Shown one piece after another: positions 1-64,000 of a DNA stretch of 64,000 nt. The notes below the pieces were generated by a model, which did not search any database, had not been told where the DNA came from, and was given only the letters and a program-made list of their open reading frames with translations. Position 1 is the first letter of the stretch; the number at the start of each line of letters is the position of its first letter. The stretch comes from Candidatus Parcubacteria bacterium (GTDB lineage Bacteria > Patescibacteriota > Minisyncoccia > Phycocordibacterales > CAIJYI01), in contig JAPLYL010000006.1 of assembly GCA_026395595.1 (NCBI GenBank), positions 12,146-76,145 of the forward strand, in the 5' to 3' direction. A program made the position numbers and the translations under genes.

Positions 1-145
1 ATCGTCGGGGTCATACGCAAACAACAAGCCGAATGCATCAGCTTGAAATAGTATATAAAGAGGAACATAATACGTTTGAAGAGGCAAGAAAAAGAGAATT
101 GTATCTTAAAACGGGAGCGGGAAGAAAATTTTTGAAAAAAGTATT

Positions 146-219
146 GGGCCCTTAGCTCATCTGGCTAGAGCACCTGTTTTGCACTCAGGAGGCAAGCGGT
201 TCAAGTCCGCTAGGGTCCA
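146..219 (+). tRNA. tRNA-Ala (anticodon UGC); CCA not encoded
   Basis: Cloverleaf: acceptor GGGCCCT/AGGGTCC with the G3:U70 pair diagnostic of tRNA-Ala; D-arm GCTC..GAGC; anticodon loop TTTGCAC (U33, UGC, A37); T-arm AGCGG-TTCAAGT-CCGCT. Confidence 0.85.
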
Positions 220-374
220 CAATAAAAATCGTTCCGATAGGGCGATTTTTTTGTGGACCCTAATCAAGACAACTGCTTGACTTTCGTGCGGACTTGAACG
301 ATCGGAGCCATGCCCGCGCACGGGCAGGCGAGACTGGGCAGCGGAAAATTTTTTGGAGGTCCAAAAATTTATCC

Positions 375-393
375 GTGACTCAAGTCCGCTAGG
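375..393 (+). repeat. direct copy of the tRNA-Ala 3' end (TCAAGTCCGCTAGG) ~160 bp downstream of the tRNA; inverted partial copies at 241-253 and 289-300
   Basis: 14-nt exact match to tRNA positions 203-216; inverted matches TTGTGGACCCTA and GCGGACTTGAAC. Confidence 0.5.
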
Positions 394-482
394 CCATCTT
401 GTTGACAGTATAGCAGAATTATTCTATACTGTTTTTCGGATATTGTAATCTATGGATTGCGCATTTTAAAGAGGAGAAGAAA

Positions 483-938
483 ATGAAAAGAGAAGATAAA
501 GATACTCAACAACCTCAAGCTGTTGTTCGTGAGATTAACGGTCAATTAGTACTGGATGACCCCCTTGCTCTGAGCATGTTCCGTGCTGTGGAAAAGCACA
601 ACTGTAAGAATACACTGGAATTGAATTCTGAACGTGTTAAAAACTTTAAGCAACGAGTGATTGAACGCGGGATGACGGCAGAACAAGTCGTAATTATTCT
701 TCTGAACGTCGATGATACGAATGGTGGAGAGATCGCCAAAATGTTGATGCCCGGATTCAATTGGCAAGAAATTCGCGATAAAGGAGAAGTTCCATTTACA
801 CGAGGACTTGCAGGTCGCGAAGGTATCCAAGAGGTGCTTGAAGCTTTCGATGAAGAAGCAGCAGCAAAGTTGCGAGAAATGAAACAGGTCGCCGTTGTGG
901 TTGTTGACCATGGGGTCGCGGAAGTTTTTGAGGCGTAA
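483..938 (+). CDS. hypothetical protein (151 aa)
   Basis: ORF with GAGGAG Shine-Dalgarno 6 nt upstream; followed by a rho-independent terminator. Confidence 0.6.
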   Translation: MKREDKDTQQPQAVVREINGQLVLDDPLALSMFRAVEKHNCKNTLELNSERVKNFKQRVIERGMTAEQVVIILLNVDDTNGGEIAKMLMPGFNWQEIRDKGEVPFTRGLAGREGIQEVLEAFDEEAAAKLREMKQVAVVVVDHGVAEVFEA

Positions 939-960
939 TCTCAATCGAATAATTATCAGT

Positions 961-998
961 GTCGTACTTTTGAATAGTACGACACTTTTTTATTTTTT
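961..998 (+). terminator. rho-independent terminator
   Basis: GTCGTACT-TTTGAA-TAGTACGAC hairpin followed by a T-run. Confidence 0.7.
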
Positions 999-1161
999 AA
1001 CCTTAAAATCTCCGCCAATCTGGCAGATTCCAACACAAATTTGTTCCAAAATAAAATACTCGAGTCCTCTCTGTTAAACGGAAGAGACAGAAATACCTTT
1101 TTTGTTTTTTTGGAATAATATATTCGTTGACTGGATATAACTATTGTTATAAAATGTAGGC

Positions 1162-1533
1162 GTGGATAACAAAAACGAAATTGAAGAATTATTTAAAAAA
1201 TATAATGACGAAATGAAACGCCATACGAATGCTCTCAGTGAGGAATTTCAGAGCAGACTTTCAGCTGTCGCGGAAGGGGTTGTCGGTTTAGGTGAAAAAT
1301 TTGATTTACTGAAAGAAAATGTTGGCCTGCTTAATGAAAAAGTTGATAGAATTGAACAGGTTCAAAATTTGCACACCGAGATATTGAATGAACATACCAA
1401 AAAATTAGACTCGCACACGGAAATGATCGGTGGACAAATGGAAGATACTTCTGAAACAAAAATTGAACTTGAAAATAAGGTTGACAAAAAAGAGTTTATT
1501 GAATTAAAACAAACGGTTTTGGCGATGGCTTAA
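1162..1533 (+). CDS. hypothetical coiled-coil protein (GTG start)
   Basis: Heptad-rich, charged sequence; ORF followed by a hairpin terminator at 1570-1594. Confidence 0.45.
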   Translation: MDNKNEIEELFKKYNDEMKRHTNALSEEFQSRLSAVAEGVVGLGEKFDLLKENVGLLNEKVDRIEQVQNLHTEILNEHTKKLDSHTEMIGGQMEDTSETKIELENKVDKKEFIELKQTVLAMA

Positions 1534-1569
1534 TTTTAAAACTCTCGAAAGATTCGCTTCTTAACAAAA

Positions 1570-1594
1570 GTCGCCAGGGGGCGATTTTTGTTTC
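1570..1594 (+). terminator. rho-independent terminator
   Basis: GTCGCC-AGGG-GGCGA hairpin plus TTTTTGTTT. Confidence 0.5.
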
Positions 1595-1664
1595 CCAAGA
1601 AAAGGGGATAAGTTTTATGGAAGAGGTTTCCTGAATTTGATATAATACTCATGCGAGTATTCTC

Positions 1665-2258
1665 ATGAATTTATCACCCTCACAAAAAAAAGGTTTTACT
1701 TTTATTGAACTGGCGGTCACCGTCGGTGTTTTTGCCATACTCTCCACTCTTGCGGTGGGAAATTTCCGCAATACCACGAAAGCCTTGTCTTTAAATTCGC
1801 TTGCCAATCTTATCGCTTCCGATATTCGCCGCGCTCAAGTCAAAGGTATTTCAAATCAATCCTATCCGGGCACAAACTATATCGCCCCAGCAATCGGCAT
1901 TTCTTTTGATACGACCTATGTGACTGCTTACATGATGTTTTCTGATACTGATGGAAACTTTATAAACAACAACCTCGGGGCTGCCTGTGCGGGAGAATGC
2001 ACTGAAAGGCTCGTCATTAAAGATGGGAGTAAGATATCCCATATTTACGCAAAACGAACCGCCGGTGGAACGATTAAAAGCCTTGACTCTCTCCATTTTA
2101 CTTTTCAGCGTCCAGACCCGGAACCGATGATAAAAGGAAAAGAAAACGACCTAATAACCCGCGATTACTACTATGCGGAAATTTGGCTGACGTCAAAAGA
2201 TAATCTTCTTACCAAAAAAATCATTGTTTGGAAAACAGGAATGGTGGCAATTCAATAA
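1665..2258 (+). CDS. type IV pilin-like protein (prepilin-type N-terminal cleavage/methylation domain)
   Basis: N-terminus KKGFTFIELAVTVGVFAIL: G^F cleavage site, Glu at +5, hydrophobic helix. Confidence 0.7.
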   Translation: MNLSPSQKKGFTFIELAVTVGVFAILSTLAVGNFRNTTKALSLNSLANLIASDIRRAQVKGISNQSYPGTNYIAPAIGISFDTTYVTAYMMFSDTDGNFINNNLGAACAGECTERLVIKDGSKISHIYAKRTAGGTIKSLDSLHFTFQRPDPEPMIKGKENDLITRDYYYAEIWLTSKDNLLTKKIIVWKTGMVAIQ

Positions 2259-2295
2259 AAATAAAACCGTGATATCATTTCCTCAAAAAAAAATT

Positions 2296-2883
2296 ATGCG
2301 GAGACGCGCAGCAGACGGTGGATTCACAATCGTTGAACTCTTGGTATCCGTCGCGCTTTTTGCCACCGTAATCATTGCCGTTTCCGGTTCATTTCTTGTT
2401 ATTGTTGATTCGTATAAAAAAATAACGGCGCAAAGAGAAAACATAGACAACCTTTCCACCTCTCTGGAAAGCATGGTACGCGGGTTAAAAACAGGTATGA
2501 ACTTCCATTGCGAAGTTACTCCTCCTGCTTCTGCTCCTGCTGATATTGCAACGCCGAGAGACTGCGCTTCTGGAGGAAAATATATTGCCTTTAAACGGGT
2601 GACGGACAACAATATCATCCAATACAAATTTGAAAGCGGTCGGTTGTGGCGCTCCGACAATTTCGCAACTTTTTATCCGGTAACCGATGACCCGAGTATT
2701 ATGCAGGTCGGCCTCTTTAATTTTTATGTTGTCGGCACAACCCCTCTTACTGATACGGGAGTTGATATCACTCAACCTAAAGTAAACATTGTCATGAAAG
2801 GTACGGTCGGCGGACAGCTAAAACGTTCTTCTTCTTTCAATATCCAAACGACCATCACTCAAAGACGCCCCGACATTCAATAA
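2296..2883 (+). CDS. type IV pilin/pseudopilin-like protein
   Basis: N-terminus RRRAADGGFTIVELLVSVALFA, a prepilin motif; the start is moved to the ATG after the upstream overlap. Confidence 0.65.
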   Translation: MRRRAADGGFTIVELLVSVALFATVIIAVSGSFLVIVDSYKKITAQRENIDNLSTSLESMVRGLKTGMNFHCEVTPPASAPADIATPRDCASGGKYIAFKRVTDNNIIQYKFESGRLWRSDNFATFYPVTDDPSIMQVGLFNFYVVGTTPLTDTGVDITQPKVNIVMKGTVGGQLKRSSSFNIQTTITQRRPDIQ

Positions 2884-2910
2884 CTCATCGTTTCAATCTG
2901 TGTAATAAAA

Positions 2911-3483
2911 ATGAATAATCACAAAGGAAAAAGAAATATACGTGGTGGAGGATTTATTATGGTAGAAATGCTGGTCGCCATATCCCTTATCTTGCTGGTT
3001 CTTCCGGGAGCTCTTTCTATTGCCATGAAATCCATAAGCTTGAGTACCTACCAGAAAGATCAGCTTATTGCGACCTATCTTGCGGAAGAGGGACAAGAAC
3101 TTCTACGAAGCGTTCGCGATAAAAATGTTTTGACTGTTGTACGCGACGGTTCCGGTGCATGGAATACTGGTTTTAGTGGTTGGAGTTGCAACGCTACTGC
3201 CTGCAAAATAGATCTCAGTGAAGCGATAACAGCCGGTGCTGGAAATTTGGAAACTCTGACAAGTGCGCCGAATGCTACGTATCGTCTGTATCTTGATGCA
3301 AACGGTTTTTATACCCATACTTCGGCCGGAAATACGCCGACCCCGTTTTATCGCGGGATATTTATTACGCCCGTCGGAGGTCTCGGAGATCAGGTTTCTG
3401 TTCGGTCAGTTGTTGTTTGGAAAACAACCTTCGGAAGGAAAAAAGTTACTTCATCAGGCTTTCTTGCTTATTGGTTGCGATAA
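2911..3483 (+). CDS. type IV pilin/pseudopilin-like protein
   Basis: N-terminus GGGFIMVEMLVAISLILL, a prepilin motif. Confidence 0.6.
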   Translation: MNNHKGKRNIRGGGFIMVEMLVAISLILLVLPGALSIAMKSISLSTYQKDQLIATYLAEEGQELLRSVRDKNVLTVVRDGSGAWNTGFSGWSCNATACKIDLSEAITAGAGNLETLTSAPNATYRLYLDANGFYTHTSAGNTPTPFYRGIFITPVGGLGDQVSVRSVVVWKTTFGRKKVTSSGFLAYWLR

Positions 3484-3563
3484 AATTTATCTCACGCTTT
3501 ATGTTCCATTTCCACCACTATCATAAAAAAAGAAAAGACTCCGAAAATACTCGCGGATTTTTG

Positions 3564-4097
3564 ATGATGTACGCCATACTATTTATTACGGTGGTGCTCA
3601 CTATCGCTATGGGAATACTTGATATCGCTCTCAAACAATTTTCCATCTCTTCCATAAACCGAGAATCCTCCCGCGCTCTCTATGCCGCCGATGCCGGATT
3701 GGAATGTACTCTCTACGGAGACATTTACAATAAAAATTTTTCCACAACAACTCCGGCCGGAGTTCCTCTTGCTGTTGACGGCAGTGGGGCTTTGTTGAAA
3801 AGCAACGTTACTCTTTGCAGTGGAAATGTCGTTGATCTTTTTACTCCCAACCCAAATCCCGGTTCGGGCGGAACCATTACGTGGACGGAAAATCCGCCCG
3901 CCAATGGATTTAAAATTAAGTTCGGTTCTGGTACGGATCTTGTATGCGGAACGGTAATTGTTACAAAAAGTATAGGAGCGAACGGAACTCTTTTGCAAAC
4001 CACTGTTAACTCTCGCGGATATAATACTGATTGCCCCGATAACCCCACTCCGGCCCGTTTGCCTCGCGTTGAAAGAGGACTCAAAGCCACTTACTAA
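3564..4097 (+). CDS. membrane-anchored pilus-associated protein (no canonical G^F site)
   Basis: N-terminal TM helix MMYAILFITVVLTIAMGIL; same strand and cluster as three pilin-like genes; start adjusted to avoid overlap. Confidence 0.4.
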   Translation: MMYAILFITVVLTIAMGILDIALKQFSISSINRESSRALYAADAGLECTLYGDIYNKNFSTTTPAGVPLAVDGSGALLKSNVTLCSGNVVDLFTPNPNPGSGGTITWTENPPANGFKIKFGSGTDLVCGTVIVTKSIGANGTLLQTTVNSRGYNTDCPDNPTPARLPRVERGLKATY

Positions 4098-4110
4098 AAA
4101 TATAAAAAGA

Positions 4111-4140
4111 AAAGGCGCCGCAGAACGGCGCCTTTTTGTC
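4111..4140. terminator. bidirectional rho-independent terminator
   Basis: AGGCGCCG-CAGA-ACGGCGCCT hairpin flanked by an A-run and a T-run between convergent genes. Confidence 0.7.
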
Positions 4141-4154
4141 TTTATTCAAAAACC

Positions 4155-4547
4155 TTATCCGATAGTGACAATGCTTGAAAAGTGGTAGAATAGCAGACCG
4201 CCAACTATGGTTGCGATTATGATAATAGCAGCAATCCAGTTGAATACCTTGGAGGCAACCCTCTTTGGAGCGCGTCCCCAGTGTTCTTCTCCCGTCGGCA
4301 TCATTTTATAAATGAACGGATAGATCAGGAAGATAAGCAGAGCGGTTATCCAAGGCGTTATCATGGAGAAATGCGCATTGAGCGGTGATGTGTAATAAAA
4401 CATCAAAAACATTCCCGCAATAACGACCCCGATCAGCCAGCCGGCTGTATTATCGTTTTCAAAGCCGTTGGCAAGGCGTTTATACCAAGTCGTTACGTCC
4501 AGCAAACTAAAGGTTTTTTCAAAAAAAATGTTAAGGTACTTCTTCAT
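4155..4547 (-). CDS. hypothetical membrane protein
   Basis: ORF-track ORF 4155..4616; start moved to the internal Met (MKKYLNIFF) that has GGAGG 7 nt upstream; 3-4 TM helices. Confidence 0.5.
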   Translation of the reverse strand: MKKYLNIFFEKTFSLLDVTTWYKRLANGFENDNTAGWLIGVVIAGMFLMFYYTSPLNAHFSMITPWITALLIFLIYPFIYKMMPTGEEHWGRAPKRVASKVFNWIAAIIIIATIVGGLLFYHFSSIVTIG

Positions 4548-4924
4548 GTCTTTTCCTCCATCTTCGGAAAGGTGAGTGCCTATCTTTTTCATATCACAAA
4601 AGTTAAAAGAGCGCAAGTCACTGCTTCGTCAAGACTTATGAGCGGAGTAAGCCCTATAAAAAACGACCCGATAAAGGGTCGTTTTGAGGTTAAAAAAATA
4701 AAAGAACCATATGTTTCCTCAGAGATAATCCATAAATAATGAGCGATGCAGTCGTATATCCTATTGCTCTACTTTGATCTATTCCAAAAGAGGTATCGCG
4801 TCCATTCCTCCGACGACAATTTCGACGCCGGTTAATCCAGCCACTGGTGGGTGCGTTTTTGAGATCAGTAAACTGAAATAAAGAAAAATAATTTACCCGG
4901 ATATTATCAAATAACAGCATTATC

Positions 4925-4954
4925 TTGACAAATGACTGATTTAGTATCTATAAT
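4925..4954 (+). promoter_or_regulatory. sigma70-like promoter (TTGACA-18-TATAAT)
   Basis: Consensus -35 and -10 hexamers about 70 bp upstream of the 5024 start. Confidence 0.55.
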
Positions 4955-5023
4955 GAACCTCGGAAACGAAAAGGAAGTTCTCTTTCAAAAACAGTGTTTT
5001 CACCCGAAAGGAGGGTATTGAAA

Positions 5024-5506
5024 ATGGCAGCACAAAAAACAAAAAAAAGTCCCGCATTGATTCTTGCGATCTTAGGATTTTTCTTGGCATTCTTCGTCTT
5101 TGGAATGTTCCTTCTCATGGTACATCCCGAGATAGAAGATGCGATGATGGCTCAAAAACGAACCGAAGAAAATTTTGCAACATCACTGGTGAAGCAGACT
5201 CCGTCTCAAGCTCATTTATTTCCCGTCACGATTACCGTTCCTTATAAAACGGTAAATGGCGCTCCTCAATTGAGAGATGTTATTGTCTACGGTTACGGCG
5301 TAGCTTTGGACGGCAGCAAATGCGTTCAATTCTATAACGTCGCTAGCACGAAGAATGATATTATCAAACAAGTATGTCTCATTCCCAAAAAAGAAGTAAT
5401 CCATAGAACGCCATGGACTTCAAAAGTTGTGAAGTCTGTCGGTTCATGGGCAATATGGGACGAAATCGCCAAATTCTCCCATAGCGGATATTATTTCTAC
5501 CAATAA
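5024..5506 (+). CDS. hypothetical membrane-anchored protein
   Basis: AGGAGGG Shine-Dalgarno 7 nt upstream of ATG; N-terminal TM helix; terminator downstream. Confidence 0.55.
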   Translation: MAAQKTKKSPALILAILGFFLAFFVFGMFLLMVHPEIEDAMMAQKRTEENFATSLVKQTPSQAHLFPVTITVPYKTVNGAPQLRDVIVYGYGVALDGSKCVQFYNVASTKNDIIKQVCLIPKKEVIHRTPWTSKVVKSVGSWAIWDEIAKFSHSGYYFYQ

Positions 5507-5542
5507 GAGAGAGTTTTGAACTCGTAAGATAACAAATCTATA

Positions 5543-5575
5543 TGCCTGTTCATGAAAGTGAACAGGCATTTTTTA
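5543..5575 (+). terminator. rho-independent terminator
   Basis: TGCCTGTTCA-TGAAAG-TGAACAGGCA hairpin plus TTTTTT. Confidence 0.75.
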
Positions 5576-5721
5576 AAAGGAATAACCAGATAGTAAATTT
5601 TCCCCTTTTTGCTTTTTTCTTATTCCTTTGTTCTTTAACGTCGTCGTTTGACACTCTTTCTTCAATAGTGCATAAATAGATACGGTACTTTGATATATTT
5701 CAGCTTAAAGGAGGTGATAGT

Positions 5722-5952
5722 ATGTGTTTAGCTATTCCAGGAAAGATCATTGAGATAGCAGGCGAAGGATCGTTTCGGATCGCAAAGGTAAATTTTGATG
5801 GACTGAACAAAAGCAACATTTCGCTCTTGTTCTGTCCAAACGCAAATGTGGCGGACTTTTGTCTTGTCCACGCGGGTAATGCGCTTGAGATTATAAATGA
5901 AGAACTCGCGCGCGAGACAATGACTCTTCTTCACAGTTATTCCGTTCAGTAG
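5722..5952 (+). CDS. hypC: [NiFe]-hydrogenase maturation factor HypC/HupF family
   Basis: N-terminal MCLAIPGKIIEI hallmark; ~76 aa; AAGGAGG Shine-Dalgarno; immediately upstream of hypD. Confidence 0.75.
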   Translation: MCLAIPGKIIEIAGEGSFRIAKVNFDGLNKSNISLLFCPNANVADFCLVHAGNALEIINEELARETMTLLHSYSVQ

Positions 5953-5957
5953 AGGGC

Positions 5958-7073
5958 GTGCGAATGAAATATCTTACCGAATTCCGCGACAAGGATGTTG
6001 CTAATGGGGTGCTTTCCGAAATACAAAAGACGGCAAAGCAAATCAAGCAAAATCCGAATATAAAACTCCCCATTCTTCTTATGGAGATTTGCGGAGGTCA
6101 AACTCATTCCATTCTTCAATACGGGCTTAATACTGCGGTGCTTCCGGATGTGGAATTTGTCCACGGTCCGGGGTGCCCTGTTTGTGTTACTCCGATAGAA
6201 ACTATCAATCTCGCGCTGGAACTTGCGAAACAACCGAATGTTATTTTTACCTCATTCGGCGATATGCTCCGCGTTCCCGGTTCACACGAGAATATGTTTC
6301 AGGCGAAAGCGAACGGTGCCGACATTCGCTGGGTATATTCGCCGATTGATGCGGTGGAAATCGCAAAAGAAAATCCTGACAAAGAAGTTATTTTTTTTGC
6401 CATCGGTTTTGAAACGACCGTAACGCCCATCACGGCGGCCATCCATCTCGCAAAAAAATGGGGAGTAAAGAATTTTTTTATTCTCACAGCGATGGTTCGG
6501 GTTCCCCCCGCTCTTGAAGTTATTTTGAATGATCAAGAATGTGTTATCAACGGAGTTCTCGCAGCGGGTCATGTCTGCACGATTATGGGCTCGGGAGAAT
6601 ACGAACCGCTCGCGCAAAAATACGCTATTCCGATTGTGGTTACCGGTTTTCAGCCGGTGGAAATACTTTCGGGAGTTCTTACTTGTCTGAAACAGATTCG
6701 CGACGGCCGTGCGCAAGTGGAAAATGCCTACAACTGGGTTGTTCGTGAAGAGGGAAATCTTGTTGCGAAAGAACTCATCAATGAGTACTTTGAAATAATC
6801 AATCGCCGCTGGCGGGGAATAGGAGAAATCCCGAATTCCGGTTTTGGTCTTCGCAAGGAATACCAACACTTTAATGCCGAAGAACACTGGAAAAATATCA
6901 TCATCAAAAAAGAAGCTGAATCAAATCCATATTGCGGACTCGTTCTGACAGGGAAGATGAAACCGACCGCGTGTCCTTTCTTCAAAAAAGAATGCTCGCA
7001 AGAACACCCCATCGGCGCGCTCATGGTTTCCTCCGAAGGAGCCTGTGCCGCATACCATAAAGTATCAAAATAG
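5958..7073 (+). CDS. hypD: hydrogenase maturation factor HypD
   Basis: CGGQTHS, GPGCPVCVTP and GFETT motifs; ~370 aa. Confidence 0.8.
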   Translation: MRMKYLTEFRDKDVANGVLSEIQKTAKQIKQNPNIKLPILLMEICGGQTHSILQYGLNTAVLPDVEFVHGPGCPVCVTPIETINLALELAKQPNVIFTSFGDMLRVPGSHENMFQAKANGADIRWVYSPIDAVEIAKENPDKEVIFFAIGFETTVTPITAAIHLAKKWGVKNFFILTAMVRVPPALEVILNDQECVINGVLAAGHVCTIMGSGEYEPLAQKYAIPIVVTGFQPVEILSGVLTCLKQIRDGRAQVENAYNWVVREEGNLVAKELINEYFEIINRRWRGIGEIPNSGFGLRKEYQHFNAEEHWKNIIIKKEAESNPYCGLVLTGKMKPTACPFFKKECSQEHPIGALMVSSEGACAAYHKVSK

Positions 7074-7087
7074 AAATCCAATACCAA

Positions 7088-7117
7088 GGATAGCCAGAAA
7101 TGGCTATCCTTTTTTTA
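7088..7117 (+). terminator. rho-independent terminator
   Basis: GGATAGCCA-GAAA-TGGCTATCC hairpin plus TTTTTTT. Confidence 0.75.
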
Positions 7118-7122
7118 TCCGT

Positions 7123-7151
7123 CCGTCATCCTGGACCGAGAGCCGGGATCT
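7123..7151 (+). repeat. conserved hairpin motif CCGTCATCCYGG-loop-CCGGGATCT (copy 1 of 3)
   Basis: Same 5' flank and stem as the copies at 20593-20619 and 21496-21524; a stem C-to-T change becomes a G-U pair. Confidence 0.5.
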
Positions 7152-7236
7152 GCGCCGCAACTTTCCCATATACAAAACATAATTTGTGTTATTCTATACA
7201 AAGATATCCAATTTACACATACCTTGAGGAGTTTTT

Positions 7237-7683
7237 ATGAGCAGTACTTTGTTAGCGTTGATTATCGGCTGGATGGTTGCCATTACCGGATACCGCATGC
7301 CTGAACATTTTCCGAGCGTTCAATTTGAACCCCATAGTTTTTTTGTTGAAAAAGTTTGTGGCGGAAATGAATGCGACGCTCAAGGATGGTACAACGATAA
7401 AGGAATTATTTATATTGATGAAAGGCATTACCTTGTTCTTTCCGAAAATTCTTATCCGGTAAAACCGGACCAGTCTCACGCCGAAGCGGTGAGCTTGCTC
7501 GGTCATGAATCAGTTCATTTTCTTCAAGACTTGAGCGGAAAGTTCACCAAAAAAAGCTGTGAAAATTTTCTCAGCAGAGAAGAAGAAGCCTTCACTGCAC
7601 AGCGTATCGGTATGATACCGTATCTGAAATTTTTGATACCGCGTCCGACCGTTCGTCGCTCATACCGATGTCCGCAAGAATAG
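7237..7683 (+). CDS. hypothetical membrane-anchored protein with HExxHxxQ zincin-like motif
   Basis: N-terminal TM; motif LLGHESVHFLQD. Confidence 0.5.
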   Translation: MSSTLLALIIGWMVAITGYRMPEHFPSVQFEPHSFFVEKVCGGNECDAQGWYNDKGIIYIDERHYLVLSENSYPVKPDQSHAEAVSLLGHESVHFLQDLSGKFTKKSCENFLSREEEAFTAQRIGMIPYLKFLIPRPTVRRSYRCPQE

Positions 7684-7688
7684 AATAC

Positions 7689-7719
7689 AGATAGCCCGTC
7701 ACCGGGCTATCTTTTTTTA
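7689..7719 (+). terminator. rho-independent terminator
   Basis: AGATAGCCCG-TCAC-CGGGCTATCT plus T-run. Confidence 0.75.
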
Positions 7720-7805
7720 CAAAATGTGAGATAGACTTTTTCCTCGTCTTATGGTACTACAAGGAAAGAAAGCAATTTGACAAATAACCTCAAAGGAGGT
7801 TTCAA

Positions 7806-8681
7806 ATGAAACTGAAATGGTATACCTTTTTATTTTTAGTTTTTCTCATCATCGCTATTTTTGCTTCTGTCGTCCCAAAAAACAGTGTGCCAGCCGCTCA
7901 GCAAAATCTCATTGCAGGTCAAACAAAAACGTCGCTTTCTCAAAGAGAAGCGATACAAAAAACATGGATTGACGCTCTGTATATTACGGCGAATACCGGG
8001 AATGCTCAAGCAAAAGCGGTGATAACGCTTATTGAAAATAAAACTTCTCCCGCCATCCCCGCTGTTGACGGTCTGTATGTCGCCGACCAAAGCAAACCGA
8101 TACGTCTGTTAACCCTGCTTCCCGAAGATGCCCAGTATCCTTTATGGAAGAGCTATCTTGATGAAAAAAAAGCGGGTGCCTGGTTCTCTCCGGAATTGCA
8201 TGCCATAGTGCTTCGCGATATGCCGGAATATGGAACCAAAACAAAAGGAGCGATTCTCACTCACGAGGGTACTCACGCTCTTCGCGATTCACCGGCTCCA
8301 ACCAATGAAATCGAATATGGCAATGAAGAACGAGGTACGTATTCTCTCGCCAATTCTTTGCTAGAATCTTTCGGAGGGAAAGCTTATCTTGATTTTCGTG
8401 CTGAACGAATTGCCGATACGTTCAAAAACATGAAGGCGACAAGCGAAGGAACACAGCTTCCAACTCCCGACGCGTCGTATGCGGCAATAAACGGCATAAT
8501 TGGCCCATTCGCGAGTAAATACGAAGAATCATGGTGGGTAGCAACGGCATGGATAGACACAACCTTTCATTTCATTGACCAACATTCCTCTGGCACACAA
8601 GCCGAAAAAGATGCAATGAAGTCAGAAGTCATTGTCTGGATGACCAAAAGCCTCGGTCTTATGCCCAAAGACAAGCAATAA
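7806..8681 (+). CDS. secreted hypothetical protein with HExxH motif
   Basis: Signal peptide/TM MKLKWYTFLFLVFLIIAIFA; motif ILTHEGTHALRD; AAGGAGG Shine-Dalgarno. Confidence 0.55.
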   Translation: MKLKWYTFLFLVFLIIAIFASVVPKNSVPAAQQNLIAGQTKTSLSQREAIQKTWIDALYITANTGNAQAKAVITLIENKTSPAIPAVDGLYVADQSKPIRLLTLLPEDAQYPLWKSYLDEKKAGAWFSPELHAIVLRDMPEYGTKTKGAILTHEGTHALRDSPAPTNEIEYGNEERGTYSLANSLLESFGGKAYLDFRAERIADTFKNMKATSEGTQLPTPDASYAAINGIIGPFASKYEESWWVATAWIDTTFHFIDQHSSGTQAEKDAMKSEVIVWMTKSLGLMPKDKQ

Positions 8682-8688
8682 TACAAAT

Positions 8689-8721
8689 ATCCCCGAAGGT
8701 TGAACCTTCGGGGATTTTTTT
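8689..8721. terminator. bidirectional terminator
   Basis: ATCCCCGAAGG-TTGAA-CCTTCGGGGAT plus T-run between convergent genes. Confidence 0.7.
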
Positions 8722-8723
8722 GT

Positions 8724-9185
8724 TTACTTATCCGGGCAAACTGACTTGTCTATTATGGCTTGAGAAAAGGCAATGTCGCCGATCGTCCAGATATGCATGG
8801 TGGCAAACTTATCATAATCGCCGTTTGCAAGTTTTTCATCATTCCATTGACATTCTGTTTCAACGGCTTCGCCGGTTACGGTTATCGCTTCCTTTATTGC
8901 GGCCGATTGGTTTTTTTGAGCGGTTATTACTATTCTTGTCGGCGGAACAGGAATGGCAATTTCATTTTTTCCGACCTGAACCGGGTTAATTTCCGGAATC
9001 GCTACCGTTGAAGCGGAAGCGGGTTTTACTTGATTCGCAGGATCTGGATACTGCACAAAAATGCCTGCTGCAGAAATTAAAATTAAGACGAAGATAATGG
9101 CCGTCAAGATGATAGATAATGAGTTAATGCGATGTTTTTGTTTACTTTCCATTTTTTCTTCCTTTGTATCGCCGTGGTCCGCCAT
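8724..9185 (-). CDS. hypothetical membrane-anchored protein
   Basis: ORF with one TM helix; AAGGAAG upstream of the start. Confidence 0.5.
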   Translation of the reverse strand: MADHGDTKEEKMESKQKHRINSLSIILTAIIFVLILISAAGIFVQYPDPANQVKPASASTVAIPEINPVQVGKNEIAIPVPPTRIVITAQKNQSAAIKEAITVTGEAVETECQWNDEKLANGDYDKFATMHIWTIGDIAFSQAIIDKSVCPDK

Positions 9186-9259
9186 TTGACGGACGAAGAC
9201 CTGTTTTTCAGGAACATTGACTGGTTAATACCTTAACAACAAAAATAACCTTTGTCAAT

Positions 9260-9288
9260 TTGAAACATAAACAAAAGCGGTGTATAAT
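9260..9288 (+). promoter_or_regulatory. sigma70-like promoter of the atp operon (TTGAAA-17-TATAAT); predicts a leaderless or near-leaderless atpB
   Basis: Hexamers at 9260-9265 and 9283-9288; ATG at 9298 lies ~10 nt after the -10 element with no Shine-Dalgarno. Confidence 0.5.
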
Positions 9289-9297
9289 TTTCGCATT

Positions 9298-10026
9298 ATG
9301 CACGTTAGTGTTGCAGCAGAACAAATCTTTTCCGTCTTCGGAATACCTGTCTCAAATACCATGCTTACCGCATGGGTAGCGATTTTTCTTCTGGCTATTT
9401 CTTCGTATTTTGCGACTCGTCACATGAGAAAGATTCCGAGCGGAATTCAAAATTTCTATGAGTGGGCTATTGAATCGCTTTTGGGGTTGATGGAGGGTTT
9501 TATGGGCGACAGAAAACAAACTCTCAAAATTTTCCCGCTCGCCGCCACGTTTTTCTTCTTTATTTTGGTATCCAACTGGATGGGGCTTTTGCCCGGTTTC
9601 GGAAGCATCGGTCTTTTTGAAGAAGGAAATCTCATCCCGTTTTTCCGAAGCGCGACCGCCGATTTGAATACCACGCTTGCTTTTGCCATGATTTCGGTGA
9701 TTATTATTCAGATATCCGGCGTTATGGCGCTCGGATTTTTTCATTACGGAAAAAAGTTCATCAATTTCAGCAGCCCCATCAATTTCTTCGTCGGACTTCT
9801 TGAGCTTATTTCAGAATTTGCGAAAATCATTTCTTTTTCGTTCCGTCTTTTCGGAAGCGTTTTTGCCGGCGAAGTATTGTTGACCATTATCACCGGACTT
9901 GTCCCGTATGTCGTCCCCCTGCCATTTCTCGGGCTTGAGCTCTTCTTTGGAGGAATTCAAGCTCTCGTTTTTGTCTTGCTGACCGTCGTATTCATCAAGA
10001 TAGCCACGACTGAAATGGCTCACTGA
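9298..10026 (+). CDS. atpB: F0F1 ATP synthase subunit a
   Basis: FRLFGSVFAGEVLL motif (essential Arg region); multi-TM; track ORF starts at GTG 9280, ATG 9298 preferred. Confidence 0.8.
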   Translation: MHVSVAAEQIFSVFGIPVSNTMLTAWVAIFLLAISSYFATRHMRKIPSGIQNFYEWAIESLLGLMEGFMGDRKQTLKIFPLAATFFFFILVSNWMGLLPGFGSIGLFEEGNLIPFFRSATADLNTTLAFAMISVIIIQISGVMALGFFHYGKKFINFSSPINFFVGLLELISEFAKIISFSFRLFGSVFAGEVLLTIITGLVPYVVPLPFLGLELFFGGIQALVFVLLTVVFIKIATTEMAH

Positions 10027-10122
10027 TGCATTTCCGGAGGAAATGCCATCTGACACAGAGAGTGAAGCGAACGATGTTTAAATAGTTTATAAAATTATAA
10101 GTAATAGATAATAATAAATAAT

Positions 10123-10338
10123 ATGGAATTAAAATTTGTAGGTATCGGATTGGCAATTGGTCTTGCTTCTATTGCCGCAGGTTTGGGAATTGGAAAAATC
10201 GTTACTCAAGCCATTGAATCAACAGGAAGAAATCCTGAAGCTCACGGAAAGATCTTCAACATGATGATCTTGGGCGCCGCCTTGACCGAAGCGCTCGCGA
10301 TTTACGCGCTCGTTTTGTCATTCATGATGCTCAAATAG
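10123..10338 (+). CDS. atpE: F0F1 ATP synthase subunit c
   Basis: 71-aa two-helix proteolipid with a conserved carboxylate (LTEALAIYALV). Confidence 0.85.
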   Translation: MELKFVGIGLAIGLASIAAGLGIGKIVTQAIESTGRNPEAHGKIFNMMILGAALTEALAIYALVLSFMMLK

Positions 10339-10364
10339 TTTTTAGATTTTTAACGTAATTTTGT

Positions 10365-10856
10365 ATGGAAGCCCTGAAAAATTTCGGAGTGAACTGGCCG
10401 TTTTTTATCGCCCAGCTCGTCAATTTCGCCATATTGTTTTTCTTGCTCAAACGGTTTCTTTACAAACCGATTTTGGACATGCTGGAAAAACGGCGCATAG
10501 AAATTGAAGAAGGTCTCGCTCATGCAAAAAAAATGGGAGAGGACGCCAAGAAATTTGATGCGGAACACGCGGAGCTTTTTCAGAAAGCAAAAAAAGAGGC
10601 TCAGGCTATTGTTGAAAATGCAGTTCATTCAGGAGAAAAGATACGCGACGGCATTATGAAAGATGCAACGGCAAAGTCTCAAGAAATGACGGATGCCGCT
10701 CTGCTCCGTATTGAAGAAGAAAAAAGAAAAATGCTCGGCGAGGTAAAATCCGAGGTATTTGGTCTCGCTTCTTCTCTTGCGGAAAAAATTCTGCGAGAAA
10801 AAATGGATAGTGCTCACGATAAAAAATTCATTGAAGGGCTGATGAACGAAAAATAA
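10365..10856 (+). CDS. atpF: F0F1 ATP synthase subunit b
   Basis: N-terminal TM helix and long charged helix; position in the operon. Confidence 0.75.
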   Translation: MEALKNFGVNWPFFIAQLVNFAILFFLLKRFLYKPILDMLEKRRIEIEEGLAHAKKMGEDAKKFDAEHAELFQKAKKEAQAIVENAVHSGEKIRDGIMKDATAKSQEMTDAALLRIEEEKRKMLGEVKSEVFGLASSLAEKILREKMDSAHDKKFIEGLMNEK

Positions 10857-10869
10857 CAAAAAGTATTCT

Positions 10870-11250
10870 ATGGATAAAACCACCCTTTATGCAAAAGCGT
10901 TTTTGGAAAGTATTCGCGGAATCCCTGCGTCCAAACTTTCGCCTGCACTCAGCCGTTTGAAAGCATTGCTGAAAAAAAAAGAGGAATCCCGTCTCTATCC
11001 GAGGATATTGAAAAAAGTCGTTGCTCTTCTTGAATACGAAAGTAATGCGGTCATTACTTCCGCCCGTCCAATGAACGAATCTCTCCAAACTCAAGTTCTC
11101 AAAAAATTAAAAAAGAATTTTCCCAACATTTCCGACCACGATATTCAGTTTGAAATCAATGAAAAAATAATCGGAGGCGTTTCCATTGCCTATCAAGATT
11201 TTCTCTTTGACGGTACGATTAAAACAGTCCTCAAAAAATTAATAAAATAA
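10870..11250 (+). CDS. atpH: F0F1 ATP synthase subunit delta (OSCP), short form
   Basis: Operon position between b and alpha; C-terminal OSCP-like region; 126 aa is short. Confidence 0.6.
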
Positions 11251-11255
11251 AAACC

Positions 11256-12755
11256 ATGAATAGCGCAAAAAACATAATAGACGCATTAAAGAAAGAGCTT
11301 GAAGGGGGCAAGGTGGAGGCTGGTTTTGAAAACGTCGGCCGTGTCATGGAAATAAAAGACGGCATCGCTCGCGTCTCAGGACTTTCACAGTGCTTCTACT
11401 CTGAGCTTTTGGAGTTTGATAACGGAGTTCTCGGCATGGCTCTCAGTCTTGAAGAAGATTCTGTCGGTGTCATTGTGCTTGGCGACTATTCTCATATTAA
11501 AGAAGGTAGCACTGTAAAAACTACCGGTACTATCGCCAGCATTCCTGTTTCTGACAGCCTGCTTGGTCGTGTCATTGATCCGCTTGGAGCGCCGCAAGAC
11601 GGCAGAGAAAAAATACCTTCTACTAAACGCTATCCGATTGAGAAAATCGCCGCCGGTGTTATTGAAAGAAAGGCCGTATCACAACCGATTGAAACCGGTA
11701 TCCGCGCTATTGATGCGCTCATTCCGATTGGTCGCGGTCAGCGCGAACTCATTATCGGCGACCGCCAGACAGGAAAAACGGCCATCGCTGTTGATACCAT
11801 CATCAACCAGAAAGGAAAGAACGTCATCTGTATTTATGTGGCGATTGGACAGAAAGAATCAAAGACTGCAAAAATTGTCGCCGAATTCAAAAAATCCGGC
11901 GCGATGGAACACACGATTGTCGTAAACGCTTCTGCCGCCATGCCCGCTTCACTCCAGTACATCGCTCCGTTTTCTGCATCAGCTATTGCGGAATACTTTA
12001 TGGATCAAGGCAAAGATGTACTCGTTGTGTACGATGATCTTTCAAAACACGCGTGGTCGTATCGCGAGATTTCGCTTTTGCTTCGCCGTCCCCCAGGCCG
12101 TGAAGCTTACCCGGGAGATGTATTCTATTTGCATTCCCGTTTACTGGAACGATCTGCTCGACGTGACGAAAAATATGGAGGCGGTTCCATTACGGCTCTC
12201 CCAATTATTGAAACCCAGCAAGGCGACGTTTCCGCCTACATTCCGACGAATGTCATTTCCATCACTGACGGACAAATTTATCTGGATACTGACCTCTTTT
12301 ATGCCGGCACGCGCCCCGCGCTCAACGTCGGACTCTCTGTTTCCCGTGTCGGAGCAACCGCTCAAACGAAATCCATGAAGCAATTCGCTGGAAAACTTCG
12401 CCTTGACCTCGCCCAATTCCGCGAGCTCGCCGCCTTTGCTCAATTTGAAGGCGACTTGGATGAAGGCACCAAAAACCAAATCGCCAGAGGTCGTCGCTTA
12501 ACCGAACTCCTGAAACAAGGCCAATACGCGCCTCAATCTCTTCCCAGACAAGTCGTCGGCATCTTCGCCGTAACCCAAGGTTTCGCTGATAATATTGAAC
12601 CCAAAAATGTCTTCGCCTTTGACGAAAACTTATTCCGCTACATGGAAGATAAAGGCAAACACATCATTGCAGAAATTGAAAAAGGAGAAAAATTAAACGA
12701 TGAAACGCAGGAGAAGTTAAAAGAACTTATTTTAGCATTTAAAGAGATGATATAA
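11256..12755 (+). CDS. atpA: F0F1 ATP synthase subunit alpha
   Basis: Walker [12 protein letters not shown]; highly conserved alpha sequence. Confidence 0.95.
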
Positions 12756-12807
12756 AAAAACGCCCTCACATCACAAAAATGGTGTGAGGGCAAGCATAAA
12801 TTAAGAT

Positions 12808-12960
12808 TTAAGGCCTCATAAATTCGCTATGTAGTAGAAATTCAAAGGTTAACCCCAAAACACCAACGATGAGTAATAGCCAATTTAATATGTACACAAA
12901 TTCTGGAAAAATAAAAAGGAAACCAGAAAAAACAATTAGTAAAAGATAAAATTTGCACAT
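12808..12960 (-). CDS. antisense small hydrophobic ORF (50 aa) between atpA and atpG
   Basis: ATG preceded by GGAGGTGG at 4-nt spacing; MCKFYLLLIVFSGFLFIF... single TM; not in ORF track (<60 aa). Confidence 0.3.
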   Translation of the reverse strand: MCKFYLLLIVFSGFLFIFPEFVYILNWLLLIVGVLGLTFEFLLHSEFMRP

Positions 12961-13046
12961 ATTACCACCTCCAACAATGAACTAAAAAACTTATTTAAGT
13001 AAAACATATCATATATAAATAGTCAAGATTTCTTTTTTTAAAAACC

Positions 13047-13952
13047 ATGCCAAGCACACGAGATATTAAACGCCGAATAAAGTTGATCCAAACCACGAGT
13101 CAAATAACTCGGGCTATGGAACTTGTGGCTGCGACGAAGATGAAACGTGCCGAAGCGGAGGCTCGCGGGTCTCAGCCGTATTCTGCTCGTGGACGAAAAA
13201 TTCTGCGCGCTCTTATGGAACACTCCGATACCGATGTTTCTCCTTTTTTGAAAACCAACGAAAAAGGAAAAATTCTTGTGCTTATCATCACTCCCGACCG
13301 CGGTCTCTGCGGCGCTCTCGCCGGTAATGTGGTCAGAGAAGCGAATCTTTTGCTTTCAAAATATGATAAAGAAGAAATCGATGTCATGACCATCGGGAAA
13401 TTGGGCCAAGACACTTTTCGTCGCCAAGGATTTAATATCATCGCTACCGCTACCCACTTAGATTGGAAACCGAAGATTTTTGATATCAGGCCTTTTGCCA
13501 AAATTGCGCTTGACGGATATTTCGCCGAAAAATATCGTCGCGTCTATCTTATTTTTAATCACTTTATCTCCAGCTCTTCCACTCGTCCTGCCATACGATG
13601 GCTTTTTCCGTTCTCTCCCGTCGAGTCCGAAGACGCTGAATTTTTACAAAAAATAGAACCATTCCCGCTCGGGCCAAAAGAAGACACTCATGCCAGCGAA
13701 TCATTTGAATATCTTTTTGAACCATCGCCCGCAAAAGTTCTCCCGTTTATTATCCGCAACCTCGTAGAAATGGAAATGTACCAAGCCCTTCTGGATTCCA
13801 ATGCTTCCGAACATTCCGCCCGCATGATAGCCATGCACTCCGCCACGGAAAATGCCAAAGAACTGGTAGACGACCTCTCTCTCACTTTCAATCAGATGCG
13901 CCAAGAGGGAATAACGAGGGAATTGGCCGAAATTAGCGCAAGTAATGCGTAA
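13047..13952 (+). CDS. atpG: F0F1 ATP synthase subunit gamma
   Basis: N-terminus MPSTRDIKRRIKLIQTTSQITRAMELVAATKMKRAE is canonical gamma. Confidence 0.9.
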   Translation: MPSTRDIKRRIKLIQTTSQITRAMELVAATKMKRAEAEARGSQPYSARGRKILRALMEHSDTDVSPFLKTNEKGKILVLIITPDRGLCGALAGNVVREANLLLSKYDKEEIDVMTIGKLGQDTFRRQGFNIIATATHLDWKPKIFDIRPFAKIALDGYFAEKYRRVYLIFNHFISSSSTRPAIRWLFPFSPVESEDAEFLQKIEPFPLGPKEDTHASESFEYLFEPSPAKVLPFIIRNLVEMEMYQALLDSNASEHSARMIAMHSATENAKELVDDLSLTFNQMRQEGITRELAEISASNA

Positions 13953-13954
13953 AA

Positions 13955-14365
13955 ATGATTTACGATTTAAGATTTATGAATGACGACGACAAAAAAATAC
14001 GGGAATTTACTGATTTGAATGCTTGGAAAGAATCTCATAAAATTGTATTGCTAACATACGCAATAACAAAAACATTCCCAAAAACAGAAACATTCGGTTT
14101 ACAAAGTCAGATGCAACGAGCAGTAATTTCAATAACATCAAATATTGCAGAAGGATTTGGAAGACAAGGTTATAAAGAAAAAATACAATTTTATTACATG
14201 GCGCAAGGTTCGTTAACGGAATTAAAAAATCAATATATTGCCGCAAAAGATATAGGATATATGGATGTAAAAGAGTATGAAAAAGTATTGGATCAGATGA
14301 ATATAGCCCATAGAGTCCTTCAGGGTTTAATAACAAAATCAAAAACTTTCATAAATCATAAATAG
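13955..14365 (+). CDS. four-helix-bundle protein (23S rRNA intervening-sequence protein family, TIGR02436/PF05635-like), inserted between atpG and atpD
   Basis: AWKESHKIVLLTYAITKTFPKTETFGLQSQMQRAVISITSNIAEGFGR...QFYYMAQGSLTELKNQ matches the family signature; alternative start ATG 13976. Confidence 0.8.
   Translation: MIYDLRFMNDDDKKIREFTDLNAWKESHKIVLLTYAITKTFPKTETFGLQSQMQRAVISITSNIAEGFGRQGYKEKIQFYYMAQGSLTELKNQYIAAKDIGYMDVKEYEKVLDQMNIAHRVLQGLITKSKTFINHK
13957..13979 (+). repeat. tandem heptamers GATTTAC/GATTTAA/GATTTAT, the inverted partner of 14380-14411
   Basis: Its reverse complement CATAAATCTTAAATCGTAAATC matches the downstream CTTAAATCATAAATC (14 of 15). Confidence 0.55.
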
Positions 14366-14379
14366 TCGTCTATATTCCT

Positions 14380-15782
<1,403 letters not shown>

Positions 15783-15833
15783 GGTTTTAGGTTTTAGATT
15801 GACGACGTTGACAAATAAGCACTGAGCGGAATC

Positions 15834-15948
15834 AAGGGCAGTCCTTGAGGAGGAGTGTAGCGAAGCGAAACGACGGGGCGACCTGAATTTTAACGACCGG
15901 AGGGAGTATAAAATTGGAAGTACTCTTGTGGTGAAAGAACTGCCCTTG
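15834..15948 (+). repeat. diverged copy (C) of a structured repeat element; 9-bp closing stem CAAGGGCAG/CTGCCCTTG
   Basis: Core GAGGAGGAGTGTAGCGAAGCGAAACGACGGGG homologous to copies at 51859-51960 and 61525-61626; flanked by an 11-bp direct repeat GTTTTAGATTG (15791-15801 and 16018-16028). Confidence 0.5.
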
Positions 15949-16009
15949 GTGCAGCGGGCTTAAAAAAATCGCCCCCGCCGTAAAAACGGAAAAAAAAAGA
16001 TTTATTTAG

Positions 16010-16165
16010 TTACTTTTGTTTTAGATTGTTAGCCCCCACTTTGTAAGAGTAACTCCGTAAATAACCAAAAAAGATTACCGAGACGATAACACCTGCCACT
16101 AAGGAATACATATACAAAGATGACAAGCCGAGAAGAACAATGATTGCAATTAAACTTTCTTTCAT
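16010..16165 (-). CDS. small hydrophobic ORF (51 aa)
   Basis: GGAG 8 nt upstream of ATG; MKESLIAIIVLLGLSSLYMYSLVAGVIVSVIFFGY...; not in ORF track. Confidence 0.25.
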   Translation of the reverse strand: MKESLIAIIVLLGLSSLYMYSLVAGVIVSVIFFGYLRSYSYKVGANNLKQK

Positions 16166-16271
16166 GACACATTCTCCAATTAATTAATGAAAAAACTCCT
16201 GTAAAAAATCCTAACGCCATATATATAATTTATTATTACTTGTCAAGTATCTTAATAGAATCTAAAAACGA

Positions 16272-16676
16272 ATGAAAAAAGATTTTCAAAAATGGCATGC
16301 ACGAAAAGAAAAGCTGAACGAAAAAGAAAATCGTTTGTTTTTTCATGTTCGCGAAATATGGTATTGTTCGCTTGGCGCAAATGTCGGTTTTGAAACAGAC
16401 GGAAAGGGCGAGGATTTTTTGCGTCCCGTCGTTATCGTGAGAAAGTTTAATAATGAAATTTTTTGGGCTGTTCCGCTTACCAAATCAAAAAAACCGATTC
16501 CTAAAAAAACTGAAAAATATTATTTTGCTTTTTCTTTTGTTCCGGAAGTAAAAAGTTTGGCGGTGTTGTCGCAGTTACGGCTTGTTGATGCGTCTCGTTT
16601 GGCTCGTCATGTCGGAGAAATAAACGAAGCGGAGTTTGGGGAATTAACAAAAAAGCTCAAGGCATTGCTGCCATGA
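16272..16676 (+). CDS. MazF/PemK-family endoribonuclease toxin-like protein, inserted between atpD and atpC
   Basis: REIWYCSLGANVGFETDGKGEDFLRPVVIVRKFNNEIFWAVPLTKSKK... aligns with the PemK/MazF pattern GEIWLVSLDPTAGHEQQGTRPVLIV...VVPVTS; C-terminal LVDASRLARHVGEINEAEFGEL matches too. Confidence 0.6.
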   Translation: MKKDFQKWHARKEKLNEKENRLFFHVREIWYCSLGANVGFETDGKGEDFLRPVVIVRKFNNEIFWAVPLTKSKKPIPKKTEKYYFAFSFVPEVKSLAVLSQLRLVDASRLARHVGEINEAEFGELTKKLKALLP

Positions 16677-16809
16677 ACCTTTTTGTTTTTTTCCTCTGTC
16701 TTGCGACAGAGTAGGGCCGAAGCCATTTGTACGTTTATTATAAGCGAATCAGCTATAAAAGTCAAATTGTTTCGTTTATATTTTTAATATCCTAAATCTT
16801 AAATCATTC

Positions 16810-17244
16810 ATGAAAAACTTTCGCCTAAAAATAATAACGCAAGAAGAAGTGCTTTTGGAAACGGAAGTGGAATCTTTATATGTAACGACTATAGACGGCG
16901 ACATCAATGTTCTTCCTCACCACACACCATATGTCAGCGTGCTTAAACCATCCGAAGTCATTATCAAAAAAGACGGCAAAGAAGAATCATTTGCCTGCAC
17001 GGGCGGAATTCTGGAAGTTACTCCCGAGAAAGTGGTTATCTTGGCTGATTCCGCCGTGCGTACTGATCAAATAGATGAAGAGGAAGCTTTGAAAGTAAAA
17101 GAACGAGCCGAAAGCATCATGGCGGAGAAACTGGAAAACCGAGAAAACGCCGAAGCCATGCTCGCTCTGGAAAAAGCCCTCCTTCATCTCCGTGTCGCCC
17201 AAAAAAGAAAACGACATATCCCGCATTCATCTGAAATGAAATAA
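16810..17244 (+). CDS. atpC: F0F1 ATP synthase subunit epsilon
   Basis: N-terminal beta-sandwich region (ILEVTPEKVVILADSAVRTDQIDEEEA) and C-terminal helices; terminator after. Confidence 0.8.
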   Translation: MKNFRLKIITQEEVLLETEVESLYVTTIDGDINVLPHHTPYVSVLKPSEVIIKKDGKEESFACTGGILEVTPEKVVILADSAVRTDQIDEEEALKVKERAESIMAEKLENRENAEAMLALEKALLHLRVAQKRKRHIPHSSEMK

Positions 17245-17278
17245 AAAAAGCCTCCGATTATATCGGAGGCTTTTACTT
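17245..17278 (+). terminator. rho-independent terminator ending the atp operon
   Basis: GCCTCCGAT-TATA-ATCGGAGGC plus TTTTACTT. Confidence 0.8.
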
Positions 17279-17286
17279 ATCGCTGG

Positions 17287-17412
17287 TTATCTATCTTTTT
17301 TCCCGAAAATTTCTTGGCGAATTACTTCATATATGACCATAGCAAATACTCCGCCGAAAAAAATAATAAGAAGTATCCAGCCCGGATCTTTCATTAACAG
17401 TTCAGATAACAT
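17287..17412 (-). CDS. small membrane peptide ORF (41 aa)
   Basis: AAGGAGAAAAAAC-ATG; MLSELLMKDPGWILLIIFFGGVFAMVIYEV...; not in ORF track. Confidence 0.3.
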   Translation of the reverse strand: MLSELLMKDPGWILLIIFFGGVFAMVIYEVIRQEIFGKKDR

Positions 17413-17537
17413 GTTTTTTCTCCTTGTTGAGATGTAAGTCAAAACCCGTTTTTATAATACCAATTTATCACATTATTGTCAAATTTACCGCAACAATAAA
17501 AACGCCCGCGGTATACCGTGGGCGTTTGACCTGGAAA

Positions 17538-17606
17538 TTATCTTTTTGTCATTTTGTATGACTTGTATGCGAGAAATAATATCCCGCCAATAACTATTAT
17601 CGGCAT
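17538..17606 (-). CDS. micro-ORF (22 aa) with strong Shine-Dalgarno
   Basis: GGAGGATCT-ATG; MPIIVIGGILFLAYKSYKMTKR; a minus-strand terminator hairpin lies at 17499-17527. Confidence 0.2.
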   Translation of the reverse strand: MPIIVIGGILFLAYKSYKMTKR

Positions 17607-17694
17607 AGATCCTCCTAATGAACAACGAGTTTGTGAAAAGCATCTTGCGATGCGGTTTTTACTCTACCAAATATAGAATATCTGTCAAGGGTCT

Positions 17695-17910
17695 TTATTG
17701 CGGATGTATGGCTGTTGCCATAAACAAGAACGCAATAATGAGGACTCCGACCACAATCCAAGCGCCTAACAATGTAAAGAAAGCAATCGCACCGACAAGA
17801 AGCACAAATAGCGAGGGGAGAATATAAAAAATAAAAAACCAAAGGATAAACGGAGATAGTAAAATCCCTAAGAGAATCCACATCAATTTTGATTGCGTAT
17901 TTTGTGTCAT
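17695..17910 (-). CDS. small two-TM membrane protein (71 aa)
   Basis: GGAGGAGG 9 nt upstream of ATG (MTQNTQSKLMWILLGILL...); the track ORF starts 3 codons earlier at GTG. Confidence 0.45.
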   Translation of the reverse strand: MTQNTQSKLMWILLGILLSPFILWFFIFYILPSLFVLLVGAIAFFTLLGAWIVVGVLIIAFLFMATAIHPQ

Positions 17911-18043
17911 AGTGAACACCTCCTCCTAAAAAATAGCATTGATATACTTTTATGTCAATCCCACTTGGCGGTTTCACCGCCAAGTGATAAGTGTGCATAA
18001 GACGGGGTGAAATTAAAAAGAAAATCTAGTATAATAATCTGAT

Positions 18044-19177
18044 ATGAAGATACTATTTACCGGCGGAGGATCGGGCGGACATTTTTATCCGATTATTGCC
18101 ATTGTTGAAGCTATTCACGAAATTGAATCAAAAGAAAGGCTCCTTCCGGCCGATATTTATTTCGCGTCCAACGCTCCTTATGACAAACAACAACTTTTTA
18201 ATCACAACATTTCCTATGTGGAAATAAAAACGGGTAAACGAAGAACGTACTCTTCCATTTTGAATTTTTTTGATATCTTCAAAACGGGTTTTGCGGTCAT
18301 AAAAGCAGTGATAAAATTATTCGCTATCTATCCCGATGTAGTTTTCGGCAAGGGTGGCTTTGCCAGTTTTCCAACCCTCTTCGCGGCGCGGCTCCTTCGT
18401 ATCCCCGTCATTATACATGAATCTGATACCGTACCAGGAAGGGTCAATGTTTGGGCGTCAAAGTTTGCAAAATATGTTGTCATTTCTTATCCCGATGCGG
18501 CAAAATATTTTCCTGCCGACAAAGTCGTCGTAACAGGAAACCCGCTTCGCAAAGAAGCGATGCTTCCCATTACTCAGGGTTCATTCAAATTTCTTGAGCT
18601 TGAAGAGGGGATACCTCTCATACTTGTTATCGGCGGTTCTCAAGGCGCTCAACTTATCAATGAAGTTATTTTAGATGCACTGCCATTGCTTTTGGAAAAA
18701 TACCAAGTCATTCACCAGGTTGGGGAAAAGAACGAGAAAGAAGTAAAAGATAGGCTGGAAGCGATTTTGGGTGGTATACCAAACCGAAACCGCTACAAAA
18801 TGTATCCATACTTAAATGACCTCACTCTTCGCATGTCTGCAGGAGCAGCCGATTTGGTTATTTCCAGAGCCGGTTCAGCTATCTTTGAAATTGCTGCCTG
18901 GAAAAAAGCAAGTATCATAATACCGATAACGGAATCCAACGGAAACCACCAGCAGAAAAATGCTTTCCATTACGCGAGGGAACATGCCGCCGTCGTCGTG
19001 GAAGAAGCAAATCTGACACCCCATGTTCTCATGGAAGAAATTGACCGGATTATCAAAAACCCTGTTTTAAAGAAAAGAATGGAAGAATCAGCAGGGAGGT
19101 TTTCTGAACGCAGCGCCGAGGCGGCCGAAAAGATAGCGCGCCAACTCCTCAAGATATCCCTCAGTCACGAAGCGTAA
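18044..19177 (+). CDS. murG: undecaprenyldiphospho-muramoylpentapeptide beta-N-acetylglucosaminyltransferase
   Basis: N-terminal MKILFTGGGSGGHFYPIIAI glycine loop; GT-B fold length. Confidence 0.8.
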   Translation: MKILFTGGGSGGHFYPIIAIVEAIHEIESKERLLPADIYFASNAPYDKQQLFNHNISYVEIKTGKRRTYSSILNFFDIFKTGFAVIKAVIKLFAIYPDVVFGKGGFASFPTLFAARLLRIPVIIHESDTVPGRVNVWASKFAKYVVISYPDAAKYFPADKVVVTGNPLRKEAMLPITQGSFKFLELEEGIPLILVIGGSQGAQLINEVILDALPLLLEKYQVIHQVGEKNEKEVKDRLEAILGGIPNRNRYKMYPYLNDLTLRMSAGAADLVISRAGSAIFEIAAWKKASIIIPITESNGNHQQKNAFHYAREHAAVVVEEANLTPHVLMEEIDRIIKNPVLKKRMEESAGRFSERSAEAAEKIARQLLKISLSHEA

Positions 19178-19238
19178 AGAAAAGAAATATATTTGACACA
19201 GCAATAAATATGTTGTGCCATTTATTTAGAGAAAACCA

Positions 19239-20582
19239 ATGATGTTTTTTAAACAAATCAGAATTCGAAAAGAAAAACAGGAAAGGGTTATTTCCGTTTT
19301 TCTTTTTTTATTGCTCGTTTGCTCCCCGATTGTTTCTTTTGGGGAAAATGTTTCTGATGGCACGGCTATTACAGTTAATCCGGAAGAAGAACTTCGGGAT
19401 AAAATTTTACAAAAGAATAGCGAGCTGGATCAGATAAAAGCGCAGATAGATACGTATCAAAAGCAATTGGACTTCACTCAAAAAGAGACCAAAACCCTGC
19501 AAAATACCGTTAAGGCTCTTGACCTTGATCGGCAAAAAATGAGCACGAGTATTAAATTGACACAGAAACAGCTTGAAGCGACTTCTTTGACTCTTCAGGA
19601 AGTTTCTTATGAAATAAAAGATACGGAAGCGAAAACAAACGCGTCAATGGAAGCTATCAAAGAAGTACTTCGTACGGTTGATCAGACCGATTCGAGAACC
19701 ATCCTTGAGATTGCTCTCTCCGATAAAACGCTTTCTGATATGCTAGACGATTCCATGCAGTTATCAAAGATCAGATCGCAAGTAAGCGATCATTTAAAAG
19801 AATTGCAATCGTATAAAGATACTCTGACAAAACAAAAAGAAAAATCTGAATCTCAAAAAAAACAACTCGCAGGATACCAATCCCAGTTGACCGACCAAAA
19901 GGTGGTTCTTGATATTGCCAAAAAAGAAAAAAACGATTTGCTTTTGGTAACCAAAAATAGAGAAGCAGGCTATCAGAAAATTCTTGACGCCAATCTCGCG
20001 AAGAAGCAAGCATTTGAAAAAGAACTTGCCGACTATGAAGCTCAGCTGACCAAACAGCTTGATAAAAAATATATTCCGACGGCCGGAATAAAAATACTTT
20101 CTTGGCCTTTAGAAAATCCCATTATTACTCAACACTTCGGTGTGACAAAAGATTCTGTACGGCTCTATGCGTCCGGAGCTCATAATGGAACTGACTTGAG
20201 AGCAAGCGTCGGGACAAAACTTTTATCTCCGGCGCAAGGCACGGTCATCGGCATGGGAGATACCGATGTTGCATGTCCAAAGGCTTCTTATGGAAAATGG
20301 GTGCTTATCAAACACGACAATGGTCTGACAACACTTATGGCTCATTTTTCTTTAATCAAAGTGTCTCAAGGCCAGCAAGTGTCCACCGGTGACCTTATCG
20401 GATATAGCGGTAATACCGGATACTCTACGGGTCCTCATCTTCACATAAGCGTCTTTGCTTCCGATGGTGTGACGGTAGGAACACTGCCCAGTAAATCATG
20501 CTCCGGAAGAACGTTCACTATGCCGTTGCCTACAGTAAAAAATGCGTACCTTGATCCTGAAGCCTACTTGCCGAATTTATAA
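19239..20582 (+). CDS. coiled-coil M23 family metallopeptidase (EnvC/NlpD-like)
   Basis: N-terminal signal/TM, long coiled coil, C-terminal LytM motifs HNGTD...GNTGYSTGPHLHISV. Confidence 0.75.
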   Translation: MMFFKQIRIRKEKQERVISVFLFLLLVCSPIVSFGENVSDGTAITVNPEEELRDKILQKNSELDQIKAQIDTYQKQLDFTQKETKTLQNTVKALDLDRQKMSTSIKLTQKQLEATSLTLQEVSYEIKDTEAKTNASMEAIKEVLRTVDQTDSRTILEIALSDKTLSDMLDDSMQLSKIRSQVSDHLKELQSYKDTLTKQKEKSESQKKQLAGYQSQLTDQKVVLDIAKKEKNDLLLVTKNREAGYQKILDANLAKKQAFEKELADYEAQLTKQLDKKYIPTAGIKILSWPLENPIITQHFGVTKDSVRLYASGAHNGTDLRASVGTKLLSPAQGTVIGMGDTDVACPKASYGKWVLIKHDNGLTTLMAHFSLIKVSQGQQVSTGDLIGYSGNTGYSTGPHLHISVFASDGVTVGTLPSKSCSGRTFTMPLPTVKNAYLDPEAYLPNL

Positions 20583-20592
20583 TTTTACGCCA

Positions 20593-20619
20593 CGTCATCC
20601 CGGATTTAATCCAGGATCC
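20593..20619 (+). repeat. conserved hairpin motif CGTCATCCCGG-loop-CCAGGATCC (copy 2 of 3)
   Basis: Shares the CGTCATCC flank and CCGG/CCRGGATC stem with 7123-7151 and 21496-21524. Confidence 0.45.
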
Positions 20620-20686
20620 AAGTCGTTATTGATGAGCTGAATTTTTAATTAGAATGAGATATTGAAAAATTATTTTTTAAAATACT

Positions 20687-20953
20687 ATGACAAACAAACG
20701 AAACCCACAATCAGGCTTTATACAGATTATCGTTCTTTTTATCGTTTTCTGTATTATCGTCTGGTATTTCAAAATAGATGTTCGCGGATATGTTGATTCG
20801 CATTCTCAAATAAAAGATATCTTGACCAAAACAATAGATGCACTGAAGACTCTTTGGAGCGACTATCTGGTCGGGGCAGGGACGTTCATCTGGCACAATA
20901 TCATCATAGATATTTTCTGGAATAATATAACGCCGTTCATTCCGGGAAAATAA
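20687..20953 (+). CDS. small hypothetical membrane protein
   Basis: ORF with TM helix; hairpin terminator at ~20983-21013. Confidence 0.4.
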   Translation: MTNKRNPQSGFIQIIVLFIVFCIIVWYFKIDVRGYVDSHSQIKDILTKTIDALKTLWSDYLVGAGTFIWHNIIIDIFWNNITPFIPGK

Positions 20954-21495
20954 TTCAGAAAGTTTTTATACCATTGAAGGGAAGTCTGCTCAAAAACGAG
21001 CAGGCTTTTTTCCAGGCTCTATTTGAAAAAGAAGAATGGTAACGTCGTAAAAGATATATTGTACGACGTTGCCAAATAAAAAATAAAACCCTGATTGGGC
21101 CGATAAGACCGCTCCCCCGATCTATCATACCGGTTGGGTGACCGGTCAGACAGAATGAAAATAAAATTATATTTTGCATAAAAAATTTACAAAATATTTT
21201 TCCGAAAAAATTCCCCACCCTGTATGCTTCCGTATATGTTTTGAGTAGTATCTTAATCCTCTCAATTACCTCAAAAACCGACTTTCCTGATCTTGCTCTT
21301 TTGAGGGATTTTTGCCCCCCCCTCCGATTTTGCGTATAAAAACACATTATATCATATTCCGTCAAGTTTTCGTTTAGGACGTAAAAATGCTCGCCTCGTA
21401 TCCAAAAACCGAGCGGTAGGTATATACCTTTAAAATCACTCCACGAGCCGACTTTGTTTGCATCAAAGAGGACGAAAGTTTCATTACGCTATCTT

Positions 21496-21524
21496 TCCGT
21501 CATCCCGGCCCGCGAGCCGGGATC
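21496..21524 (+). repeat. conserved hairpin motif CCGTCATCCCGGC-CCGCGA-GCCGGGATCT (copy 3 of 3)
   Basis: Perfect 8-bp stem ATCCCGGC/GCCGGGAT; same flanks as the other two copies. Confidence 0.5.
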
Positions 21525-21683
21525 TATGTTTACCTGCGATGTAAATATAAAACTTTTTTAATCGCCGGAGCGGGTTTATAACCCGATCCGAAACATTTGT
21601 ATAACAAAATACGCTTTGTATTCTTTTTGTCGTAAAAATATAATGGTCGCCGAATTCAAATCCGGCGACCGTTCTTTCTCTCT

Positions 21684-21920
21684 TTATTCTTTTGTACTCT
21701 TTTCTCTCCAAATTTTCTTTTGTTGCAGCTTCGCTGTTTTTTCAATCGCTTCCCATAATTCTTTTTGTCTTCTGATGAGAAGTTTTTGAAAAAATCTTTT
21801 CATGGACGTACCGAGCTTTTTATCTTCCGTATCATCGCTTTGAAGAAATCGTTCCGCTTCTTCCAGCACTTTCAAAATCGCCGGGATGTTTATTTCACCC
21901 CTATATTTTTTTCTCCGCAT
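21684..21920 (-). CDS. hypothetical basic protein
   Basis: GGAG 8 nt upstream of ATG; bidirectional hairpin terminator at 21642-21680. Confidence 0.4.
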   Translation of the reverse strand: MRRKKYRGEINIPAILKVLEEAERFLQSDDTEDKKLGTSMKRFFQKLLIRRQKELWEAIEKTAKLQQKKIWREKSTKE

Positions 21921-22061
21921 TCTTCATTCTCCGTTTTAAACCAAAAACACAATAACACTATATAACTACTCTTGTCAATGGCATAACAAAAAAAGATTGA
22001 CTTTGAAATGGTTTTTTTCTATACTCCAAGTCAGGTAGAACATTTCAGAGGGTGTAAAATA

Positions 22062-22322
22062 ATGGTTACAAAAGAAGATATATTTTTGATAAGGGAGCTT
22101 GAATCTCAAATTGACCGGTATTTAATAAAGAATTATTGTGACGATAAAAAGATCAAAAAACTCGTTATTCTCATAATTGAAACGATGGAGAAACCGGTGA
22201 AAGAATTGTTAAACAAACGAGTAGCAGAGCATATTATCTCTTTATATGCCGATTACAACTGGCACATTCGCTTTTTTACTGAAAAAGAAGATCTTTACGT
22301 GGAAATTTCAGCAACATTGTAA
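22062..22322 (+). CDS. hypothetical protein (86 aa)
   Basis: AGAGGGTG Shine-Dalgarno before the internal ATG; terminator AATCCCG...CGGGATT plus T7 at 22330-22358. Confidence 0.4.
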   Translation: MVTKEDIFLIRELESQIDRYLIKNYCDDKKIKKLVILIIETMEKPVKELLNKRVAEHIISLYADYNWHIRFFTEKEDLYVEISATL

Positions 22323-22459
22323 AATTTCAAATCCCGCCTCTGATGACGGGATTTTTTTGGTAAGTCACCTCGTTGTAGAGAAATTTCGTGCCAAACACTC
22401 CTTTTCTTTTCATATCAACTTCTTTATCCTCTTATTGCCTGAAGTATCCCCTCCATTTT

Positions 22460-23671
22460 TTATACCGGCAAGCTATGTTTATGATGGTTTAAATACATGA
22501 CAGCAAAAATAAAACTGCAAGCGCTTAAGATAATGAGTGTGGATTTCATGCTGAGCAAATCTATCGAAATACCCAAAGTTATTGGTCCGATAATGCCGGT
22601 TATGGACGATACCCCTTGAAAAGCGGCACTCAGCCCGCCAAGATGTTCTTTTGGGATATAAAGAGCCACTTCGCGATCAATCGTCAGTACCAATAATTTC
22701 AGACATATTCCGATTAAAAATACCAAAATGAGTTGTACGGGAAAGACTGGTGCAATGGCAAGGATAAGCAAAAGTATGGCTGAGATCCCGCTTGCCCAAA
22801 AGATACCATGTTTTTTGTATCTATCTGAAATTTCCCCGATAGGAGAACTGAAAAGACATGGGACCGTGGCAAAAGCGGTAAGTAGGACAACCTTCCAAAG
22901 ACTTTCATTTTGCGTATAGGCATAAATAGGGATAAAAAATTCTCCGACAGTGGCGACTATTCCGACAAAAAACAAAAGCGCAGCTAAATGTCTCACTCTA
23001 TTACTCCACGAAATAATCGTTTTAAAAAAACTTCCGAAAGATCCGGCAATAGACAGCCGAGCACCTTGAGAAAGTTCTGCAGCCGTAAGACCGTCCGGCA
23101 AAGTCCGAACTAAAAGCATTGAAATCAGTGACGTTGGTATGATTAGAAGAAAGAGAAAATGTATTGGAACATACTGAATTGCCGCAAGACTCAAAAAGAC
23201 AGCTGCGAGCCACCAAAAATTTCCAAGAGAATCTATATACCCGAATGAAGTTGCGATATTGTTTGTTTTTGTATGAGTATACACATAGGTTGCTCTCCCG
23301 ACACTATCAAGAGCATAAGCAATGCCATTAAGAGCGCGAGCTCCAATAAGAAAAGCAACGACACCAAGAGAACCGGCAAAAAAGTAGCTTATACTGACAA
23401 ATGGGTATATTAAAAGTGAAACAAACATAAGTTTTTTGCTGGCAATATTGTCTGCAAACCAAGACACTATGGGGAGAGAGAGTAAAAAAGCTATTCCAAA
23501 AACGGAACGAAAAAGACCGGCCTCGGCGTAGGTTTGAGAAAAAGAAAAAAGAAAAATAGGAAAGAACGCTTCTGCAAACCCCCAGCCAAACCATCGTATT
23601 GAAGTTGACATGGCAATCGTCCTCACCCCATCTTCTACATTCGGATGAAATATCCGCAATAGTTTTTTCAT
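22460..23671 (-). CDS. MFS transporter
   Basis: ~12 predicted TM helices; about 400 aa. Confidence 0.6.
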   Translation of the reverse strand: MKKLLRIFHPNVEDGVRTIAMSTSIRWFGWGFAEAFFPIFLFSFSQTYAEAGLFRSVFGIAFLLSLPIVSWFADNIASKKLMFVSLLIYPFVSISYFFAGSLGVVAFLIGARALNGIAYALDSVGRATYVYTHTKTNNIATSFGYIDSLGNFWWLAAVFLSLAAIQYVPIHFLFLLIIPTSLISMLLVRTLPDGLTAAELSQGARLSIAGSFGSFFKTIISWSNRVRHLAALLFFVGIVATVGEFFIPIYAYTQNESLWKVVLLTAFATVPCLFSSPIGEISDRYKKHGIFWASGISAILLLILAIAPVFPVQLILVFLIGICLKLLVLTIDREVALYIPKEHLGGLSAAFQGVSSITGIIGPITLGISIDLLSMKSTLIILSACSFIFAVMYLNHHKHSLPV

Positions 23672-23687
23672 TATATATATTTATGGA

Positions 23688-23933
23688 TTATTCTTTATTT
23701 ATCATTCTCTCTTTTTCTTCTCTTTTCATTTTTTTTATTTTTGCTTCTTCTTTGGAAGCTTCGCTGCGGTTTTCGTATTTTTTTGCATACGCCAAAACGA
23801 CGGGACGACGGCCTTTGGTGTATTTGGCACCGAGAGGTGAACTATTGTGTTCTTCTAGTCTGCGATTAAGATCAGTAGTGATTCCGCAATAAAAACTTCC
23901 ATCAGCACATTTGAGAAGATAGACATAATACAT
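23688..23933 (-). CDS. GIY-YIG nuclease family protein
   Basis: YVYLLKCADGSFYCGITTDLNRRLEEHN motif. Confidence 0.7.
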   Translation of the reverse strand: MYYVYLLKCADGSFYCGITTDLNRRLEEHNSSPLGAKYTKGRRPVVLAYAKKYENRSEASKEEAKIKKMKREEKERMINKE

Positions 23934-24305
23934 TTATTTTTTTCTCTTGAACCTGAGGAGATGAAGGTGATAGTGTTCTACGCTTTTCATATGAGCGAAA
24001 TTCTCCCAGATAAAATCATATTTCTTTTCTCTGGTAAGTTGACGGGTTTTTATATGAACGAGTTCCGCTCTCTCCTCTTCAGTCATTTCAGATTCTTTTT
24101 TGAAGTGGCGTTTCGGAATAATAAGATCGTGTTCTTCCGCAATGCGGTCGTAAGGGAATATATTTTTCAGTATCTTCCAGTGGGTAAAAATACATTTTTT
24201 GTTATCTGGATTTTCAACGCAAAAATCACACTTTGACTTTTTGTCATTCGCACCTTCCCTATATCGATGATATTTTTCAAGCGTTCTTTTTGTTCTAAAA
24301 TTCAT
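23934..24305 (-). CDS. HIT-family (histidine triad) hydrolase-like protein
   Basis: C-terminal HYHLHLL (H-phi-H-phi-H-phi-phi) motif. Confidence 0.45.
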   Translation of the reverse strand: MNFRTKRTLEKYHRYREGANDKKSKCDFCVENPDNKKCIFTHWKILKNIFPYDRIAEEHDLIIPKRHFKKESEMTEEERAELVHIKTRQLTREKKYDFIWENFAHMKSVEHYHLHLLRFKRKK

Positions 24306-24313
24306 AAATAATT

Positions 24314-24772
24314 TTAGACATCATTCCACGAAACAGCGCTCCCTTTCGCAAGTTCTTCGCATTTTCTTTTAATGGATTCCGGAAGTATCGGAAATCGGGA
24401 TATCTCGGAAAGCGGCAACCAAGAAAAGAGTATGTGTTCCTCTTTTGAAGGCATTTTTTCTCCGAGGGTTATTTTGTCTGCGGTGAAATACAAATTTATC
24501 TCGTGTCGCGGTTGTCCTTTTTGAATGAACGTATTTTCACTTGTTCCCGCAAAAGCAAATTGCACGTCTGTTGTTTTTACCCCTGTTTCTTCCAAGAGTT
24601 CCCTTCTCAAAGCTTTCTTCGCTGTTTCAGTAAATTCTATATGGCCTCCGGGCAGATAATAATAGTGTTTATCTTTAGGCGAGCAGAAGAGTACTCTTTT
24701 CTTCTCTTCATCTAAGATAATCGCGCGTGCGATAACTTCGGTACATTCGCACAAATTTTTTCTTCGGTCCAT
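24314..24772 (-). CDS. NUDIX hydrolase
   Basis: Nudix box GGHIEFTETAKKALRRELLEETGV. Confidence 0.8.
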   Translation of the reverse strand: MDRRKNLCECTEVIARAIILDEEKKRVLFCSPKDKHYYYLPGGHIEFTETAKKALRRELLEETGVKTTDVQFAFAGTSENTFIQKGQPRHEINLYFTADKITLGEKMPSKEEHILFSWLPLSEISRFPILPESIKRKCEELAKGSAVSWNDV

Positions 24773-24781
24773 GAAGATATT

Positions 24782-25441
24782 TTATTCTGAAATAGTTGCG
24801 GTATTTATAACAACGGGAGTAATCGGTTTGTCATTCGCTCCGGTCTTCACTTTTCCTATCGCGTCAACCACTTCTTGTCCGGAAATGACTTTCCCAAAAA
24901 TAGTATACGCGTTCGGTAACGGATAATCTTCAAGCATGATAAAGAATTGGCTTCCGTTTGTATTCGGTCCGGCATTTGCCATAGCGACGACTCCCTTTTT
25001 GTATCCTGCTTTATATGATGCGGTATTAGGATTCAACTCGTCTTCAAATTTAAATCCAGGGCCTCCCATACCCGTTCCTGTCGGATCTCCTCCTTGGATC
25101 ATAAACCCGCTGATAACGCGGTGAAAGATAACGCCGTTATAAAATCCTTTTTTAGCGAGCGTCACGAAATTCTCAACGGTTTTCGGAGCATCGTTATTGT
25201 AGGTTTCAAAAACGATTTTCCCCATGTTGGTATCCAAAGTAATGGTGTTCATATTTTTTTTATTATTAGTTTCTACTGTTTTATCAGCGGTAGTCTCGAC
25301 GACATCCGCGGTTGCTGTTATTTTTTCTGCAGGAGCGCTTTCTTTTTGCGCCGGTGCCATTCCCGGATTTGAATAAAAAGCGAATGCTAATCCCGCGATA
25401 ACGGCTATCGCCGCAATGATAAGAATTTTATTTTCTTTCAT
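24782..25441 (-). CDS. ppiB: peptidyl-prolyl cis-trans isomerase, cyclophilin type, membrane-anchored/secreted
   Basis: FHRVISGFMIQGGDPTGTGMGGPG cyclophilin core; N-terminal TM. Confidence 0.85.
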   Translation of the reverse strand: MKENKILIIAAIAVIAGLAFAFYSNPGMAPAQKESAPAEKITATADVVETTADKTVETNNKKNMNTITLDTNMGKIVFETYNNDAPKTVENFVTLAKKGFYNGVIFHRVISGFMIQGGDPTGTGMGGPGFKFEDELNPNTASYKAGYKKGVVAMANAGPNTNGSQFFIMLEDYPLPNAYTIFGKVISGQEVVDAIGKVKTGANDKPITPVVINTATISE

Positions 25442-25456
25442 GGTATTTTATTTGAA

Positions 25457-26164
25457 TTATTCCGGTAATATCACCGAACCGATCTTTTCATTAAAAGCGT
25501 CAAAGATCGCATTCATAGCGATGACTTTTATAATAAGTTTATGTTCTTTTGCGAGAGCGACCGCGGAAGCATCGGCAACTTTCAGATTTTGTTCCAGCAC
25601 CTCAATGGATTTCATGCGGTCAATCTTTTTGGCGTTCGGGTCGGTTTTTGGGTCAGCAGTATAAATGCCGTCAACGCCGTTCTTCGCCATAACGAGCATA
25701 TCGGCGCCGATTTCCAGTGAACGCTGAACCGCATTAGAATCGGTGGAAAAATAAGCGGCTCCGAGACCGGCGGCAAAAATAACGATTCTTCCTTCGCTCA
25801 AATGTTCCTCCACTTCCGCCTGCATCATTTCTGCGCACACACGGCGCATGCCGATAGCTGATGACACCCGAGCCTCCATTCCCTGACTTTCAAAGTAATC
25901 CCGAAGCACGAGGGAGTTTTGAACCGTACCGAGCATTCCTATGTAGTCGGCGGTCATTCTTTTTACTCCGGGAAGACCGGAAAGGTCCCGCCCGCGGAAG
26001 AGGTTCCCTCCTCCGACTACGATTCCAATCTCCACTTTTTCCGCTTGTAATTTTTTGATTTGGTCGGCAATGTTTTTGAACATTTCCTCTGAATATTTTT
26101 GGTCATTCGCCTTCCCAGAAAGCGCTTCTCCCGAGAGTTTTAAAAGAATTCTTTTGTTTTTCAT
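25457..26164 (-). CDS. pyrH: UMP kinase
   Basis: ILLKLSGEAL and GIVVGGGNLFRG motifs. Confidence 0.9.
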   Translation of the reverse strand: MKNKRILLKLSGEALSGKANDQKYSEEMFKNIADQIKKLQAEKVEIGIVVGGGNLFRGRDLSGLPGVKRMTADYIGMLGTVQNSLVLRDYFESQGMEARVSSAIGMRRVCAEMMQAEVEEHLSEGRIVIFAAGLGAAYFSTDSNAVQRSLEIGADMLVMAKNGVDGIYTADPKTDPNAKKIDRMKSIEVLEQNLKVADASAVALAKEHKLIIKVIAMNAIFDAFNEKIGSVILPE

Positions 26165-26269
26165 GAGGTGTATTATACCAAAAAACTCTCGCGGTCGGAA
26201 GTGTTGACATCAGTAAAACTAAGGGTTACCCTTACAAAGGGAAAAATGCTTTTCTTAAAGGAGATGTGC

Positions 26270-26578
26270 ATGAACGGCCGTTCTTTTGTACAGATTTTAT
26301 CTAGTGTTCTTTTTATTTTTTGGGGCTGCGTTTTTGGAGCTATTGTTTTTAGTCAGTCGGGGCTTGGCTCTCTTTCTCACAACTTGGCGCATTTTATTAC
26401 CTTTTGGTTCGTCGTTGTTACTTGCTGGGTAGGGTACATTACCGGGAAGAATGCGGTAAAAATATATCAAGAAAAAATAACGTTTGATACCATAAGCAAA
26501 CACGATTTCTTATTATTATTTTTCGGCGCTCTTTTATTGATAACCGGAAAACTGCTCTTTATTGTTTTCATTGCCTAA
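26270..26578 (+). CDS. hypothetical membrane protein
   Basis: AAGGAG Shine-Dalgarno before the internal ATG; three TM helices; terminator follows. Confidence 0.4.
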   Translation: MNGRSFVQILSSVLFIFWGCVFGAIVFSQSGLGSLSHNLAHFITFWFVVVTCWVGYITGKNAVKIYQEKITFDTISKHDFLLLFFGALLLITGKLLFIVFIA

Positions 26579-26586
26579 ATACACCC

Positions 26587-26616
26587 AAAAGCCCTCGCAA
26601 CTGCGAGGGCTTTTTC
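26587..26616. terminator. bidirectional terminator
   Basis: GCCCTCGCA-ACTG-CGAGGGC plus T-run. Confidence 0.7.
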
Positions 26617-26667
26617 TTTCCCTTTTTTCTTGTTGCTTTTTCCTTTCTTCTTCTTTTACTTCTCCAT

Positions 26668-28683
26668 CTACCATATCTTCGCCCTATCTTTCGGTTCCCG
26701 ATACAGCTTATCTCCCGGCTTCACTCCCCATGTCTCCGCAAATTCCGGCATGTTGGAAGCGGGTCCGTTGATTCGAAAAACAGCAGGAGAGTGAGGGTCG
26801 GTAACCACGATTTTCCTCAAAAGTTCGGGACGGACTTGGTCGCATTCAAACATCACCCAGCCCAAGAAAAATCTCTGCTCGGGAGTAAAGCCGTCCAAAA
26901 TAACCTTCTCCTTCCCTTCTTGCGATTTCTTGAAAGCGGCAAAAGCAAGCGTCGTTCCTCCGAGGTCGGCGATATTTTCACCCAGAGTGAGCGCCCCGTT
27001 TATTTTCAAATCATCTATCGCGACATACTTATTGAACTCCTCTTCCAAGACTTTCGCCTTCTCCTCAAATTTTTTCTTATCTTCATCCGTCCACCAATTT
27101 TTGAAATTTCCCGTTTCATCAAATTGTCGTCCTTGGTCGTCAAAAGCGTGTGTGATCTCGTGTCCGATAACCGAGCCGATAGCGCCGTAGTTTACCGCAT
27201 CATCCGCTTTTGGATCAAAGAACGGCGGTTGCATAATTCCGGCAGGAAAAACGATTTCGTTGACGACCGGACTGTAATACGCATTTACGGTCGGTACGGT
27301 CATGTGCCATTCTTTGAGATCCGGTTTCTTTTTCAGCTTCCGAAGAATGCGTTTTGATTCAAACGCATGAATGCGCCAATAGTTTTCAATGTAGGAATCG
27401 GGCGTAATAACCAAGCCTTTATACCCTTTCCATTTGTCCGGATACCCTAATTTGCGCGTAATGGTGGAAAGTTTTTTCAATGCCAGTTTTTTGGTTTTCG
27501 GCGTCATCCAATCCAATTGCTCTATCCGTTCCTGATAAGCTTCAAAAAGATTATCCACGAGTTCATTCACTTTCTTTTTTGCCTCATGATCAAAATATCG
27601 TTGCACATAGAGCTTACCGAGCGCGTCGCCGATGGTCGCATCAACAAAACCGACCACACGCTCCCAGAGAGGTCGTTGCTTTTTTACTCCCGCCAGCGTT
27701 GTGCTGTAAAATTTGAAATGTTCAACGACGAATTTTTTATCAAAAAAACCGGCCGCTCCGTTCAATACATGCCAGAAGAAATATGATTTCCATTCTTCAA
27801 GAGAAACTTCGCTCAAGAGTTCCCCCACTCTTTTCATAAAGACGGGTTGAGCGACAATAAGCTCTTCCAACTTTCCTGCGCCGACCAGCTTAAAGTATTT
27901 TTCCCAATCCAATCCGGGCGCTTCTTTTGAAAGTTTTGGAATCGTCCGTTTGTTGTATTGGCTTTCAATATCACGCAACTCTACCTGCGTCATGGAATGT
28001 TTTGCCAGTTCGGTTTCTATTTTCAAAATCGCCTTCATTGCTTCATTTGATTCTACTTGGTTTTTTCCGTAATGACGGAACATTTTTACGATGTATTTTA
28101 CATAGGCTTCTCGGACACGTTGAGAATCAGTATCGTCTTTCAGATAATAATCTCTGTCGGGAAGAGAAAGTCCGCTCTGTCCGAGGTAAAGAATGTTTTT
28201 GTCGTTATGCCGTTCGTCTTGGTCAATATAAAATCCGAAGAGCGCGTCAAAACCGAGGTTGTGCAAAAAGGAGATAAGCGGGATTATTTCTTCAACTTTT
28301 TTGATTTCGTTGATTTTCTTTTCAATAAAAAGAATAGGTTTCGCCCCGTCTTTTTCCCGCTTCGCTTCGTTCATTCCCGAAAGATACAGGTCTCGAACCA
28401 TTTGCGCATCGCTTCCCTTCTCCGGTTTTTTCTCGGCGGAAAGTTCGTCCACAATAGCTTTCAATCTTTTACGATTGTCTTGCCGAAGCACGGAAAAAAT
28501 TCCCCACGAAGCTTCCGTCGCAGGCAGAGGATTTTTTTTCAGCCATCCTCCGACCGCATAATGAAAAAAGTCGTCGGTCGGACGAATGCTCGTATCCAGA
28601 TTTTTCAGATCAAATCCCCAGTTTTTTGTTGTCATAGTATGAACCAGTATAGAGGAAAACAGGAGCGAGAGAAACGTTGACAA
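26668..28683 (-). CDS. pepO: M13 family metallopeptidase (neprilysin/PepO-like)
   Basis: HEITH zinc motif, ENIADLGG and NAYY M13 signatures; ~670 aa. Confidence 0.85.
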   Translation of the reverse strand: MSTFLSLLFSSILVHTMTTKNWGFDLKNLDTSIRPTDDFFHYAVGGWLKKNPLPATEASWGIFSVLRQDNRKRLKAIVDELSAEKKPEKGSDAQMVRDLYLSGMNEAKREKDGAKPILFIEKKINEIKKVEEIIPLISFLHNLGFDALFGFYIDQDERHNDKNILYLGQSGLSLPDRDYYLKDDTDSQRVREAYVKYIVKMFRHYGKNQVESNEAMKAILKIETELAKHSMTQVELRDIESQYNKRTIPKLSKEAPGLDWEKYFKLVGAGKLEELIVAQPVFMKRVGELLSEVSLEEWKSYFFWHVLNGAAGFFDKKFVVEHFKFYSTTLAGVKKQRPLWERVVGFVDATIGDALGKLYVQRYFDHEAKKKVNELVDNLFEAYQERIEQLDWMTPKTKKLALKKLSTITRKLGYPDKWKGYKGLVITPDSYIENYWRIHAFESKRILRKLKKKPDLKEWHMTVPTVNAYYSPVVNEIVFPAGIMQPPFFDPKADDAVNYGAIGSVIGHEITHAFDDQGRQFDETGNFKNWWTDEDKKKFEEKAKVLEEEFNKYVAIDDLKINGALTLGENIADLGGTTLAFAAFKKSQEGKEKVILDGFTPEQRFFLGWVMFECDQVRPELLRKIVVTDPHSPAVFRINGPASNMPEFAETWGVKPGDKLYREPKDRAKIW

Positions 28684-28743
28684 TTCTAATAATACATGAT
28701 AGTATATTACACGATACCAACCTGCTCTTTGAGGAGACGCACC

Positions 28744-29064
28744 ATGAAAAGAAGAAAAATCAATTTGATCGGCGACAGCCTTTCAACCGCAACCGGCGCA
28801 TTTTTATCTTTCGTTATTTTTACCTATTTCGGAACGGCGACTTTATGGGCCTTTACAACGGCCGTTATTGCTTCTCTGATAGTTTTTGCGATAGCAAGAA
28901 AATGCGATTTTACCAAAGACGATACCATAGCCGAAGAAAATGATTACCCTCCGAGTCTTTTTGCCTCCATGGTCTTTGCCTGTTTGGCCGCCACTTTAGT
29001 AATAAGCTGCTTCGGCTTTGTCCTGCTGACCTACACGCAGTCATTTTTACATTTGATAGCGTAG
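28744..29064 (+). CDS. hypothetical membrane protein
   Basis: GAGGAG Shine-Dalgarno before ATG; three TM helices. Confidence 0.4.
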   Translation: MKRRKINLIGDSLSTATGAFLSFVIFTYFGTATLWAFTTAVIASLIVFAIARKCDFTKDDTIAEENDYPPSLFASMVFACLAATLVISCFGFVLLTYTQSFLHLIA

Positions 29065-29113
29065 TCCCGAACAAAAGCGCCGCGACCGAGGTCGTGGCGC
29101 TTTCTTTTTTATT

Positions 29114-30586
29114 TCATTGTTTTGGTCTAAGTGTTGGAAATAAAATTACCTCTCTGATATTTTTCGTATTCGTGATGAGCATAATCATACGGTCAATGGA
29201 GAGTCCTACTCCTCCCGCGGGCGGCATCCCATATTCCATCGCTTCAATATATTCTTCGTCTTTCGGCTGAGCTTCTTCATCTCCTTCTCCGCGGCTTTTT
29301 TCCTGCTCGGTAAATCGTTCTCTTTGGTCAAGCGGATCGTTCAATTCTGAAAACCCGTTGACAACCTCCAAACCTCCGACGATGAGCTGATAGCGTTCTA
29401 TCATTTCAGGGTGTTCTTCTTGCTTCTTCGCGAGTGGAGAGAAGGCGAGCAAATAATCTTTGATGAACGTCGGCTGGATAAGTTCATTGCGGACATATTT
29501 TTTGTAAATCGCGTCAAAGATTTTTTCTATTCCTTCTCCCTTCCCTACTTCCACACCGAGCTTCTTCGCTTCAATGGCGAGTTCGTCAAAAGAAAGTTTC
29601 GCCGGATCTTTCAGTCCCGAGTATTTTTCAATAAGATCAAAGAAAGACGCGACCTCAAATTTTTTCCCGAAATCTATTTCGTGTTCTCCGAAAATGACTT
29701 TCGTTCCCCCGACCGTTTTTTCAACCAGTGAACGGAGAAGCGTTTCCAAAAACACCATATGCTTTGAAGCTTCCGCATAGGCTTCGTAAAATTCAACCGT
29801 CGTAAATTCCGGATTATGCGTCACGTCAATTCCTTCATTCCTAAACAATCGTCCGATTTCGTAGACTTTCGGCATTCCCGCGACGAGCAATTCTTTGAGA
29901 TACAGTTCCGGAGCGATGCGCAAAAAAAGACACATATCAAGCGCATGATGATGCGTTTCAAACGGTTTAGCGGTCGCGCCTCCGGCGATGGACTGAAGTA
30001 TCGGGGTTTCCACTTCCAAGAAATCGGCGCCATCGAGAGCTTTGCGAAGTTCTGCGACAAATTTAGAGCGGGCGATAAATCGGTTTTTGACTTCTTCCGA
30101 CATCAGGATATCCAAGTATCGTTTACGGAATCGTTCTTCTACATCCTGCAAACCGTGCCATTTATCCGGAAGCGGTCGGAGGCTTTTTGAAAGCATTTTC
30201 CATTCCGAAACCTGCAAGGTTTTCTCGCCGCGTTTTGTGGTAAAAAGCATCCCCGTTACCTGCACAAAATCGCCGAGATCAACGATATCCTGAAAGAGAG
30301 AAAAGACGGCTTCGTCCATCTCGTCTTTTTTAAGCAAACCTTGGAATAATCCGGTACCGTCGTTGATATTAAAAAAGAGAAGCGCCCCCTGTCCGCGCAA
30401 AGCCATAACCCTTCCGACAAGAGCAAGAGGTTTCTTTTCTTCCGCAAGAGTGTCAAATTTCTCAAGAACTTGCGCAAGCGAATAATCCCGTTTTGTGGAA
30501 ACAGGATACGGCTTCGCGCCCTTCTCTTTGAGTACGTTTAATTTTTTGATCCGTTCATCGCGGACCCCTTCCAAAAATGAGGACAT
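29114..30586 (-). CDS. lysS: lysine--tRNA ligase (class II)
   Basis: Class II motifs, e.g. FRNEGIDVTHNPEFTTVEFYEAYA. Confidence 0.9.
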   Translation of the reverse strand: MSSFLEGVRDERIKKLNVLKEKGAKPYPVSTKRDYSLAQVLEKFDTLAEEKKPLALVGRVMALRGQGALLFFNINDGTGLFQGLLKKDEMDEAVFSLFQDIVDLGDFVQVTGMLFTTKRGEKTLQVSEWKMLSKSLRPLPDKWHGLQDVEERFRKRYLDILMSEEVKNRFIARSKFVAELRKALDGADFLEVETPILQSIAGGATAKPFETHHHALDMCLFLRIAPELYLKELLVAGMPKVYEIGRLFRNEGIDVTHNPEFTTVEFYEAYAEASKHMVFLETLLRSLVEKTVGGTKVIFGEHEIDFGKKFEVASFFDLIEKYSGLKDPAKLSFDELAIEAKKLGVEVGKGEGIEKIFDAIYKKYVRNELIQPTFIKDYLLAFSPLAKKQEEHPEMIERYQLIVGGLEVVNGFSELNDPLDQRERFTEQEKSRGEGDEEAQPKDEEYIEAMEYGMPPAGGVGLSIDRMIMLITNTKNIREVILFPTLRPKQ

Positions 30587-30605
30587 TTATGTTTTTGCTA
30601 GTGTT

Positions 30606-31076
30606 CTAACGAACGTCAATAATGTGGTAAGAAATGGTTTCCCCGCTCGGTGTTTTTAACGAAGCCGGTTCGCCTTTTTTCTTTCCCATTATGGCTTGTC
30701 CGAGAGGGGATTTGTTGGAGAGTTTCCCTTTTTCAACATCCGCTTCTTCGGTACCGACAATCTCAATGGAACGCGGTTCTTTTTCTCCCTGCTTTTGGAG
30801 AATGACTTTTGACCCCATGGAGACAACATCGGAGTCCATATGGGCAACGATTACTGCTGATTTCAACAAAGGTTCAAGAACAGCAATGCGGTCTTCCAGT
30901 TCCGCTTGTTTGCTTCTTGCCTCATGATATTCGGCATTCTCAGAAAGGTCGCCGAGTGATTTTGCATACTCAAGATCAACCAAGACTTTTTTTCGTCCCG
31001 TTGAACGCAAGTATTCAAGCTCTTTTTTGAGCTCATCGTATTTTTCTTGACTCAAGTATTCTTTATCATCATTCAT
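30606..31076 (-). CDS. greA: transcription elongation factor GreA
   Basis: LGDLSENAEYHEARSKQ N-terminal coiled-coil signature and C-terminal FKBP-like domain; start trimmed to Met20 of the track ORF. Confidence 0.8.
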   Translation of the reverse strand: MNDDKEYLSQEKYDELKKELEYLRSTGRKKVLVDLEYAKSLGDLSENAEYHEARSKQAELEDRIAVLEPLLKSAVIVAHMDSDVVSMGSKVILQKQGEKEPRSIEIVGTEEADVEKGKLSNKSPLGQAIMGKKKGEPASLKTPSGETISYHIIDVR

Positions 31077-31216
31077 AGTACTCACTATTATACCTTTTCC
31101 TACCCAAAAAACAAGAGCGGTTTCCTTGTGCAAAAAATAAACGAAAATGATATACTTTCTACAGGAAAAAGGTTTTTATCAAAAAGCTAATTTTGCATTT
31201 TATGATGGAGGAAGAA

Positions 31217-31495
31217 ATGATAAATCGAACCAAAGAATACCGCATACAAGCGGCTGAGCTTATAAAGAATCAATGGATTCCCGATACGGAAGCTATGATT
31301 CCCGATGTAACCGACGAGAAGAAAAGAAAAGGTTTTGAAGAAGAAATGGACAAAATTAAAGATGAGTTCTCTGAATTGAAAGATGCCGATTTTGGCGACG
31401 AGGAAGTCCAAGAAAAAGTCAAAAACCTCTATAATCGCGCCGAAGATCTCTATGGCACCGTCAGCCTCTGCTTTGAAAAAGAAGAGGAAATGTAA
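31217..31495 (+). CDS. hypothetical acidic protein
   Basis: GGAGGAAG Shine-Dalgarno before the internal ATG; terminator after. Confidence 0.4.
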   Translation: MINRTKEYRIQAAELIKNQWIPDTEAMIPDVTDEKKRKGFEEEMDKIKDEFSELKDADFGDEEVQEKVKNLYNRAEDLYGTVSLCFEKEEEM

Positions 31496-31509
31496 AGTAT
31501 TAAAAGAAA

Positions 31510-31542
31510 AAGACATCGCACTGTGCGATGTCTTTTATTTTT
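31510..31542. terminator. bidirectional terminator
   Basis: AAGACATCGCAC-TG-TGCGATGTCTT perfect hairpin plus T-run. Confidence 0.8.
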
Positions 31543-33272
31543 TAATTTTGAGTTTTAAAATACTCCGGCGTATAGATGGCCATCCAGTCTACGGTTTGCC
31601 TCATTACATATGAAGCGCCGATGAGATTTTTGACGGGGCCGTGTTCCATGACAATTGCAAAAGCATACTTCGGATGTTCATATGGAAAAAATCCAGTAAT
31701 CCATGAATTCACAAAATCTTTTTTTGCTCCCAATTCAGCGGTTCCTGTTTTTCCCGCGATATTTACGCTCTTGGTATTGAGAGCAATCGCCGCGCCATAG
31801 AGCACTCCACGCCGCATGCCTTCTCCTGCGATAATAAAATTTTCTTTCGGTATGGGAATTATTTTTTTTGATACGGTCGTAGACTGCAAAACATGCGGAG
31901 AAACAAGCACCCCCTCCGTAGCGATAGCAGAAACTGCATGAACTGCCTGAAGAGGAGATACCTGAAAACCATATTGACCAATGGAAGTGTGATAGGTGTT
32001 TCCGAGAAGCCACTCTGCTCCATCAAAATTTTTCCTTTTCCATTCGGGACTCGGAATCATCCCCGTTGCTTCCCCTTCAATATCAATGCCTGTTTCGCTA
32101 CCAAAACCGAACATTTTCATATATTTTTCAATCCTCTCAATTCCCAGTCCTTTTTGTTCATTCAGGTATCCGCCACCAACTTCATAAAAATACACGTCCG
32201 AAGAAACGGCAATTGCATCGCGCATGTCCACCCAGCCGTGCGCCTTCCAGTCTTTGAAGACGGTTGGTTTGTCGGGGAAATATGGATTGGGTATGGAAAT
32301 GGATCCGGTACTCAAAATTTTCTTTTCAGGGGTTATGACCTTTTCCGTTAGCGCTGCAATTGCCATGAAAGGTTTTACAATGGAACCCGGCGTATACAAT
32401 CCGGAAACGGCGCGATCCAGCCATGGAGTTTTTGGATCCTTTTGATATTGAGAGATTTTCGCCTTATCTTTGCCATCGGTAAGAACTTGCGAATCGTATT
32501 CAGGATAACTTGTCAACGCCAATATCTCCCCTGTTTCTATATTCATCATGACACCGCTTCCGGCGCGAAAACCCACTTGATTTGCCGTTTCCGAAATGAC
32601 TTTATAAAGCTCTTTCTGTAAACGGGAATCAATCGTGAGCATCAGATCTTCTCCTGAAATAGGAGGTTCTATTACACTTTCCGAATGGACTTTGGAAAGC
32701 GAGTCTACTTCTTGTATTTTCAGACCCTGCGTTCCATTCAGCCGATCGTTATATGATTTTTCTATTCCTCCTTTTCCTTCATACTCTTTTTTGTAATAAA
32801 ATCCTGAAGTATCTTTTGCCGGATAACTCAAATAGCCGAGTAGGTGTCCGAATCCCGGGCTGGCAATATATTGACGCAAAGGAAAATCATTAAGCGCCTC
32901 TCCTTCCTTTACCTTGGCTTCTTCCCAATCCGCTTTTTCTTGAGGCAAGACATTCCAAGCCAAAGGCACTTTGTTGCGGTCATAAATAATTCCGCGATTG
33001 GCAAAAACGAGCGAGTGTTCCAGACGATTATTCTCCGCTCTCGCTTTCATCACCTCACCCTGCCCTATTTGCAACCCTCCGACATTCCAAAGATAAACTC
33101 CTTGCAACATAAAAAAAAGCCCGCCGAGAAAAAAAACGGTGTATTTTGAAATTGATTTTTCTATGCGCCCTTCAAACTGATTCACGTCAAAATTGGGCAA
33201 GTTGCTGGAATCAAGAAAAATCTCGTTCGGATCTATATTCGCTTTTCGTTTTTTTGGTCCAAAAAATTTCAT
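31542..33272 (-). CDS. mrdA: penicillin-binding protein 2 (elongasome transpeptidase)
   Basis: Transpeptidase SxxK (GSIVKP), SSD/SxN and KTGTA motifs; directly downstream of mreBCD. Confidence 0.8.
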   Translation of the reverse strand: MKFFGPKKRKANIDPNEIFLDSSNLPNFDVNQFEGRIEKSISKYTVFFLGGLFFMLQGVYLWNVGGLQIGQGEVMKARAENNRLEHSLVFANRGIIYDRNKVPLAWNVLPQEKADWEEAKVKEGEALNDFPLRQYIASPGFGHLLGYLSYPAKDTSGFYYKKEYEGKGGIEKSYNDRLNGTQGLKIQEVDSLSKVHSESVIEPPISGEDLMLTIDSRLQKELYKVISETANQVGFRAGSGVMMNIETGEILALTSYPEYDSQVLTDGKDKAKISQYQKDPKTPWLDRAVSGLYTPGSIVKPFMAIAALTEKVITPEKKILSTGSISIPNPYFPDKPTVFKDWKAHGWVDMRDAIAVSSDVYFYEVGGGYLNEQKGLGIERIEKYMKMFGFGSETGIDIEGEATGMIPSPEWKRKNFDGAEWLLGNTYHTSIGQYGFQVSPLQAVHAVSAIATEGVLVSPHVLQSTTVSKKIIPIPKENFIIAGEGMRRGVLYGAAIALNTKSVNIAGKTGTAELGAKKDFVNSWITGFFPYEHPKYAFAIVMEHGPVKNLIGASYVMRQTVDWMAIYTPEYFKTQN

Positions 33273-33279
33273 AAAGCAA

Positions 33280-33627
33280 TCAAGAGAAAAAACGCATTTT
33301 TTGTTTTACGGCTGTTGAGAAAAAAATAAAGAAAAGAGCGGCGGTTGCGAAAAATAATCGGAAGCCGTGAAAATTGATTGCTTCCGTTCCATACAGAGCA
33401 TCAAGCAAAAGTCCGAAAAAAAACGCTTCATAAAAATTGGAATAAAACGCCGCCCCGAGAAAACAAAAAATACAGACTGACCACCAAGGAAGAAAAAGCA
33501 CCAAAAAAAAGATGGCGAGATCCCCCGCAATTCTTCCGATAATCTGGTGTTTTGTCATCTCTTCATTTTTCATCGCGGTATCATTATCAATCTGCGTTTT
33601 TAACGACCTGAATATATTTTGCGTCAA
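33280..33627 (-). CDS. mreD: rod shape-determining protein MreD-like
   Basis: Small polytopic membrane protein between mreC and mrdA; identified by context. Confidence 0.45.
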   Translation of the reverse strand: MTQNIFRSLKTQIDNDTAMKNEEMTKHQIIGRIAGDLAIFFLVLFLPWWSVCIFCFLGAAFYSNFYEAFFFGLLLDALYGTEAINFHGFRLFFATAALFFIFFSTAVKQKMRFFS

Positions 33628-34396
33628 AGATATTTATCGGCCCGCGAAAATATACTTTTTGGAAAGTGTCCGTTGATTTTTGTTCTTTTGAAACGACTGT
33701 GGCGACGATATACTCGGGAGTTCCGGACAAACTGGCGCTGTCCCCGACCTGAACATCCGTATCAAGAGGAAGATCAGCCACAAAAGACCCTCCTCCCAAG
33801 CCTTTTAACTGAATAGGGGTATTATTTGGCCCTAAAAGAGCATCAGAGGATTGTCCTGCGGTAGAAAAAAGACGCGCCTTCGCGGAAGAAGAGTATGTTT
33901 CTTCTATCGTTCCGATAATCATATTTTTGTTCGCAAGAACTTTATCCCCTTTTTTTATGCCGTTCTTTTCTCCGATATCAATGAGGAACGTGTCATAGGC
34001 GGTGATATTTGGACGGGCAATGATTGAACCGAAAATCCCGCCTTCTTTTTTTTGAGAAAGAGTTTTTTTTAATTCCAAATTTTCCTGTATGATAAAATCA
34101 TATCCTGACAATTCCCCCTCTAACTTTTTTATTTTTTCCGCGAGTTCTTTGTTTTTTGCGATGAGTGATTTTTTCGTGCTTAAAAAAGAGGTTGAATCAG
34201 AGAGAGCGGAACCCCCTGAATTTTTGGCATTCCAAGCTGAAACCGAAGCATTATTTACCGCTCCGGAAAAAAGAGTAAAAGTTTTTGGGAAAGCGGTAAA
34301 AGAAACAAAAACAAAAAAAGCGAAGAAGAAAAAAGCTATCCTCACTTTGTTTTTTCGTTTTTTGGTTTGCAAAGGTCTATACATAATGAGAGTCAA
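33587..34396 (-). CDS. mreC: rod shape-determining protein MreC
   Basis: N-terminal TM, coiled coil, C-terminal beta domain; context after mreB. Confidence 0.65.
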   Translation of the reverse strand: MTLIMYRPLQTKKRKNKVRIAFFFFAFFVFVSFTAFPKTFTLFSGAVNNASVSAWNAKNSGGSALSDSTSFLSTKKSLIAKNKELAEKIKKLEGELSGYDFIIQENLELKKTLSQKKEGGIFGSIIARPNITAYDTFLIDIGEKNGIKKGDKVLANKNMIIGTIEETYSSSAKARLFSTAGQSSDALLGPNNTPIQLKGLGGGSFVADLPLDTDVQVGDSASLSGTPEYIVATVVSKEQKSTDTFQKVYFRGPINIFDAKYIQVVKNAD

Positions 34397-34452
34397 AAAT
34401 TAAATTTTTCTTTCCTTATTTCTTTTTTCTTATTGCTTTTTCCTCTTGCAAA

Positions 34453-35505
34453 CTATTCCGTCGGCGCTTCTTCGTCATCTTCGTAGATAAGAGCTTCTTT
34501 GTAGAGTTCAAGATTTTCAACGACGATTCCCGTGCCTCGGGCGATACAAGTGAGCGGATCCTCGGCTATATATATCGGTATTTTTAATTCTTCCTGAAGA
34601 ATTTTATCAAGCCCGCGAATGAGCGCCCCTCCTCCCATCAGAACAATACCGCGATTCATAACATCCGAAAGGACTTCCGGCGGAGTTTCCTCCAGCACCT
34701 CTTTCGCTGAAGATACCAGCATGCTGATAGACTGAGCCATAGCTTCGCGAATGTCTGAATCGGTGATGATGACTTCTCTCGGGAGTCCGGTGATAAGGTC
34801 TCTCCCGCGGAGAGACGCTTCCAATGGAACTTCATTTTTAACAACAGAACCGATGGATATCTTTATCGCTTCCGCGGTTTTTTCTCCGGTGAGAATTTTG
34901 AATTCGTTTCTGATGTAAGAAATAATATCCTCGTTGAATTTATCTCCGGCGATGCGGAGATTTTTTGATTTAACGACTCCTCCGAGCGAGATGACGGCAA
35001 TGTCAGTCGTTCCTCCTCCGATGTCTATCACCATGCTTCCGACCGGATCGTTGACCGGCAGGCGTATGCCGATAGCTCCAGCCATCGGTTCTTCAATGAT
35101 GTACACCTCGCGAGCGCCCGCATTTCTCGCGGCGTCTTTGACTGCGCGGGTTTCCACATTGGTAATTCCCGAAGGTACGCCGACGACAATGCGAGGGCGA
35201 GCCATTTTTTTTGAAAGTTTGTTGGCGTTGTTGATGAAGTACGAAAGCAATTCCTGCGTCACCTCAAAGTCTGAGATAACGCCGTCAACGAGAGGACGAA
35301 TGGCAACAATGTGAGAGGGAGTTCGTCCCAGCATTTCCTTTGCCGCATGACCTACCGCTACCACCTGCCCTGTTTTCTGATTGACTGCAACGACGGTCGG
35401 TTCATTAATAATGATTCCGTGACCGCTCACATAGACGAGTGTATTCGCCGTTCCCAAGTCTATTCCGATATCATTCGCGAACATTTTTTTGAATTTCTGC
35501 AACAT
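34453..35505 (-). CDS. mreB: rod shape-determining protein MreB
   Basis: Actin fold motifs IGIDLGTANTLVYV, DIGGGTTD; start trimmed to Met14 of the track ORF. Confidence 0.85.
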   Translation of the reverse strand: MLQKFKKMFANDIGIDLGTANTLVYVSGHGIIINEPTVVAVNQKTGQVVAVGHAAKEMLGRTPSHIVAIRPLVDGVISDFEVTQELLSYFINNANKLSKKMARPRIVVGVPSGITNVETRAVKDAARNAGAREVYIIEEPMAGAIGIRLPVNDPVGSMVIDIGGGTTDIAVISLGGVVKSKNLRIAGDKFNEDIISYIRNEFKILTGEKTAEAIKISIGSVVKNEVPLEASLRGRDLITGLPREVIITDSDIREAMAQSISMLVSSAKEVLEETPPEVLSDVMNRGIVLMGGGALIRGLDKILQEELKIPIYIAEDPLTCIARGTGIVVENLELYKEALIYEDDEEAPTE

Positions 35506-35615
35506 AAGTACCCCTATTCTACTTGAAAGAACACCGAGAGTCAAAAACTTGACAAATTAGACAAATAAGAGTATACCACAAGCTGTAATTGAACTTTGAA
35601 AAGAGGAAAGAAAAA

Positions 35616-36218
35616 ATGAACATAAATAAAAATGCGGTTTTTTCAATGATACTGACCGGTACCATTTACGCAGGCGCGTATGCAATGAGTATCCATATTG
35701 GAATTCTCTGGGTATTGGCGATCTTTCTCGTTTGTTATCCCTATAAAATAGGCGAAAATGTTTACTCGCTTTTTGGCGGGTTCTCCGATAAGAATCTCTA
35801 CTCGCTCTTTGGGGTTTATCAAAACGCCGAAGGTGATGCGTTGCAAGTCATAGGTATAACGCTGTATCAAAATGCCGGAGGTGATGCGTTGCAAGTCGTT
35901 GGCGTAACCTTGTATCAAAATGCCGGAGGTAGTGCGGGGCAAGGCATAGGTATAACTTTGTATCAAAATGCAGCCGGTGATGCAGTGCAAATTGTCGGGA
36001 TAGTGATGTGTCAGAAAGCCGGAAGGGATGCCGAGGAGGTTATTGGGATAGTGCTGTATCAGAAGGCTGACGTGGATGCGATACAGAAGTTAAGTATAAC
36101 ATTGTATCAAAATGCTGGCTGGGATGCGGCGCAATACCTGGGTATAACCTTATACCGAACTTTCAAAACGCAAACATCCCCGTGGTGCAGTATCGTGTGC
36201 GTATCCAAACAAAAATAA
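35616..36218 (+). CDS. membrane-anchored tandem-repeat protein (7 x 16-aa YQNAGGDALQVIGITL-like repeats)
   Basis: AAGAGGAAAG Shine-Dalgarno before ATG; N-terminal TM; 48-bp DNA tandem repeats. Confidence 0.6.
   Translation: MNINKNAVFSMILTGTIYAGAYAMSIHIGILWVLAIFLVCYPYKIGENVYSLFGGFSDKNLYSLFGVYQNAEGDALQVIGITLYQNAGGDALQVVGVTLYQNAGGSAGQGIGITLYQNAAGDAVQIVGIVMCQKAGRDAEEVIGIVLYQKADVDAIQKLSITLYQNAGWDAAQYLGITLYRTFKTQTSPWCSIVCVSKQK
35810..36170 (+). repeat. 48-bp tandem repeats (~7 units) within the CDS
   Basis: Repeated GTATCAAAATGCCGGAGGTGATGCGTTGCAAGTC...-like units. Confidence 0.7.
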
Positions 36219-36271
36219 AAATAACACAACACCCAAGGTCAGACCTCGGGTGTTTTTTTATGGCTAATTTT

Positions 36272-37510
36272 CTAGGTATTTAATAAATTCAGAAGTTCGT
36301 TTTCATCCAGCATGAGTACTTCCCCCGTCTTTCTCGCCTTCACTTCAAACTTTCCCGATGCGAGTGTTTTACTGCTGACGACGACTCGGTACGGCATGCC
36401 GAGGAGGTCGCTTCCTCCGAATTTTTCTCCGGCGCTTTGGTCGCGGTCATCATACAGAACTTCAATGCCGGCATCGGTTAATTTTTTATACAATGTATCC
36501 GAAGCTTCTTTTTCTCGGAGATCAATAAGATGTACTTTGAAAGGTGCAACGCTTTCGGGCCAGACAATTCCTTTTTCATCGGCGAATGATTCAACGATTG
36601 TTCCCATTAAGCGTCCGGGACCGATTCCGTACGAACCCATAATGACTGGTTTCTGTTCCCCGTTCTCATCTTTGTAATTCAAACCGATCGGGGCGGAAAA
36701 ACGCGTGCCAAGCTTAAAGATATTTCCCGTTTCAATGGAATGGACTTCTTCCAATTCATCGCGAGTCAATCCGAGATCATTCAACACTTCATCGTTAAGC
36801 ACTTCTTTATTCACCGCAACTCCCTTTTCTCGTGAAAGATAAATAGTATCTTCTCCCGCATCCGAAAGCGTTTGGAATTCATGGCTGTATTTGGAAAATA
36901 CGCCACCGCTCGCAAACGTAACAAATGTTATTTCCCCGATGCCGGCTCTTTCAAATATATTTTTATATGCCTGCTTTGCCTTCTCGTAAAAAACATCAAG
37001 GTCTTCCTGCATTGCGCTGAAAGAGTAAAGGTCTTTCATGGAAAATTCTCGTCCGCGCATGATGCCAGATTTTGCCCGCGTTTCGTTGCGGAATTTTGTT
37101 TGTATTTGGTAGGCATAAATCGGCAAATCTTTGTATGAAGCAATATGATTCGTCATGATATTCGTAATCGCTTCTTCGTGTGTAAAACCGAGGCCGACCT
37201 CGTTGCCATTTTTCAATTTCGTTTTGAACCAGTTATCAACTTTCGCGTCGTCCCAGCGATCTGTTTTTTCCCATAGCATTCGGTCTTGAAGCGCGGTCAT
37301 GGAAACTTCCTGTCCGCCGATGGCATTCATTTCTTCACGGATGATATTTTCAATTTTATTGAGCACGCGAAGCCCGAGCGGAAGGTACGAATACACCCCG
37401 GCCATTTCTTTGTGAACATATCCCGCGCGAATCAGCAGTTCGGCATTCTTTGACACCTCATCTTTCGGCGCTTCCTTGCGTGTTTTAGTAAAAAGTTGTG
37501 ATTGTTTCAT
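36272..37510 (-). CDS. proS: proline--tRNA ligase (short bacterial form lacking the INS editing domain)
   Basis: Strong similarity to the ProRS N-terminus and class II motifs (SREFLMKDLYSF); 412 aa. Confidence 0.85.
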   Translation of the reverse strand: MKQSQLFTKTRKEAPKDEVSKNAELLIRAGYVHKEMAGVYSYLPLGLRVLNKIENIIREEMNAIGGQEVSMTALQDRMLWEKTDRWDDAKVDNWFKTKLKNGNEVGLGFTHEEAITNIMTNHIASYKDLPIYAYQIQTKFRNETRAKSGIMRGREFSMKDLYSFSAMQEDLDVFYEKAKQAYKNIFERAGIGEITFVTFASGGVFSKYSHEFQTLSDAGEDTIYLSREKGVAVNKEVLNDEVLNDLGLTRDELEEVHSIETGNIFKLGTRFSAPIGLNYKDENGEQKPVIMGSYGIGPGRLMGTIVESFADEKGIVWPESVAPFKVHLIDLREKEASDTLYKKLTDAGIEVLYDDRDQSAGEKFGGSDLLGMPYRVVVSSKTLASGKFEVKARKTGEVLMLDENELLNLLNT

Positions 37511-37614
37511 ATTTTTATATTGTACCGTTTTTTACAAAAAAGAGAAATTTGACAAATACTTTATCGTTTGATATTTTATGTTTAAATTTGTTCCATAAAA
37601 AATGAGGAGTTGAA

Positions 37615-38025
37615 ATGAATTATGTTTTGTATATTTTCGGAGTTTTTGGAATCGTCCTTTATCTTTGGTGCGGGTATTATGTAAGCGGAAAAATATATGA
37701 TTTATATTACGCTGCTAAAAAACCGTCATGGTTGATACGATTTTTGGTCTGGCCAATAGCGACTATCAGCGATAGACGAAATTTGAAAAATGATGACTGG
37801 CGGTATCAAAAATCAGATTGGGAAGATTGCTACGCTTATCTGCTTCCGAATCGGACAACAAGAGATCAATACATTTCCATAATGATGATACTGTGGGGAG
37901 TTAAAATTGTATGGAATCTGATTATTTTTTCACTTATTTTTTTCTTGCTCTTGATGGCGCCGATAGGAGCGGGTCTTGCCTTAGCAATAGCGATACCGCT
38001 CAAAAAACTTATCGGACGCGAATGA
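37615..38025 (+). CDS. hypothetical membrane protein
   Basis: ORF with TM helices at both ends. Confidence 0.4.
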   Translation: MNYVLYIFGVFGIVLYLWCGYYVSGKIYDLYYAAKKPSWLIRFLVWPIATISDRRNLKNDDWRYQKSDWEDCYAYLLPNRTTRDQYISIMMILWGVKIVWNLIIFSLIFFLLLMAPIGAGLALAIAIPLKKLIGRE

Positions 38026-38085
38026 ATACTAAAAACACGGGGACGCAACAGCGCTTCCGTGTTTTTTAATACTTTGAAACAGCTT

Positions 38086-39186
38086 TTATTTTACAAACAG
38101 CGTCCAGACGTCATGGAAGGTAATGACCAATATCAGTCCGAGGAGGACGACAAAACCGATGGAATGTGCAAGATTGGCCGTTTGCGCTTTTATGGGCGAG
38201 CGTTTGATTGCTTCAATGAGGGTAAAGAAAATGCGCCCGCCGTCCAACGCGGGAATCGGCAGAATGTTGATAACGGCAAGATTGATGGAAATAAGAGCCG
38301 TGAGAGAGATGAGATACGTAACGCCAAGCTGGCTCGCGTCGCCCACTATTTTCACGATACCGACCGGACCAGAAACGGAAGACATATCCGCTTTGCCGCG
38401 GAAGGCTGAAATAAGAAGATCGTATAACCCCTTGAAAGTTTCTCCGGTGTATATAATCGTTAATTTCCCTCCTTCATATATCGCTCGATGAAGCGGGAGC
38501 TTCATGACTCCGACCATATCCATACCGATTCCGATGGCAGATTTTCCGTCCACTATTCCCTTCTTTGGGATTACCGTCACGTTCTTTTCTTCAGATCCAC
38601 GTTTTAAGAGAACGGAAATTTCTTGCGCTCCATGTTCGTCAACGAATTTCTGAAAAACTTCCGTCGTTACTTTTGAGAGAGTTTGATTTTGATAGGAAAG
38701 GGAAAGTATTTTATCTCCCGTTTGTATTCCTGCCAATTTTGCCGGCGAATCTTTCATAACTTCAACCACCGTAAGAGAAGCATTGCTTACTGCTCCGGCA
38801 GAAAGCTGGTCAGAAGCAGAAGAAGGCAAACCGATAAGAAATCCGGAAGTGATAAGAGCCCAAGCAAAAAGCAAATTGAAAAATACCCCGGCGGAAAGAA
38901 CCGCCACCTGAATGAGTTTCGGTTTATGGGAAAAACTTTTTTTGCTTTCAACTCCGTTCTTCGCTACCTCTTCGGGGTCTTCTCCGAATATCTTCACAAA
39001 ACCGCCAAAAGGAATAGCGTTTATGGTGTATTCCGTTTCTCCATATTTTTTTCCGTACAATTTTGGAGGGAAACCGATACCGAATTCGTCCACCCGTATC
39101 CCGCTTTTTTTGGCAACAATAAAATGCCCGAACTCGTGAACGAGAATCAATACCGCGAGGATGATAATAAAAATGAGAATGTTCAT
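38086..39186 (-). CDS. rseP: RIP metalloprotease RseP (site-2 protease, M50 family)
   Basis: HEFGHF zinc motif in TM1, PDZ domain, LDGG motif. Confidence 0.8.
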   Translation of the reverse strand: MNILIFIIILAVLILVHEFGHFIVAKKSGIRVDEFGIGFPPKLYGKKYGETEYTINAIPFGGFVKIFGEDPEEVAKNGVESKKSFSHKPKLIQVAVLSAGVFFNLLFAWALITSGFLIGLPSSASDQLSAGAVSNASLTVVEVMKDSPAKLAGIQTGDKILSLSYQNQTLSKVTTEVFQKFVDEHGAQEISVLLKRGSEEKNVTVIPKKGIVDGKSAIGIGMDMVGVMKLPLHRAIYEGGKLTIIYTGETFKGLYDLLISAFRGKADMSSVSGPVGIVKIVGDASQLGVTYLISLTALISINLAVINILPIPALDGGRIFFTLIEAIKRSPIKAQTANLAHSIGFVVLLGLILVITFHDVWTLFVK

Positions 39187-39249
39187 AATATGTTTTAAAA
39201 CGTTTAGCAGAGTATACTAAAAATTTTCAATTACCAATGTCAAATTTCC

Positions 39250-39325
39250 AATAAAAATCCAAATGTCCAATGCTAAAATTTGGACATTTTGAATTTTGTC
39301 ATTTTATTGGAAATTTGAAATTTGA
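39250..39325. repeat. ~60-bp duplicated regulatory-region element (copy 1) upstream of rseP
   Basis: TCCAATGCTAAAATTTGGACATTTTGAATTTTGTCATTTTATTGGAAATTTGAAATT is near-identical to the copy at 39975-40045; it has CCAAT/ATTGG arms and sits beside a putative TTGACA promoter. Confidence 0.55.
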
Positions 39326-39344
39326 TATTGGGAATTTAAAAATC

Positions 39345-39896
39345 TTATTCTGCTATTTCCTTTCCTTTTCTTTCTGACATTTCTTCCAGTTTTGCATTTG
39401 CCTGATCAACAAATTTTTGCATTTCTTCTTTTAAGCTGAATTTTTCGTCTTCGGGAATCTCTCCTTCTTTCTCCAGCATCTGAATTTCACTCCATACGTC
39501 GTCTCTTTCTGAACGAACGGAAACGCGGGCATGTTCGAGCTTTTCTCTCGTGACCTTCAAAAGAGCAGCCCTTCGTTCCGCGGTGAGTTCCGGAAAAAAC
39601 ACCCGTACACCCATAGCATCGGAAGAAACACTCAATCCGAGATTTGCCTCGCCGATAGCTTTTTCTATTCCCTTAACCTGCCCTTTATCCCAAGGAGCAA
39701 CGCGTATCGTTCTCGCATCTTCAATGGAAATACTCGCGACATGTTTAATAGGGGTTCTTGTTCCGTAAGAATCAAGATAAATGCTATCCAAAATAGCCGG
39801 GGTTGCCCGACCGGTACGAACGCTCGTATATTCGGTGCTCAGCCATTCTTGAATCCCTTCCAGTTTCTCTTTAAATGACGAAAAATCGTAGGACAT
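39345..39896 (-). CDS. frr: ribosome recycling factor
   Basis: Canonical RRF sequence (RTGRATPAILDSI..., VRSERDD...). Confidence 0.9.
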   Translation of the reverse strand: MSYDFSSFKEKLEGIQEWLSTEYTSVRTGRATPAILDSIYLDSYGTRTPIKHVASISIEDARTIRVAPWDKGQVKGIEKAIGEANLGLSVSSDAMGVRVFFPELTAERRAALLKVTREKLEHARVSVRSERDDVWSEIQMLEKEGEIPEDEKFSLKEEMQKFVDQANAKLEEMSERKGKEIAE

Positions 39897-39974
39897 AAAA
39901 TAAATATGTAATTACTTGATAGAGATTTATAGTATAACAAAAACCAGAGGAAAAAGCGAAAAAATAGTTAGATA

Positions 39975-40045
39975 AAATTCCCAATATCCAATTTCAAATA
40001 TCCAATGATAAAATTTAGACATTTTGAATTTTGTCATTTTGTTGG
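39975..40045. repeat. ~60-bp duplicated regulatory-region element (copy 2) upstream of frr
   Basis: TCCAATGATAAAATTTAGACATTTTGAATTTTGTCATTTTGTTGGAAATTGGAAATT. Confidence 0.55.
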
Positions 40046-40055
40046 AAATTGGAAA

Positions 40056-40769
40056 TTACTTTGATTGCTTCGGTGCAATCAAAGCCAAATGTTCCAGCAT
40101 CATTTTGAATGAAGGCGCTTTACCGTGCGCGTATCTCCGATAGGAAAGCGCCAATTCCAGCGTTCGTATTTCTTCTTTTGTTCGTTTCCCCGGCGTTCCC
40201 TTGTTATAAAAAAACCGAGTAATGTCTTCAATGAGCCTTTCCGAACGGCTGACGTCTTTTTCGTCCTTGGCAATCTTAAGAATAAAAGCGAGACGCTCGG
40301 CATAGGGCATTTTCAAAAATTCCGCCGCTTCGCCGAACGTTTCCTTTTCTCCGCTTTTTTGATGTTCCACCAATACGATACGGGAAAGAAGCGTCGGCAA
40401 GAAAAATTGAGAGGAGTGAGAAAGAATGAAAAAGTGAGTATCCGCAGTCGGTTCTTCAAAAATTTTGAGTAAAGAATTCTGCGCTTCCGTCGTGAAAGAA
40501 TTAGCAATAACGACGAATATCTTTTTCCCTCCTTCAGCAAAAGAATGTCGCGATTGCATTTCCTTGAGCGCTCGCCCGTCGTCAATGCCGAAAGAAATAA
40601 ACTCCTGCTCCGAAAAATCCGGATTCCCTGTCGTTGATATTTGAAACTCGCCCTCAAGAAAATCCCGAAGCGCCGTCTTCATAAGATCGGGATCCCCCTC
40701 AATCAAAAAAGCATGGTGAAAAAACCCGTTTTCAAAATTCCCTATTTTTTGTTTCCAAGATGAGTTCAT
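40056..40769 (-). CDS. holB: DNA polymerase III delta-prime subunit-like AAA+ protein
   Basis: HAFLIEG, box NSLLKIFEEP, LLSRI sensor motif. Confidence 0.55.
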   Translation of the reverse strand: MNSSWKQKIGNFENGFFHHAFLIEGDPDLMKTALRDFLEGEFQISTTGNPDFSEQEFISFGIDDGRALKEMQSRHSFAEGGKKIFVVIANSFTTEAQNSLLKIFEEPTADTHFFILSHSSQFFLPTLLSRIVLVEHQKSGEKETFGEAAEFLKMPYAERLAFILKIAKDEKDVSRSERLIEDITRFFYNKGTPGKRTKEEIRTLELALSYRRYAHGKAPSFKMMLEHLALIAPKQSK

Positions 40770-40831
40770 AGACGAGTTATTAACTTTTTGCTTGACTATT
40801 ATAGTTGATAGGTGTAGTATATAATTAATAC

Positions 40832-41374
40832 TTACGAAAGAGACCCCTGTGCGGTTTTGTCCACACCGGGGGCTTTTTCTTTTCTTTTTTCAATAAAACC
40901 ACGCACCCCGTCTAAATATGTTATGGGGGTATTAGTCCTTTTTAGTAAAACCGAGCATTGCTCTTTTCTATGAGGTGAAAGAATAATGCGAAGTTTTTTT
41001 CGCTCGTGCAAAAAATTCACCATACCCGCATAATCTCCATCGCTGGAAACGATAACCAATTGTTCCGCATCGCTTTCAAAAACATCTTTTACAGAATGCA
41101 ATACGAGGTCGGCATCACAATTTCCTTTTATTTTTTCTTCTCCGTCGTATACGGTTTCTTTAAATATTAAAACGAACCCTGCTTCTTGGAGATAGACATA
41201 AAGCTCCTTATATTTTGGTATCAATCCAATAAATAAATACGCACGTGTTACGCCATATTTTTCCGTAAGCCACACACGAAAACGGGCATAATCAAGTTTC
41301 CAGCCCAAACTATCTATTCCTTTATGCAAGTTTGCTCCGTCTATATAGGCATAATTATTTCGTTTTGGTTTCAT
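40832..41374 (-). CDS. NYN-domain (LabA-like) putative RNase
   Basis: AYIDGANL, DADL and SSDGDY acidic motifs. Confidence 0.55.
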   Translation of the reverse strand: MKPKRNNYAYIDGANLHKGIDSLGWKLDYARFRVWLTEKYGVTRAYLFIGLIPKYKELYVYLQEAGFVLIFKETVYDGEEKIKGNCDADLVLHSVKDVFESDAEQLVIVSSDGDYAGMVNFLHERKKLRIILSPHRKEQCSVLLKRTNTPITYLDGVRGFIEKRKEKAPGVDKTAQGSLS

Positions 41375-41880
41375 GAGTTGTCTTTACTCGTAAGTTTCTC
41401 AAGTTCCTTGAAGATTTTATCGTTAAAATTATTCGGTTTGAGTTTTAAAATAGCTTCAGCATTTTTTAAACAGTACAAAAGTTGCTCTTTATTGTCTTGA
41501 GAAGAATACCATTTAAAGCCATCAATAATATCAGCTGTTTTTACAATAAGAGCCTCTTCTCCATTTTGTACACAGCGGGAAATTAACTCAGTTGTCTTTT
41601 CTCCTTTTTTAAAATCTTTTGTACTCGCAAGCACCAGTTTTGTAATGCGGTCTCCAAATTCTTTTTTTAGGAATGATTCGTCGATATTGAACCACTCTAT
41701 GGCATCATGTAAAATTCCAGACAAGACAATGTGCTCAGGATATTTATTTTCGTAAAGATAAACACCAACGCGAATATCATGAAATAAAACAGGTTTTCTT
41801 GCGTGATCATCAACGGGAGGCAAATGTGCGGATAAAAGCTGCACGGCTTTTTCAAATGAGGCGCCAAATGTTTCTTTCAT
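41371..41880 (-). CDS. HD-domain phosphohydrolase
   Basis: FHD...GILHDAIE...D motifs; 4-bp overlap (ATGA) with the downstream NYN gene. Confidence 0.5.
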   Translation of the reverse strand: MKETFGASFEKAVQLLSAHLPPVDDHARKPVLFHDIRVGVYLYENKYPEHIVLSGILHDAIEWFNIDESFLKKEFGDRITKLVLASTKDFKKGEKTTELISRCVQNGEEALIVKTADIIDGFKWYSSQDNKEQLLYCLKNAEAILKLKPNNFNDKIFKELEKLTSKDNS

Positions 41881-41930
41881 AGTTAAAGGGGTCAGGTACG
41901 ATTGTTTTGTAAAATCTATGTTGTAATTTC

Positions 41931-42944
41931 TTATCTTTTTGCGATAATGCTCTTCTTGTATACTTCAATATGTTCCAGCGCTATTCCCGTTCCTTTGGAA
42001 ACGCAGTAGAGGGCATCTTCGGCGAGACGGGCTTTGACTCCGGTTTTTCGGAAAACGAGTTCCGGCAGGTTGCGGAGCATGGAAGAACCTCCGGTCATAA
42101 TAATGCCTTGGTCAATAATGTCGGCGGAAAGCTCTGGGGGAGTTTCTTGCAAAACATCTTTAATGGCTTTCACGATTTCAATAAGTTCCATCTGAATGGC
42201 TTTCACGATTTCATTCGTTCCGATGCTGGCAGAGCGAGGAAGTCCGGAAATAAAATCGCGTCCTTTGATGATGAGAAAAATTTCTTCTTCAAGCGGAATA
42301 GCGGAACCGATTTTCATTTTTATCGTTTCGGATGTTTTATCTCCTACCGCAAGATTGAAAACTTTTTTGATGTAGTCGGCAATAGCTCGGTCTATTTTAT
42401 CCCCGGCACACTTCACGGATTTTGATGCGACAATACCTCCGAGAGAAATCACGGCAACGTCGGTCGTTCCCCCTCCGATATCCACTACCATATGTCCGCA
42501 CGGTTCTTGAATCGGTATTCCCGCGCCAATAGCCGCGAGTATCGGCTCTTTCACGACGTACGCATTTTTCGCGCCCGCTTTTATGGCCGCTTCCACCACC
42601 GCGCGCCGTTCGGTTGAGGTAACTCCTGCCGGAACGGAAATCATGACCTCCGGTTTAAAAAGACTCCATTTCCCGAGCGCTTTATTGATGAAATACCGCA
42701 GCATAGCTTCGGTAACGCGATAATCGGCAATAACTCCATCACGCATAGGCCGATAGGCGATGATGTCGTCAGGCGTTCGACCGACCATATGTTTGGCATC
42801 AATACCGACGGCAAGAATTTTATTAGTGTGGGGAGAAACCGCTACCACGGAAGGCTCATTCAGAACGATTCCCTTTCCCGGCATAAACACAAGCGTATTC
42901 GCCGTCCCGAGATCTATCCCCAATTTATTCGTAAAAAGCGACAT
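41931..42944 (-). CDS. MreB-like actin homolog (second paralog)
   Basis: LGIDLGTANTLVFM, DIGGGTTD motifs; start trimmed to Met34 of the track ORF. Confidence 0.75.
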   Translation of the reverse strand: MSLFTNKLGIDLGTANTLVFMPGKGIVLNEPSVVAVSPHTNKILAVGIDAKHMVGRTPDDIIAYRPMRDGVIADYRVTEAMLRYFINKALGKWSLFKPEVMISVPAGVTSTERRAVVEAAIKAGAKNAYVVKEPILAAIGAGIPIQEPCGHMVVDIGGGTTDVAVISLGGIVASKSVKCAGDKIDRAIADYIKKVFNLAVGDKTSETIKMKIGSAIPLEEEIFLIIKGRDFISGLPRSASIGTNEIVKAIQMELIEIVKAIKDVLQETPPELSADIIDQGIIMTGGSSMLRNLPELVFRKTGVKARLAEDALYCVSKGTGIALEHIEVYKKSIIAKR

Positions 42945-43058
42945 AAGTATTCTTATAGTAAACGAAATGAGCCCAAGGCGCAACCGCGCCCTCTTCGTCA
43001 CTCGGAACAAACTATGGCGAGCGAAGAAAAAACACCCCGACAAGTCGGGGTGCGGTTT

Positions 43059-44174
43059 TTATCGTTCAAGCTCAAACAAAAGCTTTGAGGAAAACGGGTG
43101 TTCCTGCGAATACTCGTAAAATCTTTTGCAGGCATTCAGTTTTTCTTCATTTATCGGCGTCTTGAGAGGAAGAAGGTATTTCTCGCCTTTGAATTCTTTT
43201 CTCAAAAATTCATAAAGATACTGATCATTATCAAATTGAGACAAAAATCTTTCGTTGGTCGGATCAACTTCCAGCCAGCCGTAAGGCGGTATGTATATCG
43301 CCGCCCACGCGTGGTGCCCTTCATCTTTCATATAACCGATCACCGTCATCGCCGGTATTCCCATGCTTCGGCAGAGAGCGACAAAAACATTTGAGATGCA
43401 ATCGCATTTTCCCATTCCATCCATGATTATTTTCCCGGCGGACCGAGTTTTTCGCCCTTCCCACGTGTAAAAGAACAGATGGCGGAATGGCTTGAGTTTT
43501 CCCGTAAGGTAACGGGCTTGTTCAAGCGGATCTTTTCGGTCAGAAGGAAATTTTATTCCTACTGACGTCTCTCTTATTCTCTCCGAAGGAAGCAAAGGGA
43601 AACTTAACTTGAGAATCGTGTAAGGGTCCCTCTTGCCTTCAGGAAAAGAAGCGATGACTCTTTTTATATTTTCCACGGTTGCCCGAGGAAGAAGCGAATA
43701 AGATATATTTTCATGAACCCAAGCATACGCCTTAGAGGCTTTGGTATAGAGATTTTTTATCTCATTGCTGGAAAAACCGGACAGTATCTTTTTGGTAACA
43801 TCGCGAACCGGCGATGACATGAAATCAAAGTCTTCTGTTTCTCTCAAATACTCTCGCCAATCATACCGGTTCACGGAATCGTGGCATAAAGACGGACGAA
43901 GGCCTTCTTTTGCTGTAAGAGAAGTAACCAAACAAAGCGCGCTGGCGGTTTTGCTTCTGTCTGCGACGTGCAGCCAAAAACGGTCATTTTTCCAATTTGT
44001 GCTTTCTATATTTTTTCCTGCCAGATATTCAAGTTTGAATAATTCGTTGATAAGATTTATTGACTCAAATTTTTCAAAGTTTCTGAGATACAAAATCACA
44101 CTTTTTTCCTCTCTAGAAAAAGAGAAAAAATGTCCTTTGTCGCCCGTATCGTTTTTATGCCAAATGGTACTCAT
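43059..44174 (-). CDS. transglutaminase-like cysteine peptidase superfamily protein
   Basis: GKCDCISNVFVALCRSMGIPA core Cys, downstream GHHAWAAIYIP...EVDPTN His/Asp; start trimmed to remove the overlap with the upstream gene. Confidence 0.5.
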   Translation of the reverse strand: MSTIWHKNDTGDKGHFFSFSREEKSVILYLRNFEKFESINLINELFKLEYLAGKNIESTNWKNDRFWLHVADRSKTASALCLVTSLTAKEGLRPSLCHDSVNRYDWREYLRETEDFDFMSSPVRDVTKKILSGFSSNEIKNLYTKASKAYAWVHENISYSLLPRATVENIKRVIASFPEGKRDPYTILKLSFPLLPSERIRETSVGIKFPSDRKDPLEQARYLTGKLKPFRHLFFYTWEGRKTRSAGKIIMDGMGKCDCISNVFVALCRSMGIPAMTVIGYMKDEGHHAWAAIYIPPYGWLEVDPTNERFLSQFDNDQYLYEFLRKEFKGEKYLLPLKTPINEEKLNACKRFYEYSQEHPFSSKLLFELER

Positions 44175-44317
44175 TACCACCGCCTTGTCCTTCGCGGACC
44201 AGTATGAAAGTTCCAGACAGTCTGTGCTTTGTATATCACAAACAGGAAGAAGAACGCAATTGACAAGATGGCAAAAAATGATCCTGATATTATCAGGGTC
44301 ATTTTTATGAAAGCGCT

Positions 44318-45394
44318 TTATAAACCTAAACTTTTGACCACGGTCATCACCCACTGAAGAGCGGGATCCATATATCCGTTCAGATACGCATGCATGGCAA
44401 CTCCTCCGCAAACGACGCCAATGGCAAACATAAAGAAAGAAAGAAGTTTCCGACCGGGCGCTTTCGGCTGAGCAAAGTTTTGAGGAAGAGAACCTTTCTG
44501 TTGCGCGATATTTCCGGCGGGAACAACAGAAACTTTTTGTCCGGGAGGAAAACCGGCAAATGGACGAGTTGGAGGGGGCGCGATGAACGGCTTTGTTTCT
44601 TGAACAGTAGGAGTTGGAGTTGGGGCGACAACATCAATAGGCATTGGCGGTTTTTCTGTTGGGATCATTCCCTGTTGCGAGTGAGAAAAAAGTCCTGCTC
44701 CGGGCATTGTTTTAGGAAAGCCTATTCCGCCGGAAGCAGTGGGTGTTGCGGGTGAGGTTGGTGAAGGAGTGGCAGTAACGGGTGGAGAAACAATTCGCCC
44801 TTCCATAAACCTCGCGCGAAGTTCTTTGAGAGTCTTTTCATCCTCTACGGGAACGGAAACCGAAGGATTGGGATTTACCGGATTTGGTATCGCCGGTGAA
44901 GTGGTATCTTTTTGTATCTCAGTCTGAGGAGGAACGAATAATTCAGGAGTATGAACCGTCGGCCGAATAGTCGGCTCCAGTGTTTTTCCCGGTTCGGATT
45001 TTGCCATCATGGTAAAAATAGAAGCACTCTTCATTCCGGAAACGGGCGATTTTGATTCAACAACCACGGGTGTCGGTTTTTCTCTCGTTGATGGAGCAGG
45101 CGTGATATTCAACGCAGTCGGTTTTAATATTTCGGGTTGAGATTGAACGGGCGTAGCAAAAGAAGCCGGCTCCGGTTTGACCTCATCTTTTTTTAATGAC
45201 TGGATTATCTCTTTTTCGGCAGAGCTGATGGCTGACGGCATGGAAGTATTGCTCATTTCCATGGCTTCGTATGCTTCCTCTACATCTTTCGCGTCCCACC
45301 CCCCGTGGGTAACGAGCATGTCGGTGATTTGCTCTTTCGTTTCACCTTGAGAATGGCGATCTTTTATGAAATTTAAAATTTCGTTGTTTATCAT
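44318..45394 (-). CDS. Pro/Thr-rich low-complexity protein with C-terminal TM anchor
   Basis: Long PT-rich region and a C-terminal hydrophobic helix. Confidence 0.45.
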   Translation of the reverse strand: MINNEILNFIKDRHSQGETKEQITDMLVTHGGWDAKDVEEAYEAMEMSNTSMPSAISSAEKEIIQSLKKDEVKPEPASFATPVQSQPEILKPTALNITPAPSTREKPTPVVVESKSPVSGMKSASIFTMMAKSEPGKTLEPTIRPTVHTPELFVPPQTEIQKDTTSPAIPNPVNPNPSVSVPVEDEKTLKELRARFMEGRIVSPPVTATPSPTSPATPTASGGIGFPKTMPGAGLFSHSQQGMIPTEKPPMPIDVVAPTPTPTVQETKPFIAPPPTRPFAGFPPGQKVSVVPAGNIAQQKGSLPQNFAQPKAPGRKLLSFFMFAIGVVCGGVAMHAYLNGYMDPALQWVMTVVKSLGL

Positions 45395-45489
45395 ACGAAT
45401 AGAAAAGAGAAAATTAAAACGAGATTCTCTTCCCTATTATAATACCACATCTTTTTTCGGAGGACTCTTTTATTGTGGATAACTTCTTT

Positions 45490-47031
45490 CTAAAATTCTC
45501 TTAAAATGATTAAGGATGCGCCGAGCCCATTTAAACGCGCGACCAGATCTTCGTAACCGCGATTAATGGAATAGATATTGCGGAGAATTGAAGTACCGTC
45601 AGCCGCGAGCATCCCGATAAGCATGATAGCAGCCGGCCTCAGAGCGGGCGGGCAAATAACTTCCGCGGAGTGAAGTTTTGTCGGGCCGGTGATATACAAT
45701 CGATGAGGGTCCGCCAAAACCGTATCAGCGCCGAGCTTGTCTATGTCCTTGGTATGAATGGCTCGTTTCTCATAAACCCAATCATGAATAAGCGTCGTTC
45801 CCTTGGCTTGAGTAGCGATAATGGCAAAGAACGGAAGATTATCTATATTCAATCCGGGATACGGACGGGAATCTATTTTTTCTTCCAAAGCGACAAGGTT
45901 TGAAGGAAATGTTTTGATATCAACCAGATTCGTTTTCTCATTCAATGCCTTATATCGTTTCAGAATTTTATATTTGAATCCCATTTTCTCCAATTTCAAA
46001 AGTTCCAGCTCAAGAAAATCTATCGGGCACCGCTTAATGACCAGCGAAGATTTTGTGACAATCGCCGCCGATAAAAAGAACATGGTTTCAATCGGGTCTT
46101 CCGACAAATAATAGATTACCGGTGTTTTTATTTCTTTTACTCCATGAACGATGATTGTCGTCGTACCGATACCCTCAATTTTTACCCCGCATTTTTCAAG
46201 GTAAAAACAAACTTCCTGCCCCATATAGTTGGAGGAAGCATATTTTATAATCGTCTTTCCGGGAATAAGGGCTGCGGCAATAATGGCATTTTCCGTAACC
46301 GTGTCTCCCGATTCATACAGTATCACTTCGGAAGGCCGGAGAGACGGAGCTTTTACTTCATAGTATTTTTCTTTCGTTTCAACCGAAACGCCGAATTTTT
46401 CAAGAGCGAAAAGATGCGGTTTTACCGTACGAGAACCGAGTTTGCAGCCGCCGGGCTGCGGAAGCTTGAAACTTTTGAAATGGTGAATGAGCGAACCGAT
46501 AAGCATAACGATGCTCCTCGTCTTTTGCGCGGAAGCAACGTTGATTTTTGCCAAATTGATTTTCTCCGGCGGTTTGATTTCAAGATCATTACCCGCCCAT
46601 TTCACGGATACTCCGATAGACTGAAGGACTTCAACCATGCGATTCACCTCTTCTATTTTTGGAACATTCTTGATAGTCGTTTTTTCTTTATTAAGCAGAG
46701 AGGCGGCAAGCAAACCCATCGCCCCGTTTTTGGAAGTTTTGGTTGTAATTTCTCCGGTAAGTTTTTTTCCGCCCTCAATGCGAATGTTGATAGAGCCGTT
46801 GGACACGCGGACGATATCGCGATTGAGCGCATCGCTTATTTTATTTATCATTTCAGTGGAAAGATTTTGTTCTCCCGTTTCAATCCGCGCGACCGCGCTT
46901 TGAGTGGAGCCGATCTTTTGCGCCAGCTCTTGCTGCGTCATTCCGACTTCCTGCCGAAGCTTGGAAATAAGATGCCCGATAACGGCAACATAATTCTCAA
47001 CCGATACTCCTTCTTCCGAATTTGTTTTCAT
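45490..47031 (-). CDS. murA: UDP-N-acetylglucosamine 1-carboxyvinyltransferase with N-terminal XRE-type HTH domain fusion
   Basis: Residues ~20-75 are an XRE HTH (MTQQELAQKIGSTQSAVARIETGEQNLS); the remainder aligns to MurA including the catalytic loop PGGCKLGSRTV and C-terminal RGYEDL...LGA. Confidence 0.7.
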   Translation of the reverse strand: MKTNSEEGVSVENYVAVIGHLISKLRQEVGMTQQELAQKIGSTQSAVARIETGEQNLSTEMINKISDALNRDIVRVSNGSINIRIEGGKKLTGEITTKTSKNGAMGLLAASLLNKEKTTIKNVPKIEEVNRMVEVLQSIGVSVKWAGNDLEIKPPEKINLAKINVASAQKTRSIVMLIGSLIHHFKSFKLPQPGGCKLGSRTVKPHLFALEKFGVSVETKEKYYEVKAPSLRPSEVILYESGDTVTENAIIAAALIPGKTIIKYASSNYMGQEVCFYLEKCGVKIEGIGTTTIIVHGVKEIKTPVIYYLSEDPIETMFFLSAAIVTKSSLVIKRCPIDFLELELLKLEKMGFKYKILKRYKALNEKTNLVDIKTFPSNLVALEEKIDSRPYPGLNIDNLPFFAIIATQAKGTTLIHDWVYEKRAIHTKDIDKLGADTVLADPHRLYITGPTKLHSAEVICPPALRPAAIMLIGMLAADGTSILRNIYSINRGYEDLVARLNGLGASLIILREF

Positions 47032-47414
47032 ATAATTTTCCGATAAAGAATAATAACTATTTGATTATATCATATATGCTATACAGAGCAAGAAAGAAGG
47101 GTAACTCCTCGTCGCCGTTTCGGGGTTGCACCCCGAAACGAAACATTTGGATAACACAATAAAGTTCCGCTTAAAAATTAAAATTTATTTTGTCACACAA
47201 ATATTTCGGACCGAGGTACAACCTCAGTCCGGCAATAAATATAGTTATATTTTATAAGGAATGAGCAGTTACAAAGAAGGAATTTGACAAAAGAGTTTTC
47301 CAAAGGTAGATTGTGCTTAGAAAAGCGCTGCTTTTACACTTGTAGTTTGGCCCTGTTATCGTATAATGAAAGACCGATATCAAGAATTTATTTTTACTCT
47401 ATTTAGCAACCATC

Positions 47415-48362
47415 ATGAAAAGCAAAATACTTATAACAGGCGCGTTCGGTCAGATCGGTTCAGAACTCATCGTAACGCTTCGTGAAAAATATGGAAAAGA
47501 TTCAGTCGTGGTTTTTGACAAAAAACCTAATCCTGAATTTGAGGGTGTTGCGGTTATCGGAGACATCACCGACGCGGAACTTCTGCGCAAAACCGTGCAA
47601 ACCAACAATATCAAAACCATCTATCATCTGGCTTCCCTTCTTTCCGCCGTCGGAGAAAACAATCCCGAATTGGCATGGAAAGTAAACATGGACGGACTTC
47701 GCAACGTTCTTGAAATGGCGCGAGAGTACGGCATCAAAGTTTTCTGGCCCAGTTCCATCGCGGCATTCGGTCCGACGACGCCGAAAGACAACACCCCTCA
47801 GCAAACTATTTTGGAACCCAGTACGATGTACGGCGTTACCAAGGTTGCGGGCGAATTGCTCTGCCAATACTACTTCACTAAATTCGGCGTAGACGTTCGC
47901 AGTCTGCGTTATCCCGGCATTATCAGCTGGAAAACTCTCCCCGGCGGCGGCACAACCGACTATGCGGTGGAAATTTTCTGGAAAGCGCTTGAAGACGGAG
48001 CGTACGCTTGTTTCTTGAAAAAAAATACGGCTCTTCCCATGATGTACATTGACGATGCTATCAGAGCAACCGTTGAGATTATGGATGCTGATCCGAAAAA
48101 AGTGGCTATCCGCACGAGCTACAATCTTTCCGCGGTAAGTTTTACTCCGGAAGACTTGGCCGGAGAGATAAAGAAAGCCGGCGTACCGCTCAAGATGAAA
48201 TATGCTCCCGACTTTCGTCAAAAAATTGCGGACTCTTGGCCTCGCTCCATAGACGACAAACGAGCGCGCAAAGACTGGAAATGGAAACATGAATTCAATC
48301 TTGCCAAGATGGTAAAAGCGATGATTCAAGGCGTGAGAGAAATGCAAAGTGCGAAACAATAA
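47415..48362 (+). CDS. tdh: NAD-dependent L-threonine 3-dehydrogenase (extended SDR/epimerase type)
   Basis: N-terminal ILITGAFGQIGSEL Rossmann motif, YxxxK active site (MYGVTKVAGE); adjacent to kbl. Confidence 0.65.
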   Translation: MKSKILITGAFGQIGSELIVTLREKYGKDSVVVFDKKPNPEFEGVAVIGDITDAELLRKTVQTNNIKTIYHLASLLSAVGENNPELAWKVNMDGLRNVLEMAREYGIKVFWPSSIAAFGPTTPKDNTPQQTILEPSTMYGVTKVAGELLCQYYFTKFGVDVRSLRYPGIISWKTLPGGGTTDYAVEIFWKALEDGAYACFLKKNTALPMMYIDDAIRATVEIMDADPKKVAIRTSYNLSAVSFTPEDLAGEIKKAGVPLKMKYAPDFRQKIADSWPRSIDDKRARKDWKWKHEFNLAKMVKAMIQGVREMQSAKQ

Positions 48363-48483
48363 CGAATAATCCCTCCGAACAAATCGGAGGGATTTTGTCT
48401 GTTTATCAAACATTTGATTTATTTTACAAATGTGGTTAAATAGGTATTAGAAATACTAGCCCATTAGCAATAACGAGGAACAT

Positions 48484-49695
48484 ATGGCCTATCCAAACAA
48501 AGCGAAAGATATATATGCAAATCAGCTCGCGGAGAAACGCGCAGCCGGGTTGTTCAAAGAAGAATACATTATTACCTCCCCCCAAGGCGCATGGATTACC
48601 GTGCAATTTCCGGAAGGGGCTCCCGAGAAAAAAGTTCTCAATCTTTGTTCAAACAATTACCTTGGACTTTCTTCTCACACCGACATCGTCAAGTCCGCCC
48701 ACGAAGGATTGGATTCCCGCGGATACGGCATGAGTTCGGTTCGTTTTATTTGCGGAACGCAAGACATTCACCGCCATCTTGAACGCAAAATGTCAGAGTT
48801 TTTGGGAATGGAAGATACCATTTTATTCGGCTCTTGCTTTGACGCGAACGGAGCGGTTTTTGAAGTTCTGCTCGGCGAAGAAGACGCGATTTTTTCTGAC
48901 CAGCTCGTCCACGCGTCTATCATAGACGGCGAACGGTTGGCAAAAAAAGTTCAGCGTTTTATCTATCCGCACAGCGACATGGCTGAACTTGAACGCCTGC
49001 TCAAAGAAAGCAACGCTCGTATGAAAATGATCGTTACCGATGGAGTCTTCTCTATGGACGGTGATATGGTCAAGTTGGACGAGATAACCGCTCTCGCCGA
49101 AAAATATGAGGCGATGGTTTTCGTTGATGATTCTCATGCCACCGGCTTTATCGGAAAGTCAGGACGCGGCACCCATGAACATTTTAATGTCATAGATAAG
49201 GTGGATATTATAACCACCACGTTCGGCAAAGCCTTAGGCGGCGCGACTGGCGGTTGCATCTCCGGCAAAAAAGAAATGATCGCGATGCTTCGGCAAGCCG
49301 GGCGCCCCTATCTTTTCTCTAATGCTCTGATGCCGGCGGTAGTCGCAGCGACAACAAAAGTTCTGGATATTCTTTCAGAAAGCACTGAACGTCGCGACAA
49401 GCTCGCCGACCTCGCAAAATTCTGGAGAGACGGTCTGACGAAAGCCGGCTTTGAATTGAAACCGGGCAATACGCCCATCATTCCCATTATGCTCTACGAC
49501 GCGAAACTCGCCCAAGATTTTGCCCGCGAGCTGTTTGAAGAAGGCGTATATGTTCGCGGTTTCTTCTATCCCGTAGTCGCCCAAGGTCAAGCGCGCATCC
49601 GCACGCAAATGTCCGCCGGACTGGAAAAGTCTGATCTGGAAAAAGCTCTTGAGTCTTTTATAAAAGTCGGAAAGAAACTCGGCGTATTGAAGTAA
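48484..49695 (+). CDS. kbl: glycine C-acetyltransferase (2-amino-3-ketobutyrate CoA ligase)
   Basis: PLP-dependent alpha-oxoamine synthase; PLP lysine region TTFGKALGGATGG; strong similarity to Kbl. Confidence 0.8.
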   Translation: MAYPNKAKDIYANQLAEKRAAGLFKEEYIITSPQGAWITVQFPEGAPEKKVLNLCSNNYLGLSSHTDIVKSAHEGLDSRGYGMSSVRFICGTQDIHRHLERKMSEFLGMEDTILFGSCFDANGAVFEVLLGEEDAIFSDQLVHASIIDGERLAKKVQRFIYPHSDMAELERLLKESNARMKMIVTDGVFSMDGDMVKLDEITALAEKYEAMVFVDDSHATGFIGKSGRGTHEHFNVIDKVDIITTTFGKALGGATGGCISGKKEMIAMLRQAGRPYLFSNALMPAVVAATTKVLDILSESTERRDKLADLAKFWRDGLTKAGFELKPGNTPIIPIMLYDAKLAQDFARELFEEGVYVRGFFYPVVAQGQARIRTQMSAGLEKSDLEKALESFIKVGKKLGVLK

Positions 49696-49745
49696 ACAAA
49701 AAAAGAACCCCGCAAAAGCGCTCTGCGTTTGCGGGGTTTTTCTTT
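49696..49745. terminator. bidirectional terminator
   Basis: ACCCCGCAAA-AGCGCTCTGCG-TTTGCGGGGT with an A-run before and a T-run after. Confidence 0.75.
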
Positions 49746-49748
49746 AGA

Positions 49749-49976
49749 CTAGTCTAAGTAAGGCTTCGGTATAAAAACGGGAACAAAATCTTCCCAATCG
49801 CCATGAAAAGCTCTCATTTGATTTTTTGTTTTGTTTCGCGCGATCTTGTTATGGATTCGGCGATCCACGGTGCATTCATCGATATGATTGCTGTTATGTT
49901 TATGCTGGCACCGTTCGTTCCAATGAAGCGGAATTGCGCGACGACTTTTTGTGGCGATTACTACGGCTTTGCGCAT
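49749..49976 (-). CDS. small basic hypothetical protein (75 aa)
   Basis: GAGGAG Shine-Dalgarno 8 nt before the internal ATG; downstream of the minus-strand TTGACA-16-TATAAT promoter at 50008-50035. Confidence 0.45.
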   Translation of the reverse strand: MRKAVVIATKSRRAIPLHWNERCQHKHNSNHIDECTVDRRIHNKIARNKTKNQMRAFHGDWEDFVPVFIPKPYLD

Positions 49977-50007
49977 TGCTTTTTCTCCTCTTGTTTGTCC
50001 GGATATT

Positions 50008-50035
50008 ATTATACCCGCCAATACACTTTTGTCAA
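50008..50035 (-). promoter_or_regulatory. sigma70-like promoter (TTGACA-16-TATAAT) on the minus strand
   Basis: Reverse complement reads TTGACAAAAGTGTATTGGCGGGTATAAT. Confidence 0.5.
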
Positions 50036-50043
50036 TGTCTGAT

Positions 50044-50071
50044 TGACTTTTAACAGTCAAAGTGATATAAT
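50044..50071 (+). promoter_or_regulatory. sigma70-like promoter (TTGACT-16-TATAAT), back to back with the minus-strand promoter
   Basis: TTGACTTTTAACAGTCAAAGTGATATAAT; the TTGACT/AGTCAA arms form an inverted repeat. Confidence 0.5.
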
Positions 50072-50117
50072 GGACTCAGATTTCACCACCCAGGTTCCCA
50101 AAGACAAGGAGGACGCC

Positions 50118-50369
50118 ATGGGACGCGCTAACTTTAACGTTCAAACCGAACGTCACAAAAAAACGTTGTTTCTTGATAACATCTTTTGTAGGGAGTGTAA
50201 AACACCCGTATTTGCAAATACGTTTGATTACAGTAATGCCGAAGACAAATGCCCTAAATGCGATCGGGACTTAACAAAAGTTGTCCCAAAAGCGAAAGCG
50301 TTGCAAAAACAGCTTCGAGAAGAACATGAAAGAAACAAAAACTACGTACCGCCGGAAAGATACGTATAG
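50118..50369 (+). CDS. small zinc-ribbon protein
   Basis: AAGGAGG Shine-Dalgarno; CRECKTP...CPKCDRD double CxxC. Confidence 0.5.
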   Translation: MGRANFNVQTERHKKTLFLDNIFCRECKTPVFANTFDYSNAEDKCPKCDRDLTKVVPKAKALQKQLREEHERNKNYVPPERYV

Positions 50370-50423
50370 TGCAAAAATAAATAGGGGGGGCTCAAAAGCC
50401 CTCCCTATTTTTATATGCCAGAA

Positions 50424-51854
50424 TTAGAGAACCAGCGCACTCGGCATAAACATCAACAGTAGGCCAAGCAAAAGCATCAACAATCCTCCAATCAAAAGCG
50501 AATACTTGGAATACTTTTCGCTCTTGTGAATTTTGTTTATTCCGTACAAAGCAAAACCGAAAACGACAATATCATCTGCCATATAGCCGAGCATGTAGAG
50601 AGCCATATACCCTTGATACTGCCAAAACGGAGGTTGATTCAATTCCAGCGTTTTTGTAAACACTTGCGGAATGCCGATAGAACAAGCGAACTCTATAATG
50701 TTGACCGACAAAGCGATGCCGATAATTCCGAGAGCCGTAGCAATAGTCAGTGGAGCGTTCGCCAGCTTATAAATCTTTCCGCTTATTTTTTCCTGATGTT
50801 CAATATCCGTTATATCGCAAGTCACCGTATCTTTTGCTTTCTTCCAGCGATACAAGAAGAAGAGTCCGCTTCCGAGCGAGAGCAAACCGACCATCGGCGT
50901 AACGATTTGATCTAAACCAACAAAATCCCATGTCTTGTACCACGCCGTTAAAATGGCGTAATACATAACCGCTTCAGCGAACAGAAATAGGCCCGCCACA
51001 TAAAACATTTTCTTTCGGTTTCCTATCTGAATGAGAGCAAGAAGAAAAGTAATGAGCACCCACAAAGCGCAAGGGTTGAAACCGTCAATAAAACCAAGCA
51101 CACCTGAAAGCGTAAAAAGAGAAAGGTCTTTCAAATCCGTTGGACCCAGAAAAGGAACATTAAAAACCAGATTCGTATTTCCCGGACCAACAATCCCGCA
51201 CTCTTTCGCATCAGCATCGCATCCGGAAGCGCCTTTTACCAATGTAGCTTTCTTATCATAAAAAGAAATCGGAACATCTTTCCCTTTTTTCGCCAATTCA
51301 ATCCCCGCGAGTATTTCTTTTCCGGTCGTTTCATCTCCTCCATATCCCTGTATAACCTTTCCTCCAACGAGAGTGAGAGGAGTTACGTGCGGAAGATCGT
51401 TGACCGAGGTAATGGCGTTAAAAAGTTCTTTCACTTTCGGATCTTTGACAATGTCGTAGTATTCCAAAGCGACTTCCGGGTGTAAAGGCAAATAACCGGA
51501 AAGGAATTTCTTTTCCGCTTTACAGAATTGGCAATCTTCCCTGCCGAAAAAATATATATGAGAAGACACCGCCACAGATTGCGCCGAAACAGTTGCTATG
51601 GGAGCGGAAAGCGCATACAAAGAAACCGCCGTAGCGTTATCGGTATTTCTCCCCGAAAAATGGAAAGAAACAGAAGCAAGAAGAAAGCCGAAGACGAATG
51701 AAAACAAAAAGGCTCCGCCAATCGTGCTATATTTCCGTAAGGTTGAAGCTTCCCGTACCTCCTCCGCAAATTCTTTTCTTTGAATAGGCAGTATCGGCAG
51801 AGTATTTTGCTGCATCATCTCTCTCCCTCTCTTTCTGTTTTTCTTCTTGGACAT
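50424..51854 (-). CDS. thioredoxin-fold domain fused to a DsbD/CcdA-family thiol:disulfide transmembrane protein
   Basis: N-terminal CQFC (CxxC) region followed by a polytopic domain with conserved Cys in FNPCALWVL and EFACSIGIP. Confidence 0.5.
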   Translation of the reverse strand: MSKKKNRKRGREMMQQNTLPILPIQRKEFAEEVREASTLRKYSTIGGAFLFSFVFGFLLASVSFHFSGRNTDNATAVSLYALSAPIATVSAQSVAVSSHIYFFGREDCQFCKAEKKFLSGYLPLHPEVALEYYDIVKDPKVKELFNAITSVNDLPHVTPLTLVGGKVIQGYGGDETTGKEILAGIELAKKGKDVPISFYDKKATLVKGASGCDADAKECGIVGPGNTNLVFNVPFLGPTDLKDLSLFTLSGVLGFIDGFNPCALWVLITFLLALIQIGNRKKMFYVAGLFLFAEAVMYYAILTAWYKTWDFVGLDQIVTPMVGLLSLGSGLFFLYRWKKAKDTVTCDITDIEHQEKISGKIYKLANAPLTIATALGIIGIALSVNIIEFACSIGIPQVFTKTLELNQPPFWQYQGYMALYMLGYMADDIVVFGFALYGINKIHKSEKYSKYSLLIGGLLMLLLGLLLMFMPSALVL

Positions 51855-51858
51855 TTTG

Positions 51859-51960
51859 TTAAAGAAATCACAGACGGAGGTCTTTCCTTAAAGAGGAACG
51901 CAGCGAAGCGTAGTGACGGGGAAAGGAGAGACCTCGGGTAGTGATTTCGGTTAGAACAAT
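51859..51960 (+). repeat. structured repeat element, copy A
   Basis: ~90% identical to copy B (61525-61626); outer stem GAAATCAC/GTGATTTC; inner 11-bp stem GGTCTTTCCTT/AAGGAGAGACC; loop AAGAGGAACGCAGCGAAGCGTAGTGACGGGG. Confidence 0.6.
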
Positions 51961-51989
51961 AATAGACAATAAGCGACTTGAAACAATTT

Positions 51990-53210
51990 TTATCCAAACA
52001 CTTTCTTCACCTCCAGAATCCCGGCAATAAGTGCATCAATATCTTCTTTGTCATTATAAAAATATATGCTCGCTCTCGTCACCGCGTACACCCCCATGGA
52101 TTTTACGAGCGGTTGCGCGCAGTGATGTCCGGCTCTCGTCGCCACTCCGTGTCTCGCCAAAATTTCGCTCGTGTCATGCGGATGAGCTCCGTCAACCAAG
52201 AAAGAGATAACGCCGATATTCTTTTCCGGATTCATCTGCGAATATATCGTTACGCCTTCAACCTTTTCCAATTCAACAAGGGCGTACCTTGTAATTTCTT
52301 GAATATGATTTTCTATATTTTTCACTCCGATTTTTTCCAGATACTCGCAGGCAACGCCGAGACCGATGGCGCCGGCGATATTGGGTGTTCCCGCTTCAAA
52401 TTTTGCGGGAGCGAGCGCATAGGAAGCCTCTTCTTCAAAAACTTCTTCCACCATTCCTCCGCCAAAATTCCCGGGAGTCAGTTTGTCCAAGATCTCTTTC
52501 TTTCCGTACAGTACGCCGATTCCTGTCGGCCCGCACATTTTATGCCCGGAGAAAAAGAGAAAATCGCATCCGATTTCTTTTACATCAAGCGGAATATGCC
52601 CCGCCGCTTGTGTGGCATCTATCAAAGAATACGCTCCGACTTTTTTCGCCAAGTCCGACAGTAATTTCATATTGTTGATCGTTCCCGTCACATTGGAAAC
52701 GCCGACGCAAGCGACCAGTTTTGTTTTTTTCGTAATGAATTTCTCCGCCTCGTTGTAATCCAATTCTTTTCCGGACAGCATTGGGATTATCCGCAATCGC
52801 AGTTTTTTTCGTTTCGCCAATTCCTGCAGCGGAACCAAAACCGAATGGTGCTCCATCATCGTCGTTACGATTTCATCGCCTTCTTGAAAGACACCGGAAT
52901 TTTCCAGCGAATAGATAAGAAGATTGGAAGAAGCGGTTGCATTGGCGGTAAAAATAATTTCCCTCTCATTGGCATTGATAAATTTCACTACTTTCGTCCG
53001 CGCTTCGTCATATGCTTTGCTCGCTCTTTGAGAGAGCGGATACAGTCCGCGATTCACATTTGCGCGGTAAGAATGGTAGTACTCAGTTTCCGATTCCACC
53101 ACAACATCCGGCGTCTGAGACGTCGCTGAATTATCCAAATATACCAAATCTTTCTGCTCCTCGTTTTGAAAGAGAAAAAAGTCCTTTTTGAGAGTTTTTG
53201 TATCAAGCAT
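51990..53210 (-). CDS. sufS: cysteine desulfurase (class V aminotransferase, SufS-like)
   Basis: PLP lysine region FFSGHKMCGPTGIGVL; C-terminal catalytic Cys region RAGHHCAQP. Confidence 0.8.
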   Translation of the reverse strand: MLDTKTLKKDFFLFQNEEQKDLVYLDNSATSQTPDVVVESETEYYHSYRANVNRGLYPLSQRASKAYDEARTKVVKFINANEREIIFTANATASSNLLIYSLENSGVFQEGDEIVTTMMEHHSVLVPLQELAKRKKLRLRIIPMLSGKELDYNEAEKFITKKTKLVACVGVSNVTGTINNMKLLSDLAKKVGAYSLIDATQAAGHIPLDVKEIGCDFLFFSGHKMCGPTGIGVLYGKKEILDKLTPGNFGGGMVEEVFEEEASYALAPAKFEAGTPNIAGAIGLGVACEYLEKIGVKNIENHIQEITRYALVELEKVEGVTIYSQMNPEKNIGVISFLVDGAHPHDTSEILARHGVATRAGHHCAQPLVKSMGVYAVTRASIYFYNDKEDIDALIAGILEVKKVFG

Positions 53211-53240
53211 GGTCTGGATATTATACCCCCCCCATGGCTT

Positions 53241-54335
53241 TTAATCAAAGCGATACATCGGCGAGGAAAGTTTTTTGTTGATGGGTTCCAGAAAGGCGGT
53301 CTGCCATTTTGGCGGGAGTTTTTCCAGAGGTTTGGCGAGAAAACCGGAAAGCAGCATCACTTGCGCGCGATAAGGCGCGATACCGCGGAGCGCGGGATAA
53401 AAATAATCACTGTCACGGAGATGGCTTATGGAAAGCGCGTGGGAAGAACTGGATTCCGAACTTCCGATATCAAGCGACGGGATAGCGTCAATTTCTGCGC
53501 CCGAACTGGCAATAAGAAAACGTCCGTCCTGTCTGCCGGTAGCTCCGACAACACCCTCACAAATATCTGAAAGCGCGCGGTATACGATTTTTCCGCCGCC
53601 TCCCGCAATTCCCCGCGCAAAAATATGCGAAGCGGTGTTATCGGCTTCGTGTCTTGAAGTATTATAAATATCAAAATTTTCTCCTGAACAAAGCGCCATG
53701 TCATAAACATACGATTCCGCTCCGTTGCCTGCCAGAGAATCTTCGGTTATAGATCGTATCATTTCCGAACCCGAAAAAAGTCCATACCATTCCATTTTTC
53801 CGTTTTCCAAAACGCGAGAAGAACGGTGAGAAAAATACGCGCTTCCGGCAGAAATATCCGTCGTCCCCGCAAAAGTAACGCTCGCGCCTTTTTCAGCGAG
53901 AACAAAGATATTCCGTCCAAAGAAAACAGGGTTTTTATTCGTCGCCGTTTCAAAAATATGCAAAACAGAATTTTCTTTCGCCGCAACAAAAATGGTGTCC
54001 GAACCGCTTTTTTCAATAATCGTAGAAAGTTCAAAAGAAACCTCCGCCCCTTTGTCTGCGATTATCACCAGCCCGTCGCTAAAATTCTCAAAAGATTTGG
54101 CAAAATAGTTGTCGGTAAAAACAGGTTTTTTTCTCTCTCTTAATACCAAAATAATATCCGGATCTTCCACCGCTTTTTTCCACGGCAAAACACGAAGACC
54201 CGAAGTTTCTTCGTACTGATACTGAACCGCGTTCTCCTCAAACTTTTGTTCAAGTGCCGCCGCAGTTGCAAAAATACCGAGTCCATATGAACCGGTTTTC
54301 GCAAATTCTTTAGCTGCCCGTGTTTTTATTGACAT
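53241..54335 (-). CDS. sufD: Fe-S cluster assembly protein SufD-like
   Basis: C-terminal SufB/D family region (ENFDIY...LRGIAPYRAQVMLLSGF); context with sufB and sufS. Confidence 0.6.
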   Translation of the reverse strand: MSIKTRAAKEFAKTGSYGLGIFATAAALEQKFEENAVQYQYEETSGLRVLPWKKAVEDPDIILVLRERKKPVFTDNYFAKSFENFSDGLVIIADKGAEVSFELSTIIEKSGSDTIFVAAKENSVLHIFETATNKNPVFFGRNIFVLAEKGASVTFAGTTDISAGSAYFSHRSSRVLENGKMEWYGLFSGSEMIRSITEDSLAGNGAESYVYDMALCSGENFDIYNTSRHEADNTASHIFARGIAGGGGKIVYRALSDICEGVVGATGRQDGRFLIASSGAEIDAIPSLDIGSSESSSSHALSISHLRDSDYFYPALRGIAPYRAQVMLLSGFLAKPLEKLPPKWQTAFLEPINKKLSSPMYRFD

Positions 54336-54391
54336 TTAGATATTTACATTATACCATTTTACTTGAAAAGTAAACCGCGAAGGAGAGAACA

Positions 54392-54655
54392 GTGAGCGAA
54401 AACGAAAAGAAAATACTGGTTTTAATGTTATTGTTAAGAATAACAAAATTAGGCGCCGATTGTAAAATGGAAGAATACGTCAAAACCGAGCTTGGTTTAA
54501 GCGATCCCGATTTTGATACCGCGAAAGATTCTTTAGAAAAAGCCGGATTAGTACATTATCAATGCGGTAACAGTGATTCCTGTTGTCCCTTTTCTTTTAC
54601 CGTAAAAGGAGCCGAAACCGCCAGAAAAGTTCTTATGGAACAGTTGTTTCATTAA
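54392..54655 (+). CDS. small hypothetical protein (GTG start) on the strand opposite the suf genes
   Basis: AAGGAGAG Shine-Dalgarno 4 nt before GTG; Cys cluster QCGNSDSCC; terminator at 54665-54690. Confidence 0.45.
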   Translation: MSENEKKILVLMLLLRITKLGADCKMEEYVKTELGLSDPDFDTAKDSLEKAGLVHYQCGNSDSCCPFSFTVKGAETARKVLMEQLFH

Positions 54656-54700
54656 GATAAACAATCCCCGCAAACCGCGGGGATTTTTAATACTTATATT

Positions 54701-56044
54701 TTATCCCTGCCCTTCCATTTCCAATTCAATCAGTTTATTCAATTCAATCGCGTATTCAAACGGCAAAGCTTTTACAATCGGATCCACAAAACCGGAAATG
54801 ATCATTCTCTCCGCTTCATTCTCCGAAATACCTCGGCTCTGCAGGTAAAAAATTTCCGCTTGGCTTATCTTCCCTACTTTCGCTTCATGGGAAATTTCCA
54901 CCTGATTGTTTTCATTTTTAATGGACGGATACGTATTGGAATGAGATTTTTCATCCAAGATAAGAGCGTCGCAAACCACTAATGATCGACTTCCTGTCGC
55001 TCGTTTCGCGATCTTCACCAGTCCGCGATAATTGGAAATTCCTCCGTCTTTGGAAATGCTTTTGGAACGAATCGTGGAAGTCGTATTCGGCGCCATATGA
55101 ACCGCTTTTGAACCGGTGTCCTGCAATTGTCCCGCTCCGGCAAACACAATCCCAAGATTATCAGACTTCGCCCTTTCTCCTAAAAGCACTGATGAAGGAT
55201 AGAGCATGGTTACCGCCGATCCGAGATTACCGTTCACCCACTGAACCTCCGCATCTTCATACACGAGCGCTTTTTTGGTATTCAAGTTATACGTATTCTT
55301 TGACCAGTTTTCAATGCTCAAGTATTTTATCTTCGCGCCTTTATGCACGAAAAGTTCCACGCATCCGGCATGGAGAGAAGAAGCATTGTATCGCGGAGCG
55401 GAACATCCTTCAATATATTCCACGGAAGAACCTTCATCGGCAATGATAAGCGTATGTTCAAACTGCGCCGAACCTTCGCGATTCATACGGAAATACGCCT
55501 GCAACGGCAGAGCGACTTTCACACCTTTTGGAACGTAAATAAATGTTCCTCCGCTCCAAACGGCAGCATGAAGCATAACAAATTTGTGTTCCGCCGGAGA
55601 CACGCACTGCGTCATAAAATACTTTTTCACGAGTTCGGGATATTTCTCAAGCGCAACATCCATGTTCTCAAAAATAACGCCCTTATCGGAAAGTTCTTTT
55701 TTGATGCGGTGATACACCACGCCTGAGTCATATTGCGCGCCGACGCCTCCGAGATACTCGCGTTCCGCCGCGGGAATGCCGAGCTTGTCAAACGTATCGG
55801 AAATTTCTTTCGGCAACTCTTTCCACTCCGTTTTTTCCGCCACTTCGGGAGAAACGTAATAGATCATATTTTCCAAATCCAGCCTGGCAAGCGAAGGCCC
55901 CCAATCAGGCAGAGCTTTTTCATTATACATTCTGAGTGCAGACAGCCGTTTTTGGAGCATCCATTCCGGCTCTTTTTTGTCAGCCGAAATACGCCGAACC
56001 AAAGATTCGGAGAGTCCTTTTTCCATTTCAGCCTCGTTTGACAT
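54701..56044 (-). CDS. sufB: Fe-S cluster assembly protein SufB
   Basis: Highly conserved SufB C-terminal region (ISHEAKVGKISQAEIFYLQSRGISENEAERMIISGF). Confidence 0.85.
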   Translation of the reverse strand: MSNEAEMEKGLSESLVRRISADKKEPEWMLQKRLSALRMYNEKALPDWGPSLARLDLENMIYYVSPEVAEKTEWKELPKEISDTFDKLGIPAAEREYLGGVGAQYDSGVVYHRIKKELSDKGVIFENMDVALEKYPELVKKYFMTQCVSPAEHKFVMLHAAVWSGGTFIYVPKGVKVALPLQAYFRMNREGSAQFEHTLIIADEGSSVEYIEGCSAPRYNASSLHAGCVELFVHKGAKIKYLSIENWSKNTYNLNTKKALVYEDAEVQWVNGNLGSAVTMLYPSSVLLGERAKSDNLGIVFAGAGQLQDTGSKAVHMAPNTTSTIRSKSISKDGGISNYRGLVKIAKRATGSRSLVVCDALILDEKSHSNTYPSIKNENNQVEISHEAKVGKISQAEIFYLQSRGISENEAERMIISGFVDPIVKALPFEYAIELNKLIELEMEGQG

Positions 56045-56112
56045 GATGTTATGTATATTATACGACTATAACACCATTGTAAACATTTCTTTTCACACCC
56101 CCTCTTGCCAAA

Positions 56113-56703
56113 ATGTGTGATACACTGTATACCATCACACGCATGGAACGCGACGACCGACAACTTATCGCAAGCGCCATCGTCGGGGACGACGATGCTT
56201 TTGCTTTTCTCGTACACCGGCATCTGCCTGCCGTGTATAATTTCGCGTACCGTTTCGGCGGAAAGGAAGAAGCCGATGATATCGCGCAAGAAACCTTTTT
56301 CAAAATCTGGAAAAATCTCAAGAAATTCCGTCCCGAAGAAAATTTCAAAACGTGGATGTTTTCCATTGCCCGCAACACGACCATAGACCACATGCGCAAA
56401 AAAAGAGACATTACTTTCTCAAATTTTGAAAATGCCGACGGAGAGAATTTTTTTGAAGAAACCCTGACCGATACCGAACCGCTCGCCGACGAGATATTCG
56501 CTCGTGCTGAAAAAGAAAAACACCTGGAAAAATTTCTTGCCGAACTCCCCCCTCTCTATCGCGAAGTTCTTATTCTCCACTACCAAAACAATTTCACCTT
56601 TGAAGAAATAGGTCAGATTCTTAAAAAACCGATTCATACCGTTAAAAGTCAGCATCGCAGAGCGTTAGAACAGCTTCGGGGTCTCTTCAGTGCACCAAAA
56701 TAG
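56113..56703 (+). CDS. ECF-type RNA polymerase sigma-70 factor
   Basis: Region 2 (FLVHRHLPAVYNFAYRF...AQETFFKIWKNL) and region 4 (YREVLILHYQNNFTFEEIGQILKKPIHTVKSQHRRALEQL); probable start at ATG 56143. Confidence 0.75.
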   Translation: MCDTLYTITRMERDDRQLIASAIVGDDDAFAFLVHRHLPAVYNFAYRFGGKEEADDIAQETFFKIWKNLKKFRPEENFKTWMFSIARNTTIDHMRKKRDITFSNFENADGENFFEETLTDTEPLADEIFARAEKEKHLEKFLAELPPLYREVLILHYQNNFTFEEIGQILKKPIHTVKSQHRRALEQLRGLFSAPK

Positions 56704-56726
56704 CCTTTCATTCCGTACTATTCAGT

Positions 56727-57131
56727 ATGGATAAAAATCATAAAAAATTTCTTCCCGGACTGGCCAATATCATCCCTCCGAGAGAAGTCTATCATCATAT
56801 TCTTTTCCGTATAGAAACAGAGCGAGTTCGGTCCGCAAGAATACGTCTTGCCCTGTTTAGTACGGCTTCCTTGCTTGCAGGAGCGGCGTTTTATCCCGCC
56901 TTTCAATATGCGTTGCAGGGCATCTACCGTTCGGGCTCTTATGAATATATCTCTCTCATTTTCTCCGACGGAACAGCGCTTCTTCCTTATTGGAAAGAAT
57001 TTTTCTTTACGCTTATTGACGCTTTGCCGGTCTTTGAGATCGCTTTAATTCTTACTCTTGCTCTGGTATTTCTTGAGTCAATCAAATTATCCGTTAAAAA
57101 TATGCCGCGGGCTTTTTATCAATTCAATTAA
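56727..57131 (+). CDS. membrane protein, putative anti-sigma factor partner
   Basis: Begins 24 nt after the sigma gene; two or more TM helices. Confidence 0.4.
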   Translation: MDKNHKKFLPGLANIIPPREVYHHILFRIETERVRSARIRLALFSTASLLAGAAFYPAFQYALQGIYRSGSYEYISLIFSDGTALLPYWKEFFFTLIDALPVFEIALILTLALVFLESIKLSVKNMPRAFYQFN

Positions 57132-57147
57132 CCAATCAAAAATCTTT

Positions 57148-57639
57148 ATGAAATTCAAAAATTTTCTTCAATCAGACAAAGCAAAACATATTCTCACAGG
57201 AATCGGCATTGCCATTATCGCGCTCGTTATTTTTCAAGCGGGCATATTCGTCGGTTTCAAGAAAGCATCCTTTTCCGGACGTTTAGGGGATAATTATTAT
57301 CAGACCTTCGGTAACCGCAATTCAGAACGAGGGTTTCCGGAAATGCGCGGAATGGATTTGCCGAACACGCACGGAACTATCGGAAAAGTCGCAGTCATCG
57401 CTTTACCAAAAATAGTCGTCGCAGATAGAGACGGAGTAGAAAAAACAGTCCTTCTCAACGAAAAAACCGATATCCGCCGTTTCCGAGATTCCATAAAACC
57501 CGAAGAACTCAAGGCTGGAGATTTTGTAACCATCATCGGAGACCCCAACGATAACGGACAAATAGAAGCGAGACTCATCCGAGTTATGCCCGTGCCTCCC
57601 AGTGCTCCTTTTCAAGACAAACAAACGGATAATAAATAG
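57148..57639 (+). CDS. membrane-anchored hypothetical protein (paralog of 61663-62112)
   Basis: N-terminal TM, Gly/Arg-rich linker, ~80-aa C-terminal domain alignable with the 61663 protein (G.I...I.V.DR.G...V.L...T...L..G..V.I.G.PN..G.I.A..I.V.P). Confidence 0.5.
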   Translation: MKFKNFLQSDKAKHILTGIGIAIIALVIFQAGIFVGFKKASFSGRLGDNYYQTFGNRNSERGFPEMRGMDLPNTHGTIGKVAVIALPKIVVADRDGVEKTVLLNEKTDIRRFRDSIKPEELKAGDFVTIIGDPNDNGQIEARLIRVMPVPPSAPFQDKQTDNK

Positions 57640-57701
57640 AAAAATATCATCCTCATCTTTTTTCTATTTTCCTATTTTATTATTTTGCTATTTAAATACA
57701 T

Positions 57702-64000: not shown

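Follow-up and report, generated by a model that had tools for sequence, protein, structure and literature searches.

Accessory modules in the intercistronic spacers of a Parcubacteria ATP synthase operon: probable slots of fast turnover

Several described systems bear on how accessory DNA can reside inside the transcripts of its host. SymE illustrates that type I toxins are not restricted to membrane peptides, and in the type III system ToxIN it is RNA, not a protein, that neutralises a toxin of Kid/MazF-like fold. Short intercistronic repeats, such as the Correia elements of Neisseria, can be cut by RNase III. Open reading frames (ORFs) of the S23p family (PF05635) occupy intervening sequences (IVSs) of 23S rRNA in Coxiella burnetii and Leptospira and have been reported in the rRNA genes of CPR bacteria (PMC4990558, PMC11270868). 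The Coxiella IVS is 428 nt long, with a 28-bp stem and an S23p ORF, and is cut by RNase III (PMC4990558). Here, we set such systems beside the ATP synthase (atp) operon of an ultra-small CPR bacterium (Candidatus Parcubacteria; Paceibacteria), which lies in a window of 64,000 nucleotides (the whole stretch of DNA analysed).

The operon itself is unbroken. Pfam places all eight genes of atpB-E-F-H-A-G-D-C on the plus strand, intact and co-oriented as an earlier note on this DNA had stated: atpB (9280-10026, PF00119), atpE (10123-10338, PF00137), atpF (10365-10856, PF00430), atpH (10870-11250, PF00213), atpA (11256-12755, PF00006), atpG (13047-13952, PF00231, 270 bits), atpD (14412-15782, PF00006 and PF02874) and atpC (16810-17244, PF02823 and PF00401). 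The half from atpB to atpA (9280-12755, plus strand) is compact, with spacers of 5-96 bp. Beyond it lie three enlarged spacers of 291 bp (gap 1, atpA-atpG, 12756-13046), 459 bp (gap 2, atpG-atpD, 13953-14411) and 1027 bp (gap 3, atpD-atpC, 15783-16809), as compared with 4-38 bp in the most compact relatives. The note had counted three insertions; the three enlarged spacers are there, but gap 3 combines at least four modules rather than being a single insertion.

The same slots are remarkably fluid among close relatives. In thirteen related atp operons, whose AtpG proteins are 84-94% identical, spacer lengths run from 4 to 1057 bp at atpA-atpG, from 16 to ~1660 bp at atpG-atpD and from 35 to 1027 bp at atpD-atpC. 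Their cargo can be Phd-ParE, HicAB, a nucleotidyltransferase, a transglutaminase-like protein, a SemiSWEET, PemK, the four-helix-bundle gene described below or nothing. A 67-aa antisense family fills the G-D, A-G and F-H slots in four genomes, and cargo-free hairpins between atp genes occur in relatives too. Spacer lengths and cargo thus vary, no single gene order is fixed, and the presence of different cargo in the same slots supports the insertion reading. PemK sits at atpD-atpC in the window, at atpG-atpD in L003 (89.6% aa identity), 3' of atpC in L038, and also in prfB-ftsEX, pheST and dnaKJ operons. The suggestion that the atp operon serves as a landing pad therefore holds for the hypervariability of its slots but not for any exclusiveness, since other CPR genomes carry the same cassettes within their prfB-ftsEX, pheST, dnaKJ, ftsAZ and liv operons; the atp operon is one target among others, albeit a hot spot. 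We detected neither a recombinase nor target-site duplications, nor any other machinery of transfer.

The reading that we favour, and consider reasonably probable, is that the atp intercistronic spacers are permissive, fast-turnover slots that host several sorts of small accessory module, each self-contained, while leaving the operon unbroken. To judge from sequence comparisons, purifying selection acts on these modules, they are richer in A and T than the atp genes (cargo GC3 0.22-0.38 versus 0.38-0.52), and close relatives have gained, lost or swapped them. In the same genome pairs, cargo has a lower pS than the flanking atp genes, which may stem partly from AT-biased codon use rather than recent transfer.

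Gap 2 holds an IVS-like element of 446 nt (13955-14400, plus strand), the loop of which is filled by an ORF for a four-helix-bundle protein. Its two 36-nt arms (left 13955-13990, right 14365-14400) form an imperfect inverted repeat (83% complementary) made of period-7 repeats, GATTTAA and TCATAAA, and score 21 against 7.0 +/- 1.2 in shuffled sequences (z 11.7). The closing stem is present in both the MFE and centroid folds of 13945-14415, one compensatory arm change (GATTTAAG/CTTAAATC to GATTCAAG/CTTGAATC) is seen in L005 and L009, and the same heptamer inverted repeats surround four-helix-bundle homologues in four other, unrelated operons. The ORF matches PF05635 at 117.1 bits (cut-off 33.8) and TIGR02436 at 110.8 bits, its product matches PDB 2GSC in sequence (E 5e-18), and the identical protein in NCBI is named 'four helix bundle protein' (P0121). 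The gene had been described as an IVS-family member flanked by inverted heptamer repeats and starting at 13955. Family and repeats stand, but translation probably starts at the second ATG, at 13976 (gene 13976-14365, plus strand, 129 aa), because the NCBI annotation and the relatives L005 and L010 use it. The element begins 2 nt past the atpG stop codon and lacks a separate promoter, so the gene (GC3 0.22) is probably co-transcribed with the operon. It is not a private recent insertion, given that it occupies the atpG-atpD slot in three of twelve relatives as well (L005, L009, L010); in the closest relative (L001), a Phd-ParE pair takes this position. The layout of the element matches that of a 23S rRNA IVS, but its location is in mRNA. 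Neither gap 1 (z -1.4) nor gap 3 (z 0.6) has significant bounding inverted repeats, so within the window the notion of cargo in a hairpin loop applies to the four-helix-bundle element only.

Gap 1 was said to contain a hairpin and an antisense 50-aa hydrophobic ORF with a strong Shine-Dalgarno (SD) sequence, all of which are seen. The ORF (micro1, 12808-12960, minus strand, GRAVY 1.52, GC3 0.27) has its SD, GGAGGTGG, at 12966-12973, 5 nt ahead of the ATG, and a promoter with TTGACT (13026-13021), a 17-nt spacer and TTTACT. Right next to the atpA stop codon is the hairpin (12761-12790), with a minus-strand folding energy of -20 kcal/mol (z -5.5). U7 comes after it on that strand only; fold and U-run mark it as micro1's own one-way intrinsic terminator. 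No micro1 homologue occurs among 1.84 billion cluster representatives. The small antisense ORF of gap 3 (micro2, 16010-16165, minus strand) encodes 51 aa, is likewise hydrophobic, and has TTGACA (16246-16241), a 17-nt spacer, TATATG and the SD GGAGA; its sole database match is the same sequence in an independent 1.3-kb assembly. A terminator scan places its partly decayed terminator at 15972-15992 (minus strand), where the fold is weak (z -1.2) and the module family's CCGTTTTTACGGCGGGGGCG and T7 motif are kept. A bidirectional terminator (17246-17274) lies 3' of atpC, and micro3, a convergent 51-aa hydrophobic ORF (17287-17442, minus strand, promoter TTGACA-17-TATTAT), belongs with micro1 and micro2 in module type, yet it is conserved in L001 (90.7% aa identity, dN/dS 0.10). 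Across loci, all 14 antisense modules have in common the -35 box, the 17-nt spacing and a hairpin plus T-run terminator, and 13 of them an SD, a motif whose like is found in only 6 of 52 host genes. By these signals, micro1 and micro2 belong to a class of module with a common promoter, a strong SD and a one-way terminator; as proteins they are candidates, put forward solely on the signals that surround them.

Gap 3 contains everything that had been listed for it (repeat copy C, the small antisense ORF and a MazF/PemK-like gene). Its left edge is a half-hairpin (15783-15807) of heptamer repeats GGTTTTAGGTTTTAG and then GACGACG, with TRF detecting period 7 at 15782-15797. No matching right arm exists in this genome (window z 0.6); the same repeat family builds complete hairpins at the atpD-atpC slot in L001 and L003. 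Copy C of a dispersed hairpin repeat (15822-15957, plus strand, CM R1 85.1 bits) has a 14-bp stem, a conserved loop AAGGAGGA...GACGGGGAAAG and an additional internal segment of ~55 nt. The CM finds exactly three sites in the window (15822-15957, 51868-51944 and 61533-61609), which are themselves among the nine copies from which it was built. In the stem, 6 of 14 pairs are changed on both sides and 95% of cells are paired, which none of 500 shuffles equalled; Rfam has no match for the repeat.

The larger gene of gap 3 (16272-16676, plus strand, 134 aa) is PemK/MazF-like and toxin-like. It scores 38.5 bits against PF02452 (cut-off 23.1), so that HMM searches uphold both proposed families, IVS protein in gap 2 and PemK/MazF here. 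Its predicted fold matches MazF: for the AlphaFold model (pLDDT 71), the best matches listed are MazF structures only (TM 0.53-0.76). There are 340 homologues, and among the matches listed the taxon names are all CPR or Patescibacteria. The homologues have an invariant Arg-Pro motif and a nearly invariant Thr, and the protein carries an N-terminal extension of ~25 aa relative to MazF/PemK. A distant MazF-like relative is found in Campylobacter prophages. The cassettes are always co-oriented with, and behind, a housekeeping gene (atp, prfB-ftsEX, pheST or dnaKJ), and in several loci just 3-22 nt separate PemK from the gene before it, leaving no separate promoter region. A MazE/PemI-like protein antitoxin gene is absent both up- and downstream of PemK in all eight loci.

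What accompanies PemK instead, according to promoter scan, CM and covariation, is a convergent antisense small-RNA gene (16636-16765, minus strand). Its promoter, TTGACT-17-TATAAT (16765-16737), matches at 11 of 12 positions in the promoter scan, and its predicted RNA of ~100 nt (16736-16636) overlaps the final 41 nt of PemK and forms three hairpins (a UUCG loop, a GNRA loop and a terminator-like stem). A CM for this RNA detects it at each of the eight PemK loci, with 98.5% of cells paired, six compensatory pairs and none of 500 shuffles as good, and the promoter is conserved in seven of the eight around a variable spacer sequence. The region folds at -38.6 kcal/mol (z -6.0) on the minus strand versus -31.4 kcal/mol (z -2.6) on the plus strand, and G-U pairs are possible on the minus strand only. 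The hairpin at the PemK end has a U-run on the plus strand too and could cause partial plus-strand termination, or attenuation, into atpC.

Under the reading of permissive slots, we infer RNase III processing, read-through, toxicity and neutralisation, and likewise some means of movement. By analogy with 23S rRNA IVSs, RNase III would cut the stem of the four-helix-bundle element and split the transcript into three RNAs (atpBEFHAG, the cargo and atpDC); the available sequence holds no RNase III gene, which is uninformative on its presence in the host. With near-consensus promoters, strong SDs, ~50-aa hydrophobic ORFs and antisense-only terminators, micro1 and micro2 would be expressed as mini-genes. 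Since these terminators are one-way by sequence, atp transcription may well read through them, and the atp mRNA, being complementary to the entire mini-gene mRNA, would keep a type-I-toxin-like peptide silent during operon expression. The MazF-fold gene would rely on host-operon transcription, without a protein antitoxin, and the convergent RNA over its 3' end is most likely an antitoxin or repressor. The dispersed hairpin repeat adjoins these gap-3 modules.

Alternatively, the slots could form a small defence or stress island, in which modules are kept for abortive infection and housed in a strongly expressed operon for the sake of expression. Toxin families (ParE/RelE, HicA and MazF-fold) abound in the relatives' cargo, which also includes a nucleotidyltransferase, and the distant MazF-like relative in prophages would be in keeping with this idea. 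Yet we think it unlikely, as PADLOC families match none of the tested cargo (the four-helix-bundle protein, PemK, the micro-ORFs and three other cargo proteins), the four-helix-bundle protein gave no phage match, and the modules are single and scattered over many housekeeping operons, not clustered.

Decay is also visible, in an antitoxin C-terminal fragment (L002), a left arm alone (L013), a 1-nt deletion in the four-helix-bundle gene (L009) and the micro2 terminator, and micro1 and micro2 lack homologues. This could mean that the expansions are neutral debris: random insertions would persist only in spacers between essential genes, and ORFs and hairpins alike would be functionless. We regard this as quite improbable given the low dN/dS of PemK (0.05-0.16), the four-helix-bundle gene (0.06-0.08) and the 67-aa family (0.2-0.48). 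Moreover, the 50-nt core at the 3' end of PemK is 100% identical between the window and L003 against a 40% synonymous-site difference in the ORF (pS 0.40), two RNA or DNA structures show covariation, and the promoters keep their hexamers around variable spacers.

Purifying selection on cargo, hydrophobic small ORFs beside genes of a membrane complex, and the cargo-free hairpins that also separate relatives' atp genes might instead suggest domesticated ATP-synthase parts, with hairpins serving as processing sites to set subunit ratios and small membrane peptides acting as assembly or regulatory factors like AtpI/AtpZ. We hold this to be very doubtful: content varies even at 84-94% AtpG identity (the L004 operon is fully compact), unrelated operons carry the same cassettes, micro1 and micro2 are orphans, and the small ORFs face backward. 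Finally, this is a repeat-rich region of a metagenome-assembled genome, but an assembly or binning artefact with chimeric joins at repeats is barely credible, considering that the exact PemK and four-helix-bundle proteins are each recorded on an 82,177-bp contig (as would fit a single NCBI contig), an independent assembly repeats the micro2 ORF exactly, three further metagenome contigs have the four-helix-bundle gene in the same slot, and PemK cassettes occur at eight loci.

Seen as occupants of permissive slots, the modules resemble several known systems and depart from each. The four-helix-bundle element has in common with 23S IVSs its protein family (S23p/PF05635), a near-equal size (446 nt versus 428 nt in Coxiella), terminal inverted repeats that enclose the ORF in a loop (a 36-nt stem versus 28 bp), AT-richness relative to the host and a patchy distribution (PMC4990558, PMC11270868). 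Unlike them, it is flanked by protein-coding genes of an mRNA operon instead of sitting in an rRNA helix, has arms of 7-nt tandem repeats, and would be excised by RNase III only by inference from its relatives in rRNA. PemK is like the type II toxins of MazEF/PemIK in its PF02452 domain, MazF fold, Arg-Pro and Thr, and unlike them in its missing MazE/PemI-like gene (8/8 loci), lack of a promoter region in several loci and N-terminal extension of ~25 aa. Its convergent, structured small RNA, with its own promoter and its overlap with the toxin mRNA 3' end, recalls TxpA/RatA and BsrG/SR4 (type I systems of Bacillus subtilis) and SymE/SymR; here, however, the putative toxin is a 134-aa MazF-fold protein, and base-pairing-dependent decay and toxicity are candidate properties. 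A MazF-fold toxin-like protein with RNA as candidate antitoxin also recalls ToxIN, in which ToxI is an upstream, same-strand, tandem-repeat array processed by the toxin, whereas here there is a single convergent antisense gene. Opposite-strand genes embedded between co-oriented operon genes, to which the operon transcript is consequently antisense, are also known from noncontiguous operons or excludons such as menE-menC of Staphylococcus aureus (PMC11034616), although those embedded here are tiny orphan hydrophobic ORFs of a swappable family and not conserved functional partners. Lastly, like REP/BIME, ERIC and the Correia elements, the repeats are short intercistronic inverted-repeat elements that form mRNA hairpins; unlike those, they show no target-site duplication, their stems are tandem 7-8-nt repeats of several sequence families, and their loops can hold whole genes.

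The ATP synthase genes of the window form an essential operon in which the spacers act as turnover slots for at least four types of module. The earlier note had cast the operon as a landing pad for selfish cassettes; the turnover stands, but the same modules also sit in other housekeeping operons, and the description as slots is the better one. That the operon is intact and co-oriented holds. ORF listing and Pfam place the F-type genes atpB (9280-10026), atpE (10123-10338), atpF (10365-10856), atpH (10870-11250), atpA (11256-12755), atpG (13047-13952), atpD (14412-15782) and atpC (16810-17244) all on the plus strand. Spacers in the compact first half are 5-96 bp long. The expanded spacers measure 291 bp (atpA-atpG), 459 bp (atpG-atpD) and 1027 bp (atpD-atpC), and are called gaps 1, 2 and 3 here. 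On a rough gene map, the median spacer across the 64-kb window is ~55 bp, and the non-coding stretches of 291 and 489 bp in the atp operon are the window's largest between co-oriented genes. The third gap, described previously as ~1 kb of inserted DNA, indeed holds a structured hairpin repeat (copy C, 15822-15957), a small antisense ORF and a PemK gene.

AtpG scans of genomes and metagenomes recovered 18 loci (~13 distinct operons) with AtpG 84-94% identical, and the nearest relatives are annotated as Nomurabacteria or Paceibacterota. Across these operons (L-numbers denote related or homologous CPR loci), the atpA-atpG spacer ranges from 4 bp (L001) to 1057 bp (L013), the atpG-atpD spacer from 16 bp (L007) to ~1660 bp (L018), and the atpD-atpC spacer from 35 bp (L004) to 1027 bp (the window); the L004 operon is compact throughout. 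The genes inserted in the spacers, or cargo, differ likewise: Phd and ParE (L001, L009, L013), Phd and RelE with a transglutaminase-like gene (L015), HicB-like and HicA (L007), a nucleotidyltransferase (L011), an antisense SemiSWEET (L013) and an unknown protein of 297 aa (L018). A four-helix-bundle gene occupies the atpG-atpD slot in the window, L005, L009 and L010 (86-90% amino acid identity), carriers that are not one clade on the atpG tree, and L001, the closest relative of the window, has Phd-ParE in this slot. The PemK homologue of L003 (89.6% amino acid identity) lies in the atpG-atpD slot, not in atpD-atpC. The slots are thus hypervariable with no fixed gene order, and these variable spacers, differing cargo and displaced PemK make insertion and turnover well supported by sequence comparison, in line with the insertion reading of the earlier note. 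In L013 the atpG-atpD spacer (4324-4353) is reduced to the left heptamer arm of the four-helix-bundle element, fused directly to the atpD start (ATGAAT); the element looks to have been deleted through microhomology of the ATGAA that its gene shares with atpD. The L009 copy of this gene (2228-2686) has a 1-nt deletion in the A-run right after GACGACGAC, which puts the usual start out of frame; the gene may be a pseudogene, or the deletion a sequencing error.

Composition and divergence also set the cargo apart. GC3 is 0.22 in the four-helix-bundle gene, 0.33 in PemK, and 0.27 and 0.38 in the small antisense ORFs of gaps 1 and 3 (micro1 and micro2), against 0.38-0.52 in the atp genes. For the same genome pairs, synonymous divergence (pS) of cargo is below that of the flanking atp genes: 0.40 against 0.60-0.74 for PemK (window and L003), and 0.39 against 0.58-0.61 for the four-helix-bundle gene (window and L005). 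The lower pS fits later exchange, with AT-biased codon usage as a caveat.

Both inserted genes fall in the families suggested for them. The atpG-atpD protein matches PF05635 at 117.1 bits (cut-off 33.8; profile positions 2-105 of 106) and TIGR02436 at 110.8 bits (cut-off 24), and its residues 9-119 match by sequence the solved four-helix bundle 2GSC (XCC0516) with an E-value of 5e-18. The atpD-atpC protein matches PF02452 at 38.5 bits (cut-off 23.1; positions 4-109 of 109), so both profile searches exceed their curated cut-offs. NCBIfam had no model matching PemK or the micro-ORFs, and PADLOC gave zero matches for the four-helix-bundle protein, PemK, the micro-ORFs and three cargo proteins from relatives. 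Neither inserted gene has a paralogue elsewhere within the window. A phage collection held no four-helix-bundle homologue, and its sole match to PemK was a 32% identical MazF of Campylobacter prophages. A literature search found no description of such cassettes in CPR operons.

The four-helix-bundle gene sits in a discrete element of 446 nt. Its 36-nt arms (13955-13990 and 14365-14400) are 83% complementary, with an arm score of 21 against 7.0 +/- 1.2 in shuffles (z 11.7). Both arms are period-7 repeats, which bears out the inverted heptamer repeats seen earlier. Both the minimum free energy and the centroid structures of 13945-14415 keep the closing stem, and one compensatory change is seen in L005 and L009, where T-to-C in the left arm goes with A-to-G in the right. 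The ORF (13976-14365) fills the loop. Its true start is probably the second ATG, at 13976, as in L005, L010 and the NCBI annotation, which puts both the start and the stop codon within the arms or at their edge. In other CPR genomes, homologues with 69-72% identity are also co-oriented and packed tightly within operons: between an F420-ligase-like gene and murJ, between ftsA-ftsZ and a trxB-like gene, between livH and livM, and directly upstream of a giant gene. They are bracketed by the same GATTYAAG/GATTTATG heptamer inverted repeats (z 3.5-12.2).

A model in which all three gaps hold their cargo in hairpin loops is rejected, with z -1.4 for gap 1 and 0.6 for gap 3; the four-helix-bundle element alone qualifies. 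More broadly, 17 of 42 atp spacers have significant terminal inverted repeats, some cargo-free (L001 atpD-atpC, L004 atpA-atpG and others) and some around cargo (the four-helix-bundle gene four times, plus L002, L003 and L005 atpD-atpC). The left edge of gap 3 is a half-hairpin of the GGTTTTAG family, which forms full hairpins at this slot in L001 and L003. Directly behind one and the same atpD stop codon, heptamer families unrelated to each other occur in different genomes, and the hairpins are therefore replaced, not inherited. Elsewhere in the window, a 68-nt hairpin-forming repeat of 7-8-nt units occurs in two 90% identical copies (39255-39322 and 39990-40057) flanking the ribosome recycling factor gene frr (39345-39896, minus strand), so cargo-free hairpins bracket housekeeping genes elsewhere in the genome too. 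At the loop ends of heptamer hairpins, ACGACGAC or GTCGTCGT is seen repeatedly (window 60214-60299 and 5604-5650; L001 9908-10000; L004 7916-8000), a motif that recurs at the inner ends of cargo-holding arms.

Copy C belongs to a separate, dispersed repeat. A covariance model built from nine copies, including three in the window, recovers those three (15822-15957, 51868-51944 and 61533-61609) and no further window site; other copies lie in L002 (two), L007/L008, L013 and L023. The 14-bp stem has both-sided changes at six pairs and 95% of cells paired (0/500 shuffles), the loop keeps AAGGAGGA...GACGGGGAAAG, and copy C has an additional internal segment of ~55 nt. Folding the left 218 nt of gap 3 as one structure did no better than shuffles (z -0.74), and support is limited to the 14-bp stem. 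The other two window copies are 92% identical to each other, with the loop AAGGAGGA...GACGGGG; because one of them sits between genes on the minus strand, the repeat has no fixed orientation with respect to transcription. The repeat had no Rfam match, either in the window at gathering thresholds or in 12700-17400 at E-values up to 10, and hammerhead, twister and pistol ribozymes are dismissed (core motifs absent, Rfam silent). In these same searches Rfam returned tRNA only across the window, which has no rRNA, and terminator look-alikes near 17240 at the relaxed threshold. Dispersed in the window and in the atp spacers of relatives there is also a MITE-like palindrome of ~130 nt, in which GTCGCCGG closes two GC hairpins (TTCGGGGTTGCACCCCGAA) around an AT-rich centre (window ~47109-47237 and ~21560-21680; L002 3575-3700; L003 7790-7930; L010 and L011 atpD-atpC gaps). 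A short GC-rich hairpin repeat, CGTCATCC(T/C)GG...CCGGGATC, has 2-3 window copies (7116-7151, 21490-21525, also ~20590). Six tandem 48-nt (16-codon) repeats at 35817-36152, diverging progressively along the array, lie within ORF 35589-36218 (plus strand) and suggest a repeat protein.

The antisense mini-genes are a third kind of module. The hydrophobic micro-ORF with a Shine-Dalgarno (SD) motif proposed for the atpA-atpG gap (micro1, 12808-12960, minus strand, 50 aa) has a GRAVY of 1.52 and the signals of its class, and micro2 (16010-16165, minus strand, 51 aa) has a GRAVY of 0.88. Database searches found no homologues of either: micro2 matched itself only, and the one match to micro1 was a spurious, hydrophobic one. 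By architecture, they belong to a module class seen 14 times in the clade's atp spacers. In all 14, a -35 box (CTTGACA) lies 61-81 nt ahead of the start and is separated by 17 nt from a TATACT-like -10 box, and a GC hairpin, often CCGTTTTTACGGCGGGGGCG, is followed by T5-8; 13 have a GGAGG-type SD, and 12 a hydrophobic ORF of 43-96 aa (GRAVY above 0.6). The hairpin typically adjoins the stop codon of the upstream host gene, and that of micro2 is partly decayed as a terminator. On the sense strand the T-run is an A-run, so by sequence it terminates antisense transcription only. Such one-way terminators are compatible with co-transcription of the flanking atp genes across the embedded genes. One 67-aa family occupies atpG-atpD, atpA-atpG, atpF-atpH and atpA-atpG slots in four genomes with dN/dS 0.2-0.48, and modules of this kind therefore encode proteins and move.

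An SD-like motif precedes only 6 of 52 host genes sampled across the window, and thus the antisense modules use translation signals unlike those of the host. Many of these genes look leaderless. In several of the 52, a TATAAT box precedes the start codon by 7-12 nt (sampled starts include 18044, 25457-26164(-), 51990-53210(-), 53241-54335(-), 54701-56044(-) and 63245), which suggests that leaderless or SD-less initiation is widespread. Beyond the operon, a further 51-aa hydrophobic ORF (micro3, 17287-17442, minus strand; region 17246-17482) converges on atpC. Its promoter (TTGACA-17-TATTAT) is close to consensus, and it shares a perfect 13-bp bidirectional terminator with atpC. Conservation in L001 (90.7% amino acid identity, dN/dS 0.10) sets it apart from micro1 and micro2.

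The fourth module is the PemK cassette. PemK (16272-16676, plus strand, 134 aa) has an AlphaFold model with pLDDT 71, built from 39 homologues, and the best 50 PDB matches to this model in Foldseek are all MazF-family toxins (MazF, YdcE or MoxT; probability 1.00, TM 0.53-0.76). Among the 39 homologues, R51-P52 is invariant and T70 nearly so; R51 and T70 may correspond to the catalytic R29 and T52 of E. coli MazF, by motif resemblance rather than residue-level superposition. A dN/dS of 0.05-0.16 indicates strong purifying selection. The window and L003 are homologous from ~3 nt ahead of the PemK ATG as far as AAAAGTCAA, a motif ~95 nt beyond the stop codon. In all eight PemK loci the cassette is co-oriented and directly behind another gene, a housekeeping gene in seven, and in several only 3-22 nt away. 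The upstream gene is prfB at 3 nt (L021), atpC at 6 nt (L038), an acetyltransferase downstream of prfB at 16 nt (L019), dnaJ at 22 nt (L036), atpG at 73 nt (L003), pheS at 162 nt (L023) and, in L035, an unknown 197-aa gene at 108 nt, then an NYN-domain gene; in the window it is atpD, with other modules between. No MazE/PemI-like antitoxin gene is adjacent in any of the eight loci.

What does accompany PemK is a predicted antisense RNA at its 3' end. A promoter scan found TTGACT-17-TATAAT at 16765-16737 (minus strand; 11 of 12 positions matched), ahead of a predicted ~100-nt RNA. Of its three hairpins, one has a C(UUCG)G loop, one has a GNRA loop, and one is a long, terminator-like stem flanked by A/U. 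The RNA overlaps the final 41 nt of the PemK ORF in 8/8 loci, and a covariance model places it on the minus strand in all eight at 79-122 bits. A 50-nt core at the 3' end of the cassette is conserved to 100% between the window and L003, against a 40% difference at synonymous sites in the ORF. Folding energy is -38.6 kcal/mol (z -6.0) on the minus strand and -31.4 (z -2.6) on the plus strand, and 15 G-U cells would be A-C mismatches if read on the latter. In an independent MAFFT alignment, 98.5% of cells are paired and six pairs show compensatory double changes, a pairing reached by 0/500 shuffles and collapsing in slid controls. The promoter hexamers (TTGACW-17-TATAAT-like) and 17-nt spacing are kept in 7/8 loci, and the spacer sequence varies. 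The sole Rfam match on this RNA at E-values up to 10 was to a far-sub-threshold miRNA model (16645-16688) and is taken as noise. That the 3' end of PemK instead encodes a small antisense protein is rejected: the ORF is not conserved in L003, and in L023 it would start upstream of the promoter. We read PemK as a putative toxin under the control of this cis-antisense RNA. In L036 (2960-3005), a second copy of the RNA's first hairpin (AAATGGCTTCGGCCC) lies upstream, where the normal promoter spacing would be, perhaps as a local duplication.

Taken jointly, the MazF-fold gene with its convergent RNA would be an undescribed toxin-antitoxin (TA) architecture, and the intervening sequence (IVS) would be one case of a general class of hairpin-bounded PF05635 cassettes, in rRNA or mRNA; this is possible, though we would sooner bet against it than for it. 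The first would spread as a cassette of ~500 bp, promoterless and parasitic on the transcription of essential operons (atp, pheST, prfB-ftsEX, dnaKJ), and the second would colonise any highly transcribed RNA and be tolerated because RNase III trims it. If true, even the most conserved bioenergetic and housekeeping operons of streamlined CPR genomes are sites of accessory-gene turnover, with operon integrity kept by one-way terminators, hairpin-bounded cargo and promoterless co-oriented cassettes. The main interest lies in the MazF-plus-antisense-RNA cassette, a candidate new toxin-antitoxin pairing, and in the IVS-in-mRNA architecture. Whether the IVS and its conserved ORF are mobile, and what the ORF does, is a question of about thirty years' standing, and this clade, whose close relatives show filled, empty, swapped and half-deleted sites, offers a comparative system for it. 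In annotation, such spacers should not be treated as non-coding or as operon ends.

Among known systems, the 428-nt IVS of Coxiella 23S rRNA carries an S23p ORF, has a stem of 28 bp and is cleaved by RNase III (PMC4990558); insertions in CPR rRNA are likewise reported to hold PF05635 ORFs (PMC11270868). The window element likewise has a long closing stem from terminal inverted repeats and a PF05635 ORF in the loop, but it lies between atpG and atpD in an mRNA operon, not in a 23S helix. Given its arms, stem, loop ORF and recurrence in other operons, the 446-nt unit therefore matches the architecture of the Coxiella IVS. By analogy, we infer that RNase III may cut it; an RNase III signature (ERLEFLGD-like) was absent from the searched sequence, which is uninformative since only genome fragments were covered. 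For the opposite-strand genes between co-oriented ones (micro1 in atpA-atpG; micro2 and the antisense RNA in atpD-atpC), the likeness is to the noncontiguous operon, where silencing by a complementary read-through transcript offers a parallel (PMC11034616). Here, an atp read-through transcript complementary to micro1 and micro2 would silence them. Both also resemble type I toxins in having a hydrophobic ORF of less than ~60 aa with a predicted promoter, SD and terminator, and no separate small-RNA antitoxin gene was identified for either.

The PemK cassette shares features with three TA types. With type II MazEF/PemIK it has in common PF02452 and the MazF-type fold, but it lacks the adjacent protein antitoxin. 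As in type I systems, a (predicted) antisense RNA gene overlaps the toxin mRNA; the toxin, however, is not a small hydrophobic peptide but a soluble MazF-fold protein of 134 aa. Type III ToxIN pairs a MazF-like fold with an RNA antitoxin. That RNA is a tandem-repeat one, upstream and on the same strand, whereas the PemK RNA is convergent and no tandem array lies beside PemK. The closest parallels are type III ToxIN and those type I systems whose RNA overlaps the 3' end, and the PemK cassette is in neither class as currently defined.

Follow-up and report, generated by a model that had tools for sequence, protein, structure and literature searches.

Three repeats of roughly 100 nt in a 64,000-nt stretch of DNA from a Candidatus Parcubacteria bacterium (hereafter the window) belong, with a probability of about 0.6, to a family of small, mobile hairpin elements of candidate-phyla-radiation (CPR; Parcubacteria) bacteria that had not been described before. 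With the same probability, the family consists of small, non-coding, non-autonomous MITE-like mobile elements of the Paceibacteria/Nomurabacteria lineage that carry a conserved core recognized by its structure. The genomes of CPR bacteria are tiny, and the mobile DNA and non-coding RNA that they contain have hardly been explored. In this family, hairpins that may be selfish or regulatory appear to have inserted into essential operons, namely atp, suf and that of an ABC exporter, and the insertions bring in Shine-Dalgarno-like sequences and stop codons along with stable hairpins in the RNA.

The three copies, here called A, B and C, had been proposed in an earlier note on this DNA, and all of them were present. 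The shared core GYAGCGAAGCGNANYGACGGGG occurred three times in the window, always on the + strand, compared to 0.01 occurrences expected from shuffled sequences. Copies A and B, estimated before as about 90% identical, differed at 8 of 86 positions when counted over the hairpin (about 91% identity). Their outer stems, GAAATCAC/GTGATTTC and AAAATCGC/GCGATTTT, were two compensated pairs apart, in agreement with the covariation that had been described, and the inner stem GGTCTTTCCTT/AAGGAGAGACC of both copies included a T.G pair, seen previously as a G-U pair. What had been taken for a loop of about 30 nt above the inner stem is instead a third, irregular helix (P3). Copy C was correctly described as keeping the core with a closing stem that differs from those of A and B, but a 55-nt insert at 15879-15933 had been left unseparated from the rest of the copy. 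When the whole window was scanned with a covariance model with the filters off, only A, B and C were recovered, at the scores given below; the runner-up independent site scored 21 bits, and a 27-bit match was the reverse strand of copy A. The features of the three copies are as follows.

Copy A, short form: 51855..51960, + strand, antisense to both neighbouring genes, model score 106 bits
Copy A, P1: 51864-51871 paired with 51941-51948
Copy A, internal loop: AGA where the other copies have a GGA-type loop
Copy A, P2: 51875-51889 paired with 51923-51937
Copy A, purine loops: 51890-51894 on the 5′ side and 51918-51922 on the 3′ side
Copy A, apical helix P3: 51895-51917, with the GCGAAGC cap at 51903-51909
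Copy A, conserved 3′ tail GGTTAGAACAAT: 51949-51960
Copy B, left target-site duplication GTTATGAGTAAA: 61506..61517, + strand, present a single time in each empty site
Copy B, 109-bp insertion: 61518..61626, + strand, sense relative to the neighbouring genes, model score 105 bits
Copy B, P1: 61528-61536 paired with 61606-61614
Copy B, P2: 61540-61554 paired with 61588-61602
Copy B, P3: 61560-61582
Copy B, 3′ tail GGTTAGCACAAT: ending at 61626
Copy B, right target-site duplication GTTATGAATAAA: 61627..61638, + strand
Copy C, GAGCGGAAYCAAGG subfamily: 15783..15962, + strand, between atpD and atpC, model score 48 bits
Copy C, 5′ extension: (GGTTTTAG)n followed by ACGACG
Copy C, hairpin: 15818-15962, with the core at 15850-15878
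Copy C, P2: 15833-15844 paired with 15937-15948
Copy C, 55-nt insert: 15879..15933, + strand, exactly between GACGGGG and AAAG
Near copy C, 11-bp repeat GTTTTAGATTG: 15791-15801 and 16018-16028, + strand

Public data yielded about 70 more distinct copies, almost all from low-GC Paceibacterota/Nomurabacteria genomes and groundwater metagenomes, whereas the window itself held none beyond the three; a search for more copies elsewhere had been proposed as a check. Loci or contigs outside the window that carry copies or orthologous sites are given L-numbers (L001, L002 and so on). A strict core pattern matched nine copies in the MAGs of two species representatives, one from Paceibacterota and one from Nomurabacteria, and gave one chance match in Streptomyces. 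With a slightly looser pattern, 85 metagenome contigs were retrieved, with about 65 distinct true members on low-GC contigs and the remainder unrelated. The covariance model, applied to 439 kb (61 loci and the window), gave 83 matches at E <= 0.001, including the window's three copies and weak or partial ones; several matches had diverged apices. There were three copies in the 64-kb window and at least five in each of the two MAGs, and three scans of viral contigs gave no match. At 90-190 bp, non-coding and dispersed, the element falls within the size and copy range of MITEs (below about 500 bp). The family had been thought absent from Rfam, and this held: at the gathering threshold, Rfam 15 matched only tRNA in the window and 15 loci, and copy A as a query at E <= 10 returned just two noise matches. 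Full-text literature, looked up by topic and by sequence string, contained no description of the family.

An alignment of 59 copies showed that the conserved unit, about 90 nt long, folds as a rod. At its base, P1 of about 8 bp is followed by an internal loop (5′ GGA and 3′ GNA) and by P2 of 13 bp. Above P2 lies an invariant purine-rich internal loop, with (U)AAGGA on the 5′ side and GGGGA on the 3′ side, for which a kink-turn is possible on paper, and then a G-C pair and P3. The 5′ loop and the end of P2 read UAAGGAGG, which contains a UAA stop codon and which we take to be a perfect complement of the 16S rRNA 3′ tail, that is, a perfect Shine-Dalgarno sequence. The apical P3 usually reads GA-NN-GNA-GCGAAGC-GNA-NN-GA, where the two NN positions co-vary (AC/GT, GT/AC, AT/AT and GC/GC). 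Its length is variable, from the short GC-GYA-GC (a 7-nt mini-hairpin) over the canonical 23 nt and up to about 50 nt, and the flanks AAGGAG and CGGGGAA are fixed at every length. The short and canonical apices (GCGAAGC, GCGCAGC and GCGTAGC) all match GCGNAGC, the 'mini-hairpin DNA' motif, whose stability is far higher in DNA than in RNA and which is found at phage ssDNA priming origins (PMC13037366).

RNAalifold predicted 17 pairs, 12 of them with compensatory changes, and 22 of 27 pairs were altered on both sides among 82 distinct copies. The named structure paired in 83% of the cells on the MAFFT alignment and in 87% (86.7%) on the model alignment, compared to 37-48% in slid controls, and none of 500 shuffles attained the observed values. 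Among the 59 sequences there were 34 distinct P2 helices. The stem sequences drift freely yet stay paired, and the loops are fixed. The fixed purine loops, set against the drifting stems, suggest that something reads the structure; a transposase, a reverse transcriptase, a nuclease or an RNA-binding protein could be that reader, and naming it would reveal CPR biology that annotation has missed. The covariation that is expected for a conserved secondary structure in a structured-ncRNA gene was found.

The insertion of copy B could be compared with empty sites. Copy B is located 3′ of a MacB/FtsX permease gene (60293-61516), and its site was empty in four close relatives (L096, L097, L098 and L100) whose FtsX permeases are 87-92% identical to that of the window. 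In these relatives the spacer after FtsX is 23-33 bp long and contains GTTA(C/T)GAATAA once, compared to a spacer of 146 bp in the window, where GTTATGAGTAAA, the 109-bp element and GTTATGAATAAA follow one another. Because the empty sites in the four relatives carry the sequence once, the direct repeat noticed earlier around copy B is a genuine target-site duplication, and the left copy does take in the TAA stop codon of the permease gene, as had been stated. By this sequence comparison, copy B is validated as a recent insertion with a 12-bp target duplication.

Other sites also differed between close relatives. Copy A, which is situated between a SufS-like aminotransferase gene and a gene for a 476-aa protein without assigned function, both on the - strand, was shared with the orthologous locus L002, and its site was empty in L100, where the spacer from SufS to the next gene is just 28 bp. 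The window was empty at 23933, where L019 has a clean insertion of about 103 bp; the ORF upstream of this inserted copy (L019 4954-5340) runs into the element and ends at the TAA of CCTTAAGG, and the readthrough replaces the last residues of the window orthologue, a HIT-domain protein (23934-24305). At 38021-38103 the window has a short spacer; that of L061 is longer, holds a hairpin copy and has diverged in the remainder. In all, three window sites were empty where relatives have a copy or a hairpin-containing segment. More filled and empty pairs were found among the loci (L091/L007, L086/L005 and L086/L088), and about 43 kb of close-relative sequence contained zero copies. A comparison of L061 with window positions 41374-41931 was rejected as a clean empty site because the gene content differs. 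Copies are gained and lost between close relatives, giving the presence/absence polymorphism at orthologous sites that is looked for in MITEs. These polymorphisms and the duplication at copy B support the earlier proposal of a small, non-autonomous MITE-like element. Since the covariance model is supported by about 70 members and insertions are polymorphic between close relatives, the family could also be used as a strain-level marker.

The 12-bp duplication at copy B was the only validated one. A systematic flanking duplication was not found, with 6 of 72 copies at p <= 0.05 compared to 3.6 expected, and four other insertions that were compared with empty or near-empty orthologous sites showed no recognizable duplication. 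L080 has a candidate 10-bp flanking repeat. A 9-bp repeat at L027 was rejected as a target duplication, being internal and part of the conserved arm of a composite element (see below). The 11-bp repeat GTTTTAGATTG that had been reported to flank copy C exists, but its 5′ copy lies inside an extension common to L056, L028 and L032, contigs in which no similarity to the window was otherwise detected. Furthermore, the three orthologous atp loci (copy C has orthologues in L079 and L001) are all occupied, each with a different variant. For these two reasons the repeat cannot be called as a target duplication, and judging from the sequences it probably is not one.

The copies occupied operon spacers and the ends of genes. 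They pointed either way relative to the host genes, and copies of both orientations were equally well conserved. Between co-directional genes, 20 copies were in sense (mean model score 94.6 bits) and 12 in antisense orientation (94.9 bits; p = 0.22 for the difference in number); 11 copies were located between convergent genes and 4 between divergent genes. Scans for promoter and terminator motifs at copies A and B found none at the elements. Signs of steady transcription of one functional strand, from a promoter and terminator or through a fixed orientation, as expected of a structured-ncRNA gene, were thus not seen. Clustering of 319 ORFs near copies revealed no recurrent partner gene; the top clusters were RarA, ATPase, RecA, FtsK and similar. 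Among the 69 ORFs of 90 aa or more in the window, none encoded a transposase, integrase, reverse-transcriptase, HUH or Y1_Tnp domain.

Because no such domain was found in the window, the element would be moved by an enzyme encoded elsewhere. This enzyme may recognize the folded core as a single strand, of DNA or RNA, rather than as a duplex sequence; conservation of the structure and the loops, and not of the stem sequence, would follow from such single-strand recognition. Once inserted, the element would be co-transcribed with the host operon and add a very stable hairpin to the mRNA, with predicted energies of -25 to -38 kcal/mol whichever strand is transcribed. The hairpin of a copy in sense would expose the Shine-Dalgarno sequence of UAAGGAGG and the UAA stop codon, and could thereby affect how the mRNA is processed or translated, or change the C-terminus of the protein encoded upstream. 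Counting against a MITE-like element are the flanking repeats, which are barely above chance, the missing clear terminal repeats at A and B, and the partner enzyme, for which no candidate was found. No known mechanism of transposition accounts for the invariant purine loops.

The core was found in at least three outer shells: composites of about 190 bp, the short form of A and B, and the 5′-extended form of C. Many copies in other genomes form the centre of the composites, whose terminal inverted repeats are TATACCATCTCCAATTAACC / GGTTAATTGGAGATGGTATA in some and GTATCTCCTCACACCCC with its complement in others. These repeats are absent from A and B and had no match anywhere in the window; clear terminal inverted repeats of another kind are likewise lacking in the short forms A and B, and no autonomous IS was found. 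In several composites (L014, L090, L067, L008, L080 and L070) the inverted repeats end in ..GATGGTATAAT, which, when read outward, is an extended -10 promoter motif (TGnTATAAT) at both ends, and most of these composites were located between convergent genes.

An alternative in which mobility is secondary is that the family is a host-functional, multi-copy structured RNA, cis-regulatory or protein-binding, that spread by duplication; its GA-rich loops and capped apex would bind a protein or the ribosome, with UAAGGAGG complementary to the 16S rRNA 3′ tail. We regard this as unlikely, while giving it more weight than any other alternative. The strong covariation, the invariant loops and the apical helix of variable length are features that many bona fide RNAs share. 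The purine strand is also the more stable one: on the + strand, copies A and B fold at -37.8 kcal/mol (z = -6.8) and -38.0 kcal/mol (z = -5.7), compared to -32.3 and -24.5 kcal/mol for their complementary strands. In P2, G.U wobbles outnumbered A.C by 50 to 19, as expected if RNA is the working form, but a single inherited position supplies 25 of the 50 G.U cases and likewise one position 12 of the 19 A.C cases, so that about half of each count comes from one position and the asymmetry is ambiguous as a strand test.

The orthologous pair of copy A and L002 also speaks for the structured RNA, and it counts against seeing the family purely as dead MITEs. The two hairpins are 89.5% identical, compared to 64-70% at the third codon positions of the flanking genes, so that the copy changed at about a third of the rate of nearby neutral sites, and 6 of the 9 hairpin differences are compensatory. 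This looks like selection on structure at a fixed locus, or like gene conversion between copies; the slow evolution favours a host-level or RNA function unless gene conversion explains it. On the other side, 12 of the 32 copies in co-directional operons are antisense with undiminished conservation, A and B lack promoter and terminator motifs, close relatives lack copies at the same sites with nothing in place of them, and copy B has a target duplication. Covariation alone leaves RNA or single-stranded DNA as the working form, and a single-stranded DNA hairpin fits equally well: the better folding of the purine strand and the excess of G.U over A.C speak for RNA, and the GCGNAGC apex and the indifference to orientation speak for DNA. 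Of the earlier argument from covariation to a structured RNA, the covarying nested stems therefore stand, but they do not establish RNA as the working form, since both orientations are equally conserved.

If the hairpin instead acts in DNA metabolism in the form of single-stranded DNA, it could serve as a signal for priming or for keeping SSB off, or as a site for an HUH/Y1 nuclease as in REP/RAYT and IS200/IS605-like systems, a reading that we consider improbable. It would account for the apices GCGAAGC, GCGCAGC and GCGTAGC, which fit mini-hairpin DNA (PMC13037366), for an orientation that is independent of transcription, for the missing target duplication at most insertions, and for the apex module that is also found in unrelated repeat families of higher-GC bacteria. 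The orientation of the copies relative to local GC skew was, however, balanced (23 against 22), with no link to the direction of replication, which argues against a function tied to the lagging-strand template. The 12-bp duplication of copy B does not suit HUH-type insertion, no Y1/HUH gene was found in the window, and a hairpin of 90-110 nt with two internal loops is unlike the REPs of about 35 nt.

A further idea, which we offer as speculation with a small chance of being right, is that the purine loops and the GCGNAGC apex form a portable recognition module for an undescribed mobilization or processing machinery, which would make the element SINE-like or a structure-guided RNA or ssDNA. The core would then be copied by an enzyme that reads its shape, or have a catalytic or protein-sponge activity of its own. 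This idea is based on the occurrence of the CPR core in at least three shells and on the apex module, which, from sequence matches, appears to be common to unrelated repeat families in other, higher-GC (soil) bacteria.

Chance similarity, low-complexity sequence or an assembly artefact can practically be discarded, as we found no point in its support, and it is opposed by the excess of the core over shuffles (3 against 0.01), by about 70 independent copies across many samples and assemblies, and by covariation controls far under the observed values. Several known systems were set aside because copy number, anatomy or the absence of partner genes did not fit; these were SRP RNA, attC sites, the hairpin ribozyme, twister-sister, IS110 bridge RNA, TIGR arrays and CsrA sponges.

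Among known repeats, the Correia elements of Neisseria (CREE/NEMIS) and the MITEs ERIC/IRU, RUP and BOX are non-coding, multi-copy and co-transcribed elements of about 100-150 bp. They insert, pointing either way, into the spacers of operons and the ends of genes, fold over their whole length into a long hairpin, are polymorphic in presence and absence and have a target duplication. The present element shares the placement in either orientation, the insertion polymorphism and, once, the target duplication, but it is unrelated in sequence and belongs to another phylum. Furthermore, it is the central core with its fixed purine loops and covarying stems that is conserved here, not terminal inverted repeats, and this core occurs in several outer shells. 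Correia elements duplicate TA, in contrast to the 12 bp in the one validated case here.

REP/BIME repeats, which depend on RAYT Y1/HUH enzymes, and the palindromes derived from IS200/IS605 are likewise extragenic hairpin repeats recognized by structure. They resemble the present element in their enrichment at 3′ ends and between convergent genes (here 11 convergent against 4 divergent) and in that most insertions lack a target duplication. REPs, however, are imperfect palindromes of about 35 nt (20-40 nt) that carry a conserved 5′ GTAG and mostly come in inverted pairs, whereas the present hairpin has 86-110 nt, two internal loops, solitary copies and one 12-bp duplication, and is thus not a REP; GTAG was present only within the 3′ J1/2 loop of some subfamilies. 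The Rickettsia palindromic elements (RPE) are also small palindromic mobile elements of reduced genomes, with insertions at coding ends that alter the protein, as in L019 here, but they typically lie in frame within genes and show no similarity to the present element in sequence or structure. Mini-hairpin DNA (GCGNAGC; Hirao; PMC13037366) forms the apex of almost every present copy, but it is a 7-nt feature of physical chemistry and not a repeat family, and here it caps a far larger conserved structure. The family is, by this comparison, a MITE/REP-like repeat set apart by a central, structure-constrained core that is shared between shells.

Further small repeats were found within and next to the copies. 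The 55-nt insert of copy C (CGACC..AAAATTGGAAGTACTCTTGTGGTG) recurred at the same point in L025, L039 and L086 (7845-7903), so that its hosts are four copies from two hairpin subfamilies, and in L091 it was reversed and placed 7 nt further along. None of these five cases showed a target duplication. The insert must be a very small mobile element nested in the hairpin, or else an optional domain of the structure. A third palindrome, the GC-rich TCCTCCAGCGGGAGGATCCGCCCGCTGGAGGA, was located just upstream of two hairpin copies and inside a third (L028, L032 and L067 4098-4205). Since the 55-nt insert and this palindrome occur in or beside copies, several small palindromic elements appear to nest in one another.

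The apex module mentioned above is a segment of about 30 nt, GAGGA-NN-GN-AGCGAAGCG-NA-NN-GACG with complementary NN/NN, and was found inside unrelated multi-copy repeats in L054 (four copies), L037 (three copies), L084, L042/L049 and L012/L043. An example is GTCATTCC-[module]-GGAATCTGCTG. The contigs are mostly of higher GC (about 0.56), with L012 at 0.44.

A second, unrelated palindromic family, in which ..CGCCGTTTCGGGGTTGCACCCCGAAACGAAAC.. pairs with an inverted partner about 90 nt away, was seen at 47108-47240 in the window and at L001 1244-1343, L079 1375-1477 and L015 2526-2538. In L001 and L079 it adjoins the hairpin element between atpD and atpC.

Elsewhere in the window, seven consecutive ORFs of 123-226 aa (483-5503) had no Pfam match at E <= 1e-5. 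Within 16031-16676, the atpD-atpC spacer that holds copy C has two ORFs, a small membrane-like one on the reverse strand and one for a PemK/MazF-family toxin (16272-16676), and the content of this spacer differs in relatives. Between atpG and atpD, the window has an ORF of the '23S rRNA intervening sequence protein' or bAvd-like type (13955-14365), and in L001 the atpG-atpD spacer is 813 bp long and holds a copy of the hairpin element.
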